In this document: one piece after another, positions 1-64,000 of the stretch
How positions within the stretch are numbered: the first letter of the stretch is position 1
Layout: every line of letters begins with the position of its first letter
DNA from: Thermoplasmata archaeon
Lineage (GTDB): Archaea; Thermoplasmatota; Thermoplasmata; Lutacidiplasmatales; UBA184
Length of the DNA: 64,000 nucleotides
Direction of reading: 5' to 3'
NCBI GenBank assembly: GCA_022750375.1
Contig: JAKIVU010000005.1
Location: forward strand, 4,288-68,287
Notes under the pieces: model-generated
What the model was told of the DNA's origin: nothing
Database searches by the model: none
Seen by the model: the letters and a program-made list of their open reading frames with translations, nothing else
Made by a program: the position numbers and the translations under genes

Positions 1-179
1 GGAATCTCGTCGTGGTGGCCCTCCTGCACGGGGCGTACGATGCGGCCGCGTTCTACTACGCCTTCATCAACCCGACCGGCGGCTTGTTGTTCCGGTACGT
101 GCCGATCCTCGTCGGCGGGATCATCGCCCTGGTCTTCTATCTCGAAACGACCGACGGCGCCCGCCTGGGGCCGATCTGA
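1..179 (+). CDS. 3' end of a multi-pass membrane protein (possibly PrsW-like intramembrane protease); 5' end is outside the window
   Basis: Frame 3 reads NLVVVALLHGAYDAAAFYYAFINPTGGLLFRYVPILVGGIIALVFYLETTDGARLGPI, then TGA at 177-179. Strong G/C third-position bias and hydrophobic helices. The family call is tentative. Confidence 0.4.
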   Translation, partial: NLVVVALLHGAYDAAAFYYAFINPTGGLLFRYVPILVGGIIALVFYLETTDGARLGPI

Positions 180-195
180 CCCGGCCAGCCCCCGT

Positions 196-582
196 TCAGG
201 CTCCGGGGGAGAGGATCAGTTCCACCCAGAGGCCGTCCGGCCCCTCGTAGTAGGCGAGCACTACCTCGCCCTTCCACTTGATCTGGTCGACCAGACGGCC
301 CCCGGCGGCTTTGACACGGCGGCCCGCCGCCTTGATGTCGTTCACTCGGAACCCGAGATGGTCGAGGCCTTCCCCGCCGACGAACGGCGTGGCGTACTTG
401 CTCCCCTTCGGGTACCAGTTCAGTTCGAGCTGCTGGTGCGACGTCCGATCCTGGTAGAGCACCCACACGCCGCCGTGGCCCATCTTCCCGCCGCGGACTT
501 TCTCGAGGCCGAGTCCCTGGGTGACAAACCGCGTCGCTCGGGCGAGGTTCGTGACGCGAATTCCTGCGTAGTCGAGGTACAT
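196..582 (-). CDS. VOC/glyoxalase-family protein
   Basis: 128-aa ORF with an ATG start. Begins MYLDYAGIRVTNLARATRF and contains LDHLGFRV and GPDGLWVELI, the typical paired beta-alpha-beta-beta-beta glyoxalase/bleomycin-resistance pattern. Confidence 0.75.
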   Translation of the reverse strand: MYLDYAGIRVTNLARATRFVTQGLGLEKVRGGKMGHGGVWVLYQDRTSHQQLELNWYPKGSKYATPFVGGEGLDHLGFRVNDIKAAGRRVKAAGGRLVDQIKWKGEVVLAYYEGPDGLWVELILSPGA

Positions 583-671
583 GACGGGTCGAATCGCGAC
601 CCGATGATATCCCTTGACCGCGTGGCCGGTCCCCCGGAACCGTCTTGTAACCGACCCGCGTCGGGCGGCCG

Positions 672-1106
672 ATGCCCCCGAGCGACGCGGTGATCCGCGA
701 GGTGTTGACCCGGGCCCGCACGATCGCGATCGTGGGGCTGTCCGACAAACCGGAGCGGGATTCGAACGAGGTCGCCCGGTACATGCAATCGAAAGGGTAC
801 CGTGTCATCCCGGTCAACCCGGCGGTAGCCGAGGTCCTCGGGGAGAAGTCCTATCCGTCCGTCGCCGCCATTCCGAAGGAGATCCGGGTCGACATCGTCG
901 ACATTTTCCGCCGCAGCGACCAGGTCCTTCCGATCGCCCAGGAGGCGATTCGACGCGGAGTCAAGGTCGTCTGGATGCAGCTCGGGATCGATAGCGCCGA
1001 GGCCGCGTCGCTGGTGCGAGAGGCCGGGGGTACCGACTTCGAGAACCTCTGTATCATGACCCAGCACCGCCGTCTCGGACTCCCGGCGGTCGGCCCGGCA
1101 CGGTAG
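672..1106 (+). CDS. CoA-binding domain protein (YccU/YneT-like)
   Basis: 144-aa ORF. IAIVGLSDKPERDSNEVARYMQSKGYRVIPVNP and VDIFR are characteristic of the small CoA-binding family. Confidence 0.8.
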   Translation: MPPSDAVIREVLTRARTIAIVGLSDKPERDSNEVARYMQSKGYRVIPVNPAVAEVLGEKSYPSVAAIPKEIRVDIVDIFRRSDQVLPIAQEAIRRGVKVVWMQLGIDSAEAASLVREAGGTDFENLCIMTQHRRLGLPAVGPAR

Positions 1107-1114
1107 GCGCCCGA

Positions 1115-1930
1115 ATGTCCGCCGCTGCCTCTGCTCCACCGTCCGCTTCGCCTCCGTCCCCGGCGATCCCGACCCCGCCTTCACCCAGGACCGGCGCGCT
1201 CCGTGATACGGGGACGATCCGCCGCGACGCCGTGCGTGCGACGAGCTGGACGACGACCGGTATCGCGAAGGTCCAGGGCGATGTCGACGTCGGCACCGGC
1301 ACGGCGAGCGGTCTGGTCTCGATCGCCGGGAAACTGACGGCGGGTACGTTTCGGTCGCGCGGCACGCTCGAGGTCGTCGGTCCGGCCGACGTCCGAGACC
1401 GGCTCTCGCTCGACGGCACCGTCCACTTCCAGGCGGGGGTGCACGCCGGGGAGCTCTCCTCGAACGGGACGGTGCGGTGCGGCGGGGACCTCCGGGTCGA
1501 CCGGTCGCTCTCCGCGACCGGACTCGTGGAGGCCCCGTCCGCGCACGTGGGGCTGTTCGACCTCACGGGGAGCGCCCAGATCTCCGGCGACCTCGAAGCG
1601 CTTCTTTCCGTCCGCGCACGGTTCCACGGGGACACGCGGATCGAGAGGGTGCGGGCGCATCGGGTCGAACTTCACGGACCCCCGCCGAGCGTGATCCCCA
1701 CGCTGTTGCGCACCGTATTCGGAGGGGCGGCGACCGTCGAGGTGCACCGCATCGAGGCGGACACGGTCGAGCTCAGCGCGGTCAACGTCCAGTTCGTCCA
1801 CGCGCGCGAGGTCGTCCTCGGGCCCGGCGCCCACGTCACCACCGTCGAGGGCACGATCGTCCGGCAACACGCGACGAGTCGGGTCGGACCGGAGTCCCGG
1901 AGCGCGCGTCCGCACGGTCTCAGCCGATAG
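1115..1930 (+). CDS. bactofilin-like polymer-forming cytoskeletal protein (start uncertain)
   Basis: 271-aa ORF with G/C third-position bias. Repetitive beta-helix-like pattern (G.V.G.L.A...V.I.G...GD) over most of its length. The low-complexity Pro/Ser N-terminus may not be translated. Confidence 0.5.
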   Translation: MSAAASAPPSASPPSPAIPTPPSPRTGALRDTGTIRRDAVRATSWTTTGIAKVQGDVDVGTGTASGLVSIAGKLTAGTFRSRGTLEVVGPADVRDRLSLDGTVHFQAGVHAGELSSNGTVRCGGDLRVDRSLSATGLVEAPSAHVGLFDLTGSAQISGDLEALLSVRARFHGDTRIERVRAHRVELHGPPPSVIPTLLRTVFGGAATVEVHRIEADTVELSAVNVQFVHAREVVLGPGAHVTTVEGTIVRQHATSRVGPESRSARPHGLSR

Positions 1931-1949
1931 CGCTGCGCCTCCCCGGCTG

Positions 1950-1955
1950 TTTATC
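1950..1955 (+). promoter_or_regulatory. TATA-like box upstream of ileS (leaderless arrangement)
   Basis: TTTATC lies 25-30 nt upstream of the ATG at 1980, inside an otherwise GC-rich spacer. Confidence 0.4.
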
Positions 1956-1979
1956 TCCCCCGACTCCGTCGCACCCTCG

Positions 1980-4940
1980 ATGACCCCCGACGAGGAGGCA
2001 ACGGGGGCCCCCTCGCCGGCCGAGGTTCAGCGGCGCGTCTTGAGCTACTGGGACGGGGAAGGGGTCCCCGCTCGCGCGTACGAGGGCACCCCGAGCGGAC
2101 CGGTCTTCCGGTTCACCGAGGGCCCGCCGGGGGTCAACGGGCCCCCGCACCTCGGCCACATCGAGCCCCGCGTGCTGAAGGACGTCCAGCTCCGGTACCG
2201 CCGGATGCGCGGCTATCGGATCGTCAGCTCGATGGCCGGGTGGGATTGCCACGGACTCCCCGTCGAGATCGCGATCGAGAAGCGGCACGGGCTCAAGTCG
2301 AGGAAGGAGATCGAGACGTTCGGCGTCGAACGGTTCTGCGAGGAGTGCCGCACGACCGCGCTCACCTACGCTTCCGCCTGGCAGGAGATGAGCCGCCGCC
2401 AAGGATACTGGCTCGATTACGACCACGCCTATCGAACCATGGACGCGCCGTACATCGAGAGCGTCTGGTGGGCGCTGAAGACCCTGTTCGACCGCGGCCT
2501 GCTCGAGAAGGGGCACTACGTGCTTCCGTACTGCCCTCGCTGCGAGACCACGCTATCTTCCCACGAGGTCGCCCAGGGGTATCACGAGACGACCGACCCA
2601 TCGGTGACGGTCCGGCTACCGCTCGACGGCGACGCTCGCGACCTCCTCGTCTGGACCACGACTCCGTGGACGTTGCCCGCGAACCTGCTGGTCGCCGCCC
2701 ATCCGGACCTCGAGTATTCCGTGGTCCACGTCGAAGAGGGCCACGACGTCGTGCTCGCCTCGGCCGCGGTCCCGCGGTACTTCCCCTCCGGGGCCGAGGT
2801 GCGCGAACGCCTCTCCGGCCGGGACCTGGCCGGGCGCACCTACCATCCTCCGTTCGACGCGGCGGGGCCGGCCCCCGGGCGCTACCGGATCGTCCTCGAT
2901 GACTTCGTCACCGCGACGGAAGGCACCGGATTGGTCCACATCGCACCGAGCTTCGGGCCGGACGACTACCGCATCGGGGCACGAGAGAAGGTAGGGGTCT
3001 TTGACCCCCTCGACGGACGGGCGGTCTTCGGCGACGCGGTGCCGATCGTGCGCGGCAAGTCGTTCAAGAACGCCGACCCGACGCTGCTCCTCGACCTCGC
3101 CGCGCAGGGGATCCTCTTCCGCTCCGAGACGCTCCGACACACCTACCCGTTCTGCTGGCGGTGCGACCACGCCCTCCTCTACCGCGCAATCGATTCGTGG
3201 TTCGTGCGCACGTCCCGCGTCACGGAGGCGCTGGTGCGCAACAATGCGACGGTCACCTGGATCCCATCGTACCTCCGGGACGGGCGGTTCGGCAATTTCC
3301 TGACGGATGCGAAGGACTGGGCGCTCTCGCGGAGCCGATACTGGGGCACCCCGCTGCCGGTCTGGGTCTGCCCGGACGGCCACCCGACGTGCGTCGGCAG
3401 CTTCGCCGAGCTCGCCGAGCGGAGCGGGGCGCCGCTCCCCCAACCGTTCGACCCCCACCGCGTGACGGTCGACCGGCTCGTCCTCGCGTGCGCGACCTGC
3501 GGGAAGGAGAGCCGGCGGGAGCCGTACACGATCGACGTCTGGTTCGACAGCGGCGCGGCGCCGTTCGCGCAGTTCCATTACCCGTTCGAACCCGGTCCGT
3601 TCGACCCGGCCGCCCCCCTCGACTACGTCTCCGAGGCGATCGACCAGACGCGCGGCTGGTACTACACGCTGCTCGTGATCGCGACCACCGTCTTCGACCG
3701 CCCGGCGTTCCGCACGAGCCTGACCTGCGAGTTCCTGCTCGAAGAGAGCGGACGCAAGATGTCGAAGTCGAAGGGAAAGGTCCTCGAACCGCTCGCGCTC
3801 CTCGACACGCTCGGCGGGGACGCGCTCCGGTGGTTATTCCTCTCCCAGGACTTCACGGCGCCGATCCGGGTCAGCGAGTCGACACTGCAGAAGTCGGGAC
3901 ACCGAACGCTCGGGGCGCTGCGGAACGTCGTCGCCTTCCACCTCGAGAACGCACGCGCGGACGGACTCCCTCCGGTGACCGAGCCGCCGGCGTCGGATGC
4001 CCTCCTCGACCGATGGCTGCTTTCGCGTCTCGAAGGGATGCGCGAGGAGGTCTCCGCCGCGCTGGAGGGGTACGACCCCCGACCGGCGGCGACGAGCCTC
4101 CGTGACTTCGTCGACGACCTCTCGACGTGGTACCTGCGCCGGTCCCGCCCGCGCTTCTGGGCGGAGGCCGACCGGCCGGAACGCCGGGCCGCGCACGCCA
4201 CGCTCTCGTACGTGCTGGACGCGACGGCACGGGTGATCGCTCCCCTCGTCCCGTTCACGGCAGAGTGGGTACACCAGGAGGTCACGGAGGCCGGATTCTC
4301 CGACGGCGGCTCTTCGGTCCACCTCGCCCCGTGGCCGACGGCGTTCGCCCCCCGAGACCGTTCCCTCGAAGACGGGATGCGGGAGCTGCGCGCGCTGGTC
4401 GAGGTCGGTCGCGAGCTCCGCCAACGGGCGGAGGTGAAGTCCCGGATCCCGCTCGCCGAATTCGTGCTATTCGGTTCCGCCGACCGGGCGCTCGCCGCGT
4501 TGGGTACCGCGGGGGAGGCCCTGCTTGCCGAGGAACTGAACGTCAAACGGGTGGTGCGAGCGCCGGCCTCGTCCCGGACCAATTATCCGGACAGCGCGTG
4601 GGTCGTCCGCGAGGACGGCGGCCGGCCGGTGGCCGCGCTGCCGCTCCACCCGTCGCCCGAGCTGATCGAGGAGGGGCTCGCCCGCGAGATCGCTCGACGA
4701 CTCCAGCAGGCGCGCAAGGAGCTGGGGCTCCGGTACTTGGACGCGGTCTCCATCACGTTGAGTTCCGCGGATCCCACCGCATTGCGGGCGCTCCGACCTC
4801 GCCAGAGCGCGCTCGCGAAGGACCTCCTCGCCGACCCGTTCGACATCGTGGAGGATCCGCTGGCCGCCGGCGCCGACGTCCGCACGTGGGACGTGGACGG
4901 CGTGACGTTCTCGGCCCGCATCGTGCGTCGCTCGGATTGA
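1980..4940 (+). CDS. ileS: isoleucine--tRNA ligase
   Basis: 986 aa. Class I HIGH-type motif (PPHLGHI), KMSKS motif (RKMSKSKG), a CP1 editing-domain-sized insertion, and WDCHGLPVE plus YWGTPLPVW blocks typical of IleRS. Confidence 0.95.
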   Translation: MTPDEEATGAPSPAEVQRRVLSYWDGEGVPARAYEGTPSGPVFRFTEGPPGVNGPPHLGHIEPRVLKDVQLRYRRMRGYRIVSSMAGWDCHGLPVEIAIEKRHGLKSRKEIETFGVERFCEECRTTALTYASAWQEMSRRQGYWLDYDHAYRTMDAPYIESVWWALKTLFDRGLLEKGHYVLPYCPRCETTLSSHEVAQGYHETTDPSVTVRLPLDGDARDLLVWTTTPWTLPANLLVAAHPDLEYSVVHVEEGHDVVLASAAVPRYFPSGAEVRERLSGRDLAGRTYHPPFDAAGPAPGRYRIVLDDFVTATEGTGLVHIAPSFGPDDYRIGAREKVGVFDPLDGRAVFGDAVPIVRGKSFKNADPTLLLDLAAQGILFRSETLRHTYPFCWRCDHALLYRAIDSWFVRTSRVTEALVRNNATVTWIPSYLRDGRFGNFLTDAKDWALSRSRYWGTPLPVWVCPDGHPTCVGSFAELAERSGAPLPQPFDPHRVTVDRLVLACATCGKESRREPYTIDVWFDSGAAPFAQFHYPFEPGPFDPAAPLDYVSEAIDQTRGWYYTLLVIATTVFDRPAFRTSLTCEFLLEESGRKMSKSKGKVLEPLALLDTLGGDALRWLFLSQDFTAPIRVSESTLQKSGHRTLGALRNVVAFHLENARADGLPPVTEPPASDALLDRWLLSRLEGMREEVSAALEGYDPRPAATSLRDFVDDLSTWYLRRSRPRFWAEADRPERRAAHATLSYVLDATARVIAPLVPFTAEWVHQEVTEAGFSDGGSSVHLAPWPTAFAPRDRSLEDGMRELRALVEVGRELRQRAEVKSRIPLAEFVLFGSADRALAALGTAGEALLAEELNVKRVVRAPASSRTNYPDSAWVVREDGGRPVAALPLHPSPELIEEGLAREIARRLQQARKELGLRYLDAVSITLSSADPTALRALRPRQSALAKDLLADPFDIVEDPLAAGADVRTWDVDGVTFSARIVRRSD

Positions 4941-4979
4941 CCGAGGGGACGCGCCCGCCGTAGGAGGCGCTCGCCGGGG

Positions 4980-5585
4980 TCAGAACGCGGCGCGCGCGAC
5001 GGCCCCGCCCGGCGTCCGCTCCGAGAAGACCTCCGCTTCGAACCGCCGGACCGTGACCTTCGGGTCGCGCCAGGCGCCCGCCGTGAGCCCCGCTTTCTCG
5101 CACGTGCCGTCCAACAGCTCCTCGGACGACCAGCCCTGTTCGGGAGCGACCTGAGGGAGGAGGAGCCCGCTCGTACCATACCCTTCCACGATCAGCCCGT
5201 CCCGTCCGACCTTCACCTCGCGCACCCGTTCCTCGGGCCGCGTCGCCCGGACCGGGACGGGCACGCTGAGGACGGAGACCTCGACCGTCAACCCGCCGAG
5301 CTCGGCGACACGGACCGGCGGGAAGCGCAGGTCCTGGGTCGCCGCCGAGACCGCGGCCTCTCGGATCGCCGTCGCGAGCGGGAGGACGGGGAGCGGGAAA
5401 CCGATGCAGCCCCTCAGGCCGCCGCTGGGGTGACGCCGGAGCGTCACGAACGCCCCCCGCGGTTCGCGGAAAACGGCGGGGAGGTCGGCCTCGGCCGCCG
5501 TCCCTTCGCCCGGGACGCCGAGGGCGCGCGCGACGCTCGCGCGAGCGAGATGCACGGCACGGGCCCCGTCCTCCTCCGAGAGCAT
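4980..5585 (-). CDS. AMMECR1 domain protein
   Basis: 201 aa. GAFVTLRR...LRGCIG and GLLLPQV motifs are diagnostic of AMMECR1. Confidence 0.85.
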
Positions 5586-5637
5586 CGGACGCGCAGCGGC
5601 TCGGCAGGGAAAGGCCCTTCGCCGGCGCGGGGGCAGG

Positions 5638-5643
5638 TTTTAT
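5638..5643 (+). promoter_or_regulatory. TATA box for rpl40e
   Basis: GGTTTTATAGCC: the TTTATA core lies 28-33 nt upstream of the ATG at 5671. Confidence 0.5.
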
Positions 5644-5670
5644 AGCCGAGGGACGGTCCCCGCGGGTCCC

Positions 5671-5823
5671 ATGCCGTTCCCCGAGGCGATCGACCGCCTG
5701 CTCAACAAGAAGATCTGCATGAACTGCTCGGCCCGGAACCCGCCGAAGGCGGTCCAGTGCCGGAAGTGCGGTTACCACGGCCTCCGCGTCAAGTCGCGGG
5801 AGCGGTCGGGAAAGACCCAGTGA
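5671..5823 (+). CDS. rpl40e: 50S ribosomal protein L40e
   Basis: Hand translation gives [50 protein letters not shown] (50 aa) with a CxxC...CxxC zinc ribbon. It is below the 60-aa cutoff of the ORF track. Confidence 0.85.
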
Positions 5824-5830
5824 TCCCGCG

Positions 5831-6622
5831 CTACGGGGGCGGCACGGCGTCCGGTCCGTGGGCGAACGGCACGGGCCGTCCGCGGGTCGGCTCTCGGGCG
5901 ATCTCGAAGCGTTTCTGGATGAGGAACCGGAGATTGGTGTACCCGTCCCGCCAGCTGGAAAGCTTCGGTCGGCCCCACCGCTCCCCGTAACGGATCGGGA
6001 CCTCCACGACCCGCAATCCGCGCAGGATCGCTTCGATCTTCAGCTCCTCACTGAACGCCATCCCGTCCTGGCAGAGGTGTACCCGGTCGAGGACCTCCCG
6101 ACGGAAAACCCAGAAGCCGCTCTGACTGTCCTCGAGCGAACCGCCGGGCATCCCCCGGAGGAACCGGTGGAAGGCCACGTCGACAAAGAGGTTCAGCAGC
6201 CGGTTCCCGATCCGGTGCTCGGTGGTCATCGCGCGCCGATCGATGTACGCCATCCGATTCCCCGTCACAAAGTCGAGCCGCTCGTCGAGCAGACGCCGCA
6301 CGAGGGCCGGGATCGTCTCGACCGGATACGTCGCGTCGCCGTCCGCGGTCGCGATCACGTCGCCCCGGGCCGCGGCAAAGCCGGTCTTGTAGGCGCGACC
6401 GTACCCCTTGCGGAGTTCGACGAGTACGTGAGCCCCCTCAGCGGTCGCGATCGCCGCGGTGCCGTCCGTCGAGCCGCCGTCGACCACGACGGTCTCCCAG
6501 TCGATCGGAGTCGACCGGAAGAGGGTGGCGTTCGCCGCCTCCGTGCTCGCACGGAAGGTGCGCAGCACGTGCCCGATCGACTCGGACTCGTTGAGCGTGG
6601 GAACCACCAGCGTTGCGCGCAT
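5831..6622 (-). CDS. family 2 glycosyltransferase (dolichyl-phosphate hexose synthase-like)
   Basis: The conserved part starts at MRATLVVPTLNESESI (ATG at 6622). VVVDGGSTDGT, ADGDATYP (DxD) and a C-terminal KRFEIAR tail are present. The 150-aa upstream extension in the track is Arg/Gly-rich and overlaps archease. Confidence 0.85.
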   Translation of the reverse strand: MRATLVVPTLNESESIGHVLRTFRASTEAANATLFRSTPIDWETVVVDGGSTDGTAAIATAEGAHVLVELRKGYGRAYKTGFAAARGDVIATADGDATYPVETIPALVRRLLDERLDFVTGNRMAYIDRRAMTTEHRIGNRLLNLFVDVAFHRFLRGMPGGSLEDSQSGFWVFRREVLDRVHLCQDGMAFSEELKIEAILRGLRVVEVPIRYGERWGRPKLSSWRDGYTNLRFLIQKRFEIAREPTRGRPVPFAHGPDAVPPP

Positions 6623-6673
6623 CGACCCGCCGGTAAGGAGCCGACCACGCCTTAAGCCCGTCGAAAGCGTGGC

Positions 6674-7126
6674 GTGTCCACGAGCGCACCGGGGCGACGG
6701 CGGGCGAGCGCGCGCCGATGGGGAAGCTTCCCGACGACCGCGGACGTCGGGATCTGGGCGACCGGGCCGACGGACGCCGCGTTGTTCGAGGCGCTCGGCC
6801 TCGGGCTGTTCGCCCTGATCACCGACCGCGCGCGCGTCCGACCGCGGATGGAGCGTGCGGTGAGCGCGTCCGGCACCGACCCTTCGTCCCTCGTAGTGGC
6901 GTACTTGACCGAACTGCTCCTCCTTCAGCAGACGGAAGGGTTTCTCGCGCGCGAGATCCGCGCGCGCCCCGTGGGCGACCCCCCGACCGCGATCGTCGCG
7001 AGCGTGACCGGCGAGCCGTTCGACCCTGCGCGGCACACGGCGCGGACCGAGGTGAAGGCCGTCACCCTCCACGACCTCCAGGTCGACTTCGCCGCGGGGC
7101 GCGCCCGGGTGATCGTGGACATCTAG
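6674..7126 (+). CDS. archease (RtcB tRNA-ligase activator family)
   Basis: 150 aa with a GTG start. FPTTADVGIWATG...LFEALGLGLFALI near the N-terminus and VKAVTLHDLQV...ARVIVDI at the C-terminus match the archease pattern. Confidence 0.8.
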   Translation: MSTSAPGRRRASARRWGSFPTTADVGIWATGPTDAALFEALGLGLFALITDRARVRPRMERAVSASGTDPSSLVVAYLTELLLLQQTEGFLAREIRARPVGDPPTAIVASVTGEPFDPARHTARTEVKAVTLHDLQVDFAAGRARVIVDI

Positions 7127-7133
7127 GCCGGGC

Positions 7134-8270
7134 TCATGGCATCCGGTCCACGACCGCTCGCAACGCCATTCCCGGTGCGGGAAGGCGGCCCGCCTTGCCG
7201 AGGATCCGCTCGAGCGCGGCGAACGTCACGAGAAGGTCCGGCCAGTCGGCGATACCCATGTGTCCGATCCGGAAGATCTTTCCGGTGAGGGCACCCTGGC
7301 CGCCCTGCACCAGCACGTTGTACTCACGCTCGAGCGCTTTCCTGAGTTCGGCGTCCCCCATCCCGTCCGGATTGCGCACCGCCGTCACGGTGTCGGAGGC
7401 GTGTCGCCGTTCGGGGAAGAGCGAAAGACCGAGGGCGTCGACGGCGCCGCGCGCGGCCTCGGCGAGCCGGTGCGTGCGTTCGAGCCGGTGGACGAGACCT
7501 TCTTCGCGGAGAATTACGAGCGCCTCACGGAGGGCGAGGAACAGCGGCACGGCGGGCGTCCACGGGGTATCGTTCTTCTCCAGCGACTTGAGGTGGGCCG
7601 CGAGGTCGAGATAGAACGAGCCCGGATGCAGAGCGGCGACCGCCCGGTCCGAAAGATGCACGAGTGCGAGACCCGCCGGTGCCGCGAGGCCTTTCTGACT
7701 GCCGGCGACGAGCGCATCGATCCCCCAGCCGTCGATATCGACCGGGATCCCGGCGACCGCGCTGATCCCGTCGACCAGGAACAACGCCCCGGATTTCCGT
7801 ACCGAGGGAGCGAGCTGCGCGAGTTCGTTGGCGAGTCCGACGCTCGTCTCGTTGTGGACGACACAGACCGCGCCGACATCTCCCTTCTCCAGTTCCTGCT
7901 CGGCCGCGTCGCGCGCCAACGGCTGGCCCCACGGGGCGGTGACGGTCGTCACCTGCGAGGAGTAGCGGCGCACGATCTGGTCCGTGCGCTCGCCAAAGTT
8001 GCCGTTCGAGAGGACGAGCGTCCGGCGGTCCTTCGGGACGAGCGACGAGTACATCGCCTCCAGCCCCGCGGTGCCGCTGCCCGAGAGGATGAGCTGGTGG
8101 CCTTTCGCGCCGAACAGGACGGGCATCAACTCGCGGATCTCGGCGACGATCCCGTGGAAGTAGTCCCCCCGATGGTTCAGGGACGACATCGACATCGCGC
8201 GCAGCACGCGCGGGTGGATCCGCACGGGACCCGCGATGAGGAACGTGGTCGTCTCCGGGTCGAACGTCAT
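7134..8270 (-). CDS. class V aminotransferase (serine-glyoxylate / phosphoserine aminotransferase-like)
   Basis: 378 aa with GSGTAGLEA and SQKGLAAPAGLA (PLP-lysine region). Its start overlaps the stop of the upstream dehydrogenase by 4 nt. Confidence 0.85.
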   Translation of the reverse strand: MTFDPETTTFLIAGPVRIHPRVLRAMSMSSLNHRGDYFHGIVAEIRELMPVLFGAKGHQLILSGSGTAGLEAMYSSLVPKDRRTLVLSNGNFGERTDQIVRRYSSQVTTVTAPWGQPLARDAAEQELEKGDVGAVCVVHNETSVGLANELAQLAPSVRKSGALFLVDGISAVAGIPVDIDGWGIDALVAGSQKGLAAPAGLALVHLSDRAVAALHPGSFYLDLAAHLKSLEKNDTPWTPAVPLFLALREALVILREEGLVHRLERTHRLAEAARGAVDALGLSLFPERRHASDTVTAVRNPDGMGDAELRKALEREYNVLVQGGQGALTGKIFRIGHMGIADWPDLLVTFAALERILGKAGRLPAPGMALRAVVDRMP

Positions 8271-9217
8271 GGTCGTCCTCCGGGGGGCGGAACGAGCGAG
8301 CGCAGCGGTTCCCCGCGGACGGCTCGAAGCACTTCGTCCACGATCTCCGCACCGGCGCGGCCCTGGCCTTCGGCCGTCATGGCCCCGATGTGGGGGGTCG
8401 CGATCACGTTCGGCAGCTCCAACAGCTCACGGTTCATCGGCGGTTCCACCTCGAAAACGTCGAGCGCAGCACCCGCGAGCCGACCGGACTTGAGGGCGGC
8501 GAGAAGTGCGGCTTCGTCGACCAGAGGGCCGCGCGCGACGTTCAGCAGGAAGGCGCCCGGCTTCATCTGCGCGAACGCCCGGGCGTCGAGGAGGTGGCGG
8601 TTCTCGCTCGTCAGCGCAGCGTGGAGGCTGAGGAGGTCGGCGCGCTGGAGCACCGCCTCCCACGGGACGATCTCGGTCCGGTCTCCCGACGTCGTGACGT
8701 ACGGGTCGTAGGCGATCGTCGCCGTGCCGAACGGTTCGAGCCGACGGGCGACCTCTCGGGCGATCCGGCCGTAGCCGATGAATCCGACGGTCTTGCCGGC
8801 GAGCTCCCGGCCGTGGGCACCGCGCTCCCAACGACCCGCCTTGGTCGCGACGATCGTGGGGACGAGACCTCGAACGAGGAGCAGTGCGAGCGCGACCGTG
8901 AGCTCCGCGACGCTCGTCGTCGCGGCGGCCGGCGCGTTCACGACCCGGATCCCCCGCTGGGCGGCCGCGACCATGTCCACGTTGTCGACGCCGACCCCCG
9001 CCCGAGCGATGAGGGTCAACGACGGCGCGGCGCGGAGGAGCTCTGCGGTGACTTTCGTGCGGCTGCGGACGATGAGCGCGGTCGCTTCCGCGAGGTGACC
9101 CGGCAGCGCGGCCGGGTCCGCACTCGCGTCGACGACACGACACGGACCGGCGCGAAGACGTTCGAACGCGGCACGGTCGATCGGGTCGGCGACCACGACC
9201 AGCGGCGGCTCGGACAT
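8267..9217 (-). CDS. serA: D-3-phosphoglycerate dehydrogenase / D-isomer-specific 2-hydroxyacid dehydrogenase
   Basis: Start placed at MSEPPLVVVADPI (ATG 9217). Has the NAD fold GKTVGFIGYGRIAREVA and the catalytic region PNVIATPHIGA. Translationally coupled to the aminotransferase. The serA assignment rests on context. Confidence 0.8.
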   Translation of the reverse strand: MSEPPLVVVADPIDRAAFERLRAGPCRVVDASADPAALPGHLAEATALIVRSRTKVTAELLRAAPSLTLIARAGVGVDNVDMVAAAQRGIRVVNAPAAATTSVAELTVALALLLVRGLVPTIVATKAGRWERGAHGRELAGKTVGFIGYGRIAREVARRLEPFGTATIAYDPYVTTSGDRTEIVPWEAVLQRADLLSLHAALTSENRHLLDARAFAQMKPGAFLLNVARGPLVDEAALLAALKSGRLAGAALDVFEVEPPMNRELLELPNVIATPHIGAMTAEGQGRAGAEIVDEVLRAVRGEPLRSLVPPPGGRP

Positions 9218-9257
9218 CGGCCGCCCGACCACCGACCGGGGGAAAACGGTTTGGCCC

Positions 9258-10478
9258 CTAAGTGACGAGCACGGCGATCGCGTTCCAAACGTATGGCCCG
9301 GCCGCGAGGTTCGCACCGGGGGAGACCGGCCCCGACGAGACCGTGCCGACCATCGTGCCCACCGACTCCCCGTCGGTCCAGGGGCCCGTGTCGTAGTAGC
9401 CGTTCGTCCCGAGCAACGTCTCGTTCTCGATGGGCATGTACGGACCGGCGTTCCCTTGTCCGGTGACGGTGAAGATCATGAACGACGTGTTGGTCGCGGT
9501 CAGGTTGACACTCGCCGAGGTGCTATCGCCCGAGTTGTCGCCGATCACGAGGTTGCCGAGAGATAGCCCCACGGAGCTGTTGAGGTCGACGACCGACACG
9601 ACACCGCCCGCCGAGGTGTCGGTGTCGGTGAACTCCGCGGCAAAGCTCACGTTCGAGCCCCCGAGGACATCGAACGCCAGGAACATCTCCTGCGTGTGGT
9701 TCGAGGAGAAACTCGCGGTGCTCGTCTCAAGAACGAAAGAGTCGCCGGAAGAGTCGCAGACGGTAACATTGCTCGGCCCGCCGATATAAGCGGCGATGAA
9801 GCCGACGAACACCAGTAACGTGCTGCCCGGGCTCACCGAGATCGGAGGGGTGACCACGGTATTGGTCGCCCCCGCGGCCCACGCGTCGCTGTGGACGGAA
9901 ACCGAGTCGGCTGCGACCGAAGGGCCGGTGTCGTTCGAGGATCCGATCGACGCCGCCGTACTCGTCGGGCACGCCCCGGTGGTGCCGCCCGGTGCGGTGG
10001 ACCAGGAGATAGAGAATCCGGCCAGTCCGCCGGTCGCGTCGATGCAATAATCCCAGCTTCCGCCGGTATCGAGCTCGACCGCGGTCCCGTTCGTCAGTTC
10101 GATCGCCCCGTAGAATCCGTTGCAAGTGGCGGGCCAGCCGTACGAGTACTCCGGGTAGGCAGGGAGTACGTAGAGATCGGAGGCATTCGTTGGAAGAGCG
10201 AAGGTGGGTGCGACGGTCGCCGGCGGATTGGTGACCTCAAAGGCACCCGGTTCCCCGGTGCAATTGAACAGCGCCAGACCCCCACCGTAGGGGATCGGTC
10301 CGGTCCAGTCTTGCAGGGTCGAGCAACTGGCGGTCAACGACCCGGCCGGGGCCGTCGGGACCGACGGGAATGTCTGAGTGAACAACAGCGAGGACGCGGC
10401 GGCGAGGCCGACCACGACGGCGACCGCGCCGATCACGACGTAGAGGCTACCCCGGGGGATTCGGCCAAGGTGCGCCAT
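9258..10478 (-). CDS. secreted/surface protein with pilin-type (class III-like) signal peptide; heavily N-glycosylation-sequon-rich
   Basis: 406 aa. The N-terminus MAHLGRIPRG/SLYVVIGAVAVVVGLAAA has a charged head, a Gly, then a hydrophobic helix. About ten N-x-S/T sequons, Ser/Thr/Gly-rich. No recognisable enzymatic motif. Confidence 0.65.
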   Translation of the reverse strand: MAHLGRIPRGSLYVVIGAVAVVVGLAAASSLLFTQTFPSVPTAPAGSLTASCSTLQDWTGPIPYGGGLALFNCTGEPGAFEVTNPPATVAPTFALPTNASDLYVLPAYPEYSYGWPATCNGFYGAIELTNGTAVELDTGGSWDYCIDATGGLAGFSISWSTAPGGTTGACPTSTAASIGSSNDTGPSVAADSVSVHSDAWAAGATNTVVTPPISVSPGSTLLVFVGFIAAYIGGPSNVTVCDSSGDSFVLETSTASFSSNHTQEMFLAFDVLGGSNVSFAAEFTDTDTSAGGVVSVVDLNSSVGLSLGNLVIGDNSGDSTSASVNLTATNTSFMIFTVTGQGNAGPYMPIENETLLGTNGYYDTGPWTDGESVGTMVGTVSSGPVSPGANLAAGPYVWNAIAVLVT

Positions 10479-10536
10479 CGGTCTCTCCCCTGCACGGCGG
10501 CGGGTTGCTTATGCTTTGGGGACGGCCGGGTCACCC

Positions 10537-11487
10537 CTAGGTGACCTTGGGGACCGGGGTCCTGTCCAGGGCGGTGCGGACGATCTCCTCTCCTCGGACT
10601 CCGCGGATCCACGGTTCGGGTTTGACGAGGATACGGTGAGCGAGCGCCGGAACGGCGAGGGCCTTCACGTCATCCGGCAGCACAAAATCCCGCCCATCCA
10701 GCAGCGCGCGGGCCCGAGCGACCTTCTGGATCGCGAGGGATCCCCGGGGTGAGGCTCCGACCTCCGCGCGGGCGTCGGCCCGGGTCGCGCGCACGAGCGC
10801 CACGATGTACCCCGCCACCGTCTCCTCGAGCTCGACATCCTCGACCGCGCGCTGAAGGTCCTGGAATTGGGCGAGCGTTGTCGCGGGCGGCACGAGGACG
10901 TTCTCCTGCTTCCTCGCGCGACGTCGGGAGAGGATGGACGCCTCCTCTTCCGGGGTCGGGTATCCGACCCGAAGCCGCATGAGGAACCGGTCGACCTGAG
11001 CTTCCGGCAACGGATAGGTACCCTCGAGCTCGAGCGGATTCTCGGTCGCGAGCACGAGGAACGGCCGGGGGAGCGGGTACGTCGACCGCTCGCTGGTGAC
11101 CTGGTACTCCTGCATCGCCTCGAGCAGGGACGACTGCACCTTGGGCGGAGCGCGGTTGATCTCGTCGGCGAGGAGGACGTTGGCGAAGATCGGCCCCTGA
11201 CGGAAACGGAACTCTCCCTTCGTCGTGTCGAGGATCTCGCTGCCGGTGATGTCGTGCGGCAGGAGGTCGGCGGTGAACTGGATCCGCTGGAAATCGAGAC
11301 CGAGCGCCGAGGCGAACGACTTTGCCATCAGGGTCTTCCCGAGACCCGGAAGGTCCTCGATCAGGAGGTGGCCGTCGGCGACGAGGCCGGTCAGGATCGC
11401 ATCGAGCGCATCGTTCCGGCCGACCACGGCGACCGAGACCGACGCACGGATCGTTCCCGCGAGCGTCCTCGCATCCTCTGCCTTCAC
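10537..11487 (-). CDS. MoxR-family AAA+ ATPase
   Basis: Start placed at the GTG (VKAEDARTLAG...). Walker A LIEDLPGLGKT, Walker B LLADEINRAPPKVQSSLLEAMQE, and the C-terminal ASPRGSLAI lid typical of MoxR. Confidence 0.9.
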   Translation of the reverse strand: MKAEDARTLAGTIRASVSVAVVGRNDALDAILTGLVADGHLLIEDLPGLGKTLMAKSFASALGLDFQRIQFTADLLPHDITGSEILDTTKGEFRFRQGPIFANVLLADEINRAPPKVQSSLLEAMQEYQVTSERSTYPLPRPFLVLATENPLELEGTYPLPEAQVDRFLMRLRVGYPTPEEEASILSRRRARKQENVLVPPATTLAQFQDLQRAVEDVELEETVAGYIVALVRATRADARAEVGASPRGSLAIQKVARARALLDGRDFVLPDDVKALAVPALAHRILVKPEPWIRGVRGEEIVRTALDRTPVPKVT

Positions 11488-11762
11488 TCGGAGCCCCCCG
11501 CCCCCCGAACACGAGCCCCGTATATGGACCGGCCCCGGCCCACACGGGTCCGGGAACCGCCCGTGTTCCCCGGTCCTAACGATCCGCGTCACGGTAGGCG
11601 ATCGCCCTCTCGGCGGTCTGACCCGGACCGGGGGTGTCGGACACCGGGGTTGTCCTCACTTCATTCTCCGCGGACGACTCGTCCGCATTGAGTCAAGAGG
11701 GACCCTTCGACGGTACCCGGGCGCGGCCGATGGCCGCACCGACCCGGCTACCGGACGGGCCG

Positions 11763-12233
11763 CTAAATCGTTGCTGGCCCGTCGGTCGAGAACAGGTCGG
11801 GGCGGCTGACGAGGTAGGCGAGGGCGACGAGCGCCGCTGCGAGCAAGGCACCGGCGACGCCGATCGATGCGGAGGAGGAAGGGAGCAGGAACGTGCTCGC
11901 CCAGGCGATCCCCACGGCGAACGCGGGGACCCCCCATACCAGCGTCCCGCGCGAGAATGCGGCGGGAGGGCGCCATGGGTCGTCCATCAACCACGCAACG
12001 AAGACAACGCCCGCCGCCCCGACCAGGAGTTCCGGTAGGGGAGCGATCGGGGTTTCGAGCGAGAGGGTGGCGAGCACCACCAGGACCGGCACCGGGGCGA
12101 TTTCGAACAGTTCACCGCGGCGGACCGCGCGCATTCCGACCGAGACCGCGACCCCGGCCGCGCCGAGGATCAACGCGGTCGCGATCGGCAGCTGGCTGTC
12201 GAAAGCGAGTGCCAGCACCGTGACGACGAGCAC
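11763..12233 (-). CDS. small multi-pass membrane protein in the MoxR operon (start uncertain)
   Basis: C-terminal 156 codons of the 287-aa track ORF, taken from an in-frame GTG. Four or five hydrophobic helices (VLVVTVLALAF, ILGAAGVAVSVG, VLVVLATLSL, GVVFVAWLM, ALLAAALVALAYL). The upstream part of the track ORF overlaps the DUF58 gene. Confidence 0.45.
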   Translation of the reverse strand: MLVVTVLALAFDSQLPIATALILGAAGVAVSVGMRAVRRGELFEIAPVPVLVVLATLSLETPIAPLPELLVGAAGVVFVAWLMDDPWRPPAAFSRGTLVWGVPAFAVGIAWASTFLLPSSSASIGVAGALLAAALVALAYLVSRPDLFSTDGPATI

Positions 12234-12286
12234 GGGGAGCGTCGGACCAAGCAGCCGGCGCCCGGCCCCGGGCGCCGCGGACGCCG

Positions 12287-13591
12287 TCAGATTCCCCTCC
12301 CCCGCCGGCTGGGCCGGCGCAGCAGTTCGACCAACGGCGCGAGGGACCAGTAATCCTCCCAGTCCACGACGGGGGCATCCTGCCACGTCCTCGCGAGTCG
12401 ACGGCGCCGGAGGAGGCGGGTGAGACGCGCGACCGATTGCCGCTCGACCTCGGTGAGCGACGGCGGGGCAGGGAGCACGGGGAGCGGTGACGGGCTCAGG
12501 ACGATCACGGGAAACCCCCGCCGGCGCAGGTACGGCACCACGTCCGCCGAGCTGTCGTCCGCCAAGCTCGTGAGCAGGATCGTCGTCACCCCGGGAGGAA
12601 AGTACCGTCGCACCGCGACGGCGCATCGCTCGGGGACTCCAGTTTCCGTGGCGAGGCGGGCCGCGAGCAACGCCGCACGCAGACGCACTCCCTGGGTGCG
12701 CCCCCCGGCGAGCGGCACCGTGTCGAGAAACTCACCGTAGACCCCGAGGCCGACGCGGGCCTTCTCGCGCAGGAACGATTCGGCGATCCCGTGGGCGGCG
12801 GCGACGGAGAGCGAGAGCAGCTGGGTATCGATCGCGGGACCGAGACTGGAAGGGCGCGCGTCGATCAGGAGCAGCACGTCTCCCGTCCGCTCGACCCGGT
12901 ACTCGTTGGCGAGGAGGCGCCCGGCACGGGCGGTCGCCTTCCAGTTAATCCGTCGCGGGGGCTCGGTCGGGGTCGCTTCGCGGATCCCGAAGAACTCGCC
13001 GCTCGACCCAACGCCACGCGAGATCGTCTCCCCCGGCACCGCGATCGTCCGTTCCAGGCGGGCGGCGCCGATGTTCACGAGCTCGGGCGGGTACCGTTCC
13101 ACAACGAGGTCCGGCGGGTTCCAGCTCACGGACCGCTCCACGAGTCCCGCCGGGTCCCGCCACACGAGCCGGGGTACCGGCAGGGGGAGGACGATCGGGT
13201 CCGCGGCACTCCAGTGGAGGAGAAACTGGATTTCCTGGCCGACCCGCTCGACGCGAGGCGGCGCGGCCTGCGCGAGGCCCGCGGGCCGGGGAAACTCGAC
13301 CAGCACATCGTTCGGGTCGGTCGGCGGTTCGAAACGAATCGCCCCCGAGACCCGCACTTCGCGACCGGAACCGGAGGCCTTCCAGTCCAGCCGGGCGGGC
13401 GGACCGGCACGCGGTCCGAGGAGCGCGGCGGCGACCGGCGCGAGCAGGATCGGGAGCGCGAACAGGAGTGGCCCGGGGTTTCGCAGTACGATCCCGAGGA
13501 CGAGAAGGGTGGTCCCCGCACCGAACAGAAGGGCAGCGCGGGGCCGCCAACGAAACGCGGACGGACCGGGCGCGTGACCCCCCGTGCTCAC
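12287..13591 (-). CDS. DUF58 domain protein (vWA-like, MoxR partner)
   Basis: 434 aa. Two N-terminal TM helices, then RRINWKATARAGRLLANEYRVERTGDVLLLIDARPS, the signature block of DUF58. Confidence 0.85.
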   Translation of the reverse strand: MSTGGHAPGPSAFRWRPRAALLFGAGTTLLVLGIVLRNPGPLLFALPILLAPVAAALLGPRAGPPARLDWKASGSGREVRVSGAIRFEPPTDPNDVLVEFPRPAGLAQAAPPRVERVGQEIQFLLHWSAADPIVLPLPVPRLVWRDPAGLVERSVSWNPPDLVVERYPPELVNIGAARLERTIAVPGETISRGVGSSGEFFGIREATPTEPPRRINWKATARAGRLLANEYRVERTGDVLLLIDARPSSLGPAIDTQLLSLSVAAAHGIAESFLREKARVGLGVYGEFLDTVPLAGGRTQGVRLRAALLAARLATETGVPERCAVAVRRYFPPGVTTILLTSLADDSSADVVPYLRRRGFPVIVLSPSPLPVLPAPPSLTEVERQSVARLTRLLRRRRLARTWQDAPVVDWEDYWSLAPLVELLRRPSRRGRGI

Positions 13592-13995
13592 GTCCGGGCC
13601 TCGAGGTCGTCGAGGCGGCGTCGGACATAGTCGCTAAACTCGGCGGCGGAGAGGCGGGCAATCGAGTCCATCTCCCCGGACGACCGGCTCTTCAACTCGG
13701 GCGTCGGTCCCAGTCGTTCGATCCGGTCGAGGGTCGAGATCAGCTCCTCACGACCGAAGCGCCCGGACCGAAAGCCGTAGCGGAACGGGGGGATGTCCCT
13801 CTCGGAACGGTACGGGGCGACGGCGACTCTCGCCGGCGGGCGGTCGACCCACGCGCTGAGGAACAACAACCCCGCCGCGACCACCGCAGCGGCGGCAGCC
13901 ACCGCGGAGATCGCGAGGTTCGGCCCGGCCCAGAGCGCGAGCCCCGTCGCCGCCACCGCGACGGCGATCAGCCCGCCGGCGAACCAGTAGTTCAT
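13588..13995 (-). CDS. small membrane protein (MoxR operon)
   Basis: 135 aa with two TM helices. ATGA and GTGA overlaps with both neighbours indicate translational coupling. Confidence 0.6.
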   Translation of the reverse strand: MNYWFAGGLIAVAVAATGLALWAGPNLAISAVAAAAAVVAAGLLFLSAWVDRPPARVAVAPYRSERDIPPFRYGFRSGRFGREELISTLDRIERLGPTPELKSRSSGEMDSIARLSAAEFSDYVRRRLDDLEART

Positions 13996-14939
13996 GGCGA
14001 TTGCCGAAGGCGGTCGAGGTCGGCTCGAGCGTCCGCGATCGCGGCGACCGCCTGCTCGGCGGCGTCCGGCCCCATCGAATGCGAGGAGTACCGTGCCTCT
14101 TCGAAGAGCCGGGTGAGCGTCTCCGCCGGCGCCGCGCCGATCCCGAGGCGTACGAGGTGTTGGACGCGGATCTCTTCGGGGGTCTGGACCTCGATGCCCC
14201 CCACCAAGGGACCGACCCGGTCGAGGACGGTGCCGTAGAGGGCGATGATCACCTCGCGGGGGTCACTTCCCTCTTGCAATTCTCTGGCTGCCGTCGCGAG
14301 CGCGCTTCGCACCTTCTCCACCTCGGCCGCGCTGCGGCGCCCGGGAACGCCCTCGCGTCGACGCTCCGCGGCATACGCCCAGGCACGCGGCAGCGCCACG
14401 GCGGCCACGACCAGCAGCGTGACCGCTACCCCGGCGAACAACGCCCAGGCGGGGAGTTTGAACGAGAGGAAGCTGATCTGGCCACCGGGACCGGTGAGGT
14501 TGTTCCCGCCGGTGTCGTTCCCCGGCCCGCCGGGGTTCGTGGGCGGCGCTCCGCCCCCGAGCGTGAACCCTCCGCCCGCGCCTCCGTAGTGAAGTAGAAC
14601 GACGAAGAGGAGACCCACGAGGAGCACGGCCATCCCCGTGACGGCGAGCCGCGCCTGGGTCGCCGCCGGGCCCGCATGGAGCCGAACGTAGATCACCAGA
14701 CCGAGCACCACGGTGAACAGGAACAGGAGGACCACCCCGATCAGCCAGGTCGGCAACAGAAGTTCGGTCGCCGGACCCGGATGGAAGGCCGACGACGCCG
14801 CCACGCCGGCGATCAGGCTCGCCGCGGCGCCGACGGCGAGCGCGACGGCGACGAGCACGAAGAGCACCGGCGACGATCGGGAACGGGTTCCGCCGGACAT
14901 CGTGATCGCTCGAGGGGGAGAAGCGCCCGAGGCCGCCAT
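13992..14939 (-). CDS. DUF4129-type membrane protein (MoxR operon)
   Basis: 315 aa. Several TM helices, a Gly/Pro-rich loop, and a C-terminal block PEEIRVQHLVRLGI...LTRLFEEARYSSHSM typical of DUF4129. Confidence 0.65.
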   Translation of the reverse strand: MAASGASPPRAITMSGGTRSRSSPVLFVLVAVALAVGAAASLIAGVAASSAFHPGPATELLLPTWLIGVVLLFLFTVVLGLVIYVRLHAGPAATQARLAVTGMAVLLVGLLFVVLLHYGGAGGGFTLGGGAPPTNPGGPGNDTGGNNLTGPGGQISFLSFKLPAWALFAGVAVTLLVVAAVALPRAWAYAAERRREGVPGRRSAAEVEKVRSALATAARELQEGSDPREVIIALYGTVLDRVGPLVGGIEVQTPEEIRVQHLVRLGIGAAPAETLTRLFEEARYSSHSMGPDAAEQAVAAIADARADLDRLRQSP

Positions 14940-14954
14940 ATAGATTCCCGGGGG

Positions 14955-15857
14955 CTAGGTACCCGGTGCGCGGGCGTCCGGTGCGTCCGCGGAGGCGGGA
15001 GAGAGGAAGTAGAAGCTCCGGCGCTCGTGCTCCGCCGAGACCACCGCGAAATCGTCCACGACGTAGCCGAGGTCCGACGCGGCACGGAAGGCGTCCCGGC
15101 TCGCGTGGCGCCATCGACGAAGCGCCTTCGGTTCGTGCTGCCGGACGAGGTCGAGGTCGAACGGGATCTCCAGGTGGGCACTCGCGCCGGTCGGTTCTCC
15201 GACCGCGCTCGGCACGCGGATCCCGCTCTCCCCCGGCTCGGTCTCGACGGTGGCGGAGGAGGTCTCCCAACGGTGGCGGTCGTCGGTCGCGGAGGGGTAC
15301 TGGCCTCCGACGCGGGCCTCGACCGCCGGGGACGCGAGCGACCAGACCGCGCGCATCCGGTCGGTCTCGATCCCCTGGTTGATCGTGTCGGCGAGCTGAC
15401 CGTAGTAATGCGTGAAGTACCGGTCCGGCCGTGCCCCGAGCCGTCGGACGTTCAGCCAAGCGCCGCGGCTCTGGAGCGGGTCGAACGCCCAGCGGATCTC
15501 CGAGAGCCCGAGGCGGAGGACTTCGTCGCGTTGGAACGACTTCAGCCGGAATCCGAGGTGGTGGTTCTGGTATTCGGGTCGGACCGCGGTGAGATGCGAG
15601 TAGTGGTAGAGGCTTCCCCCATCCCAGCCGATCAACGACACCGCGAACCCGGCGAGGTAGATGTCCGCGAACGCGCCGAGGACGAGCCCGCCGTTATCCT
15701 GCAACGCTCGAAGGAGCGGGACCGGGAGCGTCGGGCTCGGGGACGCGACCCCCCAGACGGCCCGCTCGACCTCCTCGACCTGTCGGAACTCCTCGGGCTT
15801 CTCGAGTCGTCGGAAGTGGAACCCCTCGGTCCGAGCGGTCGTCCCCGCCTCCGACAT
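14955..15857 (-). CDS. GNAT-superfamily protein (COG3375-like)
   Basis: 300 aa. HLTAVRPEYQNHHLGFRLKSFQRDEVL and IRWAFDPLQSRGAWLNVRRLGA match the conserved core of this GNAT-like family. Confidence 0.7.
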   Translation of the reverse strand: MSEAGTTARTEGFHFRRLEKPEEFRQVEEVERAVWGVASPSPTLPVPLLRALQDNGGLVLGAFADIYLAGFAVSLIGWDGGSLYHYSHLTAVRPEYQNHHLGFRLKSFQRDEVLRLGLSEIRWAFDPLQSRGAWLNVRRLGARPDRYFTHYYGQLADTINQGIETDRMRAVWSLASPAVEARVGGQYPSATDDRHRWETSSATVETEPGESGIRVPSAVGEPTGASAHLEIPFDLDLVRQHEPKALRRWRHASRDAFRAASDLGYVVDDFAVVSAEHERRSFYFLSPASADAPDARAPGT

Positions 15858-15914
15858 GGCCGCGTTCAGCGGCGGCTCGGTACTTAACCCGGACGACCTC
15901 GGGAGCGCGGATTC

Positions 15915-16346
15915 CTAACGGCGGACCCGGAGCTCCGCTTTCTTCTGCTCGTACCGGATCTCGTCCGCGGGCGTCAGCTCCCACAGGAGGTCCTCGAGCT
16001 CGGGGATGTTCCGGAGGAACTCCGCCTTGCTCTTCGTGACCATCAGGTGGTCGAACTCGCGGCGCGCGATGACGTACGACCCGACGAGGTAGGCGCCCGC
16101 GATGACCACGATCGGGCCGACGATGATGAACAGCAGGTTGTAGTTCGCGGCCGGGGTGTCCGTCGCCGCATTGATCATCGGGAACGGCCAGGAGTTGGCG
16201 AGGGGAGTGAAGTAGCCGAGGGCGAGGGTCGTGAGGAGGATCCCGATGGCGAGGATCAGGTCCGAGATCCACGCCCGATACACTCGCATGCCGTGCCGCA
16301 GGCGACGTTCGAGCGGGACGGGCTCCGCGGCGGCGGTCATGCGCAC
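15915..16346 (-). CDS. membrane protein, unknown function
   Basis: 143 aa. Two or three TM helices followed by a charged helical tail. Good third-position bias. Confidence 0.55.
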   Translation of the reverse strand: MRMTAAAEPVPLERRLRHGMRVYRAWISDLILAIGILLTTLALGYFTPLANSWPFPMINAATDTPAANYNLLFIIVGPIVVIAGAYLVGSYVIARREFDHLMVTKSKAEFLRNIPELEDLLWELTPADEIRYEQKKAELRVRR

Positions 16347-16372
16347 CGCGGGAGGCCGCTCGGCTTATGAAA

Positions 16373-17185
16373 CTACTCCAGCCGCTCGGAGCCGTCGTCC
16401 TCGGGGGTTGCGGCGGTCGTCGCTCGGTCCGTCCGTCCGAACGCCGCGGGCTCGTCGCGCAGGGGCGGAGCGGCGCCGGTGCTCGGCGACGGGATCACTT
16501 CGAGGAGCGGTCGGAGTCGCCGGTAGACGAGGATCCCTCCGAGGAGCGCGATGAGGGCCGCCGCATACGCGACCGCCTCCGCTTCCGTCGAACCCGTGCC
16601 CGACAGGGCGCCGACCCCGAGAATGAAAAATCCGACGACTTCGAATACGGCGCCGGCCACCGGGCCCCCTCCCTTCCGCCCGGCCGTCGTCGACGGCGGG
16701 AGCGAGAGGAGCGCGCCCGCCACTTCGAGGGCGAGGACCGCTCCGGACTCGATCAGGAGGAGCAGCACCCCATCCCAGGTGACGCCGGAGGTCGCCAGGT
16801 ACTGCGCGAGGATCGCGAGGGCGAAGATCCCGGCGATCCCCGCGCGGTAGCCGAGCGCGTAGAACGGCCCGCTCTCTCCGTTCCCCCAGTAGTGCGCCCG
16901 GAGCAGGGCCCACTGCGCGACCTCGGTCCCTCCGACGAGGGCCGCGAGGAAGATCAGGGCGCCCGGGAGGGCGCCGTTCGCCATCGAGTCGAGGAACAAT
17001 AGGAACGCGATCGCGAGGGGGATCCCGACGAAAAGTCCGGCGGTGTAGGCGAACACCTCGCGGCGCTCGTCGAACAAGGTTTCGGGCACCTGGGGCGTCG
17101 CGAACCGGCCGATCTCGACGTAGACATATCCGCCCGAGAGCAGGATGCCCACGAGCGCGCCGATCGAGAGACTGAGGTCGACCAT
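16373..17185 (-). CDS. polytopic membrane protein, unknown function
   Basis: 270 aa, ATG start, about 7 hydrophobic helices. No confident family motif. Confidence 0.6.
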   Translation of the reverse strand: MVDLSLSIGALVGILLSGGYVYVEIGRFATPQVPETLFDERREVFAYTAGLFVGIPLAIAFLLFLDSMANGALPGALIFLAALVGGTEVAQWALLRAHYWGNGESGPFYALGYRAGIAGIFALAILAQYLATSGVTWDGVLLLLIESGAVLALEVAGALLSLPPSTTAGRKGGGPVAGAVFEVVGFFILGVGALSGTGSTEAEAVAYAAALIALLGGILVYRRLRPLLEVIPSPSTGAAPPLRDEPAAFGRTDRATTAATPEDDGSERLE

Positions 17186-17187
17186 GG

Positions 17188-17961
17188 TCAGTCGAGCCGG
17201 CGACCCGATGCGAGGAACCCGGTGTGCCCGAGCATCTCGAAGGCGGGACGCGTTCCGCCGTCGCCGACGTGGAGCCCGCGCTCCAACAGTTCGACCGCGC
17301 GTACCTCATCGTAGCCGAGCGAGCGGAGCGCTTGGACGGTCCGTTCGAGCTGGTTGTACGTCGGAGTGTACGTGGCGACGTACCCGCCCCGCACCAGCGC
17401 CGCCCGCGCCGATTCCAGCACGGCCCACGGTTCGGGCAGGTCGAGCACGATGCTGCTGACGTCGGTCAGGTCGATCCCGTCGCGCGCCACGTCCCGCTCG
17501 CGGAACGTCACGCGGTCGGAGAATCCGGCGCGCGTCACGTTCTCCCGCGCCGCATCGAGGAAATCCCGACGGCGGTCGAACGACGTCACACGGCCGGCCG
17601 CTCCGACGGTGTGGGCGAGCGCGATCGTGAGCGCTCCGCTCCCCGACCCGGCCTCCGCGACGTGGTTCCCCGGAGCGACCCCGGCGAGGAACATCAGTTG
17701 CACCGCATCCTTCGGGGTGATGATCTGGGCGCCCCGGCGCAGCGTGGAGAAGAGGTCCGCGAGCGACGGTCGAACGACCCGGTAGGATCTTCCCAACCAC
17801 TCGACCGCTTCGCCCGGAGCGCTCCCGATCTGGCTCGTGAGGTCGATCACCCCGTCGTGTCCCAGGCGGATCGGGCCGCGGGCGAGCGGGACGAGGAGGG
17901 GCGGGGCTCCGAGCGCTTTGAGCGCGACGACATCCCCTTCCTTCCAACGGTCGTCGTGCAT
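17188..17961 (-). CDS. trmI: tRNA (adenine-N1)-methyltransferase TrmI/Gcd14 family
   Basis: Start placed at MHDDRWKEGD (ATG 17961). SAM motif VAEAGSGSGALTIALA, DLPEPW, and TGFLASGRR at the C-terminus. Confidence 0.85.
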   Translation of the reverse strand: MHDDRWKEGDVVALKALGAPPLLVPLARGPIRLGHDGVIDLTSQIGSAPGEAVEWLGRSYRVVRPSLADLFSTLRRGAQIITPKDAVQLMFLAGVAPGNHVAEAGSGSGALTIALAHTVGAAGRVTSFDRRRDFLDAARENVTRAGFSDRVTFRERDVARDGIDLTDVSSIVLDLPEPWAVLESARAALVRGGYVATYTPTYNQLERTVQALRSLGYDEVRAVELLERGLHVGDGGTRPAFEMLGHTGFLASGRRLD

Positions 17962-18133
17962 CGGTCCGTTCCGAGTCCGGGTCGTGTCACGGGGAGAAGC
18001 CCGTAATAACCCGGCGCCCGGCGCTGACTTTATGGTCGGACCGTTGCTCGGTGTCTCCCGCACCGGCCGTGGGTTGGGTCCGCTACGGTGGGTCCAAGGG
18101 GCGGTGTCCGAGGTTCGGAACGAAATTCACTGT

Positions 18134-18207
18134 GCGGGCATAGTGTAGTCTGGTTATCACATAGCCTTGCCAAGGCTATGACCCGGGTTCAAATCCCGGT
18201 GCCCGCA
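18134..18207 (+). tRNA. tRNA-Gly (GCC)
   Basis: Hand-folded cloverleaf. Acceptor GCGGGCA/UGCCCGC, anticodon stem UAGCC/GGCUA with loop UUGCCAA, T-arm CCGGG-UUCAAAU-CCCGG, discriminator A. No encoded CCA. Confidence 0.9.
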
Positions 18208-18314
18208 TCTCCGAACTTTGACCGCACCACGACCGGGGAACGACGAACGAAAGGGAACGCAGCTCCGAGTTCAACCCGCCGAAACGTTTGAGATGGAGGA
18301 GTGATACCGGTCTC

Positions 18315-19187
18315 ATGGCCCGTCTACGACGCATCGCGACACCCGGTGGACGTTCGTTCGAGTACGTCTCCCAGGGCAAGGGCCCCGCCACGCTCCTCGT
18401 CCACCCCGGCGGACCCGGGCTCACCTACCATTATCTCCGGGGATTGCTGAAGCTCGCGAACGCCCACCTTCGGGTCGTTCTGTTCAACCCGCGGGGGGTG
18501 GGGCACAGTTGGTCGCCGCGCTCACCGGGCGAATACACCATCACGGCGATGGCCGAGGACGTCGAGGCGATCCGGAAGGCGCTCCACATCTCGGAGCTCC
18601 ACCTCCTCGGCTACTCCGCGGGCGGTTTCGTCGCGCTCGAATACGCTCACCGGTACGAGCGACGCCTCACCTCCCTGCTGCTCTGCGCGACGGCCGGCAG
18701 CGCGGAGGAGATACGGCAGTCGAACCGGATGGCGCTCGCGGTCGCGGCGCCCAGCCGACGGGCGCGCGTCCGGGAGCTGACCCGGGCGAAGGCGTTCGAC
18801 TCCCCCGAGTACCAGGCGTTGGTCGAGCAGATCTTCGGCCCGTTCCAGACCCGGTTCTTCCGTGGGACCTCCGGGGACTGGAAAGCGACCAAGATGAGCG
18901 CCCCGGTCTATCGCGCGATGATGACCCGCTCCGGGGACGAGTTCGCCGTCGACGGGACGATCGCGAAATGGGACGGTCGAAAGTACTACTCGAAGATCGA
19001 AGTACCGACCCTCGTCGTGGTCGGTCGGTACGACTTCTTCCTCACTCCTTCCGTCGAGATGTCGGACCGGATCGAGCCGGCGCACCTCCGCGTGCTCCAG
19101 CGCAGCAGCCACCGGGCGATCCTCGAACAACCGAAGGAATTCCTCGGGACGATCCGGGAATTCCTGGAAGACGTCACCGGCGGATAG
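18315..19187 (+). CDS. alpha/beta hydrolase (proline iminopeptidase-like)
   Basis: HPGGPG, nucleophile elbow GYSAGG, and a C-terminal SSHRAILEQP block. Start set at the in-frame ATG (MARLRR); the track uses a TTG at 18288. Confidence 0.8.
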   Translation: MARLRRIATPGGRSFEYVSQGKGPATLLVHPGGPGLTYHYLRGLLKLANAHLRVVLFNPRGVGHSWSPRSPGEYTITAMAEDVEAIRKALHISELHLLGYSAGGFVALEYAHRYERRLTSLLLCATAGSAEEIRQSNRMALAVAAPSRRARVRELTRAKAFDSPEYQALVEQIFGPFQTRFFRGTSGDWKATKMSAPVYRAMMTRSGDEFAVDGTIAKWDGRKYYSKIEVPTLVVVGRYDFFLTPSVEMSDRIEPAHLRVLQRSSHRAILEQPKEFLGTIREFLEDVTGG

Positions 19188-19980
19188 TCGTCCCCGCGTT
19201 CGGGGAGCGGGGGTCGGCTCCGGGCCGGAGGACCCACGGCCGCGTCGTGGTGAGCGGTACGAATCCCAACCGCTCCAGGATCGGCCGGCTCGTCTCCCGG
19301 GCGTCGACGGTCAGGAATCGGTACCCCCGCTCGCGGGCGACGTCGGCACGCGCCGCGACCAGCGTTCGATAGATCCCCCGGTGACGGAACGCCGGGGCGG
19401 TCCCCCCGCCGTAGAGCCCCGCGAACGACCGGCCGGCCGGCATCTCCAGCCGGCCCGAGGCGACGGGCGCTCCGTCGAGGTAGGCGACGAACAGTCCCTG
19501 CGTGGGGTCGCGGATCCACGCGGCCCAACGCTCGACGAAGGGCCGGCCGCCGGGACCGAACGCCGCTGCATTCACCGTCGCCGCATCGCGAAGCCCGGCC
19601 TCGTCCGTCACGCGTCGTACTTCGAGACCCGGGGGGCGGGGCTCGGCCCGGCTCGACGCCGGGAGCTCGAGAACGACCAACGTCTCGAGCTCGTCCGGGA
19701 CAAACCCTTCCGCGGCGAGGAGCGACTCGAGGTTTTCCGGTAGATCGTGGCCGAACACCTTCCACTCGACCTCCGCGCCGGCGCGGCGAAAGTGGTCGGC
19801 CTGTTCGTGGACGACCCGGGCGGCGTCCGTCCCGCCGAGGTCGGAGAAGATCACGTAGTTCTCCTCTCCGACGACGCGAACGATTCGGCCCAACGGTTCG
19901 ATGCGGGCGCCGGCATACGCCGCCGGATCCTTCCGCATCTCGCGGTCGTACAGCTCCCGAAGTTCGCGGGTGGCGGTCAT
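19174..19980 (-). CDS. GNAT family N-acetyltransferase
   Basis: 268 aa. The C-terminal half carries the acetyl-CoA motif PAFRHRGIYRTLVAA. Its 3' end overlaps the hydrolase convergently by 14 nt. Confidence 0.75.
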   Translation of the reverse strand: MTATRELRELYDREMRKDPAAYAGARIEPLGRIVRVVGEENYVIFSDLGGTDAARVVHEQADHFRRAGAEVEWKVFGHDLPENLESLLAAEGFVPDELETLVVLELPASSRAEPRPPGLEVRRVTDEAGLRDAATVNAAAFGPGGRPFVERWAAWIRDPTQGLFVAYLDGAPVASGRLEMPAGRSFAGLYGGGTAPAFRHRGIYRTLVAARADVARERGYRFLTVDARETSRPILERLGFVPLTTTRPWVLRPGADPRSPNAGTTIRR

Positions 19981-20042
19981 CGGCCTCGCACCGTGGAGGG
20001 CACGGCGGTCCTGCTCGGGGGGGCGAGTTTCGACGAGTCCAT

Positions 20043-20798
20043 ATGGGAGGTGCCGGCCTTTGTATCACGATGAGCGAGCGCGAGGCCTCCGACGACCCCC
20101 GCGACCCGAAAAAGGTCGTGCGGGAAGGGTGGAACCGCGTCTCCACGATTTACCGGCCGCCCGGCTCGCCCGCCGATGCGTTCGACCACACGAACACCGA
20201 TTACCGGGAGTGGCTGCAGCCGTTCTTCCGAATGCTCGCGCCCGGTTCCGAGGTCCTGGACCTCGGCTGCGGTTGCGGGATCCCGGAGGCCCGGATGCTC
20301 TCCGAACGGTTCCGCGTCACGGGGGTCGACATCTCCGACGTGCAGATCGCGCGGGCGCGCCGCACCGTGCCGGAGGGACGGTTCCTGCGGGCCGACATGA
20401 CCCGGGTCTCGTTCCCCGCGCGGTCGTTCGGTGGGGTCGTCTGCCTCTACTCCCTGATCCACGTCCCGCTCGATGAACAGCCCGACCTGATCGCGAAGGT
20501 CTACCGCTGGCTCGGTCCGGGAGGCCTCTTCCTCGTCACCACCGGGGCGACGGCGTGGACGGGGGTCGAGGAAGGATGGCTCGGCTCCAACGCGAAGATG
20601 TACTGGAGCCACGCGGACGCACCGACCTACGAGCAGTGGTTCAAGGAGCGCGGCTTCCGCATCCTCCGACGAACACTCGTTCCGGAAGGCGCCACGCGCC
20701 ACGCCCTGTTCCTCGTGCAGGCGCCGACCGCGTCCCCCGCGGGGCCGGCGCCCCGGATCGGGGCCGGGCAGCGGGGCCTCGACTACTTCGACCGGTGA
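20043..20798 (+). CDS. class I SAM-dependent methyltransferase
   Basis: Motif I VLDLGCGCG and the post-I and motif II pattern (FGGVVCLYSLIHV). An alternative ATG lies at 20070. Confidence 0.8.
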   Translation: MGGAGLCITMSEREASDDPRDPKKVVREGWNRVSTIYRPPGSPADAFDHTNTDYREWLQPFFRMLAPGSEVLDLGCGCGIPEARMLSERFRVTGVDISDVQIARARRTVPEGRFLRADMTRVSFPARSFGGVVCLYSLIHVPLDEQPDLIAKVYRWLGPGGLFLVTTGATAWTGVEEGWLGSNAKMYWSHADAPTYEQWFKERGFRILRRTLVPEGATRHALFLVQAPTASPAGPAPRIGAGQRGLDYFDR

Positions 20799-21508
20799 GG
20801 GTGGGTGGCCTTCGCCTTCCGGGCGGAGTCTTCCGCGGCGACCTGCGCGTTCGCGCGGACGATGGTCTCGAGCTTCCTCGCGAAGGTCGCGAGGTGGTCC
20901 CCCCGGATCCCGATGACCATCTTGTCGCTGCCGATGTCGGTGTAGATCCGCGAGCCCGTGCATCCGAGCGACGCCGCCACCGGGGCGCCCTGGTTCATGA
21001 TCGGCATGATCGCGCACATCGGTCGGCCGTTCATCGGCACCGGTGCCGCGTCGGCTCCCGAGCCCGCGGCTTCGAGCGCGAGCATCGCGCCCTTCGGCCG
21101 GGCGAACAGGAGGACCCCGGTGGGCGGCATGGAGAGCGAGCCGAGCGGACCGTAGGCGACCCACTTCGGGGCGGTCTTGTTGTGCGGGACGTGGGCTTCC
21201 TCGCCCGGGTTCAGGTACCCTTCCTTCTGCATCGAGCCGATCGTGCCCATCAGTCGGGTCCCGAGCTCGCCCGCGGGCTGGACTCCGAGGACGAAGGCGC
21301 CGATCTCGCAGTCCTCGTGCGCCGGCAAGCCCGCGTAGAACGGCTTCTCGGCCCCGAACGCGAAGAACGTGCAGACCGACGGCACGCCGCCAGGATGTTC
21401 CGGCACGCCCTTCGGTGGCTCCTCGAGGTAGGAGACCTGGACGGGAGGGGTGTCGAGCTCGAGTTGGCGTACCAACTGCGCTGCGATCGCTTGATTCTCG
21501 GCGGACAT
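20783..21508 (-). CDS. DUF169 domain protein
   Basis: 241 aa. SVCTFFAFGAEKPFY and CEIGAFVLG are typical of DUF169. Confidence 0.7.
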   Translation of the reverse strand: MSAENQAIAAQLVRQLELDTPPVQVSYLEEPPKGVPEHPGGVPSVCTFFAFGAEKPFYAGLPAHEDCEIGAFVLGVQPAGELGTRLMGTIGSMQKEGYLNPGEEAHVPHNKTAPKWVAYGPLGSLSMPPTGVLLFARPKGAMLALEAAGSGADAAPVPMNGRPMCAIMPIMNQGAPVAASLGCTGSRIYTDIGSDKMVIGIRGDHLATFARKLETIVRANAQVAAEDSARKAKATHPHRSK

Positions 21509-21686
21509 GGGTTACCGGAGCGTCGGAGACGCCCCCCCGTATAGAGGGTTTCGCCTCGCGATTCCGGGCGCGCGACGTAGCAGCGCTCGACCCGTCCCGG
21601 GATTTCGATCCCCGGTCCCTCGTCCGCGCCTCCGGTGACCGTCGGGGATAGTAGAATCTAGTCGAACGCGATGCGGTACCCGCCGA

Positions 21687-22127
21687 GTGACCTCCCGGGC
21701 CGGGGGGACGGCAGGAGTCCGGGTGCCCGATTCGGAGACGGTGCGGACCGCGTTGAAGTTCGTCAACGAGATCAACCGTCACGACGTCGACAGCCTGGTC
21801 GCTTTGCTCTCGGACGATCACTTGTTCGTCGATGGGCTCGGCCAGGAGTTCCGGGGCAAGGAGAAGCTTCGGGAGTCGTGGCAGGCGTACTTCGCATGGT
21901 TTCCTGATTACCATCTCGCCGTGAAGGAGTGGTTCCAGACCGGTCGGGTAGTCGGAATGTTCGGGACGGCGAGCGGCACGTTCGCGATCGGCACCGACCT
22001 CCCTGTGCAGAATCGGTGGAAGACGCCGGCCGCCTGGAGAGCGGTCGTCCGCGACCATCAGATCTCCCACTGGCAGGTGTACGCCGATAACGAACCGGTC
22101 TGGAAGGTCATGGGCATCAAACGGTAG
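21687..22127 (+). CDS. NTF2-like (SnoaL-type) protein
   Basis: 146 aa. VRTALKFVNEINRHDVDSLVALLSDDHLF...W..YFAWFPDY is the SnoaL/NTF2 pattern. The true start is possibly the GTG at 21723. Confidence 0.65.
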   Translation: MTSRAGGTAGVRVPDSETVRTALKFVNEINRHDVDSLVALLSDDHLFVDGLGQEFRGKEKLRESWQAYFAWFPDYHLAVKEWFQTGRVVGMFGTASGTFAIGTDLPVQNRWKTPAAWRAVVRDHQISHWQVYADNEPVWKVMGIKR

Positions 22128-22131
22128 CGCG

Positions 22132-22872
22132 CTAGCGCAGCACCCCAAACCGGTCGAGCGTGGCGAGGATCGTCTGCACCTCGTCGTCCACGGAAACGCG
22201 CAGACCGTACCGACGGAAGTACCGGTCGAATGCCCCCAACCCGTGACGGAGCGCGTCGCCCGCCTCGGTGAGCCGGATCCACGGGGAGGCGCCGAGCCGG
22301 TCGACCCGAACCGCCTGGCCGAGGTCGATCACCCACGGTTCCTCCCGATGCACGAGGATGTTGTACGGACTCAGGTCGGTGTGCACTACCCCCGCCGCGG
22401 CGAGCTTCTGGACCTGGTCGACAACGGACGCCAGCATCCGTTCCGGCACGCGCGGCGTCACGTCATGCAATCGGGGCGCCGGGCCTTCGTCCGTGCCCAG
22501 GTACTCCATGGAGAACATGTTCTCGACCCGCCGGCCCGGTTCCGGCACGCGCGCCCCCCCTCGCCACGCCGAGGTCAGCATCTCGAGCTCGTGCGCCGCA
22601 TGGTGCCCCATCGACTCCTGCTTGACCGGCCCCCCGCCCCGGTGACTGGTGCGGTAGAGCCGGTAGACCTTCACCGCGAGGAGCATCCGATCGTCCGCGC
22701 AGGCGTAGACGTCCGCCTCCTTGCCGGAGCCGATCCGCTGGAGCACCTCGGTAGCGAGCCCGCACTCCAAGATCGACTCCGCGGCCTCGGAGTACCGTTG
22801 CTCCCGGAAGGAAGCGGTCCCCGAGCGGAGCTTCCAGTGTACACTGGGGTCGAGGTATTCTTCGTTCGGCAC
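22132..22872 (-). CDS. RIO-type serine/threonine protein kinase
   Basis: 246 aa. GSGKEADVY, LAVKVYR, catalytic HTDLSPYNILV and metal-binding VIDLGQAV. Confidence 0.85.
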   Translation of the reverse strand: MPNEEYLDPSVHWKLRSGTASFREQRYSEAAESILECGLATEVLQRIGSGKEADVYACADDRMLLAVKVYRLYRTSHRGGGPVKQESMGHHAAHELEMLTSAWRGGARVPEPGRRVENMFSMEYLGTDEGPAPRLHDVTPRVPERMLASVVDQVQKLAAAGVVHTDLSPYNILVHREEPWVIDLGQAVRVDRLGASPWIRLTEAGDALRHGLGAFDRYFRRYGLRVSVDDEVQTILATLDRFGVLR

Positions 22873-23101
22873 GGGGGGTTTGGTTGGGTGAGTTCCGTGG
22901 AGGAGCGGTCGGCCAACGCCGGGCGCGCGGCCGGGACGACCGAACGGAGTTCAGTCGGTTCCCGGTGACTGGAAAGATTCGACACGACTCGTCATTCCGG
23001 GAACCTCCTGGCCGCAGGGGCCGAGGGACGCTACTCCGGGGAGGTATCTATAGGCTTTCAGGGAGAGGAAGGGGTTCGCCGCTGGGTCCCTATTCGGGGG
23101 C

Positions 23102-23479
23102 TCAGTGACCCATCTGGTGGTGCCGGCTCATCTGGTGGAAGAGCCAGCCGAGGAACGCCAGGAAGATCCCGATGCCGACGAGCGCATCGAAGATCGCCAT
23201 GGTGTTGAAGTACGTCTGGGTGGCGTTCGTGGCGCCCGAAGAGGCGAAGGTCGAATTCCCGATCGCGCCGACCAGGAAGCCGACCAGGACGAGCACCCCT
23301 CCGACCAGCACGAGGATGCCGCCGAAGCTGAGCCACGCCGGAAGCATCGGTCGATACTGCTGGGGCGGGGGACCCTGCCAGCCGGGGTACGGTTGGGCTG
23401 GGTAGCCCGCGGGAGCGTTTTCCGGGGGCGGCGGCGCGTTCGGGTAGTTCATCGGTGCCTGGGAGGGGGGGTCGGGCAT
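23102..23479 (-). CDS. Pro-rich N-terminus membrane protein, unknown function
   Basis: 125 aa. About 45 aa of PxxP-rich sequence, then two or three TM helices. Confidence 0.5.
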   Translation of the reverse strand: MPDPPSQAPMNYPNAPPPPENAPAGYPAQPYPGWQGPPPQQYRPMLPAWLSFGGILVLVGGVLVLVGFLVGAIGNSTFASSGATNATQTYFNTMAIFDALVGIGIFLAFLGWLFHQMSRHHQMGH

Positions 23480-23561
23480 GCTGCAGTACTTGTTGGGACC
23501 TAGTATAGGAAGCTACCCATCGCGATCCGGGGGCCCCGTCGTGGCGGACCGGTGTCGGACG

Positions 23562-24614
23562 TCACCGACCCTGGGGGACGCCGATCCACTTCTGCAACCG
23601 GTGCAGGTTCGGAAGACTGCCGACGACGATGAGGGCGTCGCCCGGCTGGAAACGGAACGACGACGGAGGGTTGAGCACCGTCACGAACTCTCCGTCCGCC
23701 CCCGGACGGGCGTAGCCGATCACGAGACAGTCGGCCGCCGCCCGCACGAGGGCTTCCGCCTCCAGGAGGGGCTGCTTCGACACCGGCGTGCGCTCGGTGA
23801 GGATGAACTCCTCCATGTCCGCCCCGAACGCGGTGCTCGTCAGGTCCTCGACCATGTTGGCTACCTCCGGCCGGAACGCGGCATCCGCGCAGAGCCGCCC
23901 GCCCATGTCCGCGGGGGAGGCGACGTACGTCACGCCGGCGGCTTTCAGGGTCTGCTTGAGCTCCGGTCGGGCGACCGACACGACGATCCGTATGGTGGGG
24001 TTGACCGCCCGCACGTTCAGCGCGGCGACCAGGGTCGTCGTGTCGTCCCCCGTGCAGACGATCACCGAGTGCGCCCCCGCGACGTTCACGCGTTCCAGGA
24101 TCTCGGCTTCTCCGGCGTGACCGTAGGTGGCGAACAGTTGCTTTTCCGTAGCCAGGTTGTGCAACCCCCCGACCTCGTTCGCGTCGGCCGTCACGACCGC
24201 GACCTTCTCGTCCTGGGCCAGGAGCTCCCGGACCGCGGCCCGTCCGACGTCGGAGTAGCCGAGGACGACGATGTGCCCGGACATGTTCGTTCCGAGCGTC
24301 CCGAGCAGCCGATGCTGGGACTCTTCGCCGACCACGGAGATCACGACGGTGACGAGGTAGGCGCCGAGGAATACTTCAACCGCCGCGATGCCGATCGTGA
24401 ACAGCTTCGCGTTGGCATTGGTGGGGACGACGTCCCCGTATCCGATGGTCGAGAGCGTGATCATCGCCCAGTAGAACGAGTTGAGCAGGTCGGTTGTCCC
24501 GTGGTACGATTCGAGAACGTAGAAGCCGAGCGCCGCGGTCAGGAAGACCGCGACGTACGCGGCGAGAAATTTCCACAGGCGCCCGAAGAGGATAGTCGCG
24601 TAGCTCCGCCGCAT
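23562..24614 (-). CDS. potassium channel with RCK/TrkA-N domain (MthK-like)
   Basis: 350 aa. Selectivity filter TLSTIGYGD, followed by the Rossmann motif HIVVLGYSDVGR and an RCK C-terminal lobe. Confidence 0.9.
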   Translation of the reverse strand: MRRSYATILFGRLWKFLAAYVAVFLTAALGFYVLESYHGTTDLLNSFYWAMITLSTIGYGDVVPTNANAKLFTIGIAAVEVFLGAYLVTVVISVVGEESQHRLLGTLGTNMSGHIVVLGYSDVGRAAVRELLAQDEKVAVVTADANEVGGLHNLATEKQLFATYGHAGEAEILERVNVAGAHSVIVCTGDDTTTLVAALNVRAVNPTIRIVVSVARPELKQTLKAAGVTYVASPADMGGRLCADAAFRPEVANMVEDLTSTAFGADMEEFILTERTPVSKQPLLEAEALVRAAADCLVIGYARPGADGEFVTVLNPPSSFRFQPGDALIVVGSLPNLHRLQKWIGVPQGR

Positions 24615-24997
24615 CGAGACCGTCGGCGCGCCACCGGTGCGGGGTTTCTAATCCTTTCTCCCCGGACATCGACGCTCGCTGTCCGCTCCGTGACACCCGC
24701 AGGGCTCGGGATCGGTCGATGTGCACCGCCTCAAGCGCGAAAGCTTTGGTAACGATCCGGGCGGATGGGCCGCGGAACGGAAGCGATTGGATTGATCCGA
24801 GGACTTGCCGGTTCGTTCGTCTGCGCTTTACCTAGCCAGTTCTAGCGCCTTGTCGAAGACGGGATCGCGCCCGGAACTATAATCGTCGAAAGTCGGCTCG
24901 ACCTCGATCTCCGGCGTCAGCGAGATGCCAACCTTCGGTCCCCAAACGACATTCGCCCAAAAGTAACGGTCCAGGTCCGATCCTGCCTTGCTCCAGT

Positions 24998-25025
24998 CCG
25001 AGAACTATCGTCTGCACAGAAACTC
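24998..25025 (-). repeat. island-specific intergenic repeat module, copy 1 (AGTTTCTGTGCA + GTTCTCGG)
   Basis: The minus strand reads GAGTTTCTGTGCAGACGATAGTTCTCGG. The same two-part module occurs at 28493-28520 on the plus strand. Confidence 0.6.
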
Positions 25026-25134
25026 GCGGGGATGCGCACAAACCCCTGCCGCCGCACTGAAACCCGTGCCCTCCACAGGTGAGAGATGGGATGCGCTGTA
25101 GCCCACGTTGCGGCTACCCCAGCGGTGAACGGAG

Positions 25135-25548
25135 CTAAGCGAACTCACCCTTGGGCCGGAGGAACTTCACGACGTAACCGTCGGGGTCGTTGATAGTGAA
25201 CGCCTTCCCGTACGGCCAGTCGCGGAGGCCCGACTCGATCTTTACCTTGGCTTTCTTCGCTCGCGCGTAGACCTTCTCGACGCTTCGGAGCTCGACGTTG
25301 ACGATGACGCCGCCGCCCAGCGGACCCTTCACCCAATCGTGATAGTCACTGTAGCCGCCACCGGTGGCTCCCGCCTCCCAGATTCGGCCGAGCGCGATGA
25401 CCGCGCCCCCCATCCCGACACCCGCATAGTCCAGTTTGCCGTCGTCGCCATTCCAAGCCCATCGAGTGTCGAACCCGAGCGCCTGGTAGAACTTCACTGA
25501 GCGTTCGACGTTCTTGACGTTGAACATGACGCTGATCTCCGCCTTCAC
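25135..25548 (-). CDS. VOC/glyoxalase-family protein
   Basis: 137 aa. VKNVERSVKFYQALGF and TINDPDGYVVKF. Lower G+C than the core genes. Confidence 0.75.
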   Translation of the reverse strand: MKAEISVMFNVKNVERSVKFYQALGFDTRWAWNGDDGKLDYAGVGMGGAVIALGRIWEAGATGGGYSDYHDWVKGPLGGGVIVNVELRSVEKVYARAKKAKVKIESGLRDWPYGKAFTINDPDGYVVKFLRPKGEFA

Positions 25549-25605
25549 CTACTTTTCCTCCGACGCGGGTGCACTACCGAGAGCCCTGCACATTAAGTCC
25601 TACAT

Positions 25606-25635
25606 AGAAAATAGTTCTCGGTCAAAGCCGTCGGC
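25606..25635 (+). repeat. island-specific intergenic repeat module, copy 2 (AGAAAATAGTTCTCGGTCAAAGCC)
   Basis: Aligns with 26296-26320 (AGAAAATCGTTCTCGGGCACAGC). Lies about 70-95 nt upstream of the ATG at 25702. Confidence 0.5.
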
Positions 25636-25701
25636 ACTCGGGGCCGCTTCGGGGCCGTTCCCGGAACCCGGGCTTAAGTCGTCCCACCGGTTTCCCGGCA
25701 C

Positions 25702-26184
25702 ATGCCCGAACGGGGCCACCGGATCTACGGGACCGCCACGGTGCGTGTCTCCCTAGTGATTCACGCCCCGTCGCGCTACGTGTACGAGTGGTGCACGGAC
25801 TATCGGAGCGACGACGGACGATTCTCGAACGGCCGCGCGAGTTACCGTGTGATCAAAATTTCGCCCCGCCGCGTGGTCCGGATTCGCGTTTCCCGGGGTT
25901 CTGGTCGCGATCCCAGCATCGCGGTCGAGTTGATTGGTCTCAATCCCCCCCACTCCTGGCACCTTGACCAGATCGACCAGACCGACCAGCAGTCCTTGGA
26001 CTACCGGGTCAGCGCCGTCGGCCGCGCGCGGACGCGACTTCAGCTGTTGAGCACCGAACGCTGGGTCACCCCGGAATTCCCGACCCGTGAAGCACTCCGC
26101 GCGCAGATCGCGAAGACGTGGGCCATGTTCGCCGTGGCACTCGAGGCGGACTATCGCGCCGGACGTCCCGCCCGGGGCAGGTGA
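25702..26184 (+). CDS. SRPBCC (START/polyketide-cyclase-like) superfamily protein
   Basis: 160 aa. VIHAPSRYVYEWCTDYR at the N-terminus and a long C-terminal helix, which is the typical SRPBCC layout. Confidence 0.6.
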   Translation: MPERGHRIYGTATVRVSLVIHAPSRYVYEWCTDYRSDDGRFSNGRASYRVIKISPRRVVRIRVSRGSGRDPSIAVELIGLNPPHSWHLDQIDQTDQQSLDYRVSAVGRARTRLQLLSTERWVTPEFPTREALRAQIAKTWAMFAVALEADYRAGRPARGR

Positions 26185-26270
26185 ACAGTCGTCGACGGAA
26201 CGACCGCGCGTCGTCCGAGTTCTACTCACCTCTCCGCGATCCCCACCGGCGTTCCCCATCGACGCCTCCC

Positions 26271-26392
26271 TGCGCAGAAACTAGCACCCCTTCACAGAAA
26301 ATCGTTCTCGGGCACAGCTTTGCGCTCCGGCTTTGCACCGCAACTAGTTTCTGTGCAGGGGCTTCCGTGCAGGGTCCGTAGTTCCTGTGCAG
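26271..26392 (+). repeat. cluster of island-specific repeat units, including an inverted pair TGCGCAGAAACTAG / CTAGTTTCTGTGCA
   Basis: TGCGCAGAAACTAG at 26271-26284. AGAAAATCGTTCTCGGGCACAGCTTTGCGCTCCGG at 26296-26330. CTAGTTTCTGTGCAG at 26344-26358. Further ..CCGTGCAG and GTTCCTGTGCAG units run to 26392. Confidence 0.6.
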
Positions 26393-26665
26393 CGGTGGGT
26401 GGCACCGAGCGCCTAAGCCCGGAAGTGTCGTTCAAAATCCGATCGGTCGCTAATCAATCTCTCGGAGCGCGCCGGTTGTTTCGTCTATGACTCCGAAATG
26501 ATTCGAGTGCAGCCTTGCGTCTCGCGCAGTCTATCCGTCGTGGCCAGTCACAGGCAGAGTCGCGCTTAACAACGGCCACCGTCTCAATGACTGACTCCGT
26601 CCGCGGCGTAACTGGCGTGGAGGATGGAGTGATATTCCAGTGGGCCATGTCTTTGACGGTGTGCA

Positions 26666-27785
26666 ATGGTCACGGGGCCATCCGGCCTCTTCGCTAAACT
26701 GTATTTGGCCGGGAATCCGCGACCAGTCTTAGCAGTGATTACAATTGTTGTTCTCGTGTTTGGCGCGATCGTCGGCGGTGTGAAACGTGCCGCAGCGTCC
26801 ACCGCCTTGCCTGCAGGTTGCTCACCGGACGCCGTTTCAGCGGCAGGGTACAACCTCTCCTCGACCGTTAACACGACCCAAGTCCTGAACGAGGCACTAT
26901 CTGCCGGCAGCCTTGTCGCGGAGACCAGCGGATTCCCTTCCCCTCAAAATCTCTCGTACGGCAGCACCTTTGAAATTTGGAACTTCACAGCACCAGTCTG
27001 CGTACCAATAATCCAGACTACCAACGCGGTCTTCTCGGGCCAAGTTGACGGCCAACCGTTTAATCTGGTAGTCTCTGAGAACCCCACGTCCACGGCGATC
27101 GAAAGTGTTTCCCTGCAGTCCGCGGGACTCTCAGACCCGAGTCACACTCCGAGCCTTTACGCAGGTTACGGTGTCAAGTCTACGAATAGCCCATCCGGTA
27201 AATGGACAGTTTCTACTGTGACCCTTCCCTCGGGCGGTTGTTTCAACTATTGCGACATTGACCCGTGGATCGGCCAGTCTCCCAACGCCAGCGGAACCGC
27301 CGGGATTTCCCAAACGGGAACCGAATCCGAAATTGAAGTCGTAACTGGGTGTTGTACTATCTATTCATATTATGCGTGGTACGAGTTTTGGCCTGGAACG
27401 GCTACAACCTGTTTCTCCGGGCGATGCGATCAAGGCAGAGTCAGGATATTCTGGTACGACGTACACTACAACCTTGCTCGACGTTTCATCGAACACGGGC
27501 TGCACCGCGAGCGACTCAGCAGGGTTCATTCCGAGTCCTGACGATGCGATCTTCGTGGAGGAGGAGCAGTATAGTTCCGCTTGCGGTTGCTATTTGGGCA
27601 CCCCGGTTTTCACGACATTTGACTTCGACGACCTGGTCGTCGGTGCCACTGGTGATCTAAACTCGTTGAGGCCAGCCCCCTTCCAATACAACACCGCAGG
27701 TAACGTTGGGATCGGCCCTTTAACTTACGATAATCACACGTGCGTAGTCCATGTCGACAGTTGCTTTGACGAGTACTACACGTAG
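26666..27785 (+). pseudogene. glutamic peptidase G1 (peptidase A4/eqolisin family) interrupted by a +1 frameshift near 27401-27411
   Basis: ORF 26666-27541 carries a signal anchor, DPWIGQS...ISQTG and YYAWYEFWPG. The family pattern continues in ORF 27372-27785 as VSPGDAIKAES...LLDVSSNTG...DAIFVEEEQ...TFDFDDL. The two frames join if one nucleotide is skipped after ACA ACC (27404-27409). Confidence 0.65.
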
Positions 27786-27800
27786 GAGCGGTGTGAGTAC

Positions 27801-28358
27801 ATGGATACCGTCAACGTTCGAGGGACGATGCGCATCGGCCCGCCGCCGATGCCGACAATATTCGCGTTTATCGGTCTCGTGATGATCTGCCTCGCTGTTG
27901 TTCTAACCCTTGTCACGCCGTGGGCCATCCAAGCGTCAAACCTACCACTCGGGAGCTTCGAACCGATCGTTCTGGCCCCGCTTGGCAGCTTGATGGCCGG
28001 GTCGCTACTACTTGCGCTCGGAGCCAGTGCCTACATCCGATCCCTTCGGCACCAGGCGACCGACTCAGCTGGTCCGGTGGGGTCGTTTCGCCAGCGGCGG
28101 CGCGATATCGCGCTCAAATCGACTATCTTCGGAGTGGTCCTTGGAGGCGGACTCATACTGCTCGGCTACCAGATCGTCTCCCCAGCGACCTGTGTTGCGC
28201 TCACTCATGGGCCTTACGCTTGCATGATTCCGAGTGCGGTTGCCGAGTTGTCTCTCGTGCTCATGTCGGGGGGTGTCGTGGCGCTGGGCTTGGGTATAGT
28301 GATTGGCGCCTTACTCGCGAGACCACAAATTAAAATGCGATCGAGGACTTCTTCATAG
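27801..28358 (+). CDS. membrane protein, unknown function
   Basis: 185 aa, ATG start, four TM helices, lower G+C. Confidence 0.55.
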   Translation: MDTVNVRGTMRIGPPPMPTIFAFIGLVMICLAVVLTLVTPWAIQASNLPLGSFEPIVLAPLGSLMAGSLLLALGASAYIRSLRHQATDSAGPVGSFRQRRRDIALKSTIFGVVLGGGLILLGYQIVSPATCVALTHGPYACMIPSAVAELSLVLMSGGVVALGLGIVIGALLARPQIKMRSRTSS

Positions 28359-28474
28359 CACGGCCGCGACCCCGACTGAAGACCAATCAATCACTGGACC
28401 GCGATGGTGCTTCCCTAGTTATGGTGGGGCCGTTGGGTAATGAAGCGGCGCTCGGCGGATGCGACCCCAAATAG

Positions 28475-28540
28475 GGTTCCTGTGCGGCCCAGCTAGTTTC
28501 TGTGCACCGAAGTGTTTTCGGGCAAAGCCTTGCGCTCCGC
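28475..28540 (+). repeat. island-specific repeat units (GGGTTCCTGTGCGG, CTAGTTTCTGTGCA, GTTTTCGGGCAAAGCCTTGCGCTCCGC) ending in an 8-bp perfect hairpin
   Basis: Same units as at 26271-26392 but in a different order. GCCTTGCG-CTC-CGCAAGGC (28526-28544) is a perfect inverted repeat. Confidence 0.6.
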
Positions 28541-28546
28541 AAGGCG

Positions 28547-28552
28547 TAAATA
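28547..28552 (+). promoter_or_regulatory. TATA box for rpoK
   Basis: GTAAATAC: the TAAATA core lies 27-32 nt upstream of the ATG at 28579. Confidence 0.45.
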
Positions 28553-28578
28553 CGGTGCCTTGAGTGGGCGACCCCTTG

Positions 28579-28836
28579 ATGGCCGCATCGACTCCCGCGG
28601 CCTCGGGGAGTGTTATCGTGCCCGAGCATCCGGTGCCGGCCCCCCTCGAGTCCAGCGATTTCACTCGGTTCGAACGGGCGCGCATCCTCGGGGCGCGCGC
28701 ACTCCAGCTGTCGTTGGGGGCTCCGATCCTTATCGACGTCCTCGCCACGCTGGTCGACCCGGTCGAGATCGCCGAGGCGGAGTTCGCGGCCGGGCGCATC
28801 CCGATCACGGTCCGCCGAGGCCCGCGCTCCAGTTAG
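28579..28836 (+). CDS. rpoK: DNA-directed RNA polymerase subunit K (Rpo6/omega-like)
   Basis: [21 protein letters not shown] is the conserved Rpo6 core. The ATG at 28579 is preferred over the GTG at 28564 used by the track. Confidence 0.85.
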
Positions 28837-29627
28837 ACTCCGGCGTCGTCCAGCGCGTGAGCGCATCGACAGGTCGGCGGCCGCACCAGTCGCGGCATCA
28901 GTTCCGTCAATATCCGTCGCATGCGCTCGGCGTTTCGGTGCATCACCTCGACGATCTCCTTCGCCTCCACCGGTCGGTCCGCCCAGACGTCGTAGTCCGT
29001 GACCATGGCGAGGCAGGCGTAGCAGATCGCGCGTTCGCGCGCGAGCGTGACCTCGGGGACGAGCGTCATTCCGATCACGTCCGCGAACGTCCGGAAGAAC
29101 GCCGACTCGGCCCGCGTGCTGAACCGGGGCCCTTCCACGCAGACGTACGTCTTCCCCTCCGCGAACGGCGCGCCGATATCCCGGCCGACGCCCGCCGCGG
29201 TGGCGGTAAGGTCCGGACAGAACGGGTCGGCGAGCGAGACGTGATAGACGCGGCCCCCGTCGAAGAACGTCGTCGGTCGCTGTCGGGTGAGGTCGACGAA
29301 CTGCTGCGGGAGCACGAAGGTCCCCGGCGCCAACTCCTCCTTGAGCGACCCGACCGAGCTCACGGTCACGATCGCATCCGCACCGAGCGACCGGAGCGCG
29401 TCCACGTTCGCACGGTAGTTGATCCGATGCGGAGGGATGGAGTGGCCCGGCCCGTGTCGAGCGAGGAACAGTACCCGCACGCCGCGGACGTCCCCTTCTT
29501 CCACGAGGCCGGACGGAGCGCCCCACGGAGTCGACACCCGGTGGGATTTGACCGCGCCCTCTCCGAAGATGCTCGAGATCCCGGAACCGCCGATCACGCC
29601 GATCGCGCGCCGCGCCGGGGCGCTCAC
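28833..29627 (-). CDS. mtnP: S-methyl-5'-thioadenosine phosphorylase
   Basis: 264 aa. [25 protein letters not shown] and VGMTLVPE blocks of the MTAP/PNP family. Confidence 0.85.
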
Positions 29628-30289
29628 GACGGCTCCGATGGCGGAGCGGAGCGGTCCGGGCGCGCCCGAGCGAGGAACCGGGCCATGACGACTTCCCCGC
29701 GCGTCCGCTCGAGGAGGGTCCGCGCGGTGTCCTGTTTCGGTTTCAATTGAACGATCGCCCGGGTGGTGTCGAACCGGAGGAGGGATCGGGTGAGCCGCTC
29801 CATCAGGGCCAGGTCGGCCTCGGCGCCGGGGAGGTCGTCCCTGCCCAGGCGGTCGAGCACTCGCCGCCGAACCTCCCCCACGACGTCGCCGAGGCCGAGC
29901 AGATACGGTTCCGGGTCGACCCCGAGGTCCGACGGGCCGGGGAGCGGTTGCCCCTCTCCGATCGCACCGAGCAGGATCGCCTCGACCGCCTCCTGGAACG
30001 CGTCGAGCGCGAGGGGCTCGTCGCCGCGGCCCTCCCGGTGCAACCAGTCGGTGAGTTCCGCGGTGAGGCGGCGGACCTCGGCGAGCTCGGGGGCCGCCGA
30101 ACCGTTCGCGTGGAGGTGCGTCATGGTCGCCTGGGCGAGGCGACGCAGTCGTCGCGCCCGCTGGTAGAGGTCTTCCCGTCGTAGCTCGCGCTGACGCAAG
30201 TGGGCCTCGATTGTGGCGAGCACCGGGTCGGGAACCCCGGGCGAAATGGGAGGTGCCGCGCTACCGGAAGAGGGTGAACCGTTGGTCAT
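29624..30289 (-). CDS. translin-family protein
   Basis: 221 aa. All-helical, with YLLGLGDVVGEVRRRVLD matching the conserved translin helix. GTGA overlap with mtnP. Confidence 0.6.
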   Translation of the reverse strand: MTNGSPSSGSAAPPISPGVPDPVLATIEAHLRQRELRREDLYQRARRLRRLAQATMTHLHANGSAAPELAEVRRLTAELTDWLHREGRGDEPLALDAFQEAVEAILLGAIGEGQPLPGPSDLGVDPEPYLLGLGDVVGEVRRRVLDRLGRDDLPGAEADLALMERLTRSLLRFDTTRAIVQLKPKQDTARTLLERTRGEVVMARFLARARPDRSAPPSEPS

Positions 30290-30545
30290 CTTCGCCTCCG
30301 TCCAGTATCCCCAGCCGAACCCCGGCGTCGAGCCATCCGTGCGCGTAGCTCGCCGCCGCGAGCGCCCGCTCGGTGTCGCCGGACGCCGAGAAGTGTTCCG
30401 CGTCGGAGAGGTAGGCGCGGGCCATGGCGAGGAAGTCGTCCGACGCTCCGCGCAGGAACGACCGTTCGGGCGGCGTCGCGGCGACTCGCTCGAGCGCCTC
30501 GTGGGTGAGGCGGAGGTACTTCTCCAGAAGCGTCGGCTCGGTCAC
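30261..30545 (-). CDS. DUF357 domain protein
   Basis: 94 aa. ARAYLSDAEHF...ALAAASYAHGWLDAGVRLG is the DUF357 pattern. Confidence 0.65.
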   Translation of the reverse strand: MTEPTLLEKYLRLTHEALERVAATPPERSFLRGASDDFLAMARAYLSDAEHFSASGDTERALAAASYAHGWLDAGVRLGILDGGEDDQRFTLFR

Positions 30546-30600
30546 GTTCGAGGAGGGTAGCCGAGCGCGTGTAATAATCCGTCGGACCCGAAACGCCCGT

Positions 30601-31248
30601 TCAACCCTTCGGCACTTTCTCCCAGTCCTTCAGGAACCGGGCGAGTCCGATGTCGGTGAGCGGGTGCTGGACGAGTTTCTCCATCACGGCGTACGGCATC
30701 GTGGCGATGTCCGCCCCGATCTTCGCCGCATCGAGCACGTGGACCGGGTGCCGCACGCTGGCGACGAGCACCTGGGTGCGAACCTTGTAGTTCCGGTAGA
30801 TCTGGACGATGTCGCGAATCAGCTCCATCCCGTCCTGCCCCTGGTCGTCCAGGCGCCCGATGAACGGACTGACGTAGGCCGCTCCGACCTTCGCGGCGAG
30901 GAGCGCCTGATTCGCGCTGAACACGAGCGTCATGTTCACGCGCGTCCCCTCCTGGGCGAGCGTCTTCGTCGCTTTGAGTCCGGTGGCGGTCATCGGGATC
31001 TTGACGTAGATTGACGGGTGGATCTCGCGCAGGCGGCGCCCCTCGCGCAACATCCCCTCGGTGTCGGTCGCCACGACCTCGGCGGAGACGCTCGGAACCC
31101 CGAGCGCGCAGACCTCGCGCAGCACGTCCTCGAACTTCCGGCCCTCCTTCGCGACGAGGCTGGGGTTGGTCGTCACCCCGTCCAGGATGCCGGTCTCCCA
31201 CATCGTTCGGATCTCGGTGACGCTCGCCGTGTCCAGGAACAGTTGCAT
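30601..31248 (-). CDS. tal: transaldolase (type 3B) / fructose-6-phosphate aldolase family
   Basis: 215 aa. [21 protein letters not shown] and a Schiff-base lysine context (YVKIPMT). Confidence 0.9.
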
Positions 31249-31273
31249 CGATCTTCCCCCGCGCGTTGCTCGT

Positions 31274-32227
31274 TCAGGTCACCTTGCCCCGGCTCTTGAG
31301 TAGTTCCCACGCTTCGTCCCGGATACGCTCGGTCGACATCCCGAGGTGGTCGCGCAGGGACGCCGACTCTCCGGACTCGCCGAATACATCCGGGACGCCG
31401 ACGCGACGAACGGGCACGGGATAGTTCTCCGCCGTCGTCGCCGCGACCAGCGCCCCAACGCCGGTCAGGACCGAATGCTCCTCCAGCACGAGGATCGCCC
31501 CGGTGTCGCGTGCCGCGCGAAGCAACGCGGGCTCGTCGAACGGTTTGACGGAGGCGAAGTCCAGCACGCGGGCCGAGAGGCCGACGTGAGCCAGCTCCTC
31601 GGCGACTTCGAGCGCGGGGCCGACCAGTGCGCCCAGCGCGATGATCGTCAGATCGCTCCCGGACCGAAGTTCGGGGGCGCTCCCGACCGCGAACGTGCCC
31701 TCGGTCACCGTGGGGAGAAGATCACCGTTCAACCGGAGGTACGCCGGTCCGGTCCGCTCGGCGAGCGCGAACGTCGCGGCGGCCGCGCTGGGAGCGTCCG
31801 CCGGTACGACCACGGTCATCCCGGGCAACCCTCGCATCAACCCGAGGTCCTCGAGCATCTGAGTCGGGCCTCCGTCTCCGCCCGCGGCATGCCCTCCGTG
31901 CGTCGCGCCGATCTTCACCTTCGCGCGATTGGCGCAGATCGACTGGCGCACGAAGTTGTACGCTTCGCCCGCGGCAAAGACCGCCGCCGTGTTCGCGAAC
32001 ACGGTCCGTCCGTCGAGCGCGAGACCGGCGGCGATCGACATCATCGATTGGTCCATCACGCCGAGGTCGAAAATTCGGCCGGGAAATCGTTGACCGAACG
32101 CGCGGGTCCCGTTCTCGGTCGCCGTGTCCGCGTCGAGAACGACCAGACGCGGGTCGCGTTCGCCGAGCTCGACGAGCGCCTTCCCGTACGCCTCCGTGAG
32201 GCTCGCCCGCGGGGACGTCTGCGTCAC
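31274..32227 (-). CDS. transketolase, C-terminal (pyrimidine-binding) subunit
   Basis: Conserved from [22 protein letters not shown]. The GTG at 32227 overlaps the stop of the N-terminal subunit gene (GTGA). The 129-aa extension in the track is Arg-rich shadow. Confidence 0.85.
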
Positions 32228-33078
32228 CGCGCCGCCTCGCTCGGAGAGAGGCCCAGTTCGAGAAGGGCTCGTTCCGCCTCGTCCTTCGTCGGCGCCCGAG
32301 CGTGCCAGACGTGCGTGTTCTCCATGAACGAGACGCCCTTGCCCTTGACCGTCCGTGCAACGACCACGGAAGGCCGGTCCGTCGCCGCTCGCGCGTGCGC
32401 GAACGCGCCGAGGATCTCGCGGAAGTCGTGTCCATCGATCTCTTCGGTTCGATACCCGAAGGCGCGCAGCTTCTCGACGAGCGGCTCGATGCCGAGGACC
32501 GACTCGATGGGACCGTCGCTCTCGAATCCGTTCCGGTCGATCACCACGACCAGGTTGCCGAGCCGGTGGTGCGCTCCCGCCATCAGGGACTCCCACGTCC
32601 CACCGGCTTGACACTCTCCGTCGCCGAGGACGGCGTAGACGCGCGTCGCCCTTCGGTCGAGGCGCGCGTCGAGCGCCATCCCGACCGCCATCCCTAGCCC
32701 CTGGCCGAGCGCGCCCGTGCTTGCGTCGACCATCGGCAGCCGGATCCGGTCCGGCATCCCCTGCAAACGACTGCCGAACTGGCGGAACGTGGTCAGCTCG
32801 TCACGCGGGAAGAATCCCCGGAGCGCGAGGGCCGAGTAGAGCGCCGCGGCCGCGTGTCCCTTCGAGAGCACGAGCCGGTCCCGGTCGGCCCACGCGGGGC
32901 GTTGGGGATCGACCCTCAACTCTCGGAACAGTAATGCCGTCAAGAGGTCGGCGACCGACAGGCTTCCCCCCAGGTACCCCCCGCGCGAGGCGAGGTTCAT
33001 CCGGACGACATCGCGACGGACCTCTCGGGCCGTCGCCTGGAGGGACTCGACGAGCTCGGCCGGGACCTCGTCCCCCAT
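32224..33078 (-). CDS. transketolase, N-terminal (TPP-binding) subunit
   Basis: 284 aa. GGSLSVADLL, SKGHAAAALYS and the GDGECQAG thiamine-diphosphate motif. Confidence 0.9.
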   Translation of the reverse strand: MGDEVPAELVESLQATAREVRRDVVRMNLASRGGYLGGSLSVADLLTALLFRELRVDPQRPAWADRDRLVLSKGHAAAALYSALALRGFFPRDELTTFRQFGSRLQGMPDRIRLPMVDASTGALGQGLGMAVGMALDARLDRRATRVYAVLGDGECQAGGTWESLMAGAHHRLGNLVVVIDRNGFESDGPIESVLGIEPLVEKLRAFGYRTEEIDGHDFREILGAFAHARAATDRPSVVVARTVKGKGVSFMENTHVWHARAPTKDEAERALLELGLSPSEAAR

Positions 33079-33103
33079 CGGCGGCGGCGCGAGGTGGGCG
33101 AGG

Positions 33104-34027
33104 CTATTTGATGGTTGAGGACGGGCGACGCGTTCGCCGTCGCACCGGGGGTCCGGGGGCGGCCGGCGGGGTCACCGGAACGAGGGACCGCAGCGTCGCG
33201 AGGTCCCCCGCGTAACGGCCGTACCCCTCGTCGTCGTCGTCGAGCGGCGTCTCCAGGTACCCCGGTATGTCCCTCCACTGTGGGTCGCCGAGCAGGTGGC
33301 GGAATCCTTCGAGTCCGATCTGTCCCTTGCCGATGTTCTCATGCCGGTCCAAGTGGGAGCCGAGCTCGGCCTTGGCGTCGTTGAGATGGAACGCTCGCAC
33401 GGCGGTGACCCCGATCGTGTCGCGTACCTGGTCGACGAGCCGTCCGTACCCGGCCTCGGTGCGGAAGTCCCAGCCGGCCGCGAACAAGTGGCAGGTGTCG
33501 AGCGTGACCCCCAGACGGTCCGGCGCGCCCACCGCCGCGAGCACGGTGGCGAGCTCCTCGAGCTTCGAGCAGAGCGTCGTCCCCTGTCCCGCCGCGTTCT
33601 CGAGGAGGAATCGGACGTGGCAGTTCGGCGTCTCGTCCACGACCGCGCGCAGGCTTTCCGCGACCGTCTTCAACCCCGCCTCGACCCCGGAATCGAGATG
33701 CGCCCCCGGGTGGAAGATGAGGCCGTCGACCCCGAGCAGCTCGGCGCGGGCGACCTCGTCCCGGAACGCGGCGCGAGAGCGCGCGAGCGTTTCGGGTTTC
33801 GGGCTGCCGAGGTTCGCGAGGTACCCGTGATGCACGGCCGTCGCGCGAACTCCCCGTTCTCGCACCGCGGTTCGAAAGCTCTCCGCCGCGGCCGGGGCGA
33901 TCGGGGGCCCGTTCCACATCTGCGGACTCTTCGAGAATATCTGGAGCGCGTCGCCCCCGATACCCCGGAGGTCGAGTACGGCCTCGGGGAGTCCCTTCGC
34001 GATGCCGAGATGCGCGCCGAGGATCAT
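33104..34027 (-). CDS. nfo: endonuclease IV (AP endonuclease 2 family)
   Basis: 307 aa. FSKSPQMW, HHGYLANL, FHPGAH, LENAAGQG and HLND metal-site blocks. Has an acidic/Pro-rich C-terminal tail. Confidence 0.85.
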   Translation of the reverse strand: MILGAHLGIAKGLPEAVLDLRGIGGDALQIFSKSPQMWNGPPIAPAAAESFRTAVRERGVRATAVHHGYLANLGSPKPETLARSRAAFRDEVARAELLGVDGLIFHPGAHLDSGVEAGLKTVAESLRAVVDETPNCHVRFLLENAAGQGTTLCSKLEELATVLAAVGAPDRLGVTLDTCHLFAAGWDFRTEAGYGRLVDQVRDTIGVTAVRAFHLNDAKAELGSHLDRHENIGKGQIGLEGFRHLLGDPQWRDIPGYLETPLDDDDEGYGRYAGDLATLRSLVPVTPPAAPGPPVRRRTRRPSSTIK

Positions 34028-34179
34028 CTCCCGCCCGACCGGTTCGGCGGGAATAACTTATCGGGGGACCGGGGCGCCATCCCGCGGGCTCTCGACCCGC
34101 TGCGGCTCGGGCCGCGAGAATCAAGGACGCGGCGCCGGACCTCGAGATTTCGTTCCCGTCGTCCGAGGGGAAGTCGGGA

Positions 34180-34302
34180 GGCTGACAGCTTTCCGCGTCT
34201 CCCGTAGGCTCGCGCACTTCAGTACTGCGCGGAACGCCAGCGGGCTTAACTGCCGGGTTCGGAATGGGACCGGGTGTTTCCCCGCCGCTTTGGCCGTCAG
34301 CC
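34180..34302 (-). rRNA. 5S ribosomal RNA (not linked to 16S/23S in this window)
   Basis: The minus strand reads GGCUGACGGCCAAAGCGGCGGGGAAACACCCGGUCCCAUUCCGAACCCGGCAGUUAAGCCCGCUGGCGUUCCGCGCAGUACUGAAGUGCGCGAGCCUACGGGAGACGCGGAAAGCUGUCAGCC. Helix I closes (GGCUGACGG/CUGUCAGCC). The CCGAAC, GUACU and GCGAGCC blocks match archaeal 5S. Confidence 0.9.
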
Positions 34303-34324
34303 AATCGCGGCGACAGGCGAGAGC

Positions 34325-34331
34325 TATTTAA
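34325..34331 (-). promoter_or_regulatory. TATA box for 5S rRNA
   Basis: Minus-strand TTAAATA lies 23-29 nt upstream of the 5S 5' end. Confidence 0.55.
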
Positions 34332-34432
34332 CTTGATTTGGGTCGCGGGGGTCGCTTCGTGCACCCCGAGCAGGCTCCAAATGAACCTCCCGAACCGAGC
34401 GTCCCCTCACCGCCGGGGCTAGGTGCGAGAGG

Positions 34433-36862
34433 TTGGATTTGGGAGAGCCCCCGGTGATACCGGAATACCGACTCCGTCTCGAAGTCGATTTCGCGCGTCG
34501 GAAGTGGGTCGGGACCGTCACCTTCGATCCGCCGGCCGATACCCCATCGCTCTCGCTCGACTCGGACGGTCTCACGATCGCCGCGGTCCGCGTCGGGACC
34601 CGACCGATCGCATTCCGTGTCGATCCGGCGAAAAGGAAACTCGTCCTTCCCGACCTCCCACCGGGGACCGTGTCGATCGACTTCTCCGGTACGGTCGCGG
34701 AGACCGTCCTCATCGGCCTCTATCGTTCCCGGCAGGGGGACGGGTACGTCCTCACGAGCCAATGCGAGCCGAACGGCGCGTCGAGGATCTTCCCGTGCCT
34801 CGACCGACCCGACCGGAAAAGCCAACTGGCCCTCACGGTCGTGACGGAGTCCGCGCTCCAGGTCGTCACGAACACGATCGAGGAGTCGGCCGCGGAGACC
34901 GGGGGTCGACGCGAGTGGCGGTTCCCTTCGACGCCGAAGATGTCGTCGTACCTGTTCTTTCTCGCGATCGGGCGCTTCGACTGCATCGAGGACTCGACCG
35001 ACCGCCCGAAGTTTCGGGTGTTCACGCCGCCCGGACAGGGGCCGTCGGGTCGGTTCGCTCTTGAATCCGCTCGCCGGATCCTCCGCGCCTACGAGCAGTA
35101 CTACGGCATCCCGTATCCACTCCCCAAGCTCGACTTGATCGCGGTCGCCGAGGCGTCGTTCGGCGCCATGGAAAATTGGGGGGCGATCGCGTTCCGGGAG
35201 AACCGGCTGCTCGTGGACGAACGCTCCTCGTCGTTCACGCGCCGGGAGGTTTTCGAGACGATCGCGCACGAGGTCGCGCACATGTGGTTCGGCAACCTCG
35301 TCACGCTCACCGATTGGACCGACATCTGGCTCAACGAGAGCCTCGCCTCGTTCCTGGAGACGAAGATCTCGCACCTCGTCGACCCGTCGCTCGACAGTCA
35401 ATCCGACTTCTTCCTTCGAACGGCCGGGACCGGCGCGGCGCTCGAAGGCGACTCACTGGACGCGACGCATCCGGTGCGGGCGCGCGTGACGAGCCCCGAA
35501 GAGGTCAGCCAGATCTTCGACGAGATCAGCTACGGAAAAGGCTCGACCCTCGTCGGGATGATCGAAGCGTACCTCGGCGAGGAACCGTTCCGCCGGGGGG
35601 TTGCGGATTACCTCGGCCGGTTCCAGTACTCCAACGCCACGACCGCCGATCTGTGGGAGTCGTTGAGCCGAGCGACCGGGGAGCCGGTCGGACCGCTCGT
35701 TGACCCGTGGCTCGACCGACCGGGAGTTCCTTCGATCTCAGTCCGGTCGACCGACGGCGGCATCGAGCTCTCCCAGCGCCGCTTCTCCTACCACGGGGCC
35801 ACTCCGTCGGACCCTTGGCCGATCCCCATGGTGATTGACGTCGACGGGATTCGCGAGCGAATCCGGTTCGACACACCGACCCGCACCCTCCCCGTGCCCG
35901 TGGGCGCGACCGTTCATCTGAATCCCGGGGCGGTCGGATTCTATCGGGTTCTCTACGACCCCGCACTCCGGAACCGCCTCCTGCGCGCTCTCCCCGGCCG
36001 GCCCGCTGCCGACCGATGGTCGTTCCTCGCGGACCTGTGGGCGTACCTCCTATCGGGAGAGGTCGACTGGCCGACGTTCGCAACCGCCGTTCGCACTCTC
36101 GGGGGTACGCCGGACCGTCTGGTCGCCGAGTTCCTGAGCCGTACGCTCGGACCGCTCGCGATCTTCTTTCCGGACTCCGGGCCGGTGCAAGACCTCACCC
36201 GCTGGTTCTTCAGCGACCAGTTCGCGCGGCTGGGCACGGCCCGCCGTCCGGGGGACACGACCTCGGACGGAGTGCTCCGGGAACGGATCTCGTTCGGCTG
36301 GGTCCGGGTCGACTCGGCGTTCGCCCGTCAGTTGTCGGAACTTTTCGTGTCGTGGGACCGGGTCGAGCCCGACCTCCGTCCGGCCGTCGCGGTGGCGCGC
36401 GCCCGGACCGCCGGAGCCGTCGGCTACCGCGAGCTCCGTCGGGCCCTGGAACGCCGCCAGCCGGAGGGCGAGCAGGAGCTGCTCGAGAACGCGCTCGCCT
36501 GGAGCAACGACCCCGCCCTCGTCCTCGAGACCCTCGACCGTGCCTGTTCGGGCCGGGTCAATCGCGCGACGGTCCCCGAGGTCATCCGCAACGTCGCTGC
36601 GAATCCAGTAGGACGGCCGGTGCTGTGGCCGTGGTTCACCAGCAATCTCCCTCGCCTGGACGACCTGTTCCGCAGCGCCGGACTGTTATCGACCACCCTC
36701 GAGATCACGCTCCCCGTCCTCGGGATCGGGCGCGGGGAGGAAGTGCGTGCCTACTTCCGGGACCACGCGTACCCCGAAGCGGACCGGGGGATCGGAAAGG
36801 GGCTCGAGCGTCTCGCGATCCTCGAACGGACGGCGCCGATCTTCGCGGCGCTCCGCAACTAA
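34433..36862 (+). CDS. M1-family aminopeptidase (tricorn-interacting factor F2/F3-like)
   Basis: 809 aa. GAMENWG, zinc site HEVAHMWFGNLVT...WLNESLASF, and a C-terminal ERAP1-like helical domain. TTG start; an alternative GTG lies at 34454. Confidence 0.9.
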   Translation: MDLGEPPVIPEYRLRLEVDFARRKWVGTVTFDPPADTPSLSLDSDGLTIAAVRVGTRPIAFRVDPAKRKLVLPDLPPGTVSIDFSGTVAETVLIGLYRSRQGDGYVLTSQCEPNGASRIFPCLDRPDRKSQLALTVVTESALQVVTNTIEESAAETGGRREWRFPSTPKMSSYLFFLAIGRFDCIEDSTDRPKFRVFTPPGQGPSGRFALESARRILRAYEQYYGIPYPLPKLDLIAVAEASFGAMENWGAIAFRENRLLVDERSSSFTRREVFETIAHEVAHMWFGNLVTLTDWTDIWLNESLASFLETKISHLVDPSLDSQSDFFLRTAGTGAALEGDSLDATHPVRARVTSPEEVSQIFDEISYGKGSTLVGMIEAYLGEEPFRRGVADYLGRFQYSNATTADLWESLSRATGEPVGPLVDPWLDRPGVPSISVRSTDGGIELSQRRFSYHGATPSDPWPIPMVIDVDGIRERIRFDTPTRTLPVPVGATVHLNPGAVGFYRVLYDPALRNRLLRALPGRPAADRWSFLADLWAYLLSGEVDWPTFATAVRTLGGTPDRLVAEFLSRTLGPLAIFFPDSGPVQDLTRWFFSDQFARLGTARRPGDTTSDGVLRERISFGWVRVDSAFARQLSELFVSWDRVEPDLRPAVAVARARTAGAVGYRELRRALERRQPEGEQELLENALAWSNDPALVLETLDRACSGRVNRATVPEVIRNVAANPVGRPVLWPWFTSNLPRLDDLFRSAGLLSTTLEITLPVLGIGRGEEVRAYFRDHAYPEADRGIGKGLERLAILERTAPIFAALRN

Positions 36863-37347
36863 CCGCGGCGCCGCACCGACGGCGCCGGTGACGCGTCCTC
36901 TTGCGACCAGATGTACCACGTCCCCCGGGCCTGGCTGAAGCGTCGCCCGTCGGCCCCGTAGAGATTCCCTTCGGCGAAGGCGATGTGGCGACCGCGGCGC
37001 AGGACGTCCCCCCGCGCGGTCAGCGTTTCGCCCTCGCGGGCGGCGCGGAGGAACTCGACGTAGAGCGAGGTCGTCGCGGTGGTTTCGGTCTCGCCGAGCA
37101 TCGAGACGACCGCAGCGCCCATCGCCGTGTCGAGGATCGTCGCGTAGACCCCGCCGTGCACGACCCCGTTGATGTTCAGATGACGCTCCTCGACCTTGCC
37201 CGTGACCGTGACGAAGCCGTGTCCGCTGTGACGCGCGTCGATCCGGAATCCGACCTCGGTATGGAACCCACCGCGTCGCGCCGCGGCGAGCAGGTCGGGG
37301 AGGGGTCGGGTGGGGCGGGGATCGGGTCTCGCGCTCCGACGCGGCAC
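36859..37347 (-). CDS. PaaI/hotdog-fold thioesterase (start uncertain)
   Basis: The conserved part is HTEVGFRIDAR...NINGVVHGGVYATILDTAMG...GRHIAFAEGNLY. An in-frame GTG at 37347 is proposed. The remainder of the 487-aa track ORF is antisense to the MVD-family gene. Confidence 0.65.
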   Translation of the reverse strand: MPRRSARPDPRPTRPLPDLLAAARRGGFHTEVGFRIDARHSGHGFVTVTGKVEERHLNINGVVHGGVYATILDTAMGAAVVSMLGETETTATTSLYVEFLRAAREGETLTARGDVLRRGRHIAFAEGNLYGADGRRFSQARGTWYIWSQEDASPAPSVRRRG

Positions 37348-37407
37348 GGCGAACGCGAGCCGGTCGGCGTGGATAAGTAGTCGCCGCGACCGTGGCGCAC
37401 CGCTCCG

Positions 37408-38433
37408 ATGGCTCCCTCCGTTCGTCCCTCGGTCACGTACGAAGCGCCCCCGAACATCGCGCTCGTCAAGTACTGGGGCGTCCGCGATCCGGCGCGGGCT
37501 CTCCCCTACAACTCCTCGCTCTCCGTGACCCTCGACCGGCTCCGCTCCCGCACCCGGGTGCGTTTCGACCCGGAGCTCGAAGAGGACGCGGTCGTGCTCA
37601 ACGGGGCGACCGCCACCGGCGGACCGCGCGACGGGGTCGTCCGATTCCTCGACCGCGTACGCGCGCTCGCGGGGATCGCGGACCGCGCCGACGTTCGTTC
37701 CGCGAACAATTTTCCGACGGCGAGCGGGCTCGCCTCGAGCGCGAGCGGGTTCGCGGCGCTCGCCGGCGCGGCGACGCGGGCCGCGGGCCTCACCCTCTCC
37801 GACCGAGAGCTCTCCCAGCTCGCGCGGTTCGGTTCGGGAAGTGCCTGCCGCTCGATCTTCGGTGGATTTGTCGAGTGGCGCGCGGGCGCGCGGCCCGACG
37901 GGCGCGACTGCTACGCCCGCCCCCTCTTCGGCCCCCGCCACTGGCCCGAGCTCGTCGACCTCGTCCTCATGGTACGCGACGCTCCCGTCAAGGAGGTGCG
38001 GTCCGCGGACGCGATGCAGTCGTCCGTCCGCACGAGCGATTACTTCGCCGCGCGCCAGAAGGAGGTCCCCCCACGGATCCGACGGATCCGCGCCGCGATC
38101 GGCGCCCGCCGCGAGGACCGGCTCTTCCCGCTCCTGATGGAGGAGTGCGACAGCTTCCGCCGCGTCTGCGAAACGACCCGGCCGAGGCTCGACTACCTCA
38201 CTTCCACTTCCCGCGCGATCCTCGCCGAGGTCCACTCGATGAACCGCGATGCCGGCCGCGCCTTGGCCGGGTACACTCACGACGCGGGAGCCCACATGCA
38301 CGTCTTCACGCTCCGACGACACCTCGCCCGGGTCCGGGCCCGCCTCACCCCGATCGATGGCGTCGAACGCGCCCTCGTCCTACGGCCGGGCCCTGGAGGG
38401 AAGCTCGTCTCCGCGCGACGCCGCGCGGCCTAG
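37408..38433 (+). CDS. diphosphomevalonate decarboxylase family protein (substrate specificity unresolved)
   Basis: 341 aa. PNIALVKYWG, GHMP motif FPTASGLASSASGFAAL, GSGSACRS, and YTHDAGAHMHV, which retains the Asp of the T.DAGPN block. Confidence 0.85.
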   Translation: MAPSVRPSVTYEAPPNIALVKYWGVRDPARALPYNSSLSVTLDRLRSRTRVRFDPELEEDAVVLNGATATGGPRDGVVRFLDRVRALAGIADRADVRSANNFPTASGLASSASGFAALAGAATRAAGLTLSDRELSQLARFGSGSACRSIFGGFVEWRAGARPDGRDCYARPLFGPRHWPELVDLVLMVRDAPVKEVRSADAMQSSVRTSDYFAARQKEVPPRIRRIRAAIGARREDRLFPLLMEECDSFRRVCETTRPRLDYLTSTSRAILAEVHSMNRDAGRALAGYTHDAGAHMHVFTLRRHLARVRARLTPIDGVERALVLRPGPGGKLVSARRRAA

Positions 38434-39272
38434 AGGACGTGCCGGTCCGTCGCGGGGTCCGGGAGCTCGAGGCCGATGTTCGCGGTGAGTCCGGTGACTT
38501 CCTGAATGTACCGGGCGCGGGCGTCCTCGTTGGTCCACCGCTTCAGTCCGTACTCGATCGCCCGACGGCTCGTCGCCGAGTTCGAGTGGCCGAACATGTC
38601 GAGGGCGCGGGGATACCACTTGTTCACGGAGCGCTGCGCCTCCTCCTTCGAACCGTAGTACTTTCCGTCGTTCTGCACCATGCGGCGGAGCACGCTCGCT
38701 CCGAAGTTCAGATGGAGCTGCTCTTCGCTCAGCATCAGCGGCATCGCGCGAGCCAACGGACCATAGGAACACTCCTGGAACGCGCGGAGCTGGTAGACGC
38801 CGACCCGGTCCACAAAACAGGTGAAGGCACCGACGTCGCCCCACGTGTCGAATTTCATGTTGAACGCGTCGAGCTTGTGTTCGCCTTCCCGCTTCGCGAG
38901 CAGCTCGTCGATGTACCGCTGTCCCGCCTCCCCGAAGTCGCGCAGGATCCGGCACGCTTGGAGGCCGTGGCGCGCCTCGTCCGCCACGATGCGCGATTCG
39001 ATCCAACGGTCCTCGAGGGTCGGCGCGGTGTCGAGCCACGGGCGATGCTGCTGGATCGACGCGAACTCCGTGTCGGCCTGGACGACCATCAACTTGACGA
39101 CCAGCTTCGCCATCTCCGGGTCGAGCTCCTCGGCGGTCTCGTACTTGTGGGCGCCGGCCGAAGCGCCCCAGAGGATCTCGCGAACCGGGACCACCGTCCC
39201 GCCGTCCTTGAGGCTGGACGACCCGGCGCGCGTCTTCGAGACGGCGGGGGGCGGGGTCACCGGACCGGACAT
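38430..39272 (-). CDS. PaaA/PaaC-like ferritin-fold di-iron oxygenase family protein
   Basis: Two ExxH motifs (IVADEARHG and LSEEQLHL) with upstream Glu residues. Overall similarity to the phenylacetic-acid-catabolic-protein family. ATG at 39272 chosen; the track uses a TTG at 39299. Confidence 0.7.
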   Translation of the reverse strand: MSGPVTPPPAVSKTRAGSSSLKDGGTVVPVREILWGASAGAHKYETAEELDPEMAKLVVKLMVVQADTEFASIQQHRPWLDTAPTLEDRWIESRIVADEARHGLQACRILRDFGEAGQRYIDELLAKREGEHKLDAFNMKFDTWGDVGAFTCFVDRVGVYQLRAFQECSYGPLARAMPLMLSEEQLHLNFGASVLRRMVQNDGKYYGSKEEAQRSVNKWYPRALDMFGHSNSATSRRAIEYGLKRWTNEDARARYIQEVTGLTANIGLELPDPATDRHVL

Positions 39273-39295
39273 CGCAGACCGAACGAGAGAAGGGC

Positions 39296-40078
39296 TCAAC
39301 GGCCCTTAAAGTTGGGCTTGCGCTTCTCGGTGAATGCCGCCAACCCTTCCTTCGCGTCCTCGGTGATGAACAGTCGGTTCTGCAGTTCGCGTTCGAGCGC
39401 GAGACCGGCGGTGAGCGGCATCTCCACGCCCTCCACGACCGCGCGCTTGATCAGGCTGACCGCACGGACGGGGCCGAGCGCGAGGGCGCTCGCATACGCC
39501 TGCACGTCCTTCGCGAACGTCTCCTTGGGGTAGACGTAGTTCACGAGCCCGATCGCGAGGGCCTCGTCGGGCGTCAGTCGTTTGCCGGTGATCATCATGT
39601 CGAGCGCTCGGGAGGTGCCGATGAGCCGCGGCAGCCGCTGCGTCCCTCCGGTCCCGGGCAGGACGCCGAGCGTCACCTCCGGGAGTCCGATCATCCCCGA
39701 GTCCTTGGCCATCATGCGGAGGTCGCAGGCGAGCGCGATCTCGAGCCCCCCGCCGACCGTGTGTCCGTTGAGCGCCGCGATGACGACCTTGGGCGTCTTC
39801 GCGAACTTGTCGAGCGTCTCCTGGCAGTGAAGGCAGAACATCGCCTTGAAATCCGGCGCGCTCCGCTTGAGCATCTCGATGTCCGCCCCCGCGCTGAAGA
39901 ATCCGGGCACGGTGCTGGCGAGCACGATCACGCGGACCTCGTCGTCGAAGCGGAACGCGTCGATCGCCGCGCTGAACTCGCGCATCATGTCGAGGTCGTA
40001 GGTGTTCGCCTTCGGCTTGCTGATCTCGATGTAACCGACGTGGTCCTCGACGCGCGTTTGAAGGTACTTGCCCTGCAT
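39296..40078 (-). CDS. enoyl-CoA hydratase/isomerase (crotonase) family
   Basis: Start at MQGKYLQTRVEDHVGYIEI. FFSAGADI, ALNGHTVGGGLEIALACD and GLPEVTLGVLPGTGGTQRL oxyanion-hole blocks. Confidence 0.9.
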   Translation of the reverse strand: MQGKYLQTRVEDHVGYIEISKPKANTYDLDMMREFSAAIDAFRFDDEVRVIVLASTVPGFFSAGADIEMLKRSAPDFKAMFCLHCQETLDKFAKTPKVVIAALNGHTVGGGLEIALACDLRMMAKDSGMIGLPEVTLGVLPGTGGTQRLPRLIGTSRALDMMITGKRLTPDEALAIGLVNYVYPKETFAKDVQAYASALALGPVRAVSLIKRAVVEGVEMPLTAGLALERELQNRLFITEDAKEGLAAFTEKRKPNFKGR

Positions 40079-40158
40079 GGTGTCACGACCGCCCGGGCCG
40101 GGCGATACGACCGACCGCACCCGCGCGGGCGGATAACGCCGGCGCTCCGGGGGCCGGG

Positions 40159-40875
40159 CTACGGCGCCGGCGGCGCATCCTTCGTGCGCTCGTCGACCCG
40201 CCCGTCAGCATGACCGACCAGGACCCGGGTGGCGAGTCCCACGAAAATGCCGGTCTCGACCACGCCGGTCACCGACGCGAGGGCATCCGCGGTCGCCCGG
40301 GGATCTTCGATGGGGTGCAGCGGGGTCAGGTCGAGGAGCTCGTTGCCGTTGTCCGTAAGATACGCCCGTCCGTCCGGTCCTTCCCGATGCCGCACTCGGT
40401 AACCGTCGTGGGCGAACCGACGAGCGAGCACCGCTCGCGCGAACGGGACGACCTCCACCGGGATCGGGGCCCGTTCTCCGAGATGGGCGACGAGCTTGGT
40501 CGGGTCGACCAGGATCACCACCTCCTTCGACAGGCGGGCCAGGAGCTTCTCTCGGAGCAGCGCGCCCCCGCCGCCTTTCGTGAGGTCGAGCGAGGGGGTG
40601 ACCTCGTCCGCGCCGTCGAGCATCAGGTCGAACCGGTCGTCGGCGCGGAGCGGGCGGACGGAGATTCCCAGCGAGCCGGCGAGTTCTTCCGTGGCCCGCG
40701 AGCTCGCGACGCAATCGAACGGTTCTCCCGGGAATCGCGCGGCGAGGGCGCGGACCGCTTCGCCCGCCGTCGACCCGGTCCCCAGGGCGAGGCGCATGTC
40801 GGGTCGGACGCGCTCGACGCCCCGTCGGGCGGCGGCGGCCTTCGCCAGGGTCAGTTCGTCGGGCACGACCGACAC
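40159..40875 (-). CDS. rpiA: ribose-5-phosphate isomerase A
   Basis: LALGTGSTA, DGADEV and KGGGGALLREK blocks. The GTG at 40875 is proposed as the start. Confidence 0.85.
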   Translation of the reverse strand: MSVVPDELTLAKAAAARRGVERVRPDMRLALGTGSTAGEAVRALAARFPGEPFDCVASSRATEELAGSLGISVRPLRADDRFDLMLDGADEVTPSLDLTKGGGGALLREKLLARLSKEVVILVDPTKLVAHLGERAPIPVEVVPFARAVLARRFAHDGYRVRHREGPDGRAYLTDNGNELLDLTPLHPIEDPRATADALASVTGVVETGIFVGLATRVLVGHADGRVDERTKDAPPAP

Positions 40876-40951
40876 GGAGCGGTGCCGACTATTCAACCCG
40901 GCGGACCCCGAGCCCGACACCCATAAGGCGGGGAGCCGTTCCCGTCGTTCG

Positions 40952-41659
40952 ATGCCGGTGCACGCCCCGTCGAACCCCCGGGCGGTCGTCGTCTCGATCG
41001 GGGGCTCGGTCCTGCTCACCGGCGCCGACGACCACGCCTACGTCGGGCGGCTGGCCCGCCTCCTGCGGGACGTCGGTCGGTCGACTCCGCTCGTCGTGAC
41101 GACCGGCGGCGGTCGAACGGCGCGGGATTACATCCGGCTCGGGCGCGAGCTCGGTTTGACGGAGGTCGAACTGGACGAGATCGGGATCGAGGTGACCCGG
41201 CTGCATGCCCGACTGTTGGCGGCGAGCGTGGGGGCCCCGACGCCGGCCCACCCCCCCACGACGATCGCGCTCGCGGTCCACGAGCTGCACCGTTCGTCCC
41301 CGGTGATCCTCGGCGGCACCGAACCGGGTCACACCACGGACGGCGTCGCGGCGTTGATCGCGGTCCGGCTCCGTGCGGCCCGGCTGGTCAATGCGACCGA
41401 CGTGGACGGGCTCTACGACGCCGACCCCCGAACTCACCCGGCCGCATGTCGGATCCCGCGGATCCGCTGGTCGGAGTTTCGCGGGAAGGTCCACCAGGCG
41501 ACGTCGGGCGAGGCGGGTCAGAATTTTCTGTTCGACCGCCTGGGCGCGGACTCCCTCGCGCGGGCGAATATCCCACTATCGATCGTCGACGGACGGGACC
41601 TCCCGAATCTCGCCCGCGCGATCCGGGGACGAAAATTCGTGGGAACCCGTGTCGAGTGA
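40952..41659 (+). CDS. pyrH: UMP kinase (archaeal type)
   Basis: The ATG at 40952 gives MPVHAPSNPRAVVVSIGGSVL...VVTTGGGRTARDY...GHTTDGVAALIA...NATDVDGLYDADP. The upstream part of the 387-aa track ORF is antisense to rpiA. Confidence 0.85.
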   Translation: MPVHAPSNPRAVVVSIGGSVLLTGADDHAYVGRLARLLRDVGRSTPLVVTTGGGRTARDYIRLGRELGLTEVELDEIGIEVTRLHARLLAASVGAPTPAHPPTTIALAVHELHRSSPVILGGTEPGHTTDGVAALIAVRLRAARLVNATDVDGLYDADPRTHPAACRIPRIRWSEFRGKVHQATSGEAGQNFLFDRLGADSLARANIPLSIVDGRDLPNLARAIRGRKFVGTRVE

Positions 41660-41701
41660 GCCACGGCGGCAGTCCCATTACGGTGGGTGGCGATACACCG
41701 C

Positions 41702-42334
41702 ATGATGCGACACATCGTGTTCCTGGGACCGCCGGGCGTCGGCAAGGGAACTCAGTCGGCGACCCTGGCGAAAGAACTCGGAATCCCCCACCTCTCCACC
41801 GGCGACCTCCTGAGGAGCGCCGTGGCGGCCCGTACCCCGTTGGGACTCGAGGCGCAAGGCCACATGGACGACGGCCGTCTCGTCCCGGACGAGCTGGTGC
41901 TCCGCATCCTCACCGAACGGTTGGCCGGACCGGACGCCCGCGCCGGGTTCATCCTGGACGGGTTCCCACGTAATCTCGGTCAGGCGCAGAAGCTCGATGC
42001 GATCACGACGCTCGACGCGGTCGTGTCGTTCGAGCTTCCGGCCAATCTGCTCGTCGAACGACTGTCGGGCCGGCGCGTCTGCCCGACCTGTCAGACCGTG
42101 TACAACCTGACGACCCGCCCGCCGAAAGTCCCCGGCCGATGCGACCGGGACGGGACGGAGCTGATCCAGCGACCCGACGACCGACCCGAGGCGATCGCGA
42201 CCCGTCTCGCGGTCTACGCCGAGCAGACCGCCCCGCTGCTGGGTCACTACCGGCGGGCCGGGCTCCTGCGAGCGATCGATGCGACCGGGAATCCCGACGA
42301 GGTCGCCGCCCGCGTGCGCGGGGCCCTCCGCTGA
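41702..42334 (+). CDS. adk: adenylate kinase (long, bacterial-type with metal-binding lid)
   Basis: P-loop FLGPPGVGKGT, STGDLLR, DGFPR, and lid CPTCQTVYNL...GRCDRDG (Cys3-Asp). ATG at 41702 preferred over the GTG at 41687. Confidence 0.9.
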   Translation: MMRHIVFLGPPGVGKGTQSATLAKELGIPHLSTGDLLRSAVAARTPLGLEAQGHMDDGRLVPDELVLRILTERLAGPDARAGFILDGFPRNLGQAQKLDAITTLDAVVSFELPANLLVERLSGRRVCPTCQTVYNLTTRPPKVPGRCDRDGTELIQRPDDRPEAIATRLAVYAEQTAPLLGHYRRAGLLRAIDATGNPDEVAARVRGALR

Positions 42335-42353
42335 ACTCGCGGCGCCCCGCACT

Positions 42354-42881
42354 TCAATCCGGCACGCGGAGGACGTCTCCCGTGGTCCAGCGTCGTCCGT
42401 CCCAGCGCAAGCGGACCCCCTCCATGTATCGGAGCGCGGAGCCCCACGACGGAGCGATGCGCGGAACGGCCGCGAGGGCCCCCAGCTCAATGATGCCGCC
42501 ATGGGAGATCATCAGGAGCGATCCGTCGTCCGGTACGCGTTCGAGCTCGGTGCGCCAGAGCTCCGCCTGGCGCGCCGCGTACGCGGCGGTCACCGAGCTC
42601 TGCCGGATCATCTCGGCGTAATCCGAGAAAGTTCGCGGTTGGAAAAGTTCCATCGGGACCCCCGCCTCGTCGGGCATCTCCGCAAGCTCGGCGAGGGTGA
42701 CATCCACGGAGCGACCCATCGCTTCGGCGGTCTCGATCGCTCGCGGTCGCGGCGACGTCACGACCCGGTCGAACGGGGCAAGGCCGGCTCCGATCGACCG
42801 GGCGACGCTCCGACCCGCCGCATTGAGGTGGGTGCCGGTGGGGTCCCTCCGGCTGTGCCGCCGGTGCTCGAGCGTTCGCAT
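42354..42881 (-). CDS. histidine phosphatase family protein (phosphoglycerate mutase-like)
   Basis: RHS (RHG-type) motif close to the N-terminus, TSPRPRAIETAE, and ISHGGIIE. Confidence 0.7.
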   Translation of the reverse strand: MRTLEHRRHSRRDPTGTHLNAAGRSVARSIGAGLAPFDRVVTSPRPRAIETAEAMGRSVDVTLAELAEMPDEAGVPMELFQPRTFSDYAEMIRQSSVTAAYAARQAELWRTELERVPDDGSLLMISHGGIIELGALAAVPRIAPSWGSALRYMEGVRLRWDGRRWTTGDVLRVPD

Positions 42882-42915
42882 TCCCCGCCCACCGGGCCGG
42901 CCGAGCAGGGGCAAG

Positions 42916-42921
42916 TTTATA
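42916..42921 (+). promoter_or_regulatory. TATA box for tRNA-Tyr
   Basis: AAGTTTATAGCG: the TTTATA core lies 26-31 nt upstream of tRNA position 1. Confidence 0.55.
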
Positions 42922-42946
42922 GCGCGTCGACCGCTCCTCGACGCAT

Positions 42947-43053
42947 CCCGGCTTAGCTCAGTGGTAGAGCGGGGGACTGTAGGCGAGACTGCCGGAGCTC
43001 CGGCGGCCCCCGTGGAGATCCTCAGGTCGCCTGTTCGAGTCAGGCAGCCGGGA
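42947..43053 (+). tRNA. tRNA-Tyr (GUA) with a 35-nt intron at the canonical 37/38 position (intron 42983-43017)
   Basis: Exons fold into a cloverleaf. Acceptor CCCGGCU/AGCCGGG with the archaeal Tyr C1-G72 pair, D-arm GCUC-AGUGGUA-GAGC, anticodon stem GGGGA/UCCUC with CU-GUA-G, T-arm GCCUG-UUCGAGU-CAGGC, discriminator A. Confidence 0.85.
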
Positions 43054-43227
43054 CCTGGGGACGCGGACCTTGGATTCGATGATCCCCGCCCGCGCAGGGC
43101 TCAAGTAACGAAGGCCGTTCGCTTCCTGAAACGTCCCGGCGCGATCTGCGCAAGTGGAACCCCGAACCCGACGGGAACGAGTTCTGGTTCCTGACCGCAG
43201 AGCGAGGCTCGGGAGGAGCGAAACCGC

Positions 43228-43926
43228 ATGGCGAAACCCGCGTCGGACCCGAAGATCGTCGTGAGTGAGAATGGCCCGTATCTGGTGACCGGTGGCGTAC
43301 CGTTACGAGTCCAGACCATCACGCCGAACCAGGAACGTCTTTCCTGGGAATGGACGGAAGGGCGGGAGTTTCCCGGTGCGGCTGCCTACGCACTTTGCCG
43401 CTGCGGGCAGTCCAAGAACAAGCCGTTCTGCGACCAGAGCCATGTGAGGGTCGGTTTTCGGGGAACGGAGACCGCCACCCGGCGTCCGTACGCCCGCCAG
43501 GCGCAGACGCTGGACGGCCCGACGCTCGAACTCCAGGACGCGGAGGAGTTGTGCGCCTTCGCTCGATTCTGCGACCCCGGCGGCAAGGTCTGGTCCCTCA
43601 TTGAACGTACGGACGATCCGGCGACGCGAGCGTTGGTGATCCGGGAGGCGAACCACTGCCCCGGCGGCCGATTGGTCGTGACCGACAAGCCCACGGGGGA
43701 GGTGCTCGAGCCGACCCTTCCCGCCTCGATCGGACTCGTCGAGGATCCGGTGGCCCGGTGCAGCGGTCCGCTGTGGGTCCGAGGGAGTATCCCGATCGTC
43801 TCGGAGAACGGAAAGCCGTACGAAATCCGAAACCGCGTGGCGCTCTGCCGATGCGGCGCGTCCAGCAACATGCCGTTCTGCAACGGCAGCCACGCGAGCA
43901 TCAAGTTCCAGGACGGGTTGAAGTGA
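43228..43926 (+). CDS. CDGSH iron-sulfur domain protein (two CDGSH motifs)
   Basis: 232 aa. CRCGQSKNKPFCDQSH and CRCGASSNMPFCNGSH are two copies of the C-x-C-x2-S-x3-P-x-C-D/N-G/x-S-H signature. Confidence 0.85.
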   Translation: MAKPASDPKIVVSENGPYLVTGGVPLRVQTITPNQERLSWEWTEGREFPGAAAYALCRCGQSKNKPFCDQSHVRVGFRGTETATRRPYARQAQTLDGPTLELQDAEELCAFARFCDPGGKVWSLIERTDDPATRALVIREANHCPGGRLVVTDKPTGEVLEPTLPASIGLVEDPVARCSGPLWVRGSIPIVSENGKPYEIRNRVALCRCGASSNMPFCNGSHASIKFQDGLK

Positions 43927-43962
43927 GGGGACGGCCGGGGGCCGTTCGGCCGACGCGGCGCA

Positions 43963-44034
43963 TGCGGTTGTCGGGATTCGAACCCGAGTAGGTAGCTTGG
44001 GAAGCTACCGTCCTAACCACTAGACCACAACCGC
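43963..44034 (-). tRNA. tRNA-Gly (CCC)
   Basis: The minus strand folds as acceptor GCGGUUG/CAACCGC, D-arm GUCU-AGUGGUUA-GGAC, anticodon stem GUAGC/GCUAC with loop UUCCCAA, T-arm UCGGG-UUCGAAU-CCCGA, discriminator A. Confidence 0.9.
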
Positions 44035-44094
44035 GCGCTCCCACGGGAAGGCGGGTCGCTCTTACGTTTTGTGCGCGCGGGGCGCTTCGCCCCC

Positions 44095-44583
44095 TTACAG
44101 GAGCAGGCCGACCGACTCCGCGGGGATGCTGGGGGCAGCCGCGAGCAGGTCAGGGTTCGACACCAGCCGGTCGGCCAACTGGCTCGCGAAGCCGGCCTGG
44201 CGGAGGATCCGTCGGGCGCGGGGGAGGTCGTTGGTGGAGAGGGCCACCAGCGGGTGGTTCCCTTCCCGCGCGACGAGGATCGCGACGCTCTGTAGGTTCA
44301 CCTTTCCTTTTGCCAGGACCTCGAGGACCTTGAGAAAGCTCCCGGCACGGTCCTCGAGCCGCACGGCGATCATGTCGCGGACCTCCGCCGGGTAGCCGGC
44401 GGCCGACAGGAGCCCGAGCGCGCGGTCCGGGTCGTTCACGATCAGGCGCACCCGGCCCTTGGTGCCGGTCGAGTCGACGCTGATCGCGGCCACGTTGATC
44501 CGTTCCTGGGCGAGGGTGCGGGCGACCGCCGCGAGCGTTCCGGGCCGGTTGGGCAGGGAGAGGGAGATCTCTCGGAGGGTCAT
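44095..44583 (-). CDS. tandem ACT domain protein
   Basis: 162 aa. Two repeats of the ACT pattern (LSLPNRPGTLAAVARTLAQERINV and VRLEDRAGSFLKVLEVLAKGKVNL). Confidence 0.75.
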   Translation of the reverse strand: MTLREISLSLPNRPGTLAAVARTLAQERINVAAISVDSTGTKGRVRLIVNDPDRALGLLSAAGYPAEVRDMIAVRLEDRAGSFLKVLEVLAKGKVNLQSVAILVAREGNHPLVALSTNDLPRARRILRQAGFASQLADRLVSNPDLLAAAPSIPAESVGLLL

Positions 44584-44657
44584 GGGCTCCGTTACACCGC
44601 GCGGACTAAAGGTTCTGACGCCCGGGACGAATAGTGACGCCCGCCGTCGCGCATGTA

Positions 44658-44663
44658 TTTATA
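44658..44663 (+). promoter_or_regulatory. TATA box for the pilus-like operon
   Basis: GTATTTATAGAC: the TTTATA core lies 35-40 nt upstream of the GTG at 44698 (59-64 nt upstream of the ATG at 44722). Confidence 0.45.
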
Positions 44664-44697
44664 GACGAACCGGGCCTAATTCTCGATACCCGGGGCC

Positions 44698-45798
44698 GTG
44701 CGGCCTCGGTGGGTCCGTCTGATGGGGGGAACGAACAACGTGACCGCGGGGCGGCGCTATCGCCGGGCCCGCCGGCTGCGCCACGAACGGCACGGCGTCG
44801 TCGCCGTGATCGGCACGCTCCTCGCGCTGCTCGTCTTCTTCGCTCTGTTCGGGATCTTCCTCACCCAGTACGTCCCCCTCTGGATGACCGACAACGAGGC
44901 GCTGCTGACCGCCCAGGCCTCGACCTCGTTCGCCAATTTCAAATCGTTCTCGGACGCCCAGTATGCCCTGGGAGGTCCCCAGTCGTACGGCACGCCGTTC
45001 GTCATCAGCAGCATGGGGGTCCCGTTGATCGCCCAGCCGACCCAGGGCTCCCTGATCTTCCTCCCGAGCACCTGCCCCGGGGGCCTCTACTCCACGGGGA
45101 GCTTCCCCGCCGGCACCGCCGCGGACTACGGCCAGCCGGTCAACCCGGCGTACTGCGTCTTCGACAACTACACCGAATCGGTCGGTCCGGGCGGCGTCCC
45201 CAACTACGCGCAACAGATCGCCACCGGCGCCCTCGAGCTCATCCTGCCCAACCGGTACTACACTCCGGAGACGTTCTTCTTCGAGGACGACGCGGTCATC
45301 CAGAGCCAGAGCACCGGCTACCAGGTGATGGCGTTCCCGCCCCCGCTGAATGTGACGGTCGCCGCCACCAACACGACCGTCTCCGACAGCTTCCTTCAAC
45401 TGTACGGCAACGCCTCCAGCGTCTTTGGCCAAGGCTCCGTGGAGGTCTACAGCCACCTGAAGTTCACCCAGCTCGTGACGTCCAACGGCGCCGGGTCGCC
45501 GTTCAAGTTCACCTTCGAGATCGGTACGCAGTACCCCTGCGCGTGGGACCCGTTCCTTTACCACGTGCTCACGAACAGCGGGATCGCTCCGGCAAACTAC
45601 CGCCTCGCCAACAATTTCACGTCAGGGAACCCGGCAACGCTCAAGGAAACGCCGCTCCTCAGCAACTCCTATACGGCGAGTTCGTGCTTCAATACGAACG
45701 GGGCGACCACGATCCTCTCGTTCTCGATCACGAATGTCAACTACGCTCAAGTCTATCAAGCAGGACTGGAAGTAGGAATGGGCGTAGGGAGCACCTAG
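44698..45798 (+). CDS. archaeal type IV pilin-like protein (Pilin_N-type class III signal peptide)
   Basis: Arg-rich head, then RHG/VVAVIGTLLALLVFFALFGIF resembling the archaeal pilin N-terminal domain. Large Ser/Thr/Asn-rich extracellular part with several N-x-S/T sequons. First gene of the ATPase/platform operon. Confidence 0.65.
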   Translation: MRPRWVRLMGGTNNVTAGRRYRRARRLRHERHGVVAVIGTLLALLVFFALFGIFLTQYVPLWMTDNEALLTAQASTSFANFKSFSDAQYALGGPQSYGTPFVISSMGVPLIAQPTQGSLIFLPSTCPGGLYSTGSFPAGTAADYGQPVNPAYCVFDNYTESVGPGGVPNYAQQIATGALELILPNRYYTPETFFFEDDAVIQSQSTGYQVMAFPPPLNVTVAATNTTVSDSFLQLYGNASSVFGQGSVEVYSHLKFTQLVTSNGAGSPFKFTFEIGTQYPCAWDPFLYHVLTNSGIAPANYRLANNFTSGNPATLKETPLLSNSYTASSCFNTNGATTILSFSITNVNYAQVYQAGLEVGMGVGST

Positions 45799-45802
45799 GA
45801 CG

Positions 45803-47458
45803 ATGGCCGGCGGATCCGTACGAGTGAAGATCCCTCGGGCCGGTGTGCCCGAGGCCGAAACCTCCCCCCTCGACACCTCCCGCTCCCTCGAGACCCCGAC
45901 CGACGTGCCGGGGACGTTCATCACGGCGATGCCCCCGCTCCCGGAGCCGACGATGAAGGAGCTCGAGGTGAACGCGGTGAACCCGCCGTACTCGTACTCG
46001 CGCGTCAGCTACAACGACCGGACGAAGGAGTACCTCTACGAGGTCATCGAACCCCAGCTCACGCCCCGCGAACGCCAGCTCGTCGACCACCTGAAGGCGA
46101 CGTTGTCGATGATCCTGGGCAGCGACGTCGGCACCCTCTCGACCGCCGACAAACGCCTGTACCTTCGGGGAGAGGCGGAGGAGTACTTCCGGAGCCGGGG
46201 GATCTCGCTCAGCCCGATCTCGATGGAACGGATCGTCTACTACGTGCTCCGCGATTTCGTCGGGTATGGGCCCGTCGACGCGTTGATCCTGGACCCCCAG
46301 GTCGAGGACATCTCGTGCGATGGCGTCGACGTCCCGTTGTTCATCTTCCACGGAAAGTACGAGTCGATGAAGACGAACGTCGTCTTCGCGGACGAGAACG
46401 CCACGAACTCGTTCATCGTCATGCTCGGCCAGCGGTGTTCGAAGTCCGTCAGCGTCTCCGCCCCGATCCTGGATGGGACGACCCCCGAGGGCCACCGGGT
46501 CCAGGCGACGTACGCCCGGGAGATCACGACCCGGGGAGCGAGCTTCACGATCCGCCGATTCAAGGAACGGCCGTTCACCCCCGTCGACCTCGTCGTCATG
46601 GGCAGCGCCAGCGAGGAGATGGTCGCCTACTTCTGGCTCGCGGCCGAGCAGGGGGAATCGCTCATCATCTGCGGCGGGCCGGCCGCGGGGAAGACCAGCA
46701 CGCTCAACGCCATCGCGCTCTTCATTCCCCCGACCGCGAAGATCGTATCGATCGAGGATACCCGCGAGGTCAACCTTCCGCACGAGAACTGGATCCCCGG
46801 GGCCACCCGCAGCGGCACCGGCGACCGCGGCCCCGACGGGAAAGCCGCGGGGGAGGTCGACATGTTCGACCTCGTTCGAGCCGCCCTGCGGCAGCGCCCG
46901 AACTACATCATCGTGGGAGAGGTCCGGGGCAAGGAGACGTACACCATGTTCCAGGCGATGGCGACGGGCCACACGACCTACTCGACCATGCACGCGGACA
47001 GCGTGAAATCGATGGTCAACCGGCTCGAGAACCCGCCGATCAACACGCCGCGGATCCTCCTCTCCGCCCTGAACAACGTCATCATCCAGATCCAGACCCG
47101 CACCGACAAGGGCGTCGTCCGGCGCCTGAAGCAGGTGCTCGAGATCGTCGGGTTCGAACCCGAGACGAACGAGCTGATCACGAACACCGTCTACGAGTGG
47201 GACCCCGCGACCGACGGATTCGTGTTCAAGGGGCACTCGTTCCTGTTCGACAAGATCATGGAACTCAAGAACTTCACACCGGACGAGATGGAGGCCGAGT
47301 TCCAGCGCCGGAGCGCGGTCATCCGATACCTCGTCCAGCACCAGATCACCGACTACCGTCAGCTCTGGCGGACGATCGCGCAGTACTACCGGGACCCGGC
47401 CGAGGTCATGGCGCGGATCGGTGCGTTGAGCGCCACCGCCACCCCCAAGGAGGGATAG
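45803..47458 (+). CDS. type II/IV secretion-family ATPase (FlaI/PilB/TadA-like), copy 1
   Basis: 551 aa. Walker A ICGGPAAGKTSTLNA, IVSIEDTREVNL, Walker B IIVGEVRGKE, and His box TTYSTMHA. Confidence 0.9.
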   Translation: MAGGSVRVKIPRAGVPEAETSPLDTSRSLETPTDVPGTFITAMPPLPEPTMKELEVNAVNPPYSYSRVSYNDRTKEYLYEVIEPQLTPRERQLVDHLKATLSMILGSDVGTLSTADKRLYLRGEAEEYFRSRGISLSPISMERIVYYVLRDFVGYGPVDALILDPQVEDISCDGVDVPLFIFHGKYESMKTNVVFADENATNSFIVMLGQRCSKSVSVSAPILDGTTPEGHRVQATYAREITTRGASFTIRRFKERPFTPVDLVVMGSASEEMVAYFWLAAEQGESLIICGGPAAGKTSTLNAIALFIPPTAKIVSIEDTREVNLPHENWIPGATRSGTGDRGPDGKAAGEVDMFDLVRAALRQRPNYIIVGEVRGKETYTMFQAMATGHTTYSTMHADSVKSMVNRLENPPINTPRILLSALNNVIIQIQTRTDKGVVRRLKQVLEIVGFEPETNELITNTVYEWDPATDGFVFKGHSFLFDKIMELKNFTPDEMEAEFQRRSAVIRYLVQHQITDYRQLWRTIAQYYRDPAEVMARIGALSATATPKEG

Positions 47459-47463
47459 CGACC

Positions 47464-48441
47464 GTGCCCGCGACTGCCACGCTCCCGGCATCCGGAGTCA
47501 CCCGCGTGGCCGCCGACCCGGCCGTCCGTCCGGTCCGGCTGAAGCGAGGGCAGCAGCCGACCCACTCCACCCTGACCGGATTCCAGCGGTGGGCGTGGAG
47601 GACGTTCCGGGCCCGCGTGCTCGCGAAGCCCCCGGACCCGGTCCTCGAGGAGAACCTGGTCAAGGCCCATATGCGGATCCGGGCCGACGAGTTCATGGCG
47701 ACCGTCTACGCGACGACGGTGGTGGTGGCGATCGCGACGATCGTCGCGGGCGCCGTGATCGGTTTCATCTTCATCGACATGGGACAGTTCCTCTTCGGGG
47801 TCCTCATCGCGGTCGCCCTCCCGGTGTTCGGCTCGCTCGGTTCGTTCTTCGGTCTCCAGGGCAGTCCGGGCGGCACGGCGAAATCCCGGGGCCGGAAGAT
47901 CGACCAGAAGATCAGCCCGGCGATGAGCTTCGTGAGCGCGATGGCGTCGGCCGACGTGAACGTCGACCAGATCTTCAAGGAGCTCGGACGCCAGAAGATC
48001 TACGGCGAGGTCGCGAACGAGGCGTCGTGGATCTCCCGCGACACCGAGCTGCTGGGCGTCGATATCCTGACCGCGATCCGCAACGGCGCGCAGCGCAGCC
48101 CGTCGAAGCGGTTCCAGGACTTCCTGCAGGGCGTCGTGACCACCGCGACGAGCGGCGGCCAGTTGAAGCCGTACTTCCTGCTCAAGGCCGAGCAGTACGA
48201 GCGGGAGAACAAGCTCGCGCAGCTCCAGCGCGTCGAGACGATGGGCCTGCTCGCGGAGACGTTCGTCACCGTCGTGGTGGCGTTCCCGCTGTTCCTGGTC
48301 ATCATCATCGCGATCTTCGCGATCATCGGCGGCGGCGGCACGTTCATGCTCGACATCCTCTGGGCGATCGTTGGCCTGATGATCCCGCTCTCCCAGTTCG
48401 GTTTCATTTTCTTTATGTATACGCTCGCGCAGGAGATGTAA
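47464..48441 (+). CDS. T2SSF-domain platform protein (FlaJ/TadB-like), half 1
   Basis: The GTG at 47464 is in frame with the end of the 708-aa track ORF. TM pair, cytoplasmic helical T2SSF domain (ISPAMSFVSAMASADVNVDQIFKELG...), and a C-terminal TM pair. Confidence 0.75.
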   Translation: MPATATLPASGVTRVAADPAVRPVRLKRGQQPTHSTLTGFQRWAWRTFRARVLAKPPDPVLEENLVKAHMRIRADEFMATVYATTVVVAIATIVAGAVIGFIFIDMGQFLFGVLIAVALPVFGSLGSFFGLQGSPGGTAKSRGRKIDQKISPAMSFVSAMASADVNVDQIFKELGRQKIYGEVANEASWISRDTELLGVDILTAIRNGAQRSPSKRFQDFLQGVVTTATSGGQLKPYFLLKAEQYERENKLAQLQRVETMGLLAETFVTVVVAFPLFLVIIIAIFAIIGGGGTFMLDILWAIVGLMIPLSQFGFIFFMYTLAQEM

Positions 48442-48442
48442 G

Positions 48443-49420
48443 ATGGCGACCGCAACGGTTCCGGCGTCCGTCCGCAAGGTCAAGTCGCTGACCAGCGCGG
48501 AGGTGAACACCGACGAGTCGTCCGGGATCACGCGAGAGACGTGGCTGCTGATCGGCGGCATGGCGGTCGCGATCGTGCTGTGGATCATCGCGGGACTCAA
48601 CTACACCGGGTCGGTGGACTGGGAGATGCGGCCCGGCGAAGGACCGGGAGCGAACCCGGCGATCGACTTCTTCGTCATCGGCCTGCTCGCCCTCATCGCC
48701 CCGTACGGGTTCGCGATGAGCGCGAAGCTCCGCCGCATCTCGAACATCGAAGAGCGACTCCCCGACTTTCTCCGCGACGTCGCCGAAGCCGGTCGGTTCG
48801 GGATGACCCTGCCCGACGCGATCGTCGTCGCGAGCGGGGGACGGTACGGCCTCCTGACAGACGAGATCAAGAAGATGGCGAGCCAGCTCGAGTGGGGCGT
48901 CCCCGTCGCCACCTCGCTCCGGCTCTTCGAGGAGCGCGTACCGACCCCGCTCGTCCAGCGGGTCGTCTCGATCATCACCCGGGCGAACGAAGCCGGCGGG
49001 AACGTCGCGGACGTGCTGACGATGGTCGCCCACGATACCCGCGAGGCCCAACTCGAGGCCCAGGGCCGTCAGATCTCGATGCTGACCTACGTGACGGTCA
49101 TCTACATCGCGTTCTTCGTCTTCCTCGTCACGATCTACATCATGGCGGCGGTCTTCCTGCCGCAGATGATCCTCGCCGGCCAGGGCGTCGCCTCGTCGTC
49201 CCTGTCGGGGGCGGGCGCCTTGACGCTGCAGTTCACCTTCGTGCCGGTCCTGTTCCTCGCGTTCATGGTCGCCGTCATCGTCCACGCGGTCGGGGACGGG
49301 GTCATGGCCGGGATCCTGTTCAACGGACGGATCGCGGAGGGCCTGCAGCACGCGACCATCATGCTCGCGACCGGCTGGCTGATCATGCGCTTCGTCGTGC
49401 CGATCCTGAACGTGGGGTAA
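48443..49420 (+). CDS. T2SSF-domain platform protein (FlaJ/TadC-like), half 2
   Basis: 325 aa. LPDFLRDVAEAGRFGMTLPDAI...VQRVVSIITRANEAGGNVADVL is a T2SSF domain flanked by TM helices. It starts 1 nt after the previous stop. Confidence 0.8.
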   Translation: MATATVPASVRKVKSLTSAEVNTDESSGITRETWLLIGGMAVAIVLWIIAGLNYTGSVDWEMRPGEGPGANPAIDFFVIGLLALIAPYGFAMSAKLRRISNIEERLPDFLRDVAEAGRFGMTLPDAIVVASGGRYGLLTDEIKKMASQLEWGVPVATSLRLFEERVPTPLVQRVVSIITRANEAGGNVADVLTMVAHDTREAQLEAQGRQISMLTYVTVIYIAFFVFLVTIYIMAAVFLPQMILAGQGVASSSLSGAGALTLQFTFVPVLFLAFMVAVIVHAVGDGVMAGILFNGRIAEGLQHATIMLATGWLIMRFVVPILNVG

Positions 49421-49433
49421 CGGAGCGGAATCG

Positions 49434-51206
49434 ATGGCAGGATCGGTCGCACCCCAACCCGAGGGCTCGGAGCCGGACGTGCCCGAGCCCGAGGAGATCC
49501 CCGCGGCGCGCAAGCGCAGTTCCTCCTCGGCGTGGCTCCGCCTCGGCGCCTCCATGCGCAAGGGGTCGTCCGACCCCCGCCCCGTCAAGCTCGCCCGACT
49601 CGGCGTCTCGGGCCAGGGCAGTCAGGGGGAGATCACCCCGATCCCTCCGCTCAACGACCCCGGTCTGAAGGAGCTCGATCTGGCCCCGATCCGTCCCGGT
49701 GTCTCGTTCATCCGGATCACGTACCACAACACGCGGAACGAGTACCTCTACGAGGTCATCGAGCCCCCGCTCTCCCCGATCGAGAAGGACCTGACCGAAC
49801 GGCTCCGGATCGTGCTCATCGACGACTTCCAGCCGCTCACCGAGATCGACCCCGAGTCGAAGCGTCGGGAGCTGCGTCGGATGGTCGACCACAAGCTCCA
49901 GGAGTGGGAGCTCGGCCCGGGCCCGACCACCAAGGGCCGGATCCTCTACCACCTCGAACGGGACTTCATCGGCTACGGGATCGTCGACGTCCCGATGACC
50001 GATACCGAGGTCGAGGACATCTCGTGCGACGGGGTCGGCATTCCCCTGTTCATCTACCACCGGAAGTACGGCTCGATCCGCTCGAACATGAAGTTCCACG
50101 ACTCGAAGGAGCTCGACGACTACGTCGTCTGGCTCGCCCAGCGGTCGGGGAAGCACATCTCCGTCGCGAGCCCGATCCTGGACGCGACCGTCCCGGACGG
50201 CTCCCGTCTCCAGGCGACGCTCGGAACCCACGTGACGAAGCGCGGCAGCTCGTTCACGATCCGCAGGTTCCGCGACAATCCGTTCACGCCGGTCGACCTG
50301 CTCAAGTTCAAGACGATGAGTCCGGAGATGATGGCGTATCTCTGGATCTCGATCGAGAACGGCCAGTCGATGATGGTCTGCGGCGGCACGGCGAGCGGCA
50401 AGACCACGACCCTCAACGCGACCCTCCTGTTCATCCCGCCGCAGATGAAGATCGTCTCGATCGAGGATACCCGCGAGCTCAACCTGCCGCACGAGAACTG
50501 GGTGCCGTCCCTTACGCGCGCCGGGTTCGGCGCGAAGAACCTCACGAGCGGGAAGGCCCCCGGCGAGATCGACATGTTCGACCTGCTGGCGGCGGCGCTC
50601 CGTCAGCGCCCCCAGTACCTGATGGTCGGAGAGGTGCGGGGCGCGGAGGCGTTCATCGTCTTCCAGGCGATGGCGACGGGGAAGACCTGCTACACCACGT
50701 TCCACGCGGAGAGCGTCAGCGCGATGGTCCACCGGATGGAGAACCCGCCGATCTCGCTGCCGCGCTCGCTCGTCTCGGCGCTGAACCTCGTGCTCCTCCA
50801 GCGGCAGGTGAAGGTCGGGACGAAGATGACCCGGCGCGTCCAGTCGCTCACCGAGATCGTCGGTCTCGACCCCGAGACGAACGAACTGATCACGAACTCC
50901 GTCTACTCGTGGAACCCCGCGGACGACACGTTCCTCTACAGCGGCCACTCGTACGTCTACGAGCGGGTCGCGATGATGAAGAACCTCTCGATGAAGGAGA
51001 TGGAGCGCGAGGTCCGCAACCGCGCAGAGATGATGGAGTACCTCGTCTTCCGTGACGCGCAGGCGACCCGCCTGAAGCCGTTCACGCACCGCGACGTCGG
51101 CCAGCTGGTCGCCTTCTACTACAAGGAGCCGGAACGGGCGCTCTCCGAAGCCCGCGCCGAGCTCGCGAAGGCGAAATCGGCGGCGCCGGCCCCCGCGGCG
51201 CGATAA
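49434..51206 (+). CDS. type II/IV secretion-family ATPase (FlaI/PilB/TadA-like), copy 2
   Basis: 590 aa. Walker A VCGGTASGKTTTLNA, IVSIEDTRELNL, LMVGEVRGAE and TCYTTFHA. Clearly paralogous to 45803-47458 along the whole core. Confidence 0.9.
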   Translation: MAGSVAPQPEGSEPDVPEPEEIPAARKRSSSSAWLRLGASMRKGSSDPRPVKLARLGVSGQGSQGEITPIPPLNDPGLKELDLAPIRPGVSFIRITYHNTRNEYLYEVIEPPLSPIEKDLTERLRIVLIDDFQPLTEIDPESKRRELRRMVDHKLQEWELGPGPTTKGRILYHLERDFIGYGIVDVPMTDTEVEDISCDGVGIPLFIYHRKYGSIRSNMKFHDSKELDDYVVWLAQRSGKHISVASPILDATVPDGSRLQATLGTHVTKRGSSFTIRRFRDNPFTPVDLLKFKTMSPEMMAYLWISIENGQSMMVCGGTASGKTTTLNATLLFIPPQMKIVSIEDTRELNLPHENWVPSLTRAGFGAKNLTSGKAPGEIDMFDLLAAALRQRPQYLMVGEVRGAEAFIVFQAMATGKTCYTTFHAESVSAMVHRMENPPISLPRSLVSALNLVLLQRQVKVGTKMTRRVQSLTEIVGLDPETNELITNSVYSWNPADDTFLYSGHSYVYERVAMMKNLSMKEMEREVRNRAEMMEYLVFRDAQATRLKPFTHRDVGQLVAFYYKEPERALSEARAELAKAKSAAPAPAAR

Positions 51207-51238
51207 GCGTATTCCCGCCGGCGCCTCGGACGCCCCCG

Positions 51239-52111
51239 ATGGACCGTCCGTTCGCCCGCCTCCCGACCGGTCGCGGCCGCACGGTCACGCTCTGGCACGA
51301 GGACGCGGTCGAGGGCATGGCCGGCCGGCTCGGACGGCGGCGCGCGGACGTGGTCGTCACGAGTCCCCCGTACAATCTCGGCGTGCCGTACCGCTCCTAC
51401 GCCGACTCGCGGCCGCGCGCGCAGTACCTCGCGTGGCTCGGGTCGGTCGCCGCCGCGGTCGACCGGGTCCTCGCCCGGAACGGTTCGTTCTTCCTGAACA
51501 TCGGCGGACGGCCGAAGGACCCGTGGCTTCCGTGGGACGTCGCGCGGGAGGTCGGCCGGCGTTTCGTGCTCCAGAATGTCGTCCACTGGGTCAAGTCGAT
51601 CGCGATCGACCGGGGGTCCGCGGGCCGCGCCGCCGCGCTCGAGGGAGACCTCGCGCTCGGCCACTACAAGCCGCTCGTTTCGGACCGGTACCTCCACGGG
51701 GCGCACGAGTACGTCTTTCAGTTCACCCGGCGGGGGGACGTCCGGCTCGACCGCCTGGCGATCGGCGTACCGTACCAGGACAAGTCGAACGTCGACCGGT
51801 GGCAGCGTGCCGGAACGGACAAGCGCTGCCGAGGGAACACGTGGTTCCTCCCGTACTCCACGATCCGCGAGCGCGCGCGAGACCGTCCCCATCCCGCGAC
51901 GTTCCCCCCGGAGCTCCCGGAGTGGTGCCTGCGACTCCACGGTCTCGGACGGGTCCGTCTCGCCGTGGACCCGTTCGTCGGGATCGGCGCCTCCGCGGTC
52001 GCGGCGGTGCGCTGCGGGGTGGATTTCGTCGGATTCGAACTGGACGCCGAGTACCTGCGGGTCGCGGCGACGCGCGTGCGGGCGGAGCGGCGGCCCGGGC
52101 GGCCGGCCTAG
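51239..52111 (+). CDS. DNA methyltransferase, N4/N6 (beta-class, SPPY motif IV before motif I)
   Basis: 290 aa. VVVTSPPYNLG (motif IV) near the N-terminus, HPATFPPELPEWC, and DPFVGIGASAVAA (motif I) near the C-terminus. Confidence 0.85.
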   Translation: MDRPFARLPTGRGRTVTLWHEDAVEGMAGRLGRRRADVVVTSPPYNLGVPYRSYADSRPRAQYLAWLGSVAAAVDRVLARNGSFFLNIGGRPKDPWLPWDVAREVGRRFVLQNVVHWVKSIAIDRGSAGRAAALEGDLALGHYKPLVSDRYLHGAHEYVFQFTRRGDVRLDRLAIGVPYQDKSNVDRWQRAGTDKRCRGNTWFLPYSTIRERARDRPHPATFPPELPEWCLRLHGLGRVRLAVDPFVGIGASAVAAVRCGVDFVGFELDAEYLRVAATRVRAERRPGRPA

Positions 52112-52533
52112 CCCTTCTCGTCGTCCCCGGTCGTCGGGGTCGACCACTCGCGCATCGGGGTCCGCTTGACGCCCGCGGCGCTCGCGAAGGCGTTCCGAGT
52201 CCCTTCTTTCGCCCGGTGACCGGCGCTCACGAAGGCGTCCCGCGTCGCGGCTCCGGCCTTGGAGGCGCTCGAGCCGATGGCGATGCCGGCGTTCGCGAAA
52301 TGCTGGGGGATCCGGCGCACCTCTTCGTCCATTCGCTTGCCGAGGGTCGCGAAATCGTCCTGGATGTCGAGCGCGAGGTACTTCGCTTCTTTGGCGGTGG
52401 TGTGACCGAGCTTCTCGATCTTCCGGTCGAGGTCAGTGAATTCGCTCGCGAAATCGCGGCCGATCCCTCCGGCGGCCCGCCGCATTTCGCTCAGGTGCTG
52501 GCGGAACTGGGCTTCATCTCGACTGTCGGACAC
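52108..52533 (-). CDS. small helical protein, unknown function (last gene of the AAA+/vWA operon; start uncertain)
   Basis: The GTG at 52533 gives a 141-aa Ala/Lys/Glu-rich helical protein. The upstream part of the 184-aa track ORF overlaps the vWA gene tail. Confidence 0.45.
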   Translation of the reverse strand: MSDSRDEAQFRQHLSEMRRAAGGIGRDFASEFTDLDRKIEKLGHTTAKEAKYLALDIQDDFATLGKRMDEEVRRIPQHFANAGIAIGSSASKAGAATRDAFVSAGHRAKEGTRNAFASAAGVKRTPMREWSTPTTGDDEKG

Positions 52534-52600
52534 GGTCTCTCCCGCCGGTCGAACCGGAGGTTCGGAAGATAAAGGTTGATGGGCACTGGCAACGGGGCCG

Positions 52601-54007
52601 CTATCCGCCCATCCGGCGGTCGGCGCGCCGGCGGCGCGCGGCGCCCGGACGCGACGCAGCACGAGGCGCCGGCGGGGGCGCAGCGGTAGCGGAGACCCGG
52701 CGCTCCGTCTCGGTCCCGTGCGCCCACCGGACGAGCAGCTCGACCCCGAGGCGGACGGGGTCGGTCACGACCAGCTCTCCGCCCATCGTGCGCGCGACGG
52801 TCCGGGCGGCTGTCTCGTATTCGGGATGGTCGCTTTTCAAGAGAATCACGGTCGACTTGAGCGGAGAGACCGTCGCGAGCTCCCGGGCGCGGTCGAGGGC
52901 GTGCTCCATCGCGACGTCGAGCTGCCCGGAGCGTACGCGCCCATCGCCGGCGGTGTACGCCTCCGGGAGTCCGTCGGTGATCAGGTAGAATTCGCGGCGC
53001 GTGGCGCGAGAGGCCCGCAGGAGGAGGTGGGCGGCCCGCAACGCCTCCGCGGTGTTCGTGAACGCCCCCGCCTTGCACTCCCACAGTTCCACGAGGTCGA
53101 GCACCTGGACCTCGTTGTCGAAAGCGAAGACGTCGACCGTGGCGTCCGGGTACCGGCGGCGGACCGCCACGTAGAGCGCGAGGAGCGCCTTCTTCGCGGC
53201 GTCGAGCTTTCCGTTCTCGCTCATGCTCCCCGACCGGTCGAAGGCGAGGACGATGTGCACCCGCTCGCTCGTCACCTCGCGGTAGACGTAGCTCGTGGCT
53301 TCGTCGATGTGCCGCTGGCCGGCGAGCCGGGCCGCGAGCAGCGAGCTCGGCAGGTCGAGCCGTGCGACCTCTTCGGCGCGCCGCAGGCGGGCTTTCTCGT
53401 AGACCCCGGTCGACCCTCCGCCCCGGAGGGAGAGGCGGATATCCCCGGGGAGGCGGCGGCTCTCCTCCTCCAGCAAGAGGCGGGCGAACCGTTCGACCAG
53501 CCCGTACGTGACGGCGAGTTCCCCTCCGCGCTCGGCGACGAAGCCGCGTTCCTTCAGCTCGCGTTCGAGTCGGTGCTCCTCGCCCGCGCGTACCCGGGCT
53601 TCCGTGTCGGCCGCCGCGCGCCGCTCCGCCTCGCGCCGTTCTTCCTCGAGCAGTCGGCGCTGGGTCTCGGCCGCCCGCCGCTTCTCCTCGGCGGCGCGTT
53701 CGAGCTCCCGTTCCTGGGTGCGGAGCGACCCGGAGACGGTCTGCGATAGTTCGTCCTTCTGGGGTCCGGAGAGCCGCGCCAGCGCGTCGCCGAGTTCGGA
53801 CGCTCCGAGCGCCCGCCCGTCGGGCGACGGCACCGCGATCGATACCCGTCGCTCCTTGCGGGGGGGAGGGGTCGGGCCCCGGCGCCCGAAGAGACCCTTG
53901 AGCCACGCGATCAAACGCGCGAAAGCGGCGCGGAGGCGGGCGCCGATCCCGGGTTTCGGTGGAGGCTGATTCCAGGAGGCGGCCGGGAGCAGCAGCGCCG
54001 CGCTCAC
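52601..54007 (-). CDS. vWA domain protein with charged coiled-coil N-region (coding frame probably extends upstream to about 54394, see findings)
   Basis: 468 aa from the first canonical start (GTG 54007). MIDAS VLAFDRSGSMSENGKL, with downstream ITDGLPE. Long Glu/Arg coiled-coil segment. Confidence 0.8.
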   Translation of the reverse strand: MSAALLLPAASWNQPPPKPGIGARLRAAFARLIAWLKGLFGRRGPTPPPRKERRVSIAVPSPDGRALGASELGDALARLSGPQKDELSQTVSGSLRTQERELERAAEEKRRAAETQRRLLEEERREAERRAAADTEARVRAGEEHRLERELKERGFVAERGGELAVTYGLVERFARLLLEEESRRLPGDIRLSLRGGGSTGVYEKARLRRAEEVARLDLPSSLLAARLAGQRHIDEATSYVYREVTSERVHIVLAFDRSGSMSENGKLDAAKKALLALYVAVRRRYPDATVDVFAFDNEVQVLDLVELWECKAGAFTNTAEALRAAHLLLRASRATRREFYLITDGLPEAYTAGDGRVRSGQLDVAMEHALDRARELATVSPLKSTVILLKSDHPEYETAARTVARTMGGELVVTDPVRLGVELLVRWAHGTETERRVSATAAPPPAPRAASRPGAARRRRADRRMGG

Positions 54008-54392
54008 TTCACCGAGGAGATTGTCCGGAAGGCGCGACCAGTCGATCGTGCGCGCCGCCCGGAGCCGCCCCTCGAGCTCGGCGATCCGCTGGGCGACCTC
54101 TTCGTCGCTCCTCCGCGCGACCCGGTCGAGCTCGACGCGACGGCGGTCGTAGTCTTCCTGGAGGCGAGTGGTCCGTCGGGCAGCTTGACGACGGAGACGT
54201 TCCCGGAGCCGGGCGAGACGGTCCGCGAGCTCCCGGTCCCGGGTCGCGGTATCCCGCAGGAGCCGACGGGCCCCGTCGATCCCCTCCTCGGCGAGGGCGC
54301 GGATCAGGGCGGCCCGCTCGACCGCGTCGAGGAGGTCGTCGGAGATGACGTCGTCCGCGAACTCGGCGCAGTCGGGCAGCTCGATCGCGTCG

Positions 54393-55928
54393 CTAGAGGG
54401 GGGCGTCGTCGTCGTCCTCGTCCTTGCACGAGAAGAGGGAGTACTCCTCGAGGAGTCGGAAGATGTTGGCGGCGACGTCCATCGGTGGCACGGCAGTCGC
54501 CGGATGCTCCCGTTCGGTCACGTACCGGACGAACGTCCGGAACTGGGGAAACACGGTGGTGTCCGAGGCGGCCTGGGTCCGCAGCTCGGCATCATCCTTG
54601 AGCCGGCGTCCCTCGCCGACCAGCGCTTGCGCGTCGGCCGAGCTCTCCTTCAGTACTCCCCGGTAGAACCGGCACCAGTAGACGCCGGCGCTCCGCTTGA
54701 GCGACGGGTCGAGGTACTGGTCGATGAACTCCGCGACGCGCTTCTCGTTCTGGCGGAACGAATCGCCGCTGCGCGCGCGGATCCGCCCGCGCATCGCGTG
54801 CACAAGACCCGCCTTCAGGTCCGCGCTCGTCGGGACCGGGTGGTCCGCGAGCACCCCGATCGCGGCGGTTCGAGCCGCGACATCGAGCAGCGTGCGGTTC
54901 GACCCGACCTCCCCGATGTCCGGATTGTCCTCGCTCATCCGCAGGCGCCACGCTTCGATGACGCGGACCCCGGCATCAGTGAGCACCTCTGGAACGTACT
55001 GGGTCGGGTCGTCGCTCCGTCCGAGGGCGACGATCCGACGGTTGTCCGCGTGGCGGTCGTTGTACCCGATGTGCAGGCTGGTGAGACGGTCGGACAGCGG
55101 GTCGTTGATGTTGTCGAGGTCCGAAAGGTTGGACGTGCAGACCGCGACGAACAGTCCCGGGAAACTCTCGCGCGACTTGGAGGGTGTTACGGTCCCCTCT
55201 TGCAGCGCCTGGAGCAACACGTTCTGGGTGCCCAGCGGCAGCTTTCCGATCTCGTCGACCAAGAGGAAGCCGCGATTCGCCTGCAGCAGTTTTCCAGGCT
55301 CGAAGACGAGCGGGCTCATCGGGTCGCCGACCTCTTCGAGTTTTCGAAGGTTGATGTTGCCGGTCAAGTGGTCGGGGAAGACCTCCGAACTGCCCTGCAG
55401 TCGGGCGTATCCGTACCCTTCCCGGAGCAGCACGTAGCTGGCGGGGACCTTCGCCGGGTCAACCGACGCAGGGTCGAACCGGGTCGGGTCGCCGTTCGGT
55501 GCGAATCGTCGCTCGCAGATCGGGCACGCCGGGAACCGGGCGGCGACTGCGGGGTCGACCATGCTGAGCGGATGGTCCTGCACCGGGCAACCGTCGACCG
55601 TCCAGACTCCCTTGGGGAAGAGGTTCCACAGGTCCTTCGCGAGACTCGTCTTGCCAGCGCCGGACGGCCCGAAGAAGAGCACATGCGCACCCGAGACGAG
55701 GGCCGTGAGGAGGTCCTCGTAGGTAGGTTCGGGAAGGACCGTTCCGGGGAACAACGCTCGGACCGCCTCGTTCCGGTCGAGGCCCTTTGCGCGCAACCCC
55801 TCGAGCGTCCGAAGGATCTCCCCCCGGAACCGTTCGGCCGGGCTCGCCACCGTCACGCGGGAGGATTTCAGTTGGGCGGCCGTGGCGTGAGTTCCGGGAG
55901 CCGGCGCCGGGAGGGCCGAATCGACCAC
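54393..55928 (-). CDS. AAA+ ATPase (Mg-chelatase/Lon/sigma54-interaction-like helix-2-insert clade) with an inserted Cys-cluster
   Basis: 511 aa. Walker A FFGPSGAGKTSLA, Walker B plus the following helix GFLLVDEIGKLPLGTQNVLLQALQEGTVTP, sensor-1 VAVCTSN, a CPVQDH...CPICERRF insertion, and an acidic C-terminus DEDDDDAPL. Confidence 0.8.
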   Translation of the reverse strand: MVDSALPAPAPGTHATAAQLKSSRVTVASPAERFRGEILRTLEGLRAKGLDRNEAVRALFPGTVLPEPTYEDLLTALVSGAHVLFFGPSGAGKTSLAKDLWNLFPKGVWTVDGCPVQDHPLSMVDPAVAARFPACPICERRFAPNGDPTRFDPASVDPAKVPASYVLLREGYGYARLQGSSEVFPDHLTGNINLRKLEEVGDPMSPLVFEPGKLLQANRGFLLVDEIGKLPLGTQNVLLQALQEGTVTPSKSRESFPGLFVAVCTSNLSDLDNINDPLSDRLTSLHIGYNDRHADNRRIVALGRSDDPTQYVPEVLTDAGVRVIEAWRLRMSEDNPDIGEVGSNRTLLDVAARTAAIGVLADHPVPTSADLKAGLVHAMRGRIRARSGDSFRQNEKRVAEFIDQYLDPSLKRSAGVYWCRFYRGVLKESSADAQALVGEGRRLKDDAELRTQAASDTTVFPQFRTFVRYVTEREHPATAVPPMDVAANIFRLLEEYSLFSCKDEDDDDAPL

Positions 55929-56079
55929 GTCGCGCCGAACTGGGTTTGGGTTATTACCTTGCTCAGGGCGCGCGAGGACGGGAGGGGAGGAAGGCCCGAA
56001 TCCTTGCGGGAGATTTCCTCGTCAGAAATCCGCTCGACATGGTTAAGTAGGGCACCCCGCTCCGCGGCCTCGCGAAACG

Positions 56080-56799
56080 ATGGCCGACAAGGAAGGCCCG
56101 GCGAAGAAGCCGGCGATGGCCCGGACCGTCAAGGACAAGTGGCGGTCGAAGCACTGGTTCAAGGTCCGCGCCCCCGGTCTCTTCCAGCACGTGGAGCTCG
56201 GCGAGACGGTCGCGACCGAACCCGAGCAGGTGATCGGCCGCACGCTCGAGACCACGCTTCCTGAACTGTCGGGCGGCGGAGATTCCGGGAAAGCCCACAT
56301 CAAGCTGCGGTTCCGCATCGAGCGCCTCGGCGGCGATGGGGTCGCCGAAGCCCGGTTCATCGGCCACGAGCTGACCTCCGACTACGTCCGCCGGCTCGCG
56401 CGCCGGAAGCGTTCCAAGATCGATCTGTCCCTCACCGTGACCACGAAGGACGGGGTCCAGATCATCCTGAAGCCGGTGGCGGTCGGCGAGCAACGACTCC
56501 AGACCCGGCTCCGCGCCGAACTACGCCACAAGATGGTGTCGATCCTCCTCGAGGAGGCCGCGAAGCGGTCGTCTCCCGAGTTCGTCCGGGAGATGCTCCA
56601 GGGGGAGCTCTCGAAAGTCCTCGCCCATGGGCTGAAGACACTCTATCCGCTGAAGAAGATCGAGATCCGGCGGTCGGAAGTGCTCGGCACGATCGCGGAC
56701 GAGCTCCCGTTGCCCGAACCGACCGCCCTTCCCGAGGTGCCGACGGCCCCCGACGCGGTGGCCCCGGTCGCCGACGGCGGGGACGCCACGGTAGCGTAG
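56080..56799 (+). CDS. rps3ae: 30S ribosomal protein S3Ae (eS1)
   Basis: 239 aa. VKDKWRSKHWFKVRAP, GRTLETTL and SDYVRRLARRKRSKID blocks. Confidence 0.9.
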   Translation: MADKEGPAKKPAMARTVKDKWRSKHWFKVRAPGLFQHVELGETVATEPEQVIGRTLETTLPELSGGGDSGKAHIKLRFRIERLGGDGVAEARFIGHELTSDYVRRLARRKRSKIDLSLTVTTKDGVQIILKPVAVGEQRLQTRLRAELRHKMVSILLEEAAKRSSPEFVREMLQGELSKVLAHGLKTLYPLKKIEIRRSEVLGTIADELPLPEPTALPEVPTAPDAVAPVADGGDATVA

Positions 56800-56833
56800 G
56801 GCTGGAGCACGCCGGATGGCGCGTCCGTTTCCT

Positions 56834-56935
56834 GTCGGAGTGGCTCAGCCCGGTAGAGCACGGGACTCATAGCGGGACGCGCTACGCGTCCCGGGAGAGA
56901 TCCTGGGGTCGGGGGTTCAAATCCCCCCTCCGACA
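56834..56935 (+). tRNA. tRNA(CAU), elongator Met or Ile2, with a 28-nt intron at 37/38 (intron 56872-56899)
   Basis: Acceptor GUCGGAG/CUCCGAC, D-arm GCUC-AGCCCGGUA-GAGC, anticodon stem CGGGA/UCCUG with CU-CAU-A, T-arm GGGGG-UUCAAAU-CCCCC, discriminator A. The intron contains the hairpin GGGACGCG-CUA-CGCGUCCC. Confidence 0.85.
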
Positions 56936-57116
56936 TCTTTCGACGATTTCTCGCTGAGTTACGACGACACTTGAATATTCGCGCGTGGCGGATTTGAACA
57001 TTTCAGCCGCACGTCCTCCGCCCTCTCGACTTTGAGGTGGTCTCTGCCCCAGTTCGGGAGGATACGCATATGGACCACGGGAGTGATTTCCAGGAGCGGG
57101 CTCGCCCGGTTCAGGA

Positions 57117-57470
57117 TCAGCGGTCGTCGAATCCGTACTTGTGGAGTTGCTCGGGTATTGGCAGGTCCGAAGGCTGGTTGAAATCGATCCCTGTGATCTC
57201 TTTCATCTGTTGCTTGAACCAGAGATCGAACGGGTCGGTTGACAACGCCCACGCTCGGAAGGACTTGGGAATGTCCGGGGCCTCTGCATAGTAGACCATC
57301 AGGACCCCATTCGGTGTGGTGAGCAGGAACTGAGTGTCCTTCTCGAACCCGAACCGCTTGGAGGAGGCGTCGTACTCTGCATATCTCGGGCCGGCGAGCT
57401 GGTTAAGGAGGGTTCTCAGCGCCTCCCTCTTACCGGGGAGCACAGGAAAAACCGTCGCGTACTGGGCCAC
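57117..57470 (-). CDS. small conserved protein of unknown function, paralog 1
   Basis: 117 aa, GTG start. More than half identical by eye to 57607-57966 (FPVLPGKREALR.LL..LAGPRYAEYDA...DPFDLWFK.Q.K.ITGID.NQPS). Confidence 0.7.
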   Translation of the reverse strand: MAQYATVFPVLPGKREALRTLLNQLAGPRYAEYDASSKRFGFEKDTQFLLTTPNGVLMVYYAEAPDIPKSFRAWALSTDPFDLWFKQQMKEITGIDFNQPSDLPIPEQLHKYGFDDR

Positions 57471-57606
57471 ACCGATGTTCAGAGACCGAGCGTAGTTAAA
57501 CGTTCCGAGAATCGGTGGCGACAGCGGTTCTCTCAGTGCCCGGAGAGGGCTTTTCGGGTTCCCACGAAAGTGATGCGGGACCCTCGGGAAGGGTCGCCCT
57601 GTTGGA

Positions 57607-57966
57607 TCATCGATCGTCGAAGCGGTACTTGTGGATCTGCTCGGGCCATGGCCCTTCGAAATTCGAGGGTTGGTTGTAATCGATCCCCGTGATGTCCTTC
57701 AACTGTTCCTTGAACCAAAGGTCGAACGGGTCGTTGCACGTCGCCCAGTCTCTCCAAGCCTTCGGAATGTCCGCGCCTTCCCCATAGTAGATGATGAGGA
57801 CCCCCTGCGGGGTGGTTTGCAAGAACCAGGTGTCCCGTTCGAATCCCCATCGCCGCGAGGCCGCATCGTACTCGGCGTATCTTGGGCCGGCCAGAGCCTT
57901 TAGCAGGTTCCGCAGCGCCTCCCTCTTGCCGGGAAGCACCGGGAATACCATCGCCCATTGGGGCAT
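57607..57966 (-). CDS. small conserved protein of unknown function, paralog 2
   Basis: 119 aa, ATG start. Tandem duplicate of 57117-57470, including its upstream TATA region. Confidence 0.7.
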   Translation of the reverse strand: MPQWAMVFPVLPGKREALRNLLKALAGPRYAEYDAASRRWGFERDTWFLQTTPQGVLIIYYGEGADIPKAWRDWATCNDPFDLWFKEQLKDITGIDYNQPSNFEGPWPEQIHKYRFDDR

Positions 57967-58087
57967 ATCGAGGTTCAGGAGGGTGCGTTAGTTAAGAGTT
58001 CCGAGATTCCGGGGCAGTTTCGACCGGCGCTCCGCCGGATTTCCGACCTACCGATCGACTTCGAGGTTTCCCGGTTGGTGGCGACAC

Positions 58088-61000
58088 TCACGCCGGCGGC
58101 CGCGCCTTCCGGGCTCGCACGCGTTCGATGTCCCGGCCGGCCCGGAGTTGGGTGAACAGTTCCAGGGCCTCGTCGAACGCACGGCCGGCGCTCCTCGAAT
58201 CCTTTGACTGTTCGTAGGCTACGCCGAGCGTGTACAAGGTCAGGGCCAGCTCGTACGGCCACCCGGCCTGTTTCCACCAGGTCACCGCCTCTTCGAGCGC
58301 GCGGATCGCATCCTGTGTCTGTCCTCGATGGGTCTCCCACGCGGCCCTAGCCCGCAGGGCAAGGCCTCGATTCGCCGGCACCGGGATTCGATCCGCGATC
58401 CGGTCCAGTCGTTCACGGAAGAGGGACGCGCGACGCTCGGCCTCCGCGCGGTCCGGAAGACTCAGGGAGACGGTGACGGCACGAGCGAGTGGCAGTGCCC
58501 AGAGCGTCGCTAGGATAGCGGGATATCCCCTCCGGTCGCAACGGACGATGCCGGACTCGAGGGCTGCCAAAGCGCCGGTGGGGTCTCCTCGCTCTTCTTG
58601 GAGCCACCCGTCCAAATAGCTCTCGTAGACGGCCTGCGCGGTGTCGGGACCCATCCGGAGCAACGTCCTCGTCGAGTCGAGCAGGGCCGCGGCCTGGTCC
58701 AGATTTCCCGCCATCAGCTCGAGATGGGCCCGGACCTCGGAGTTTAGAACGTTCGGGATCCCAACCTCCTGGTGAAATTGCGCTCCCGCTCGGGCACCGG
58801 CGGCCGCGCGGTCGACCTCCCCGGTCAACAACAAAACAATCGGCAACTGGGTCCCCTCGAATCCCATCTCGCTTCCGCGATCTCGAATTCGTTGGCACCA
58901 TCGAATTCCCTCGTTTATCGTACCGATCCCACCGACGGTATCGCCGTCCATCCACACCATTCCCCAAACATACTGCCATAGAACCGAGGGACCATCCACC
59001 AGGTTCTGCCGGCGCGCCAGCTCCAAGGCCGCGATGAGATTGCGGCGAGCTGTCTCCCGGCCTTCGGGGGGTTCGAGCCAAGCCAAGTCAACGAGCGCCT
59101 TCGCCTCAAGGTCGGATGCATGGGTGGCGCGCGCGACCGAAAGTGCTTGCTCTAGGAGCGCCCGCGCCGAGGGAAGTTGAGGGAGCTCCATTTCTGCGGC
59201 CACAGCCCCGAGGTGAAGGCAAAGGTCCGCATGCAACCGGCTCTCAGGCTCGCTTTCGACGAGCGCCCGGGCCTGGAGCATGAGGGCAAGGCCCTCCTCG
59301 AACGACCGTAACATCCATGCACGAATGGTGCCCGCCGCGAGCAGATTCGACCCGGCCGAGATGCGCTCGCCGAGCTCTTCGTACAGTCGAGCGGCCTCTT
59401 CCAGTCGGCTCGCGGCCGAGGAAAATTGCGCTAGAAACGGTGCTTCGTGACCCAGTGACTCCAGCAGGCGGGCGCGTTCCAGATTTTGCTCACGGGAGCG
59501 GCCCCGGCCCGACCCTTGGAGCTCGTTCATCAATTCGAGAGCGGTCTCATAGTATCGGATTGCCTCCTCGTGGGCGAAGACCGCAGCAGCTTGGTGCCCC
59601 GCGATGGCCGAGTACTGGAGAGCTTTCGGACGATCGTTTCCCCGACAGAAATGTTCACTGAGTTGGGCGGCGATCGCGTCCGGGTTACCGGCGTGCTTCT
59701 CCTCCAGTAGTCGGGCGACCTTCAGATGAAGCCGCTGGCGACGGGCGAGCGAAAACTCCCGGTAAAGGACCGCGTGGGTTTCGTCGTCGGCGAACCGGTA
59801 CATCGGGTGGCCCGGTTCATACTCCCTCTCCCGGAGCAGTCGGGCTCGAAGAAGTTCCTCGACGGAACGGATCAGCGACTCCTCCTCCATTCCGCTCAGG
59901 TGGAGGAGGAGGTCGAAGTCGATTTCCCCCCGGAGGACCGAGGCGGTGGAGAGAACGGCACGGGATTCCTCGCTAACCCGGCCGACCCGACGCAAAATGA
60001 GCTCCCGCATCGACGAAGGGATCCCGACGTCCGTGGTGAGCTGCACGGTCCAACCTTCGGGGCGGCGAACCAGTTGCTGTTCCTCGACCATGGACCTTAG
60101 GAGCTCCTCGGCGAACAGCGGATTCCCCCCGGTTCGCTCATGGACGATGCCCACTAGGCCTGGGAGCGGGGCCTCTCCGCTGAGAATCGCGGAGACGAGG
60201 CGTTGGGACGGCTCCGCGGACATCCGTTTGACCGGAACGTCCTGGAGCAGGTGTTCCTTTCTCAGTTCGGAAAGCATGGCACGAAGATGATCACTTTCCG
60301 TGACGTCAGAATCGCGATGGCTGAGAATCAACAGCAGACGAAGGGACGGTACCTGTCGCGCCAGGTACTCGATCAATCGGAGCGAGGCGGCGTCGGCCCA
60401 CTGGATATCGTCAAGGAGGAAGAGCAACGGACCTTCCTGGGAAAGGTTCCGGACAAACTGCGTAACACCCTCAAAAAACGCCAGCCGGGCCTGTTCGGCT
60501 TCGAGCGCCGCCGGTGAGGGACTCGGGCCCACGCGGTCGACCAGCTCCGGGACCAGCTTCACCACCGCAGCCTGACACTTGGTGCACAGCTTGTACAGCA
60601 ATGGGTCGGGCGCGTCCCGGACAAAACCCCGGATCGCTTCGGCCCACGGACCGTACGGGATGTCGACCTGGTCTTGAATTCCCCGCCCGTGGAGGGTGCG
60701 GAACCCCTTGGCGCTCCCGCGTCGAATTGTCTCTTCGGCGAGGCGCGTCTTCCCGATCCCGGGCTCCCCGGAGAGTGCGATCACTTGGCCACGGCCAGCG
60801 GCAGCTTCTTTGAGGGCTCCGTTTAGGGTCTCTACCTCCGCCTCGCGGTCCGTCCAAGGAGTGATCCGGGCGGCGGAGGGTCCGTGCCAGGGAAGGTCGA
60901 CGCTGTAGACGGAAATCGGGGTGTCGATGTTCTTCAGGAATGCGTGCTCGAGCTGGATGCACGAGTAGGGCACTTTGTTCCGAACCTGGTCGAACACGGG

Positions 61001-61402
61001 ACCGCTGATACAAATCCCCGAGGTCTCCGCGAGGGGCTCGATGCGCGCAGCGATGTTCACCGCATCTCCGAGGAGGTCGCCCGCTTGGTCGACGACGTCG
61101 CCGAGGTGGATCCCGATCCGCAGCTCCACTCGATCGGATGCGGAACGCTCGTTGTGTCCGAGGAGCGTGCGCTGCACGTCGATTGCGCATTCTAGGGCCT
61201 GTAGCGCACTGGGGAATTCAACGAGGAACCCGTCACCCATTCGGTTGACCTCTCGGCCACCATGAGACTGGAAGACCGGACGCACGAGCGCCCGCTGGAC
61301 TCCCAGAAGATGGATGGCCAGGGGCTCGTCCCGCTGGGCGAGAGCCGAGTAGCCCACCATATCCGTGAACATGATGGCGGCGAGACGACGGGTCGGAGCC
61401 AC
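58088..61402 (-). CDS. class III adenylate/guanylate cyclase domain - STAND/AAA ATPase - TPR repeat protein
   Basis: 1104 aa. N-terminal cyclase core (AAIMFTDMVGYSAL...MGDGFLVEF...IGIHLGDV...GDAVNIAARIE). P-loop LSGEPGIGKTRLAEE and Walker B LFLLDDIQWAD. C-terminal about 550 aa of TPR-like helical repeats. Confidence 0.85.
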   Translation of the reverse strand: MAPTRRLAAIMFTDMVGYSALAQRDEPLAIHLLGVQRALVRPVFQSHGGREVNRMGDGFLVEFPSALQALECAIDVQRTLLGHNERSASDRVELRIGIHLGDVVDQAGDLLGDAVNIAARIEPLAETSGICISGPVFDQVRNKVPYSCIQLEHAFLKNIDTPISVYSVDLPWHGPSAARITPWTDREAEVETLNGALKEAAAGRGQVIALSGEPGIGKTRLAEETIRRGSAKGFRTLHGRGIQDQVDIPYGPWAEAIRGFVRDAPDPLLYKLCTKCQAAVVKLVPELVDRVGPSPSPAALEAEQARLAFFEGVTQFVRNLSQEGPLLFLLDDIQWADAASLRLIEYLARQVPSLRLLLILSHRDSDVTESDHLRAMLSELRKEHLLQDVPVKRMSAEPSQRLVSAILSGEAPLPGLVGIVHERTGGNPLFAEELLRSMVEEQQLVRRPEGWTVQLTTDVGIPSSMRELILRRVGRVSEESRAVLSTASVLRGEIDFDLLLHLSGMEEESLIRSVEELLRARLLREREYEPGHPMYRFADDETHAVLYREFSLARRQRLHLKVARLLEEKHAGNPDAIAAQLSEHFCRGNDRPKALQYSAIAGHQAAAVFAHEEAIRYYETALELMNELQGSGRGRSREQNLERARLLESLGHEAPFLAQFSSAASRLEEAARLYEELGERISAGSNLLAAGTIRAWMLRSFEEGLALMLQARALVESEPESRLHADLCLHLGAVAAEMELPQLPSARALLEQALSVARATHASDLEAKALVDLAWLEPPEGRETARRNLIAALELARRQNLVDGPSVLWQYVWGMVWMDGDTVGGIGTINEGIRWCQRIRDRGSEMGFEGTQLPIVLLLTGEVDRAAAGARAGAQFHQEVGIPNVLNSEVRAHLELMAGNLDQAAALLDSTRTLLRMGPDTAQAVYESYLDGWLQEERGDPTGALAALESGIVRCDRRGYPAILATLWALPLARAVTVSLSLPDRAEAERRASLFRERLDRIADRIPVPANRGLALRARAAWETHRGQTQDAIRALEEAVTWWKQAGWPYELALTLYTLGVAYEQSKDSRSAGRAFDEALELFTQLRAGRDIERVRARKARPPA

Positions 61403-61574
61403 GGCTCGAAATCCGCTCCCGTTAGATTAAGTCCCGGTCCTGAAACAGGTGTGAGTCAACTCAGTGGGCAAAGCTCACCTCGCGCCCAGTAAGCCCAACC
61501 GTATCTGGTAGTCTTGCGATCGCGATTTCTTGATGTCGTGTAGTCCCGTATTCGCGCTTTCTTGCGGACCCCAT

Positions 61575-61635
61575 GTCGGGGACATGAAGAATTCAGTAGT
61601 GTCCCCCTCCGACACCCTTAGTCGATTCCGGGAAG
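61575..61635 (+). repeat. tRNA(CAU) 3'-half-like structured repeat, copy A
   Basis: GTCGGGGACA-TGAAGAATTCAGTAG-TGTCCCCCTCCGACA followed by CCCTTAGTCGATTCC. Shares the hairpin and CCTCCGACA core with copies B and C and with the tRNA 3' end. Confidence 0.75.
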
Positions 61636-61682
61636 AGCTATGGTGTGCCGGACTTTCGTCTCTCCCGAGCGGTGCTTCCCCC

Positions 61683-62231
61683 ATGAACGAACACCCCGGC
61701 ACCGAACCGAGGATAGTCATCCGTCGAATTGTGGAATCGGATAGGAATGCGTTACGAGAATTGCGCCTTCGGGCCCTAACTACGGACCCAATGTCCTTTG
61801 CATCCACGTTCGACCGGGAATCCAGAGACGACGGCGCGAAATGGACCGATTGGGCGCACCGTGGAGCTGTTTCCCCCGAAATGGCGGTCCTCGTGGCCGA
61901 GCAGATCAACGGCCCGCTGATCGGGATGGTGGGCGCGTTGTCGGAGGAAGATGTCACTCACATCTACGGGATGTGGGTCGAGCCAGGCCACCGGAACCTC
62001 GGCCTGGGAGGGAAACTACTCGACGCGATTCTCGCATGGGTGGAAACGTCTCACCCATCGTCCGAAGTTCGTCTGGGAGTTGTACCTTCCTCCGATTCAG
62101 CGGTGCGCCTTTACCGCAGCCGGGGGTTCGTTCCGAGCGGGAAGGTCGAACCCCTTCCGCACACCCCAGGAGTGGTGTGGCATGAGATGGCCCTACTACG
62201 CAAGGGATCGAATCCGTCGTCAGAAGGGTGA
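61683..62231 (+). CDS. GNAT family N-acetyltransferase
   Basis: The ATG at 61683 gives a 182-aa protein. IRRIVESDRNALRELRL and the acetyl-CoA motif VEPGHRNLGLGGKLLDA. The upstream part of the track ORF merely reads through repeat A. Confidence 0.8.
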   Translation: MNEHPGTEPRIVIRRIVESDRNALRELRLRALTTDPMSFASTFDRESRDDGAKWTDWAHRGAVSPEMAVLVAEQINGPLIGMVGALSEEDVTHIYGMWVEPGHRNLGLGGKLLDAILAWVETSHPSSEVRLGVVPSSDSAVRLYRSRGFVPSGKVEPLPHTPGVVWHEMALLRKGSNPSSEG

Positions 62232-62313
62232 TGCTCGTCCGTCCGTTTGATCGAAGCTCGATCAAGGACCAGGACTTCCCGTCGGCCGGGTGCCTGCGCT
62301 GGTCGACCGGAAC

Positions 62314-62394
62314 GTACGGGAACTGAAGAATTCAGTAGTGTCCCCCCCGACATCTCTCACCGATTTATCGCCGGGAGTCGACGAAGTTCGACCA
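62314..62394 (+). repeat. tRNA(CAU) 3'-half-like structured repeat, copy B
   Basis: GTACGGGAAC-TGAAGAATTCAGTAG-TGTCCCCCCCGACATCTCTCACCGATTTATCGCCGGGAGTCGACGAAGTTCGACCA. 42 of 48 positions identical to copy C from CCGACA onward (hand alignment). Confidence 0.75.
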
Positions 62395-62531
62395 ACATGA
62401 TGGCGGCAAGTCCGCGGGCGGAGGTCCCGCCTCGAGAATGGTCTTTCTTGGATTGAGCCCGGGTCACTGGAGGCGCCGGATTCGACTGAGGGGGCCTTTC
62501 CTGGAGATGATGGGCGGCTAAGGGACCAGGG

Positions 62532-62789
62532 TTACCGGCCGTAGATTCGCGACCGGTGATCCACGCGTTCGACCAGAATGGTCTGTTCTGCGTGGGAGAG
62601 CACGGCCAGGAGGCGATAGCTGCCGATACGAAGCTTGAACTCGTCCGAGCTCGCCAATCTCGTGAAATAGTGGGTCGGGGCCAAGGCGGCTGCCTCGAGA
62701 CGAGTTACAACCCTTCGGGCTACCGTTCGATCGAGTTTGTGCAGATCGCGAACAGCGGTGTCCGACCACTGGATCGACCACGCCGTCAG
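62532..62789 (-). CDS. relE: RelE/ParE-family type II toxin (no canonical start codon; CTG overlapping the antitoxin stop proposed)
   Basis: Hand translation of a frame not listed in the track: (L)TAWSIQWSDTAVRDLHKLDRTVARRVVTRLEAAALAPTHYFTRLASSDEFKLRIGSYRLLAVLSHAEQTILVERVDHRSRIYGR, with TAA at 62532-62534. This is the classic RelE pattern (KLRIGSYRLL...V.HRS.IY). Confidence 0.7.
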   Translation of the reverse strand: MTAWSIQWSDTAVRDLHKLDRTVARRVVTRLEAAALAPTHYFTRLASSDEFKLRIGSYRLLAVLSHAEQTILVERVDHRSRIYGR

Positions 62790-63022
62790 AGGCCCAACCG
62801 CTTCTTGACCTGCTCGTGCGCCGTTACCCGGCCCGACCGGATGTCCAGTCTGGCGTTCAGCAACCCCATCCGAAACGCATCGCTGTATGTTCCTTCATCG
62901 TCTCCCTGCGGGACTAGGGCCAGCAGCTTGTTCAGGAGCTCATCGTAGGTCTCGCGCGGCGAGCTTTTCAATGCGGCCAGCCGCTCGCGGGTGGTCGGTG
63001 TAACTTGGATAGTCGTGATCAT
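62786..63022 (-). CDS. antitoxin partner of the RelE-like toxin (small N-terminal DNA-binding-type domain)
   Basis: 78-80 aa (ATG 63022 or TTG 63028). MITTIQVTPTTRERLAALK..., located immediately upstream of and overlapping the toxin frame. Confidence 0.65.
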   Translation of the reverse strand: MITTIQVTPTTRERLAALKSSPRETYDELLNKLLALVPQGDDEGTYSDAFRMGLLNARLDIRSGRVTAHEQVKKRLGL

Positions 63023-63048
63023 TGGCAATGGGATAGCGTATGGTCACC

Positions 63049-63056
63049 ATATAGAT
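63049..63056 (-). promoter_or_regulatory. TATA-like box for the toxin-antitoxin operon
   Basis: Minus-strand ATCTATAT lies 27-34 nt upstream of the ATG at 63022. It is embedded in the partial palindrome CATATAG-ATTA-CTATG. Confidence 0.4.
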
Positions 63057-63118
63057 TACTATGTTGGAATCGGGGAAAGGGTCGGGGCCGGAAAAACCGA
63101 CGGGACGAAATCCTTCCG

Positions 63119-63200
63119 GTCGGGGATATGAAGAATTCAGTAGTGTCCCCCTCCGACATCTTTCGCCGATTTATCGCCGAAAAACGACGAAGTTCGACCA
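63119..63200 (+). repeat. tRNA(CAU) 3'-half-like structured repeat, copy C
   Basis: ATCCTTCCGGTCGGGGATA-TGAAGAATTCAGTAG-TGTCCCCCTCCGACATCTTTCGCCGATTTATCGCCGAAAAACGACGAAGTTCGACCA. 38 of 50 positions identical to the tRNA 3' end plus flank (56929-56978) by hand alignment. Confidence 0.8.
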
Positions 63201-63332
63201 TTTGTCTGGAGGGGATCTGAACCCGTCAACGGTCGTTCCAGAAAGGGCTAGTTGATCGACCGTAGGGGGTGCGTCCTAGGTCGGGTGCCGCCCTGAGGCG
63301 GGGATTCGGGAACCTCCGCCCCCCTTCAGGGT

Positions 63333-63857
63333 TCAACCCTTGTTCTTCGCAGCCCATTCCTTGGCTGCATTAGCATCCCATTCCGGGGCGGCCTGTCGCG
63401 TGGTAACGTTGATCCTATTGTAGAGATTCTGAATGGCGATCCCGAGCACGAGGAACGCTAGCTCCCGTTCCTGGAAGTGACGCGCCGCCTCATCCCAGAC
63501 AGTGTCAGGCACGGGGTCCGAACGGTCGCTTAAGCGCGTTTCCGCCTCTGCGAGGGCGAGAGCCGCACGTTCCGGGGCCGTGAATTGTGGCGATTCCCTC
63601 CACGCCGAGACGGCGAGGAGCCGCTCGTCGGTCTCCCCAAGCTGTTTCAGTTGCCAACAACTGGCAGCGAGGCAGTTCGCGCAACCATTCAGCTGACTGG
63701 CCCGGAGCATGGCCAAAGCGAGCGCCCGCGCGGGCGAGCCTTTCAGCTGGCTCAGTAGCTGCCCGAGTCCCTGCAACGGGGCCATGGCCTCAGGAATGAT
63801 CATCGCGGGGTTCTTCAGTCGGCTTTTGGGCGTCACTGTGGACACTGCCATTTCCAT
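63333..63857 (-). CDS. carboxymuconolactone decarboxylase (AhpD-like) family protein
   Basis: Start at MEMAVSTV (ATG 63857). LRASQLNGCANCLAASC (CxxC) and SAWRESPQFTAPERAALALAEA are typical of the CMD/AhpD family. Confidence 0.75.
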   Translation of the reverse strand: MEMAVSTVTPKSRLKNPAMIIPEAMAPLQGLGQLLSQLKGSPARALALAMLRASQLNGCANCLAASCWQLKQLGETDERLLAVSAWRESPQFTAPERAALALAEAETRLSDRSDPVPDTVWDEAARHFQERELAFLVLGIAIQNLYNRINVTTRQAAPEWDANAAKEWAAKNKG

Positions 63858-64000
63858 TTGCTCGCTGCGCGATCGCTCGCGCGCGTCACTGCATAACTCT
63901 TTTGATATATACGTTACTGCTCTCAATCGTGGATATGACTCAAAGAGTCTTTCAGCCGATAGCACGTTGATTTCCGGTGAGTACGCGAGGCGGGGGATGC

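Follow-up and report, generated by a model that had tools for sequence, protein, structure and literature searches.

[quoted passage not shown]

The window, a stretch of 64,000 nucleotides from the MAG of an uncultured soil Thermoplasmata archaeon (69% complete, 0.93 Mb), carries on its reverse strand an open frame at 58088–61402 that starts with GTG and is unbroken over 1104 codons. The first-pass annotation had proposed a class III cyclase, a P-loop NTPase and TPR-like repeats without the C-terminal LuxR HTH of related bacterial proteins, and both the Pfam matches and the AlphaFold (AF2) model bear out this three-part layout. Guanylate_cyc matches residues 8–141 (43.1 bits, cut-off 21.9), AAA_16 residues 183–359 (98.4 bits, cut-off 32.6) and TPR_12 residues 1015–1084 (39 bits, cut-off 30.1), whereas no HTH or LuxR (GerE) domain was found in the 1104-residue protein by Pfam at E ≤ 0.1, and the C-terminus consists of TPR helices in the model. 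All the motifs that the annotation quoted are present in the translation: FTDMVGYS (residues 12–19), MGDGFLVEF (55–63) and GDAVNIAARIE (112–122) in the cyclase, and GEPGIGKTRLAEE (212–224) and LLDDIQWAD (329–337) in the NTPase. In the AF2 model of the whole protein (mean pLDDT 90.4), the cyclase domain has an alpha/beta fold, the P-loop NOD is accompanied by helical and winged-helix parts, and residues 574–1100 form 26 helices. The TOMM kinase/cyclase fusion model TIGR03903 reaches 179.7 bits against a required 705.75, over profile positions 330–930 only, and the kinase domain is absent.

The cyclase homology domain (CHD; residues 1–175, 60878–61402, reverse strand) is supported by phmmer against the PDB, Foldseek and the residue columns of an alignment of 123 sequences. 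Its closest catalytic domains in the PDB are 3mr7 (1.4e-29), Ma1120 (6e-16) and Rv1900c (2.5e-13), to which the modeled domain superposes with TM scores of 0.82–0.89, and the PF00211 match above cut-off together with the CHD fold places it among the class III nucleotidyl cyclases. The metal-binding residues Asp14 and Asp57, Arg95, the base-contacting Asp109 and the transition-state residues Asn116 and Arg120 are all present and are conserved in the alignment. 3mr7 has identical residues at the positions of D14, D57, N116 and R120, as does Ma1120 for the two Asp and the Arg. The metal Asp columns are conserved in 117–123 of the 123 sequences, Asn116 in 92 and Arg120 in 120, so that the metal-binding and transition-state residues, whose loss would mark a degenerate cyclase, are not missing.

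The adenine-contacting pair of Ma1120 is K101 and D157, while in guanylyl cyclases Glu replaces the Lys and Cys, Ser, Thr or Gly replaces the Asp (PMC4215837). In the archaeal domain the pair is Asn53 and Asp109, which retains the Asp of the adenylyl cyclase pair but has Asn53 at the position of the purine/adenine-specifying Lys of canonical adenylyl cyclases, and which does not correspond to the guanylyl cyclase pair. The "full class III catalytic core" of the first-pass annotation therefore stands for the catalytic residues but not for the adenine-specifying Lys, and its suggested comparison of Lys/Asp with Glu/Cys recovers the Asp of the former pair without its Lys and without the latter pair. 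Lys occupies position 53 in 100 of the 123 relatives; Asn is confined to the six closest clusters, where it is fixed (6/6), the archaeal protein sharing it with its five closest orthologs only. The active adenylyl cyclase Rv1900c is reported, in work of Sinha and colleagues from 2005, to have Asn-Asp at these positions, and if so, Asn is compatible with cAMP synthesis. With the base-contacting Asp and the full set of catalytic residues retained, the predicted product is most likely cAMP, although the Lys-to-Asn change makes the base preference uncertain and could signify a product other than cAMP, or low activity.

The STAND module begins with the P-loop NOD (AAA_16, residues 183–359, 60326–60856, reverse strand), which has Walker A GEPGIGKT at 212–219 and Walker B LLLDD at 328–332, and continues into helical and winged-helix parts (residues 360–570, 59693–60325, reverse strand) with GGNP at 425–428 and an invariant His559. 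Among 64 homologs G212, G215, G217, K218 and D332 are invariant, with little or no variation at G426, N427, P428 and H559; beta strands or hairpins are modeled at 444–453 and 523–537. With the GxP motif, the winged-helix His, a NOD bearing Walker A and B and a C-terminal repeat sensor, the protein has the features of a STAND NTPase. The best Foldseek match of the whole model is 6mfv (E 4e-11), a STAND-TPR protein of the PH0952 type from Pyrococcus horikoshii, followed by Apaf-1. The TPR-like helical repeat sensor (residues 571–1104 and the stop codon, 58088–59692, reverse strand) extends over about 530 residues and contains the TPR_12 match and 26 consecutive model helices.

Selection is uneven along the gene. 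Whole-gene dN/dS is 0.16–0.17 against three orthologs, with the cyclase domain the most constrained part (0.07–0.09, and therefore not decayed), the NOD intermediate (0.10–0.12) and the TPR-like region evolving fastest (0.21–0.24). A slowly evolving cyclase output joined to a faster-evolving TPR sensor fits a cyclase gated by its sensor.

The gene lies in a variable island anchored by an intron-containing tRNA(CAU) (56834–56935, forward strand; 57 bits and E 1.4e-10 with Rfam RF00005), whose anticodon loop carries a 30-nt insertion. ARAGORN called no tRNA near the cyclase gene and missed this one, which the Rfam match recovers. The tRNA is directly preceded by rps3ae (56080–56799), a junction conserved across the genus, and in at least four sister genomes cyclase genes follow the same tRNA. 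Its 3' end and flank recur on the forward strand at 61575–61627 (copy C, a tRNA-3'-end-like minihelix plus flank; repeat families D6/D7/D10), 62314–62394 (copy B) and 63119–63222 (copy A), and contig C13 carries a fifth copy at 72749–72844, beyond the window. Upstream of the cyclase gene, 173 nt from its start, copy C forms the outer border of the cyclase module. The repeats are confined to the cyclase island region within the host genome, and in the island of a second genome, G001, cyclase genes are preceded by a homologous repeat. The minihelix does not generally precede cyclase genes: it occurs in the tRNA(CAU) islands of three genomes only, G000, G001 and G007. Partial copies of the two tRNA-Gly genes called by ARAGORN were not detected by blastn-short. 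A cyclase-gene remnant comprising the first ~12 codons (..RGLAAIM; 62394–62440, reverse strand; direct repeat D16, 74% identical to 61368–61409) ends exactly at copy B. A search for an integron-like integrase found none in the island, and the MAG has a single PF00589 gene, which is on another contig.

The "tRNA-linked region" of the first-pass annotation is thus real, and the cyclase gene is, as it had said, the largest cargo gene next to repeats derived from the tRNA. The repeats of the tRNA 3' end delimit the island, a region of unusual composition. The gene has a GC content of 0.643, at the 6.5th percentile of genome windows, compared with 0.624 for the island and a genome mean of 0.677, and a GC3 of 0.74 compared with about 0.85–0.9 in core genes; core-like composition is not seen.

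Directly downstream of the cyclase gene is small protein B (57607–57966, reverse strand), a DUF6176-like ferredoxin-fold protein of 119 residues, followed by its paralog small protein A (57117–57470, reverse strand; 117 residues, 72% identity). Small protein B also lies beside the cyclase gene at three other loci, with 93–97% identity; its AF2 model (pLDDT 93) is closest to fucose/rhamnose mutarotases and ABM-type proteins (TM 0.6–0.7). Small protein A matches DUF6176 (E 0.0055), a family also matched by 36 of 60 relatives, and many relatives are fused two-domain proteins of ~240 residues. An exhaustive search returned 1014 relatives compared with 8 from a word-indexed search. The small-protein profile gave noise only against PDB sequences, the fold matches coming from the structure search, and PADLOC gave the small proteins no defence assignment. 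The cyclase gene and the two DUF6176-like genes form a portable module that occupies the tRNA-proximal slot of the island; a GNAT is also among the neighbors, and ParE/antitoxin pairs are present in the island. The conserved adjoining genes are of a small-molecule type and are not known cyclic nucleotide readers, an observation that counts against reading the gene as a gated cyclase.

Class III cyclases are uncommon in archaea, as had been stated, at the level of the class Thermoplasmata (21 of 251 genomes, 7 of 81 genera) but not at that of the genus, where PF00211 occurs in 18 of 25 genomes with 1–14 cyclase genes each. The gene itself is patchily distributed, with an ortholog of >70% identity in only one of 24 sister genomes. 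The cNMP-binding domain PF00027 is found in 20 of 25 genomes of the genus compared with 0 of 16 outside it, as stand-alone domains of about 130–150 residues that keep the phosphate-binding cassette (FGEMAL...RTA). These genes lie 158–331 nt from cyclase genes in three genomes and ~2–7 kb away in five others, and some of the proteins directly adjoin cyclase-STAND orthologs. PF00027 has no match in the host MAG itself. This too counts against the gated-cyclase reading, but with an assembly of 0.93 Mb that is 69% complete the missing domain is weak evidence.

We consider that the protein is probably a soluble cytoplasmic class III cyclase under the control of a STAND NTPase of the MalT/PH0952 type and of the TPR sensor at its C-terminus. 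On this best reading of the gene, a ligand and ATP would gate a cyclase that serves second-messenger signaling. In bacteria, class III cyclases function as homodimers whose active sites lie at the dimer interface (PMC4174876). At rest the NOD would be bound to ADP and the protein a closed monomer; since a class III active site arises solely where two cyclase domains meet head to tail, its single cyclase domain would be inactive. Binding of a ligand or partner protein by the TPR array would allow ATP to replace ADP and the STAND module to oligomerize, and the N-terminal cyclase domains would then pair and convert NTP to a 3',5'-cNMP and pyrophosphate. This cNMP would most likely be cAMP, within the uncertainty introduced by Asn53, and could be read in this genus by the small cNMP-binding proteins that occur as stand-alone domains. 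We infer the enzyme activity, the nucleotide made, activation by oligomerization, the ligand and a receptor in the host genome; the earlier proposal of a cyclic nucleotide output is supported as an idea at this level. No gating mechanism has been reported for any STAND-fused cyclase in the searchable literature, and the role of the ATPase in Rv0386 has been described as unstudied (bioRxiv 10.1101/2024.03.06.583649).

Asn53 also invites an unlikely alternative, that the cyclase domain is a nucleotide-binding or dimerization module, or makes another product such as a pyrimidine cNMP, in a protein that is mainly a STAND scaffold working with the DUF6176-like pair. The fixation of Asn in a subclade of relatives that otherwise mostly keep Lys and the tight linkage to the two DUF6176-like genes in that subclade only are consistent with such a loss or change of chemistry, as is the presence in the host genome of other STAND-TPR proteins, matching TPR_MalT, that lack any effector domain. 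However, the two Asp, the Asn, the Arg and Arg95 that perform the chemistry are all retained, no other part of the protein is under such strong constraint as the cyclase domain, and Rv1900c, which is active, is reportedly Asn-Asp too. Recent import from bacteria, leaving a silent or decaying gene as cargo of an integrated element without a host role, is very improbable. The low GC3 and the tRNA-linked island with its truncated remnant of another cyclase gene would suit an import, but in comparisons of the whole protein as well as of the cyclase domain the closest sequences come from Thermoplasmata, in the domain tree exclusively so, which argues against a fresh bacterial origin. The intact frame, purifying selection in four genomes and the absence of an integrase from the island likewise speak against it.

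The same annotation had considered a role as an immune sensor, in which an NLR/Avs-like STAND protein would recognize a virus protein through its TPR and release a cyclic nucleotide alarm, as in Pycsar, leading to arrest or death via a separate effector. We regard this as improbable, and it is not supported by specific evidence: PADLOC gave no match to Avs, bNACHT or any other defence model for STAND proteins, apart from a 12-bit PDC-S73 match over the P-loop only. The weak PycC match (23.7 bits) is generic, since the structural-genomics cyclase 3mr7, for which no defence role is known, reaches 36.6 bits and the Lys-bearing paralogs 16–23 bits. The effector-NOD-repeat layout does share its logic with Avs and bNACHT, the island is variable, of lower GC and furnished with ParE/antitoxin pairs, and the gene is patchy among sister species; the sensor part also evolves fastest, but at a dN/dS of ~0.2 diversifying selection is not indicated. 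In the suggested neighborhood survey for cNMP-binding effectors, no cNMP-binding domain fused to a TM, TIR or nuclease part was found beside the gene or at ortholog loci, the cNMP-binding proteins of the genus being bare domains with no killing effector, and up to 14 cyclase paralogs per genome resembles the mycobacterial sensory expansion rather than a defence gene. A further proposal, which we think is unlikely as a whole, joins two linked parts: tRNA(CAU) would be a dedicated landing pad in the genus, at which sensor-cyclase cassettes, each bounded by a tRNA-acceptor/T-arm-like minihelix, are stacked and exchanged in an island without integrase; and the Asn53 subclade, with its always linked DUF6176-like ferredoxin-fold pair, would make or respond to a non-canonical nucleotide or small molecule. 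If true, the cassettes would be an undescribed archaeal integron-like diversification of second-messenger sensors.

The gated-cyclase reading offers a testable candidate rather than a new principle. Bacteria already provide examples of the cyclase-STAND-TPR design, and annotations of it exist for related archaea. A 2023 review noted that cAMP has been measured in archaea, that no archaeal protein making, degrading or binding it had been characterized, and that archaeal CYTH "class IV cyclases" are triphosphatases (PMC10249747). A genus with up to 14 class III cyclases and stand-alone cNMP-binding proteins provides concrete candidates for writer and reader, and the gene is a useful, though not new, candidate for the source of archaeal cAMP. 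The STAND-fused copy further offers a simple case in which to study how a MalT/NLR-type switch gates a dimerization-dependent enzyme.

Among known systems, Pycsar PycC shares the class III-type cyclase fold and Avs the effector-NOD-repeat logic, and the archaeal protein differs from Pycsar, Avs and bNACHT in having no specific model match, no linked killing effector and a multi-copy, sensory-type expansion in its genus. With 3mr7 (Ruegeria pomeroyi), Ma1120 (M. avium) and Rv1900c/LipJ (M. tuberculosis) it has the metal, transition-state and Asp residues in common, but Ma1120 (K101, PMC4215837) and 3mr7 keep the Lys that is Asn53 here, and the partner domain in 3mr7 and LipJ is an alpha/beta hydrolase. 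The same three domains and length characterize the HTH-less "class 3 adenylate cyclase/TPR repeat protein" family of bacteria and archaea (COG2114+COG3899-type; JGI and NCBI metagenome annotations), a name given by JGI to many of the 1399 matches with the HTH-less cyclase-AAA_16-TPR architecture. Full-length homologs, including Thermoplasmata, Bathyarchaeia and Methylomirabilis records, are 24–47% identical over 97–100% of the protein, and the subclade of six clusters (76–100% identical) stands apart from the rest in its Asn for Lys and its linked DUF6176-like genes.

The earlier comparison with Rv0386-type proteins is supported by the shared domain order. Mycobacterium tuberculosis Rv0386 (also Rv1358 and Rv2488c) is laid out as a class IIIc cyclase, an AAA/MalT-type ATPase, TPR and a LuxR HTH; its cyclase domain, Walker A P-loop ATPase and TPR follow in the same order as in the archaeal protein, in 1085 compared with 1104 residues. 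The archaeal protein, besides its archaeal host, differs in having no C-terminal LuxR/GerE HTH, so that the cyclic nucleotide would be its only output. The substrate pair is Asn-Asp in the archaeal protein and Gln-Asn in the mycobacterial LuxR-family cyclase, the latter pair belonging, reportedly in 2005 work of Castro and colleagues, to Rv0386. The account that gives the CHD-ATPase-TPR order of Rv0386 describes the Gln-Asn pair as the basis of a side guanylyl cyclase activity, in a passage that names Rv2488c (bioRxiv 10.1101/2024.03.06.583649). The regulatory part is like that of PH0952-type 6mfv and E. coli MalT, in which a NOD, a helical part, a winged helix and a TPR sensor succeed one another; PH0952 has no enzymatic N-terminal domain and MalT has a DNA-binding output, whereas the archaeal protein carries a cyclase domain in the output position.

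The cyclase gene occupies an unbroken frame on the minus strand, running from a GTG codon at 61402 to 58088, and its translation yields 1104 aa. Gene callers elsewhere begin some orthologs at Met11, but the GTG start is favoured because the residues ahead of Met11 (RRLAAIM) are retained by its relatives and make up the opening strand of the cyclase domain. Pfam places Guanylate_cyc at residues 8–141 (43.1 bits, cut-off 21.9), AAA_16 at residues 183–359 (98.4 bits, cut-off 32.6) and TPR_12 at residues 1015–1084; this search found no HTH in the 1104-aa protein, and NCBIfam gave nothing above threshold, only partial matches to TOMM kinase/cyclase and LipJ. The AlphaFold2 model of the 1104-aa protein, made with 64 homologs (mean pLDDT 90.4), contains a short low-confidence linker (residues 171–185), a P-loop domain (residues 187–365), helical and winged-helix parts up to ~570, and 26 repeat helices from there through the C-terminus. 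The top Foldseek match in the PDB is the STAND-TPR protein 6mfv (E 4e-11), followed by the cyclases 3mr7, Ma1120 and Rv1900c (TM 0.82–0.89 on target) and then by Apaf-1. The three-part architecture read by the first-pass annotation is thus real.

The STAND module exhibits the features that we take to be hallmarks of MalT/AfsR-type STAND ATPases, all invariant or nearly so in 64 full-length homologs. These include G212, G215, G217 and K218 of Walker A; D332 of Walker B; the GGNP motif (426–428); and H559, positioned inside the winged-helix strand-turn ETHAVLY. Two AAA_16 plus MalT-TPR paralogs without an effector are found on contig C4 of the query MAG, and the sister orders encode many such effector-less proteins, yet no cyclases.

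The base-contacting Asp of the solved cyclase Ma1120 is D157, and its Lys partner in adenylyl cyclases is K101 (PMC4215837). The query cyclase domain was aligned in a set of 123 sequences, comprising 121 database relatives and the sequences of 3mr7 and Ma1120. The metal-binding pair D14 and D57 is present and strongly conserved, and R95 and the transition-state residues N116 and R120 are likewise retained and conserved, so that no metal-binding or transition-state residue is missing from the catalytic core. The substrate-specifying pair is kept only in part: D109, also highly conserved, is the counterpart of D157, whereas the Lys is replaced by N53, the sole exception in the catalytic site. 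N53 is common to the query and the five other closest clusters (76–100% identical), while Lys is kept in 100 of the 123 sequences, including every 40–47% identical Thermoplasmata ortholog. Rv1900c, an active adenylyl cyclase, reportedly carries the Asn-Asp combination too, which is a lead only. Nei-Gojobori comparison of the query with three orthologs (dS 0.74–0.98) gave dN/dS values of 0.07–0.09 for the cyclase domain, 0.10–0.12 for the NOD (the STAND NTPase part) and winged helix, and 0.21–0.24 for the TPR region. Constraint is therefore strongest on the cyclase domain with N53, which has the lowest dN/dS of the three parts and is not a decaying pseudo-cyclase.

The query MAG is 0.93 Mb and 69% complete (the window is C13:4288–68287), and every relative bearing a name is a "Thermoplasmata archaeon" MAG. 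PF00211 is found in 18 of 25 genus genomes, in 1–14 copies each, and in 1 of 16 genomes from outside the genus but within its order and class; a wider draw from the class had positives among 21 of 251 genomes (7 of 81 genera), with multi-copy sets confined to the query genus. The majority of the copies encode cyclase-TPR proteins of ~650 aa. Of 24 sister genomes, ~9 have a full-length cyclase-STAND-TPR ortholog, and among these only the G016 ortholog (76%) is of the Asn53 type. In a maximum-likelihood tree of 112 cyclase domains ("quick" method), whose loci were picked by peptide patterns from the query and are therefore skewed to close relatives, the query falls within a Thermoplasmatota group (SH-aLRT 85); separate groups hold the Nitrososphaerota and a mixture of bacteria (Verrucomicrobiota, Binatota and others). 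Phylum labels change 18 times on the tree versus 56 when shuffled. The placement and the label changes thus mark the cyclase family as established and expanding among soil archaea; the query gene is not a fresh bacterial import.

The gene lies in an island anchored by the intron-containing tRNA(CAU) (56834–56935), which follows rps3ae (56080–56799). Copies of the last 12 nt of this tRNA, extended by as much as ~65 nt of 3' flank, are found at four further places (61575–61627, 62314–62394, 63119–63222 and, outside the window, C13:72749–72844) and nowhere else in the query MAG; internal copies also bear a GTCGG...CCGAC minihelix with GAATTC in its loop. The repeats delimit four modules: two small genes with the cyclase gene; a GNAT acetyltransferase; a DUF7557/ParE toxin-antitoxin pair with a 12-codon cyclase gene remnant; and CMD, ArsR-like, SRPBCC-like and 1003-aa proteins. 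The remnant (62394–62440, minus strand) preserves the first codons of a further cyclase gene (..RGLAAIM) and stops exactly where repeat copy B begins, which points to a recombination or deletion event at this repeat. The GNAT gene (61683–62231, plus strand; Acetyltransf_1, 2.9e-14) is divergent from the cyclase gene, and its product differs from the mycobacterial cAMP-regulated acetyltransferase in having no cNMP-binding domain. At 62532–63028 on the minus strand, the gene for the DUF7557-type antitoxin (80 aa) precedes that for the ParE-family toxin (Pfam 5.9e-11), the toxin frame having no ordinary start codon ahead of Leu34; a similar small-gene pair lies farther along the contig (window-equivalent coordinates 69658–70219). 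Past the window but still in the island, locus L104 (G000:C13:60000–76383) has a masked stretch (N/X) at about 13175–13741.

Between the tRNA and the end of the contig, which falls inside the island, GC is 0.624, compared with 0.677 ± 0.017 in 15-kb windows; the cyclase gene has a GC of 0.643 (6.5th percentile) and a GC3 of 0.74 versus ~0.85–0.9 in core genes. The island, as far as the contig covers it, encodes no integrase. A second low-GC stretch is seen at 24000–29000 (0.58–0.63 versus ~0.69, few high-GC3 frames), and contig C16 is lower still at ~23–45 kb (0.60). The window also holds a paralogous gene pair (45803–47458 and 49434–51206, plus strand; ~72–75% DNA identity) 3.7 kb apart in one plus-strand cluster. 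The rps3ae-tRNA(CAU) junction is conserved within the genus, and cyclase genes lie 1.5–3.2 kb behind this tRNA in sister genomes G001, G003, G006 and G010, with seven over ~26 kb in G001 (L118/L119, G001:C27:286000–317000). Several of these are preceded by the minihelix repeat (core TGAAGAATTCAGTAGTGTCCCC) ~170–200 nt upstream, as in the window, and the core is restricted to the tRNA(CAU) islands of the query MAG, G001 and G007. The tRNA(CAU) behind rps3ae is a cyclase gene hot spot in at least five genus genomes. The gene was first described as cargo beside tRNA repeats, and it does sit in a repeat-bounded island; an old hot spot seems a better description of the locus than one recent acquisition.

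Directly downstream on the minus strand lie the paralogous genes B (57607–57966, 119 aa) and then A (57117–57470, 117 aa), both assigned to the DUF6176 superfamily. Asn53-type orthologs on three other contigs, in different wider contexts, are also trailed by type B and/or A genes, with cross-species identities (type B 93–97%, type A 92%) above that of the cyclase gene itself; Lys-type orthologs show no such linkage. Predicted models have a ferredoxin-like alpha+beta fold, nearest to sugar mutarotases, ABM monooxygenases and polyketide cyclases (TM 0.6–0.7, weak E-values). Because many of the ~1000 family representatives are fused two-domain single polypeptides, A and B probably form a heterodimer, and one that handles a small molecule is the most that can be inferred.

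Candidate readers of a cyclase signal are found in the genus, where PF00027 (cNMP_binding) occurs in 20 of 25 genomes (0 of 16 outside) and is absent from the 69% complete query MAG. These proteins of ~130–150 aa are bare cNMP-binding domains whose phosphate-binding cassette (FGEMALFDNEPRTADV) is intact; HTH, TM and TIR parts are all absent. By-hand comparison gives gaps of 158 nt in G008 (to the end of its cyclase-STAND ortholog), 281 nt in G018 (to its ortholog) and 331 nt in G014 (to a cyclase gene); in G003, G011, G016, G020 and G001 the cyclase genes are ~2–7 kb away. A pairing of cyclases as writers with cNMP-binding proteins as readers is thereby supported at the genus level only, without identifying a receptor in the query genome.

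In STAND modules such as those of MalT and Apaf-1, ligand binding and ADP/ATP exchange lead to oligomerisation. Bacterial class III cyclases form homodimers whose active sites lie at the subunit interface (PMC4174876). A single cyclase domain fused N-terminally to a STAND switch would place dimerisation, and with it cNMP synthesis, under sensor control, and a ligand- and ATP-gated cyclase is the best-supported reading, which we hold with moderate confidence. cAMP is the probable product, although N53 leaves this genuinely uncertain, and a non-cyclase or altered-product role is rather unlikely. The suggested immune-sensor role, as an antiviral NLR or Pycsar protein, finds no specific support and is distinctly improbable: defence models gave zero matches, similarity to PycC is generic, no killing effector is among the linked genes, and cyclase paralogs are numerous per genome. 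That the gene is silent imported cargo is very improbable, given the purifying selection and archaeal phylogeny.

No enzyme of archaeal cAMP synthesis has been characterised (PMC10249747), and the chief value of the query gene is that it offers a testable candidate for this activity. Its layout is that of the M. tuberculosis Rv0386 type without the LuxR HTH that belongs to that type (10.1101/2024.03.06.583649), and also that of a very large HTH-less set named "class 3 adenylate cyclase/TPR repeat protein" by JGI, Thermoplasmata records included. The cyclase-STAND-TPR design is therefore already known and annotated, also in Thermoplasmata; particular to the query copy are its Asn53 subclade, the linked DUF6176-like pair, and the tRNA-proximal slot of a repeat-delimited island.

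Follow-up and report, generated by a model that had tools for sequence, protein, structure and literature searches.

Three hairpin-forming repeats that follow an intron-containing tRNA(CAU) gene in a Thermoplasmata genome are, judged by alignment, copies of the terminal part of that tRNA gene. They most probably (we put the probability at roughly 0.8) represent the att junctions of small integrative elements that lack an integrase, are non-autonomous and have accreted in tandem, and that resemble CIMEs, tycheposon remnants and the att sites of SNJ2. What looked like an attractive "tRNA-mimic minihelix" would on this reading be a recombination junction. The window analysed here is the whole stretch of 64,000 nucleotides (C13:4288-68287) from a genome bin of 0.93 Mb with 67% G+C.

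Homology of the repeats to the tRNA(CAU) gene

Repeat A (61575-61614, plus strand) consists of a hairpin arm (P, 61575-61602) and a 12-nt core, CCCCCTCCGACA (61603-61614). Its elements are, in order, GTCGG (61575-61579), GGACA, the 15-nt loop TGAAGAATTCAGTAG, TGTCC, a CCCT bulge, CCGAC (61609-61613) and an A at 61614, and its P' arm is truncated or diverged past ~61627. Repeat C (63119-63158, plus strand) has the same architecture, with a hairpin arm at 63119-63146, a core at 63147-63158 and a GGATA/TGTCC stem that includes one G.T pair. Repeat B (62314-62394, plus strand) is a degenerate copy. Its hairpin-core portion (62314-62352) has lost the outer stem and is missing one base before CCGAC, its core is shorter by one T (CCCCCCCGACA), and its 42-nt P' arm stops abruptly at GTTCGACCA. 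The base-by-base description of copies A and C and of the degenerate copy B in the original prediction was correct. A 22-nt core, GAAGAATTCAGTAGTGTCCCCC, is present in three exact copies on the plus strand of the window, with none expected by chance (100 shuffles). Beyond the window, repeat D (C13:72742-72900) and a diverged repeat E (C13:74703-74860) are located on the same strand.

The intact, intron-containing tRNA(CAU) gene is located at 56834-56935 on the plus strand, directly after rps3ae (Pfam Ribosomal_S3Ae). It was identified by its match to Rfam RF00005 (57 bits, E 7e-12) and was missed by ARAGORN. The last 12 nt of the gene (56924-56935) are identical to the att core and recur at 61603 and 63147. 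Exon 2 of the tRNA and ~75 nt of its trailer form a collinear alignment with copies A-D, in which the variable loop and the 5' strand of the T-stem, GGTCGGGGG, align with GTCGGGG of the repeat, and TCCCCCCTCCGACA matches TGTCCCCCTCCGACA. The trailer (56936-57010, plus strand), which would be the P' arm and left end of the first cassette, reads TCTTTCGACGATTTCTCGC...GGCGGATTTGAAC and is homologous to the sequence 3' of copies B, C and D. The repeat counterpart of the T-loop is enlarged by 12 nt, with 19 nt between the T-stem-equivalent strands compared with 7 in the tRNA.

This alignment bears on the claim that the outer stem GTCGG/CCGAC reproduces the first base pairs of the tRNA acceptor stem. 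The 3' half of the claim holds, as CCGAC(A) corresponds by homology to the acceptor 3' strand with its discriminator, but the 5' half does not, as the counterpart of GTCGG in the alignment is the variable loop and T-stem 5' strand. GTCGG can pair with CCGAC because the GUCGG of the tRNA variable loop and T-stem happens to match the first five bases of the tRNA 5' end (GUCGGAG), and the lack of variation in the hairpin's 3' strand follows from its being the tRNA 3' end. For annotation, this suggests that hairpin repeats found near intron-containing tRNA genes should first be compared with the tRNA 3' end.

Conservation of sequence and of fold

The predicted minimum-energy RNA folds of repeats A, C and B have energies of -14.8 kcal/mol (z -2.5), -12.9 kcal/mol (z -2.1) and -9.3 kcal/mol (z -1.6), respectively, and folding with DNA parameters gave a similar picture (z -3.2 to -1.5). 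The hairpin drawn in the original prediction was reproduced for A and C, with a predicted stability that exceeds the shuffles modestly and supports it marginally; the predicted fold of B lacks the outer stem and retains the inner part only. The site taken as a whole is no more stable than shuffled sequences (z -0.6 and -1.5).

To characterise pairing across copies, an alignment of 47 distinct repeat copies from related Thermoplasmata genomes was used. Pairs were counted in the originally proposed stems and in a small TGAA/TTCA inner helix, and the null distribution was obtained by shuffling the 3' letters within each column. Pairing was possible in 86.0% of cells compared with 85.5% in the column shuffles, and 78 of the 500 shuffles reached the observed value. 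Double changes were seen in three pairs only, substitutions in the 5' arm have no compensating partner in any copy, and the third outer pair (8-42) is unpaired in 15 of the 47 copies, with a 5' base that varies between C, T, G and A opposite a constant G. Per-column conservation in the same alignment is 83%, and the loop is conserved as well as the stems. No Rfam family (RF00005 included) was matched at E<=1 around copies A-C or around copy D. As read from this alignment, the sequence of the repeat is clearly conserved and its fold is not. The compensatory changes proposed as a check of the hairpin did not emerge: pairing stays at shuffle level, with no covariation and with stem positions that mutate freely, an outcome that the original prediction itself had named as speaking against it.

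Two further candidates in and around the repeat were considered and rejected. One was a small ORF running through the repeat (MKNSVVSPSDIFRRF..., 30 codons, with its ATG in the loop and in frame with the GNAT gene after copy A); its codon-position entropies are equal (0.71, 0.70 and 0.67), and behind the tRNA this frame is likewise open in the absence of a start codon. The other was a minus-strand tRNA in the P' arm, where GGGGATTTGAACCC resembles a reversed T-arm; its stems fail to pair when checked by hand and the Rfam search of it was blank.

Cassettes, junctions and a candidate mechanism

The site is present in 16 of 150 species-level genomes of the genus, compared with 0 for a reversed-pattern control. 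Every public genome bearing the motif is a soil or peat MAG of the Thermoplasmata. The tRNA was found in all eight of the genomes without the site that were checked, and genomes without the site have the same tRNA followed by a trailer that differs and is unrelated in each. Because the trailer differs in every genome that lacks the motif, the P' arm belongs to the element and not to the host. All sites are downstream of the same tRNA and in its orientation (at least 13 genomes and 13 metagenome contigs). In related arrays the sites are spaced 0.7-5 kb apart, number up to 8 or more and always have the orientation of the tRNA, and the same cassettes occur in different orders among genomes. GC3 is 0.63-0.78 in the array of this genome (0.74-0.78 for the genes of cassette 1) compared with 0.86-0.95 for the core genes upstream of the tRNA.

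Cassette 1 (57011-61574), between the tRNA trailer and repeat A, encodes two DUF6176-like paralogues (57117-57470 and 57607-57966, both on the minus strand) and a class III cyclase-AAA_16-TPR protein (58088-61402, minus strand), all annotated with Pfam; cyclase-TPR genes are the commonest cargo of related arrays. The cargo of cassette 2 is a GNAT acetyltransferase gene (61683-62231, plus strand; Pfam Acetyltransf_1, E 2.9e-14). A ParE/RelE toxin and a DUF7557 antitoxin follow on the minus strand (62532-63028; Pfam ParE_toxin E 5.9e-11, DUF7557 E 7.5e-8). This ~0.72-kb ParE/DUF7557 cassette is 81-90% identical in L062, L064 and L067, where it has different neighbours each time. The first gene of cassette 4 is a CMD (AhpD-like) gene (63333-63965, minus strand; Pfam), and the part of the cassette past the window edge, which reaches repeat D, encodes ArsR, AHSA1 and a YVTN surface protein. 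DUF1801, SnoaL and a RelE-like pair are located between repeats D and E, and the array runs on to the end of the contig. For this large genus of Thermoplasmata from soil and peat, which is uncultivated, the arrays would represent a defined hotspot at which small packets of accessory and defence-like genes are exchanged, including genes with metal and redox functions, toxin-antitoxin pairs and GNAT and cyclase-STAND/TPR genes.

The remnant of a lost cyclase cassette (62394-62500, minus strand; direct repeat D3), homologous to 61368-61470, consists of the first ~10 codons and the upstream (promoter) region of a paralogue joined to the cut P' arm of repeat B. Homology to the toxin-antitoxin cassettes of other genomes starts only near 62520. 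Together with the lost P' arm of repeat A, the cut repeat B and the cyclase remnant indicate, at the level of sequence, that the array of the window is decaying by deletion.

Comparison of empty and occupied sites shows how the repeats relate to the cassettes. In G003, the flank CCTCGGGAATAATTATAAGTGCC comes immediately after the tRNA. In L055, a P' arm takes that position, and the same flank (CTTAGGGAATAATTATAAGTGCC...) is found 2.9 kb downstream, after the hairpin and CCCCCTCCGACA. The 2.9-kb insert contains cargo genes only and is bounded by a core repeat identical to the 3' end of the intact tRNA. By their sequences, G003 and L055 provide an attB, attL and attR set in which the 12-nt core is duplicated, with a complete hairpin in attR at the right end of a single insertion. 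A second empty/occupied case, which illustrates accretion, is given by L075, whose first cassette after the tRNA sits ~22 kb distal in G001.

A single cassette separates L037 from L050, and the parentage of the junction changes between the hairpin and the ~20 nt that follow the core. The L037 junction is the same as L050 site 298 through the entire hairpin, including two diagnostic variants adjacent to the core (alignment columns 77 and 81), and the same as L050 site 2557 from ~20 nt past the core. In pairwise comparisons of 55 junctions, hairpin variants track the left flank (5.5 vs 9.3 mismatches) and the 30 nt after ACA track the right flank (13.5 vs 17.5 mismatches). Many junctions keep the hairpin and core exactly to ...CCGACA and nothing further. 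Taken together, the empty/occupied comparisons, the accretion case, the L037/L050 difference and the co-segregation of variants argue for an exchange within the 12-nt core. The suggestion that the repeats are sites recognised by a recombinase fits these data in substance, as the repeats are located exactly at cassette boundaries and the empty site, attL and attR line up across genomes.

The site would have three parts. The P arm, a hairpin of the form GT.GGGGATATGAAGAATTCAGTAGTGT, would be a relic of the T-arm with a loop 12 nt longer than the T-loop; the core (O), CCCCCTCCGACA, is identical to the T-stem 3' strand, the acceptor 3' strand and the discriminator of the tRNA; and the P' arm would be a trailer-like sequence of 0-150 nt. 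Three forms of the P' arm were found: long (~60 nt followed by GGGGATTTGAACCC), short (4-5 nt followed by GGATTTGAACCC) and absent. The long form has CGNCGA repeats phased at 11 bp. A full-length example, the P' arm of the cassette after repeat C (63159-63290, plus strand), contains these phased repeats (TCGCCGA..TCGCCGA..ACGACGA), the motif GGGGATCTGAAC and a small hairpin. No consensus structure was found for 28 P' arms using RNAalifold (-0.73 kcal/mol, 3 pairs). The motif GGGGATNTGAA, which is the reverse complement of the T-loop and stem, forms the 5' arm of the hairpin and recurs where P' ends.

Each cassette would have the layout P' - cargo - hairpin, with the hairpin as the element-side arm of attR/attP. 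The hairpin would move with the left-hand cassette as its right end, and P' would move with the right-hand cassette. Newcomers would enter at the tRNA-proximal end and accrete in tandem, and the tRNA would stay intact and keep its own T-loop because strand exchange would take place inside the 12-nt core. The hairpin sequence and the copies of GGGGATNTGAA in P and P' may serve as double-stranded, arm-type-like binding sites for a recombinase supplied in trans or for an accessory protein. The recombinase would belong to those tyrosine recombinases that act on short cores located at the 3' ends of tRNA genes, and the dyad symmetry kept in the P arm, along with its enlarged loop, may have a role in recombination. 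The unusual traits of these elements are that the units are uniformly small and cargo-only, that their ends are conserved and that the P arm, a relic of the T-arm, has a conserved loop of increased size.

Recombinase searches, rival explanations and known systems

We searched for a linked recombinase in six-frame translations, reading through stops, using PF00589, PF16795 and PF00239 in up to 17 genomes, and none of the three matched inside or beside the arrays. PF00589 had no match inside or beside any array in the 17 genomes, no SSV-type integrase was present, and the small resolvases that were present are unlinked to the arrays. The cassette ORFs encode cargo only, with no integrase within the element, and no integrase remnants were detected in ~60 cassettes from the 17 genomes. 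The sole tyrosine recombinase in the genome of the window is a XerA-like gene on another contig. Elsewhere in the array genomes there are a XerA-like gene and scattered integrases, none of them beside a core sequence. The nearest integrase is a single gene ~10 kb past the last site in G170, the sole case within 15 kb; no att-like sequence was found beside it, and its family is present in 9 of 16 array genomes compared with 80 of 150 genomes overall, showing no enrichment. Pattern scans of IMG/VR for an excised circle, virus, plasmid or integrase-bearing element with P-O-P' returned nothing or chance matches only. No linked recombinase was found and, therefore, the enzyme would either act in trans or be gone.

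Other explanations of the repeats were weighed against these observations. A functional RNA, in which the hairpin would be a tRNA-like minihelix for processing, CCA-tagging or termination, or the 3' end of a small RNA, is very improbable. Copies A and C fold as drawn, their 3' end mimics the acceptor 3' strand with its discriminator A, and some cassettes have a conserved non-coding module (about 300-340 nt) before the hairpin with a consensus fold of -68.6 kcal/mol. However, that module has only three compensatory pairs and a positive covariation term, and the repeat itself has no covariation in 47 copies, no Rfam match, a loop conserved as much as its stems and a 5' "acceptor" strand that is not homologous to an acceptor. 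The orientation of the repeats also follows the tRNA and not the flanking genes, with repeat A located between divergent genes and repeat B between convergent genes, and the predicted hairpin loop is 13-15 nt long, where a T-loop would have 7 nt (TTCRANY). The structural and RNA interpretation of the repeats is not supported by these results, which also speak against a tRNA mimic and against a processing signal for RNase P, tRNase Z or CCA addition. It is scarcely credible that the hairpin instead represents the abutted terminal inverted repeats of neighbouring transposon-like units (right end GGGGATATGAA, left end TTCA...TCCCC), with the boundary in the loop at GAATTC. Units could be drawn with inverted ends, since GGGGATTTGAA, the reverse complement of the tRNA T-loop and stem, recurs at the far end of P', but both halves of the hairpin, including the variants at columns 77 and 81, go with the left cassette (L037/L050 and the pairwise statistics), and the attR of L055 has the complete hairpin at the right end of its single insertion.

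The cassette organisation itself recalls integrons. Their cassettes would be matched here by arrays in which up to 8 or more units, each of 0.7-5 kb, share one orientation, by a site at the 3' end of each unit, by the entry of new cassettes beside an anchor, by ~60 cassettes without integrase remnants and by cargo of the chromosomal-integron type (GNAT, ParE toxin-antitoxin, glyoxalase-like, SnoaL and DUF genes). An integron-like system in the strict sense, in which a dedicated recombinase encoded elsewhere recognises the structure of a folded single-stranded hairpin, as for attC, and the tRNA 3' end acts as attI, is nonetheless improbable. The sequence, loop included, is conserved rather than the structure, there is no covariation, and the complete site is no more stably folded than its shuffled versions (z -0.6 and -1.5); the R''/R' AAC...GTT boxes are absent, as read from the sequence; no IntI-type integrase adjoins the array, whose upstream neighbour is rps3ae; genes are on both strands; and the paper on archaeal integrons (10.1101/2022.02.06.479319) does not mention Thermoplasmata. 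The "attC-like logic" of the original prediction fails on the same evidence. A looser version is a tentative possibility, in which a living integron-like capture system in archaea would insert and excise cargo-only cassettes with a composite site (T-arm-derived hairpin, 12-nt tRNA core and phased-repeat arm) at the tRNA(CAU) 3' end as the equivalent of attI, using a recombinase encoded elsewhere (possibly XerA or an unrecognised enzyme). It is unlikely that the repeats are inert scars, with cassettes gained, lost and shuffled purely by homologous recombination between repeats of 40-190 nt, and with a similarity that reflects descent and gene conversion and not selection by a recombinase. The decay of the window's array (B truncated, the cyclase remnant at 62394-62500, A without its P' arm) and the lack of a linked recombinase would fit this, as would one cassette lineage in which the site (~87%) is not clearly better conserved than the cargo (~81%). 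Exchange between direct repeats of this length could produce the same loss and shuffling of cassettes without a site-specific enzyme, and homologous recombination between repeats may account for some of the shuffling. However, with only 12 nt common to the tRNA and the element, a first insertion beside the tRNA would be hard to achieve by homologous recombination, the 37 nt of hairpin and core are kept across unrelated cassettes and in species whose cargo genes are 15-35% diverged, and many junctions are exact up to ...CCGACA with nothing shared beyond.

The preferred reading, att junctions of integrase-less elements at a tRNA 3' end, can be compared with several known systems. With integrons, including archaeal ones (10.1101/2022.02.06.479319), the arrays share small cargo-only cassettes in the same orientation, a 3'-end site, insertion beside a fixed anchor and similar cargo. 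They differ from them in having no IntI beside the array, a site conserved in sequence and not in structure, no R/L boxes, genes on both strands and a tRNA as anchor instead of attI. Without IntI and without attC boxes or structure, the arrays are not integrons by definition. Still, ~60 cassettes in 17 genomes with conserved ends and never a recombinase raise the question of whether archaea can mobilise cargo-only cassettes in trans, as bacterial integrons do.

In archaea, att sites favour tRNA 3' ends and can reach beyond the gene (PMC8371274), and tRNA fragments are a pervasive by-product of integration (PMC9897764). In the archaeal tRNA-fragment cases (PMC9897764; PMC8371274), the far border of the insert is likewise marked by a partial copy of the tRNA 3' end, but there the insert is typically one virus or plasmid of 9-23 kb with a repeat of 40-50 bp, whereas here a 12-nt core with element-specific arms recurs many times. 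Tycheposons are tandem elements with only partial tRNAs between neighbours (10.1101/2020.12.28.424599), and the tycheposon islands of Prochlorococcus are likewise anchored at tRNAs, with older elements pushed outward and plug-in gain and loss of cargo. Unlike the arrays described here, tycheposons have replication genes and recombinases of the tyrosine or large serine type, and fragmented integrases occur in their islands, none of which was seen here; the partial tRNA here also has a 12-nt insertion in the T-loop.

CIMEs are flanked by att sites and lack an integrase, keeping attL and attR without genes for integration and transfer; they are set in motion by a related autonomous element that inserts next to them, and their accretion has been described (PMC5704250). 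The elements reported here likewise keep attL and attR and have no integration or transfer genes. As in the tandem accretion of streptococcal ICEs and IMEs (PMC5704250), they are arranged in tandem behind the end of a target gene, and a newcomer enters the att site that includes the gene end. CIMEs are usually single decayed bacterial ICEs of many kb, whereas these archaeal arrays contain up to 8 or more units, each 0.7-5 kb long, with conserved ends and without remnants of mobility genes.

By analogy, SNJ2-type recombination appears to be the best mechanistic match. For SNJ2, a haloarchaeal pleolipovirus, the site is a 14-bp core in the 3' end of a tRNA-Met gene, with conserved P and P' arms (PMC5861418). 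Both systems have a target at the 3'-distal part of a tRNA-Met/CAU gene, a very short core (14 bp there, 12 nt here), conserved P and P' arms on the side of the element and a tRNA that is restored by integration. SNJ2 carries IntSNJ2 with Orf2 and Orf3 beside its att site, whereas no tyrosine recombinase, IntSNJ2-like or other, is near any site here. The host there is a haloarchaeon and here a soil Thermoplasmata archaeon, and the P arm here would be a hairpin derived from the T-arm with an enlarged loop.

Base composition at the start of the array, and intron-containing tRNA genes

The genes upstream of the tRNA(CAU) gene (window 49812-56799) have a third-position G+C of 0.86-0.95 and every gene of the cassette array behind it (57117-63965) has values of 0.63-0.78, with the sharp fall located at the tRNA itself. 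This tRNA gene (56834-56935, 102 nt) and a second one (42947-43053, 107 nt) both contain introns and were annotated using Rfam. Both were overlooked by ARAGORN in bacterial mode and only 16 tRNAs were called across the whole bin, therefore intron-bearing tRNAs are probably under-counted. In the related genome G030, two contigs (C4:41533-41637 and C5:18029-18133) each hold a copy of the end of tRNA(CAU) together with its trailer, and the flanking sequences of the two copies are identical. The pair reflects either a true duplication or assembly redundancy.

A cyclase remnant and a toxin gene within the array

Homology to 61368-61470 identifies 62394-62500 as what remains of a second cyclase gene. 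It retains the first ~10 codons and the upstream region, and is joined directly to the truncated P' arm (the trailer-like sequence after the core) of repeat B. This vestige shows that the array has lost an entire cassette through deletion. A ParE/RelE toxin frame is located on the minus strand at 62532-62790 (Pfam ParE_toxin, E = 5.9e-11), where it overlaps the end of the antitoxin gene. No ATG, GTG or TTG start was found in this frame upstream of residue ~34.

Integrase homologues and a solitary repeat

A 320-aa tyrosine integrase (G170:C6:495807-496766) belongs to a widespread family: of 150 genomes in the genus, 80 carry a homologue. Members of this family are frequently located at contig ends or contain in-frame stops. 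A lone copy of the hairpin and core was observed in G007 (C2:1317565, locus L041), approximately 950 kb from the tRNA(CAU) array of that genome. Its 8-bp stem (GGGGATTT/AAATCCCC) is perfect, and the copy may be the product of a secondary insertion or rearrangement.

Conserved sequences flanking the hairpin and core

The P' arm at 63159-63200 contains three direct CGNCGA repeats (TCGCCGA, TCGCCGA and ACGACGA), also seen in 28 other P' arms in our alignment (A2). They are spaced 11 bp apart, i.e., one helical turn, and enclose a 15-nt palindrome (TTTCTCG-C-CGAGAAA); this arrangement resembles a binding array for a DNA-binding protein. On the other side, at least 11 cassettes whose cargo is unrelated share a conserved module of ~300-340 nt directly 5' of the hairpin. 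One copy is located just past the window end (L017:1200-1499, corresponding to contig C13:72441-72740) and the others are in 10 cassettes in L037, L055, L059-L062, and L066-L068. The copies share 73-83% pairwise identity with frame-breaking indels among them, and the module is apparently non-coding. The consensus has a predicted fold of -68.6 kcal/mol, with compensatory change at three pairs only, and the module may represent either a cis region at the element end or a non-coding RNA.
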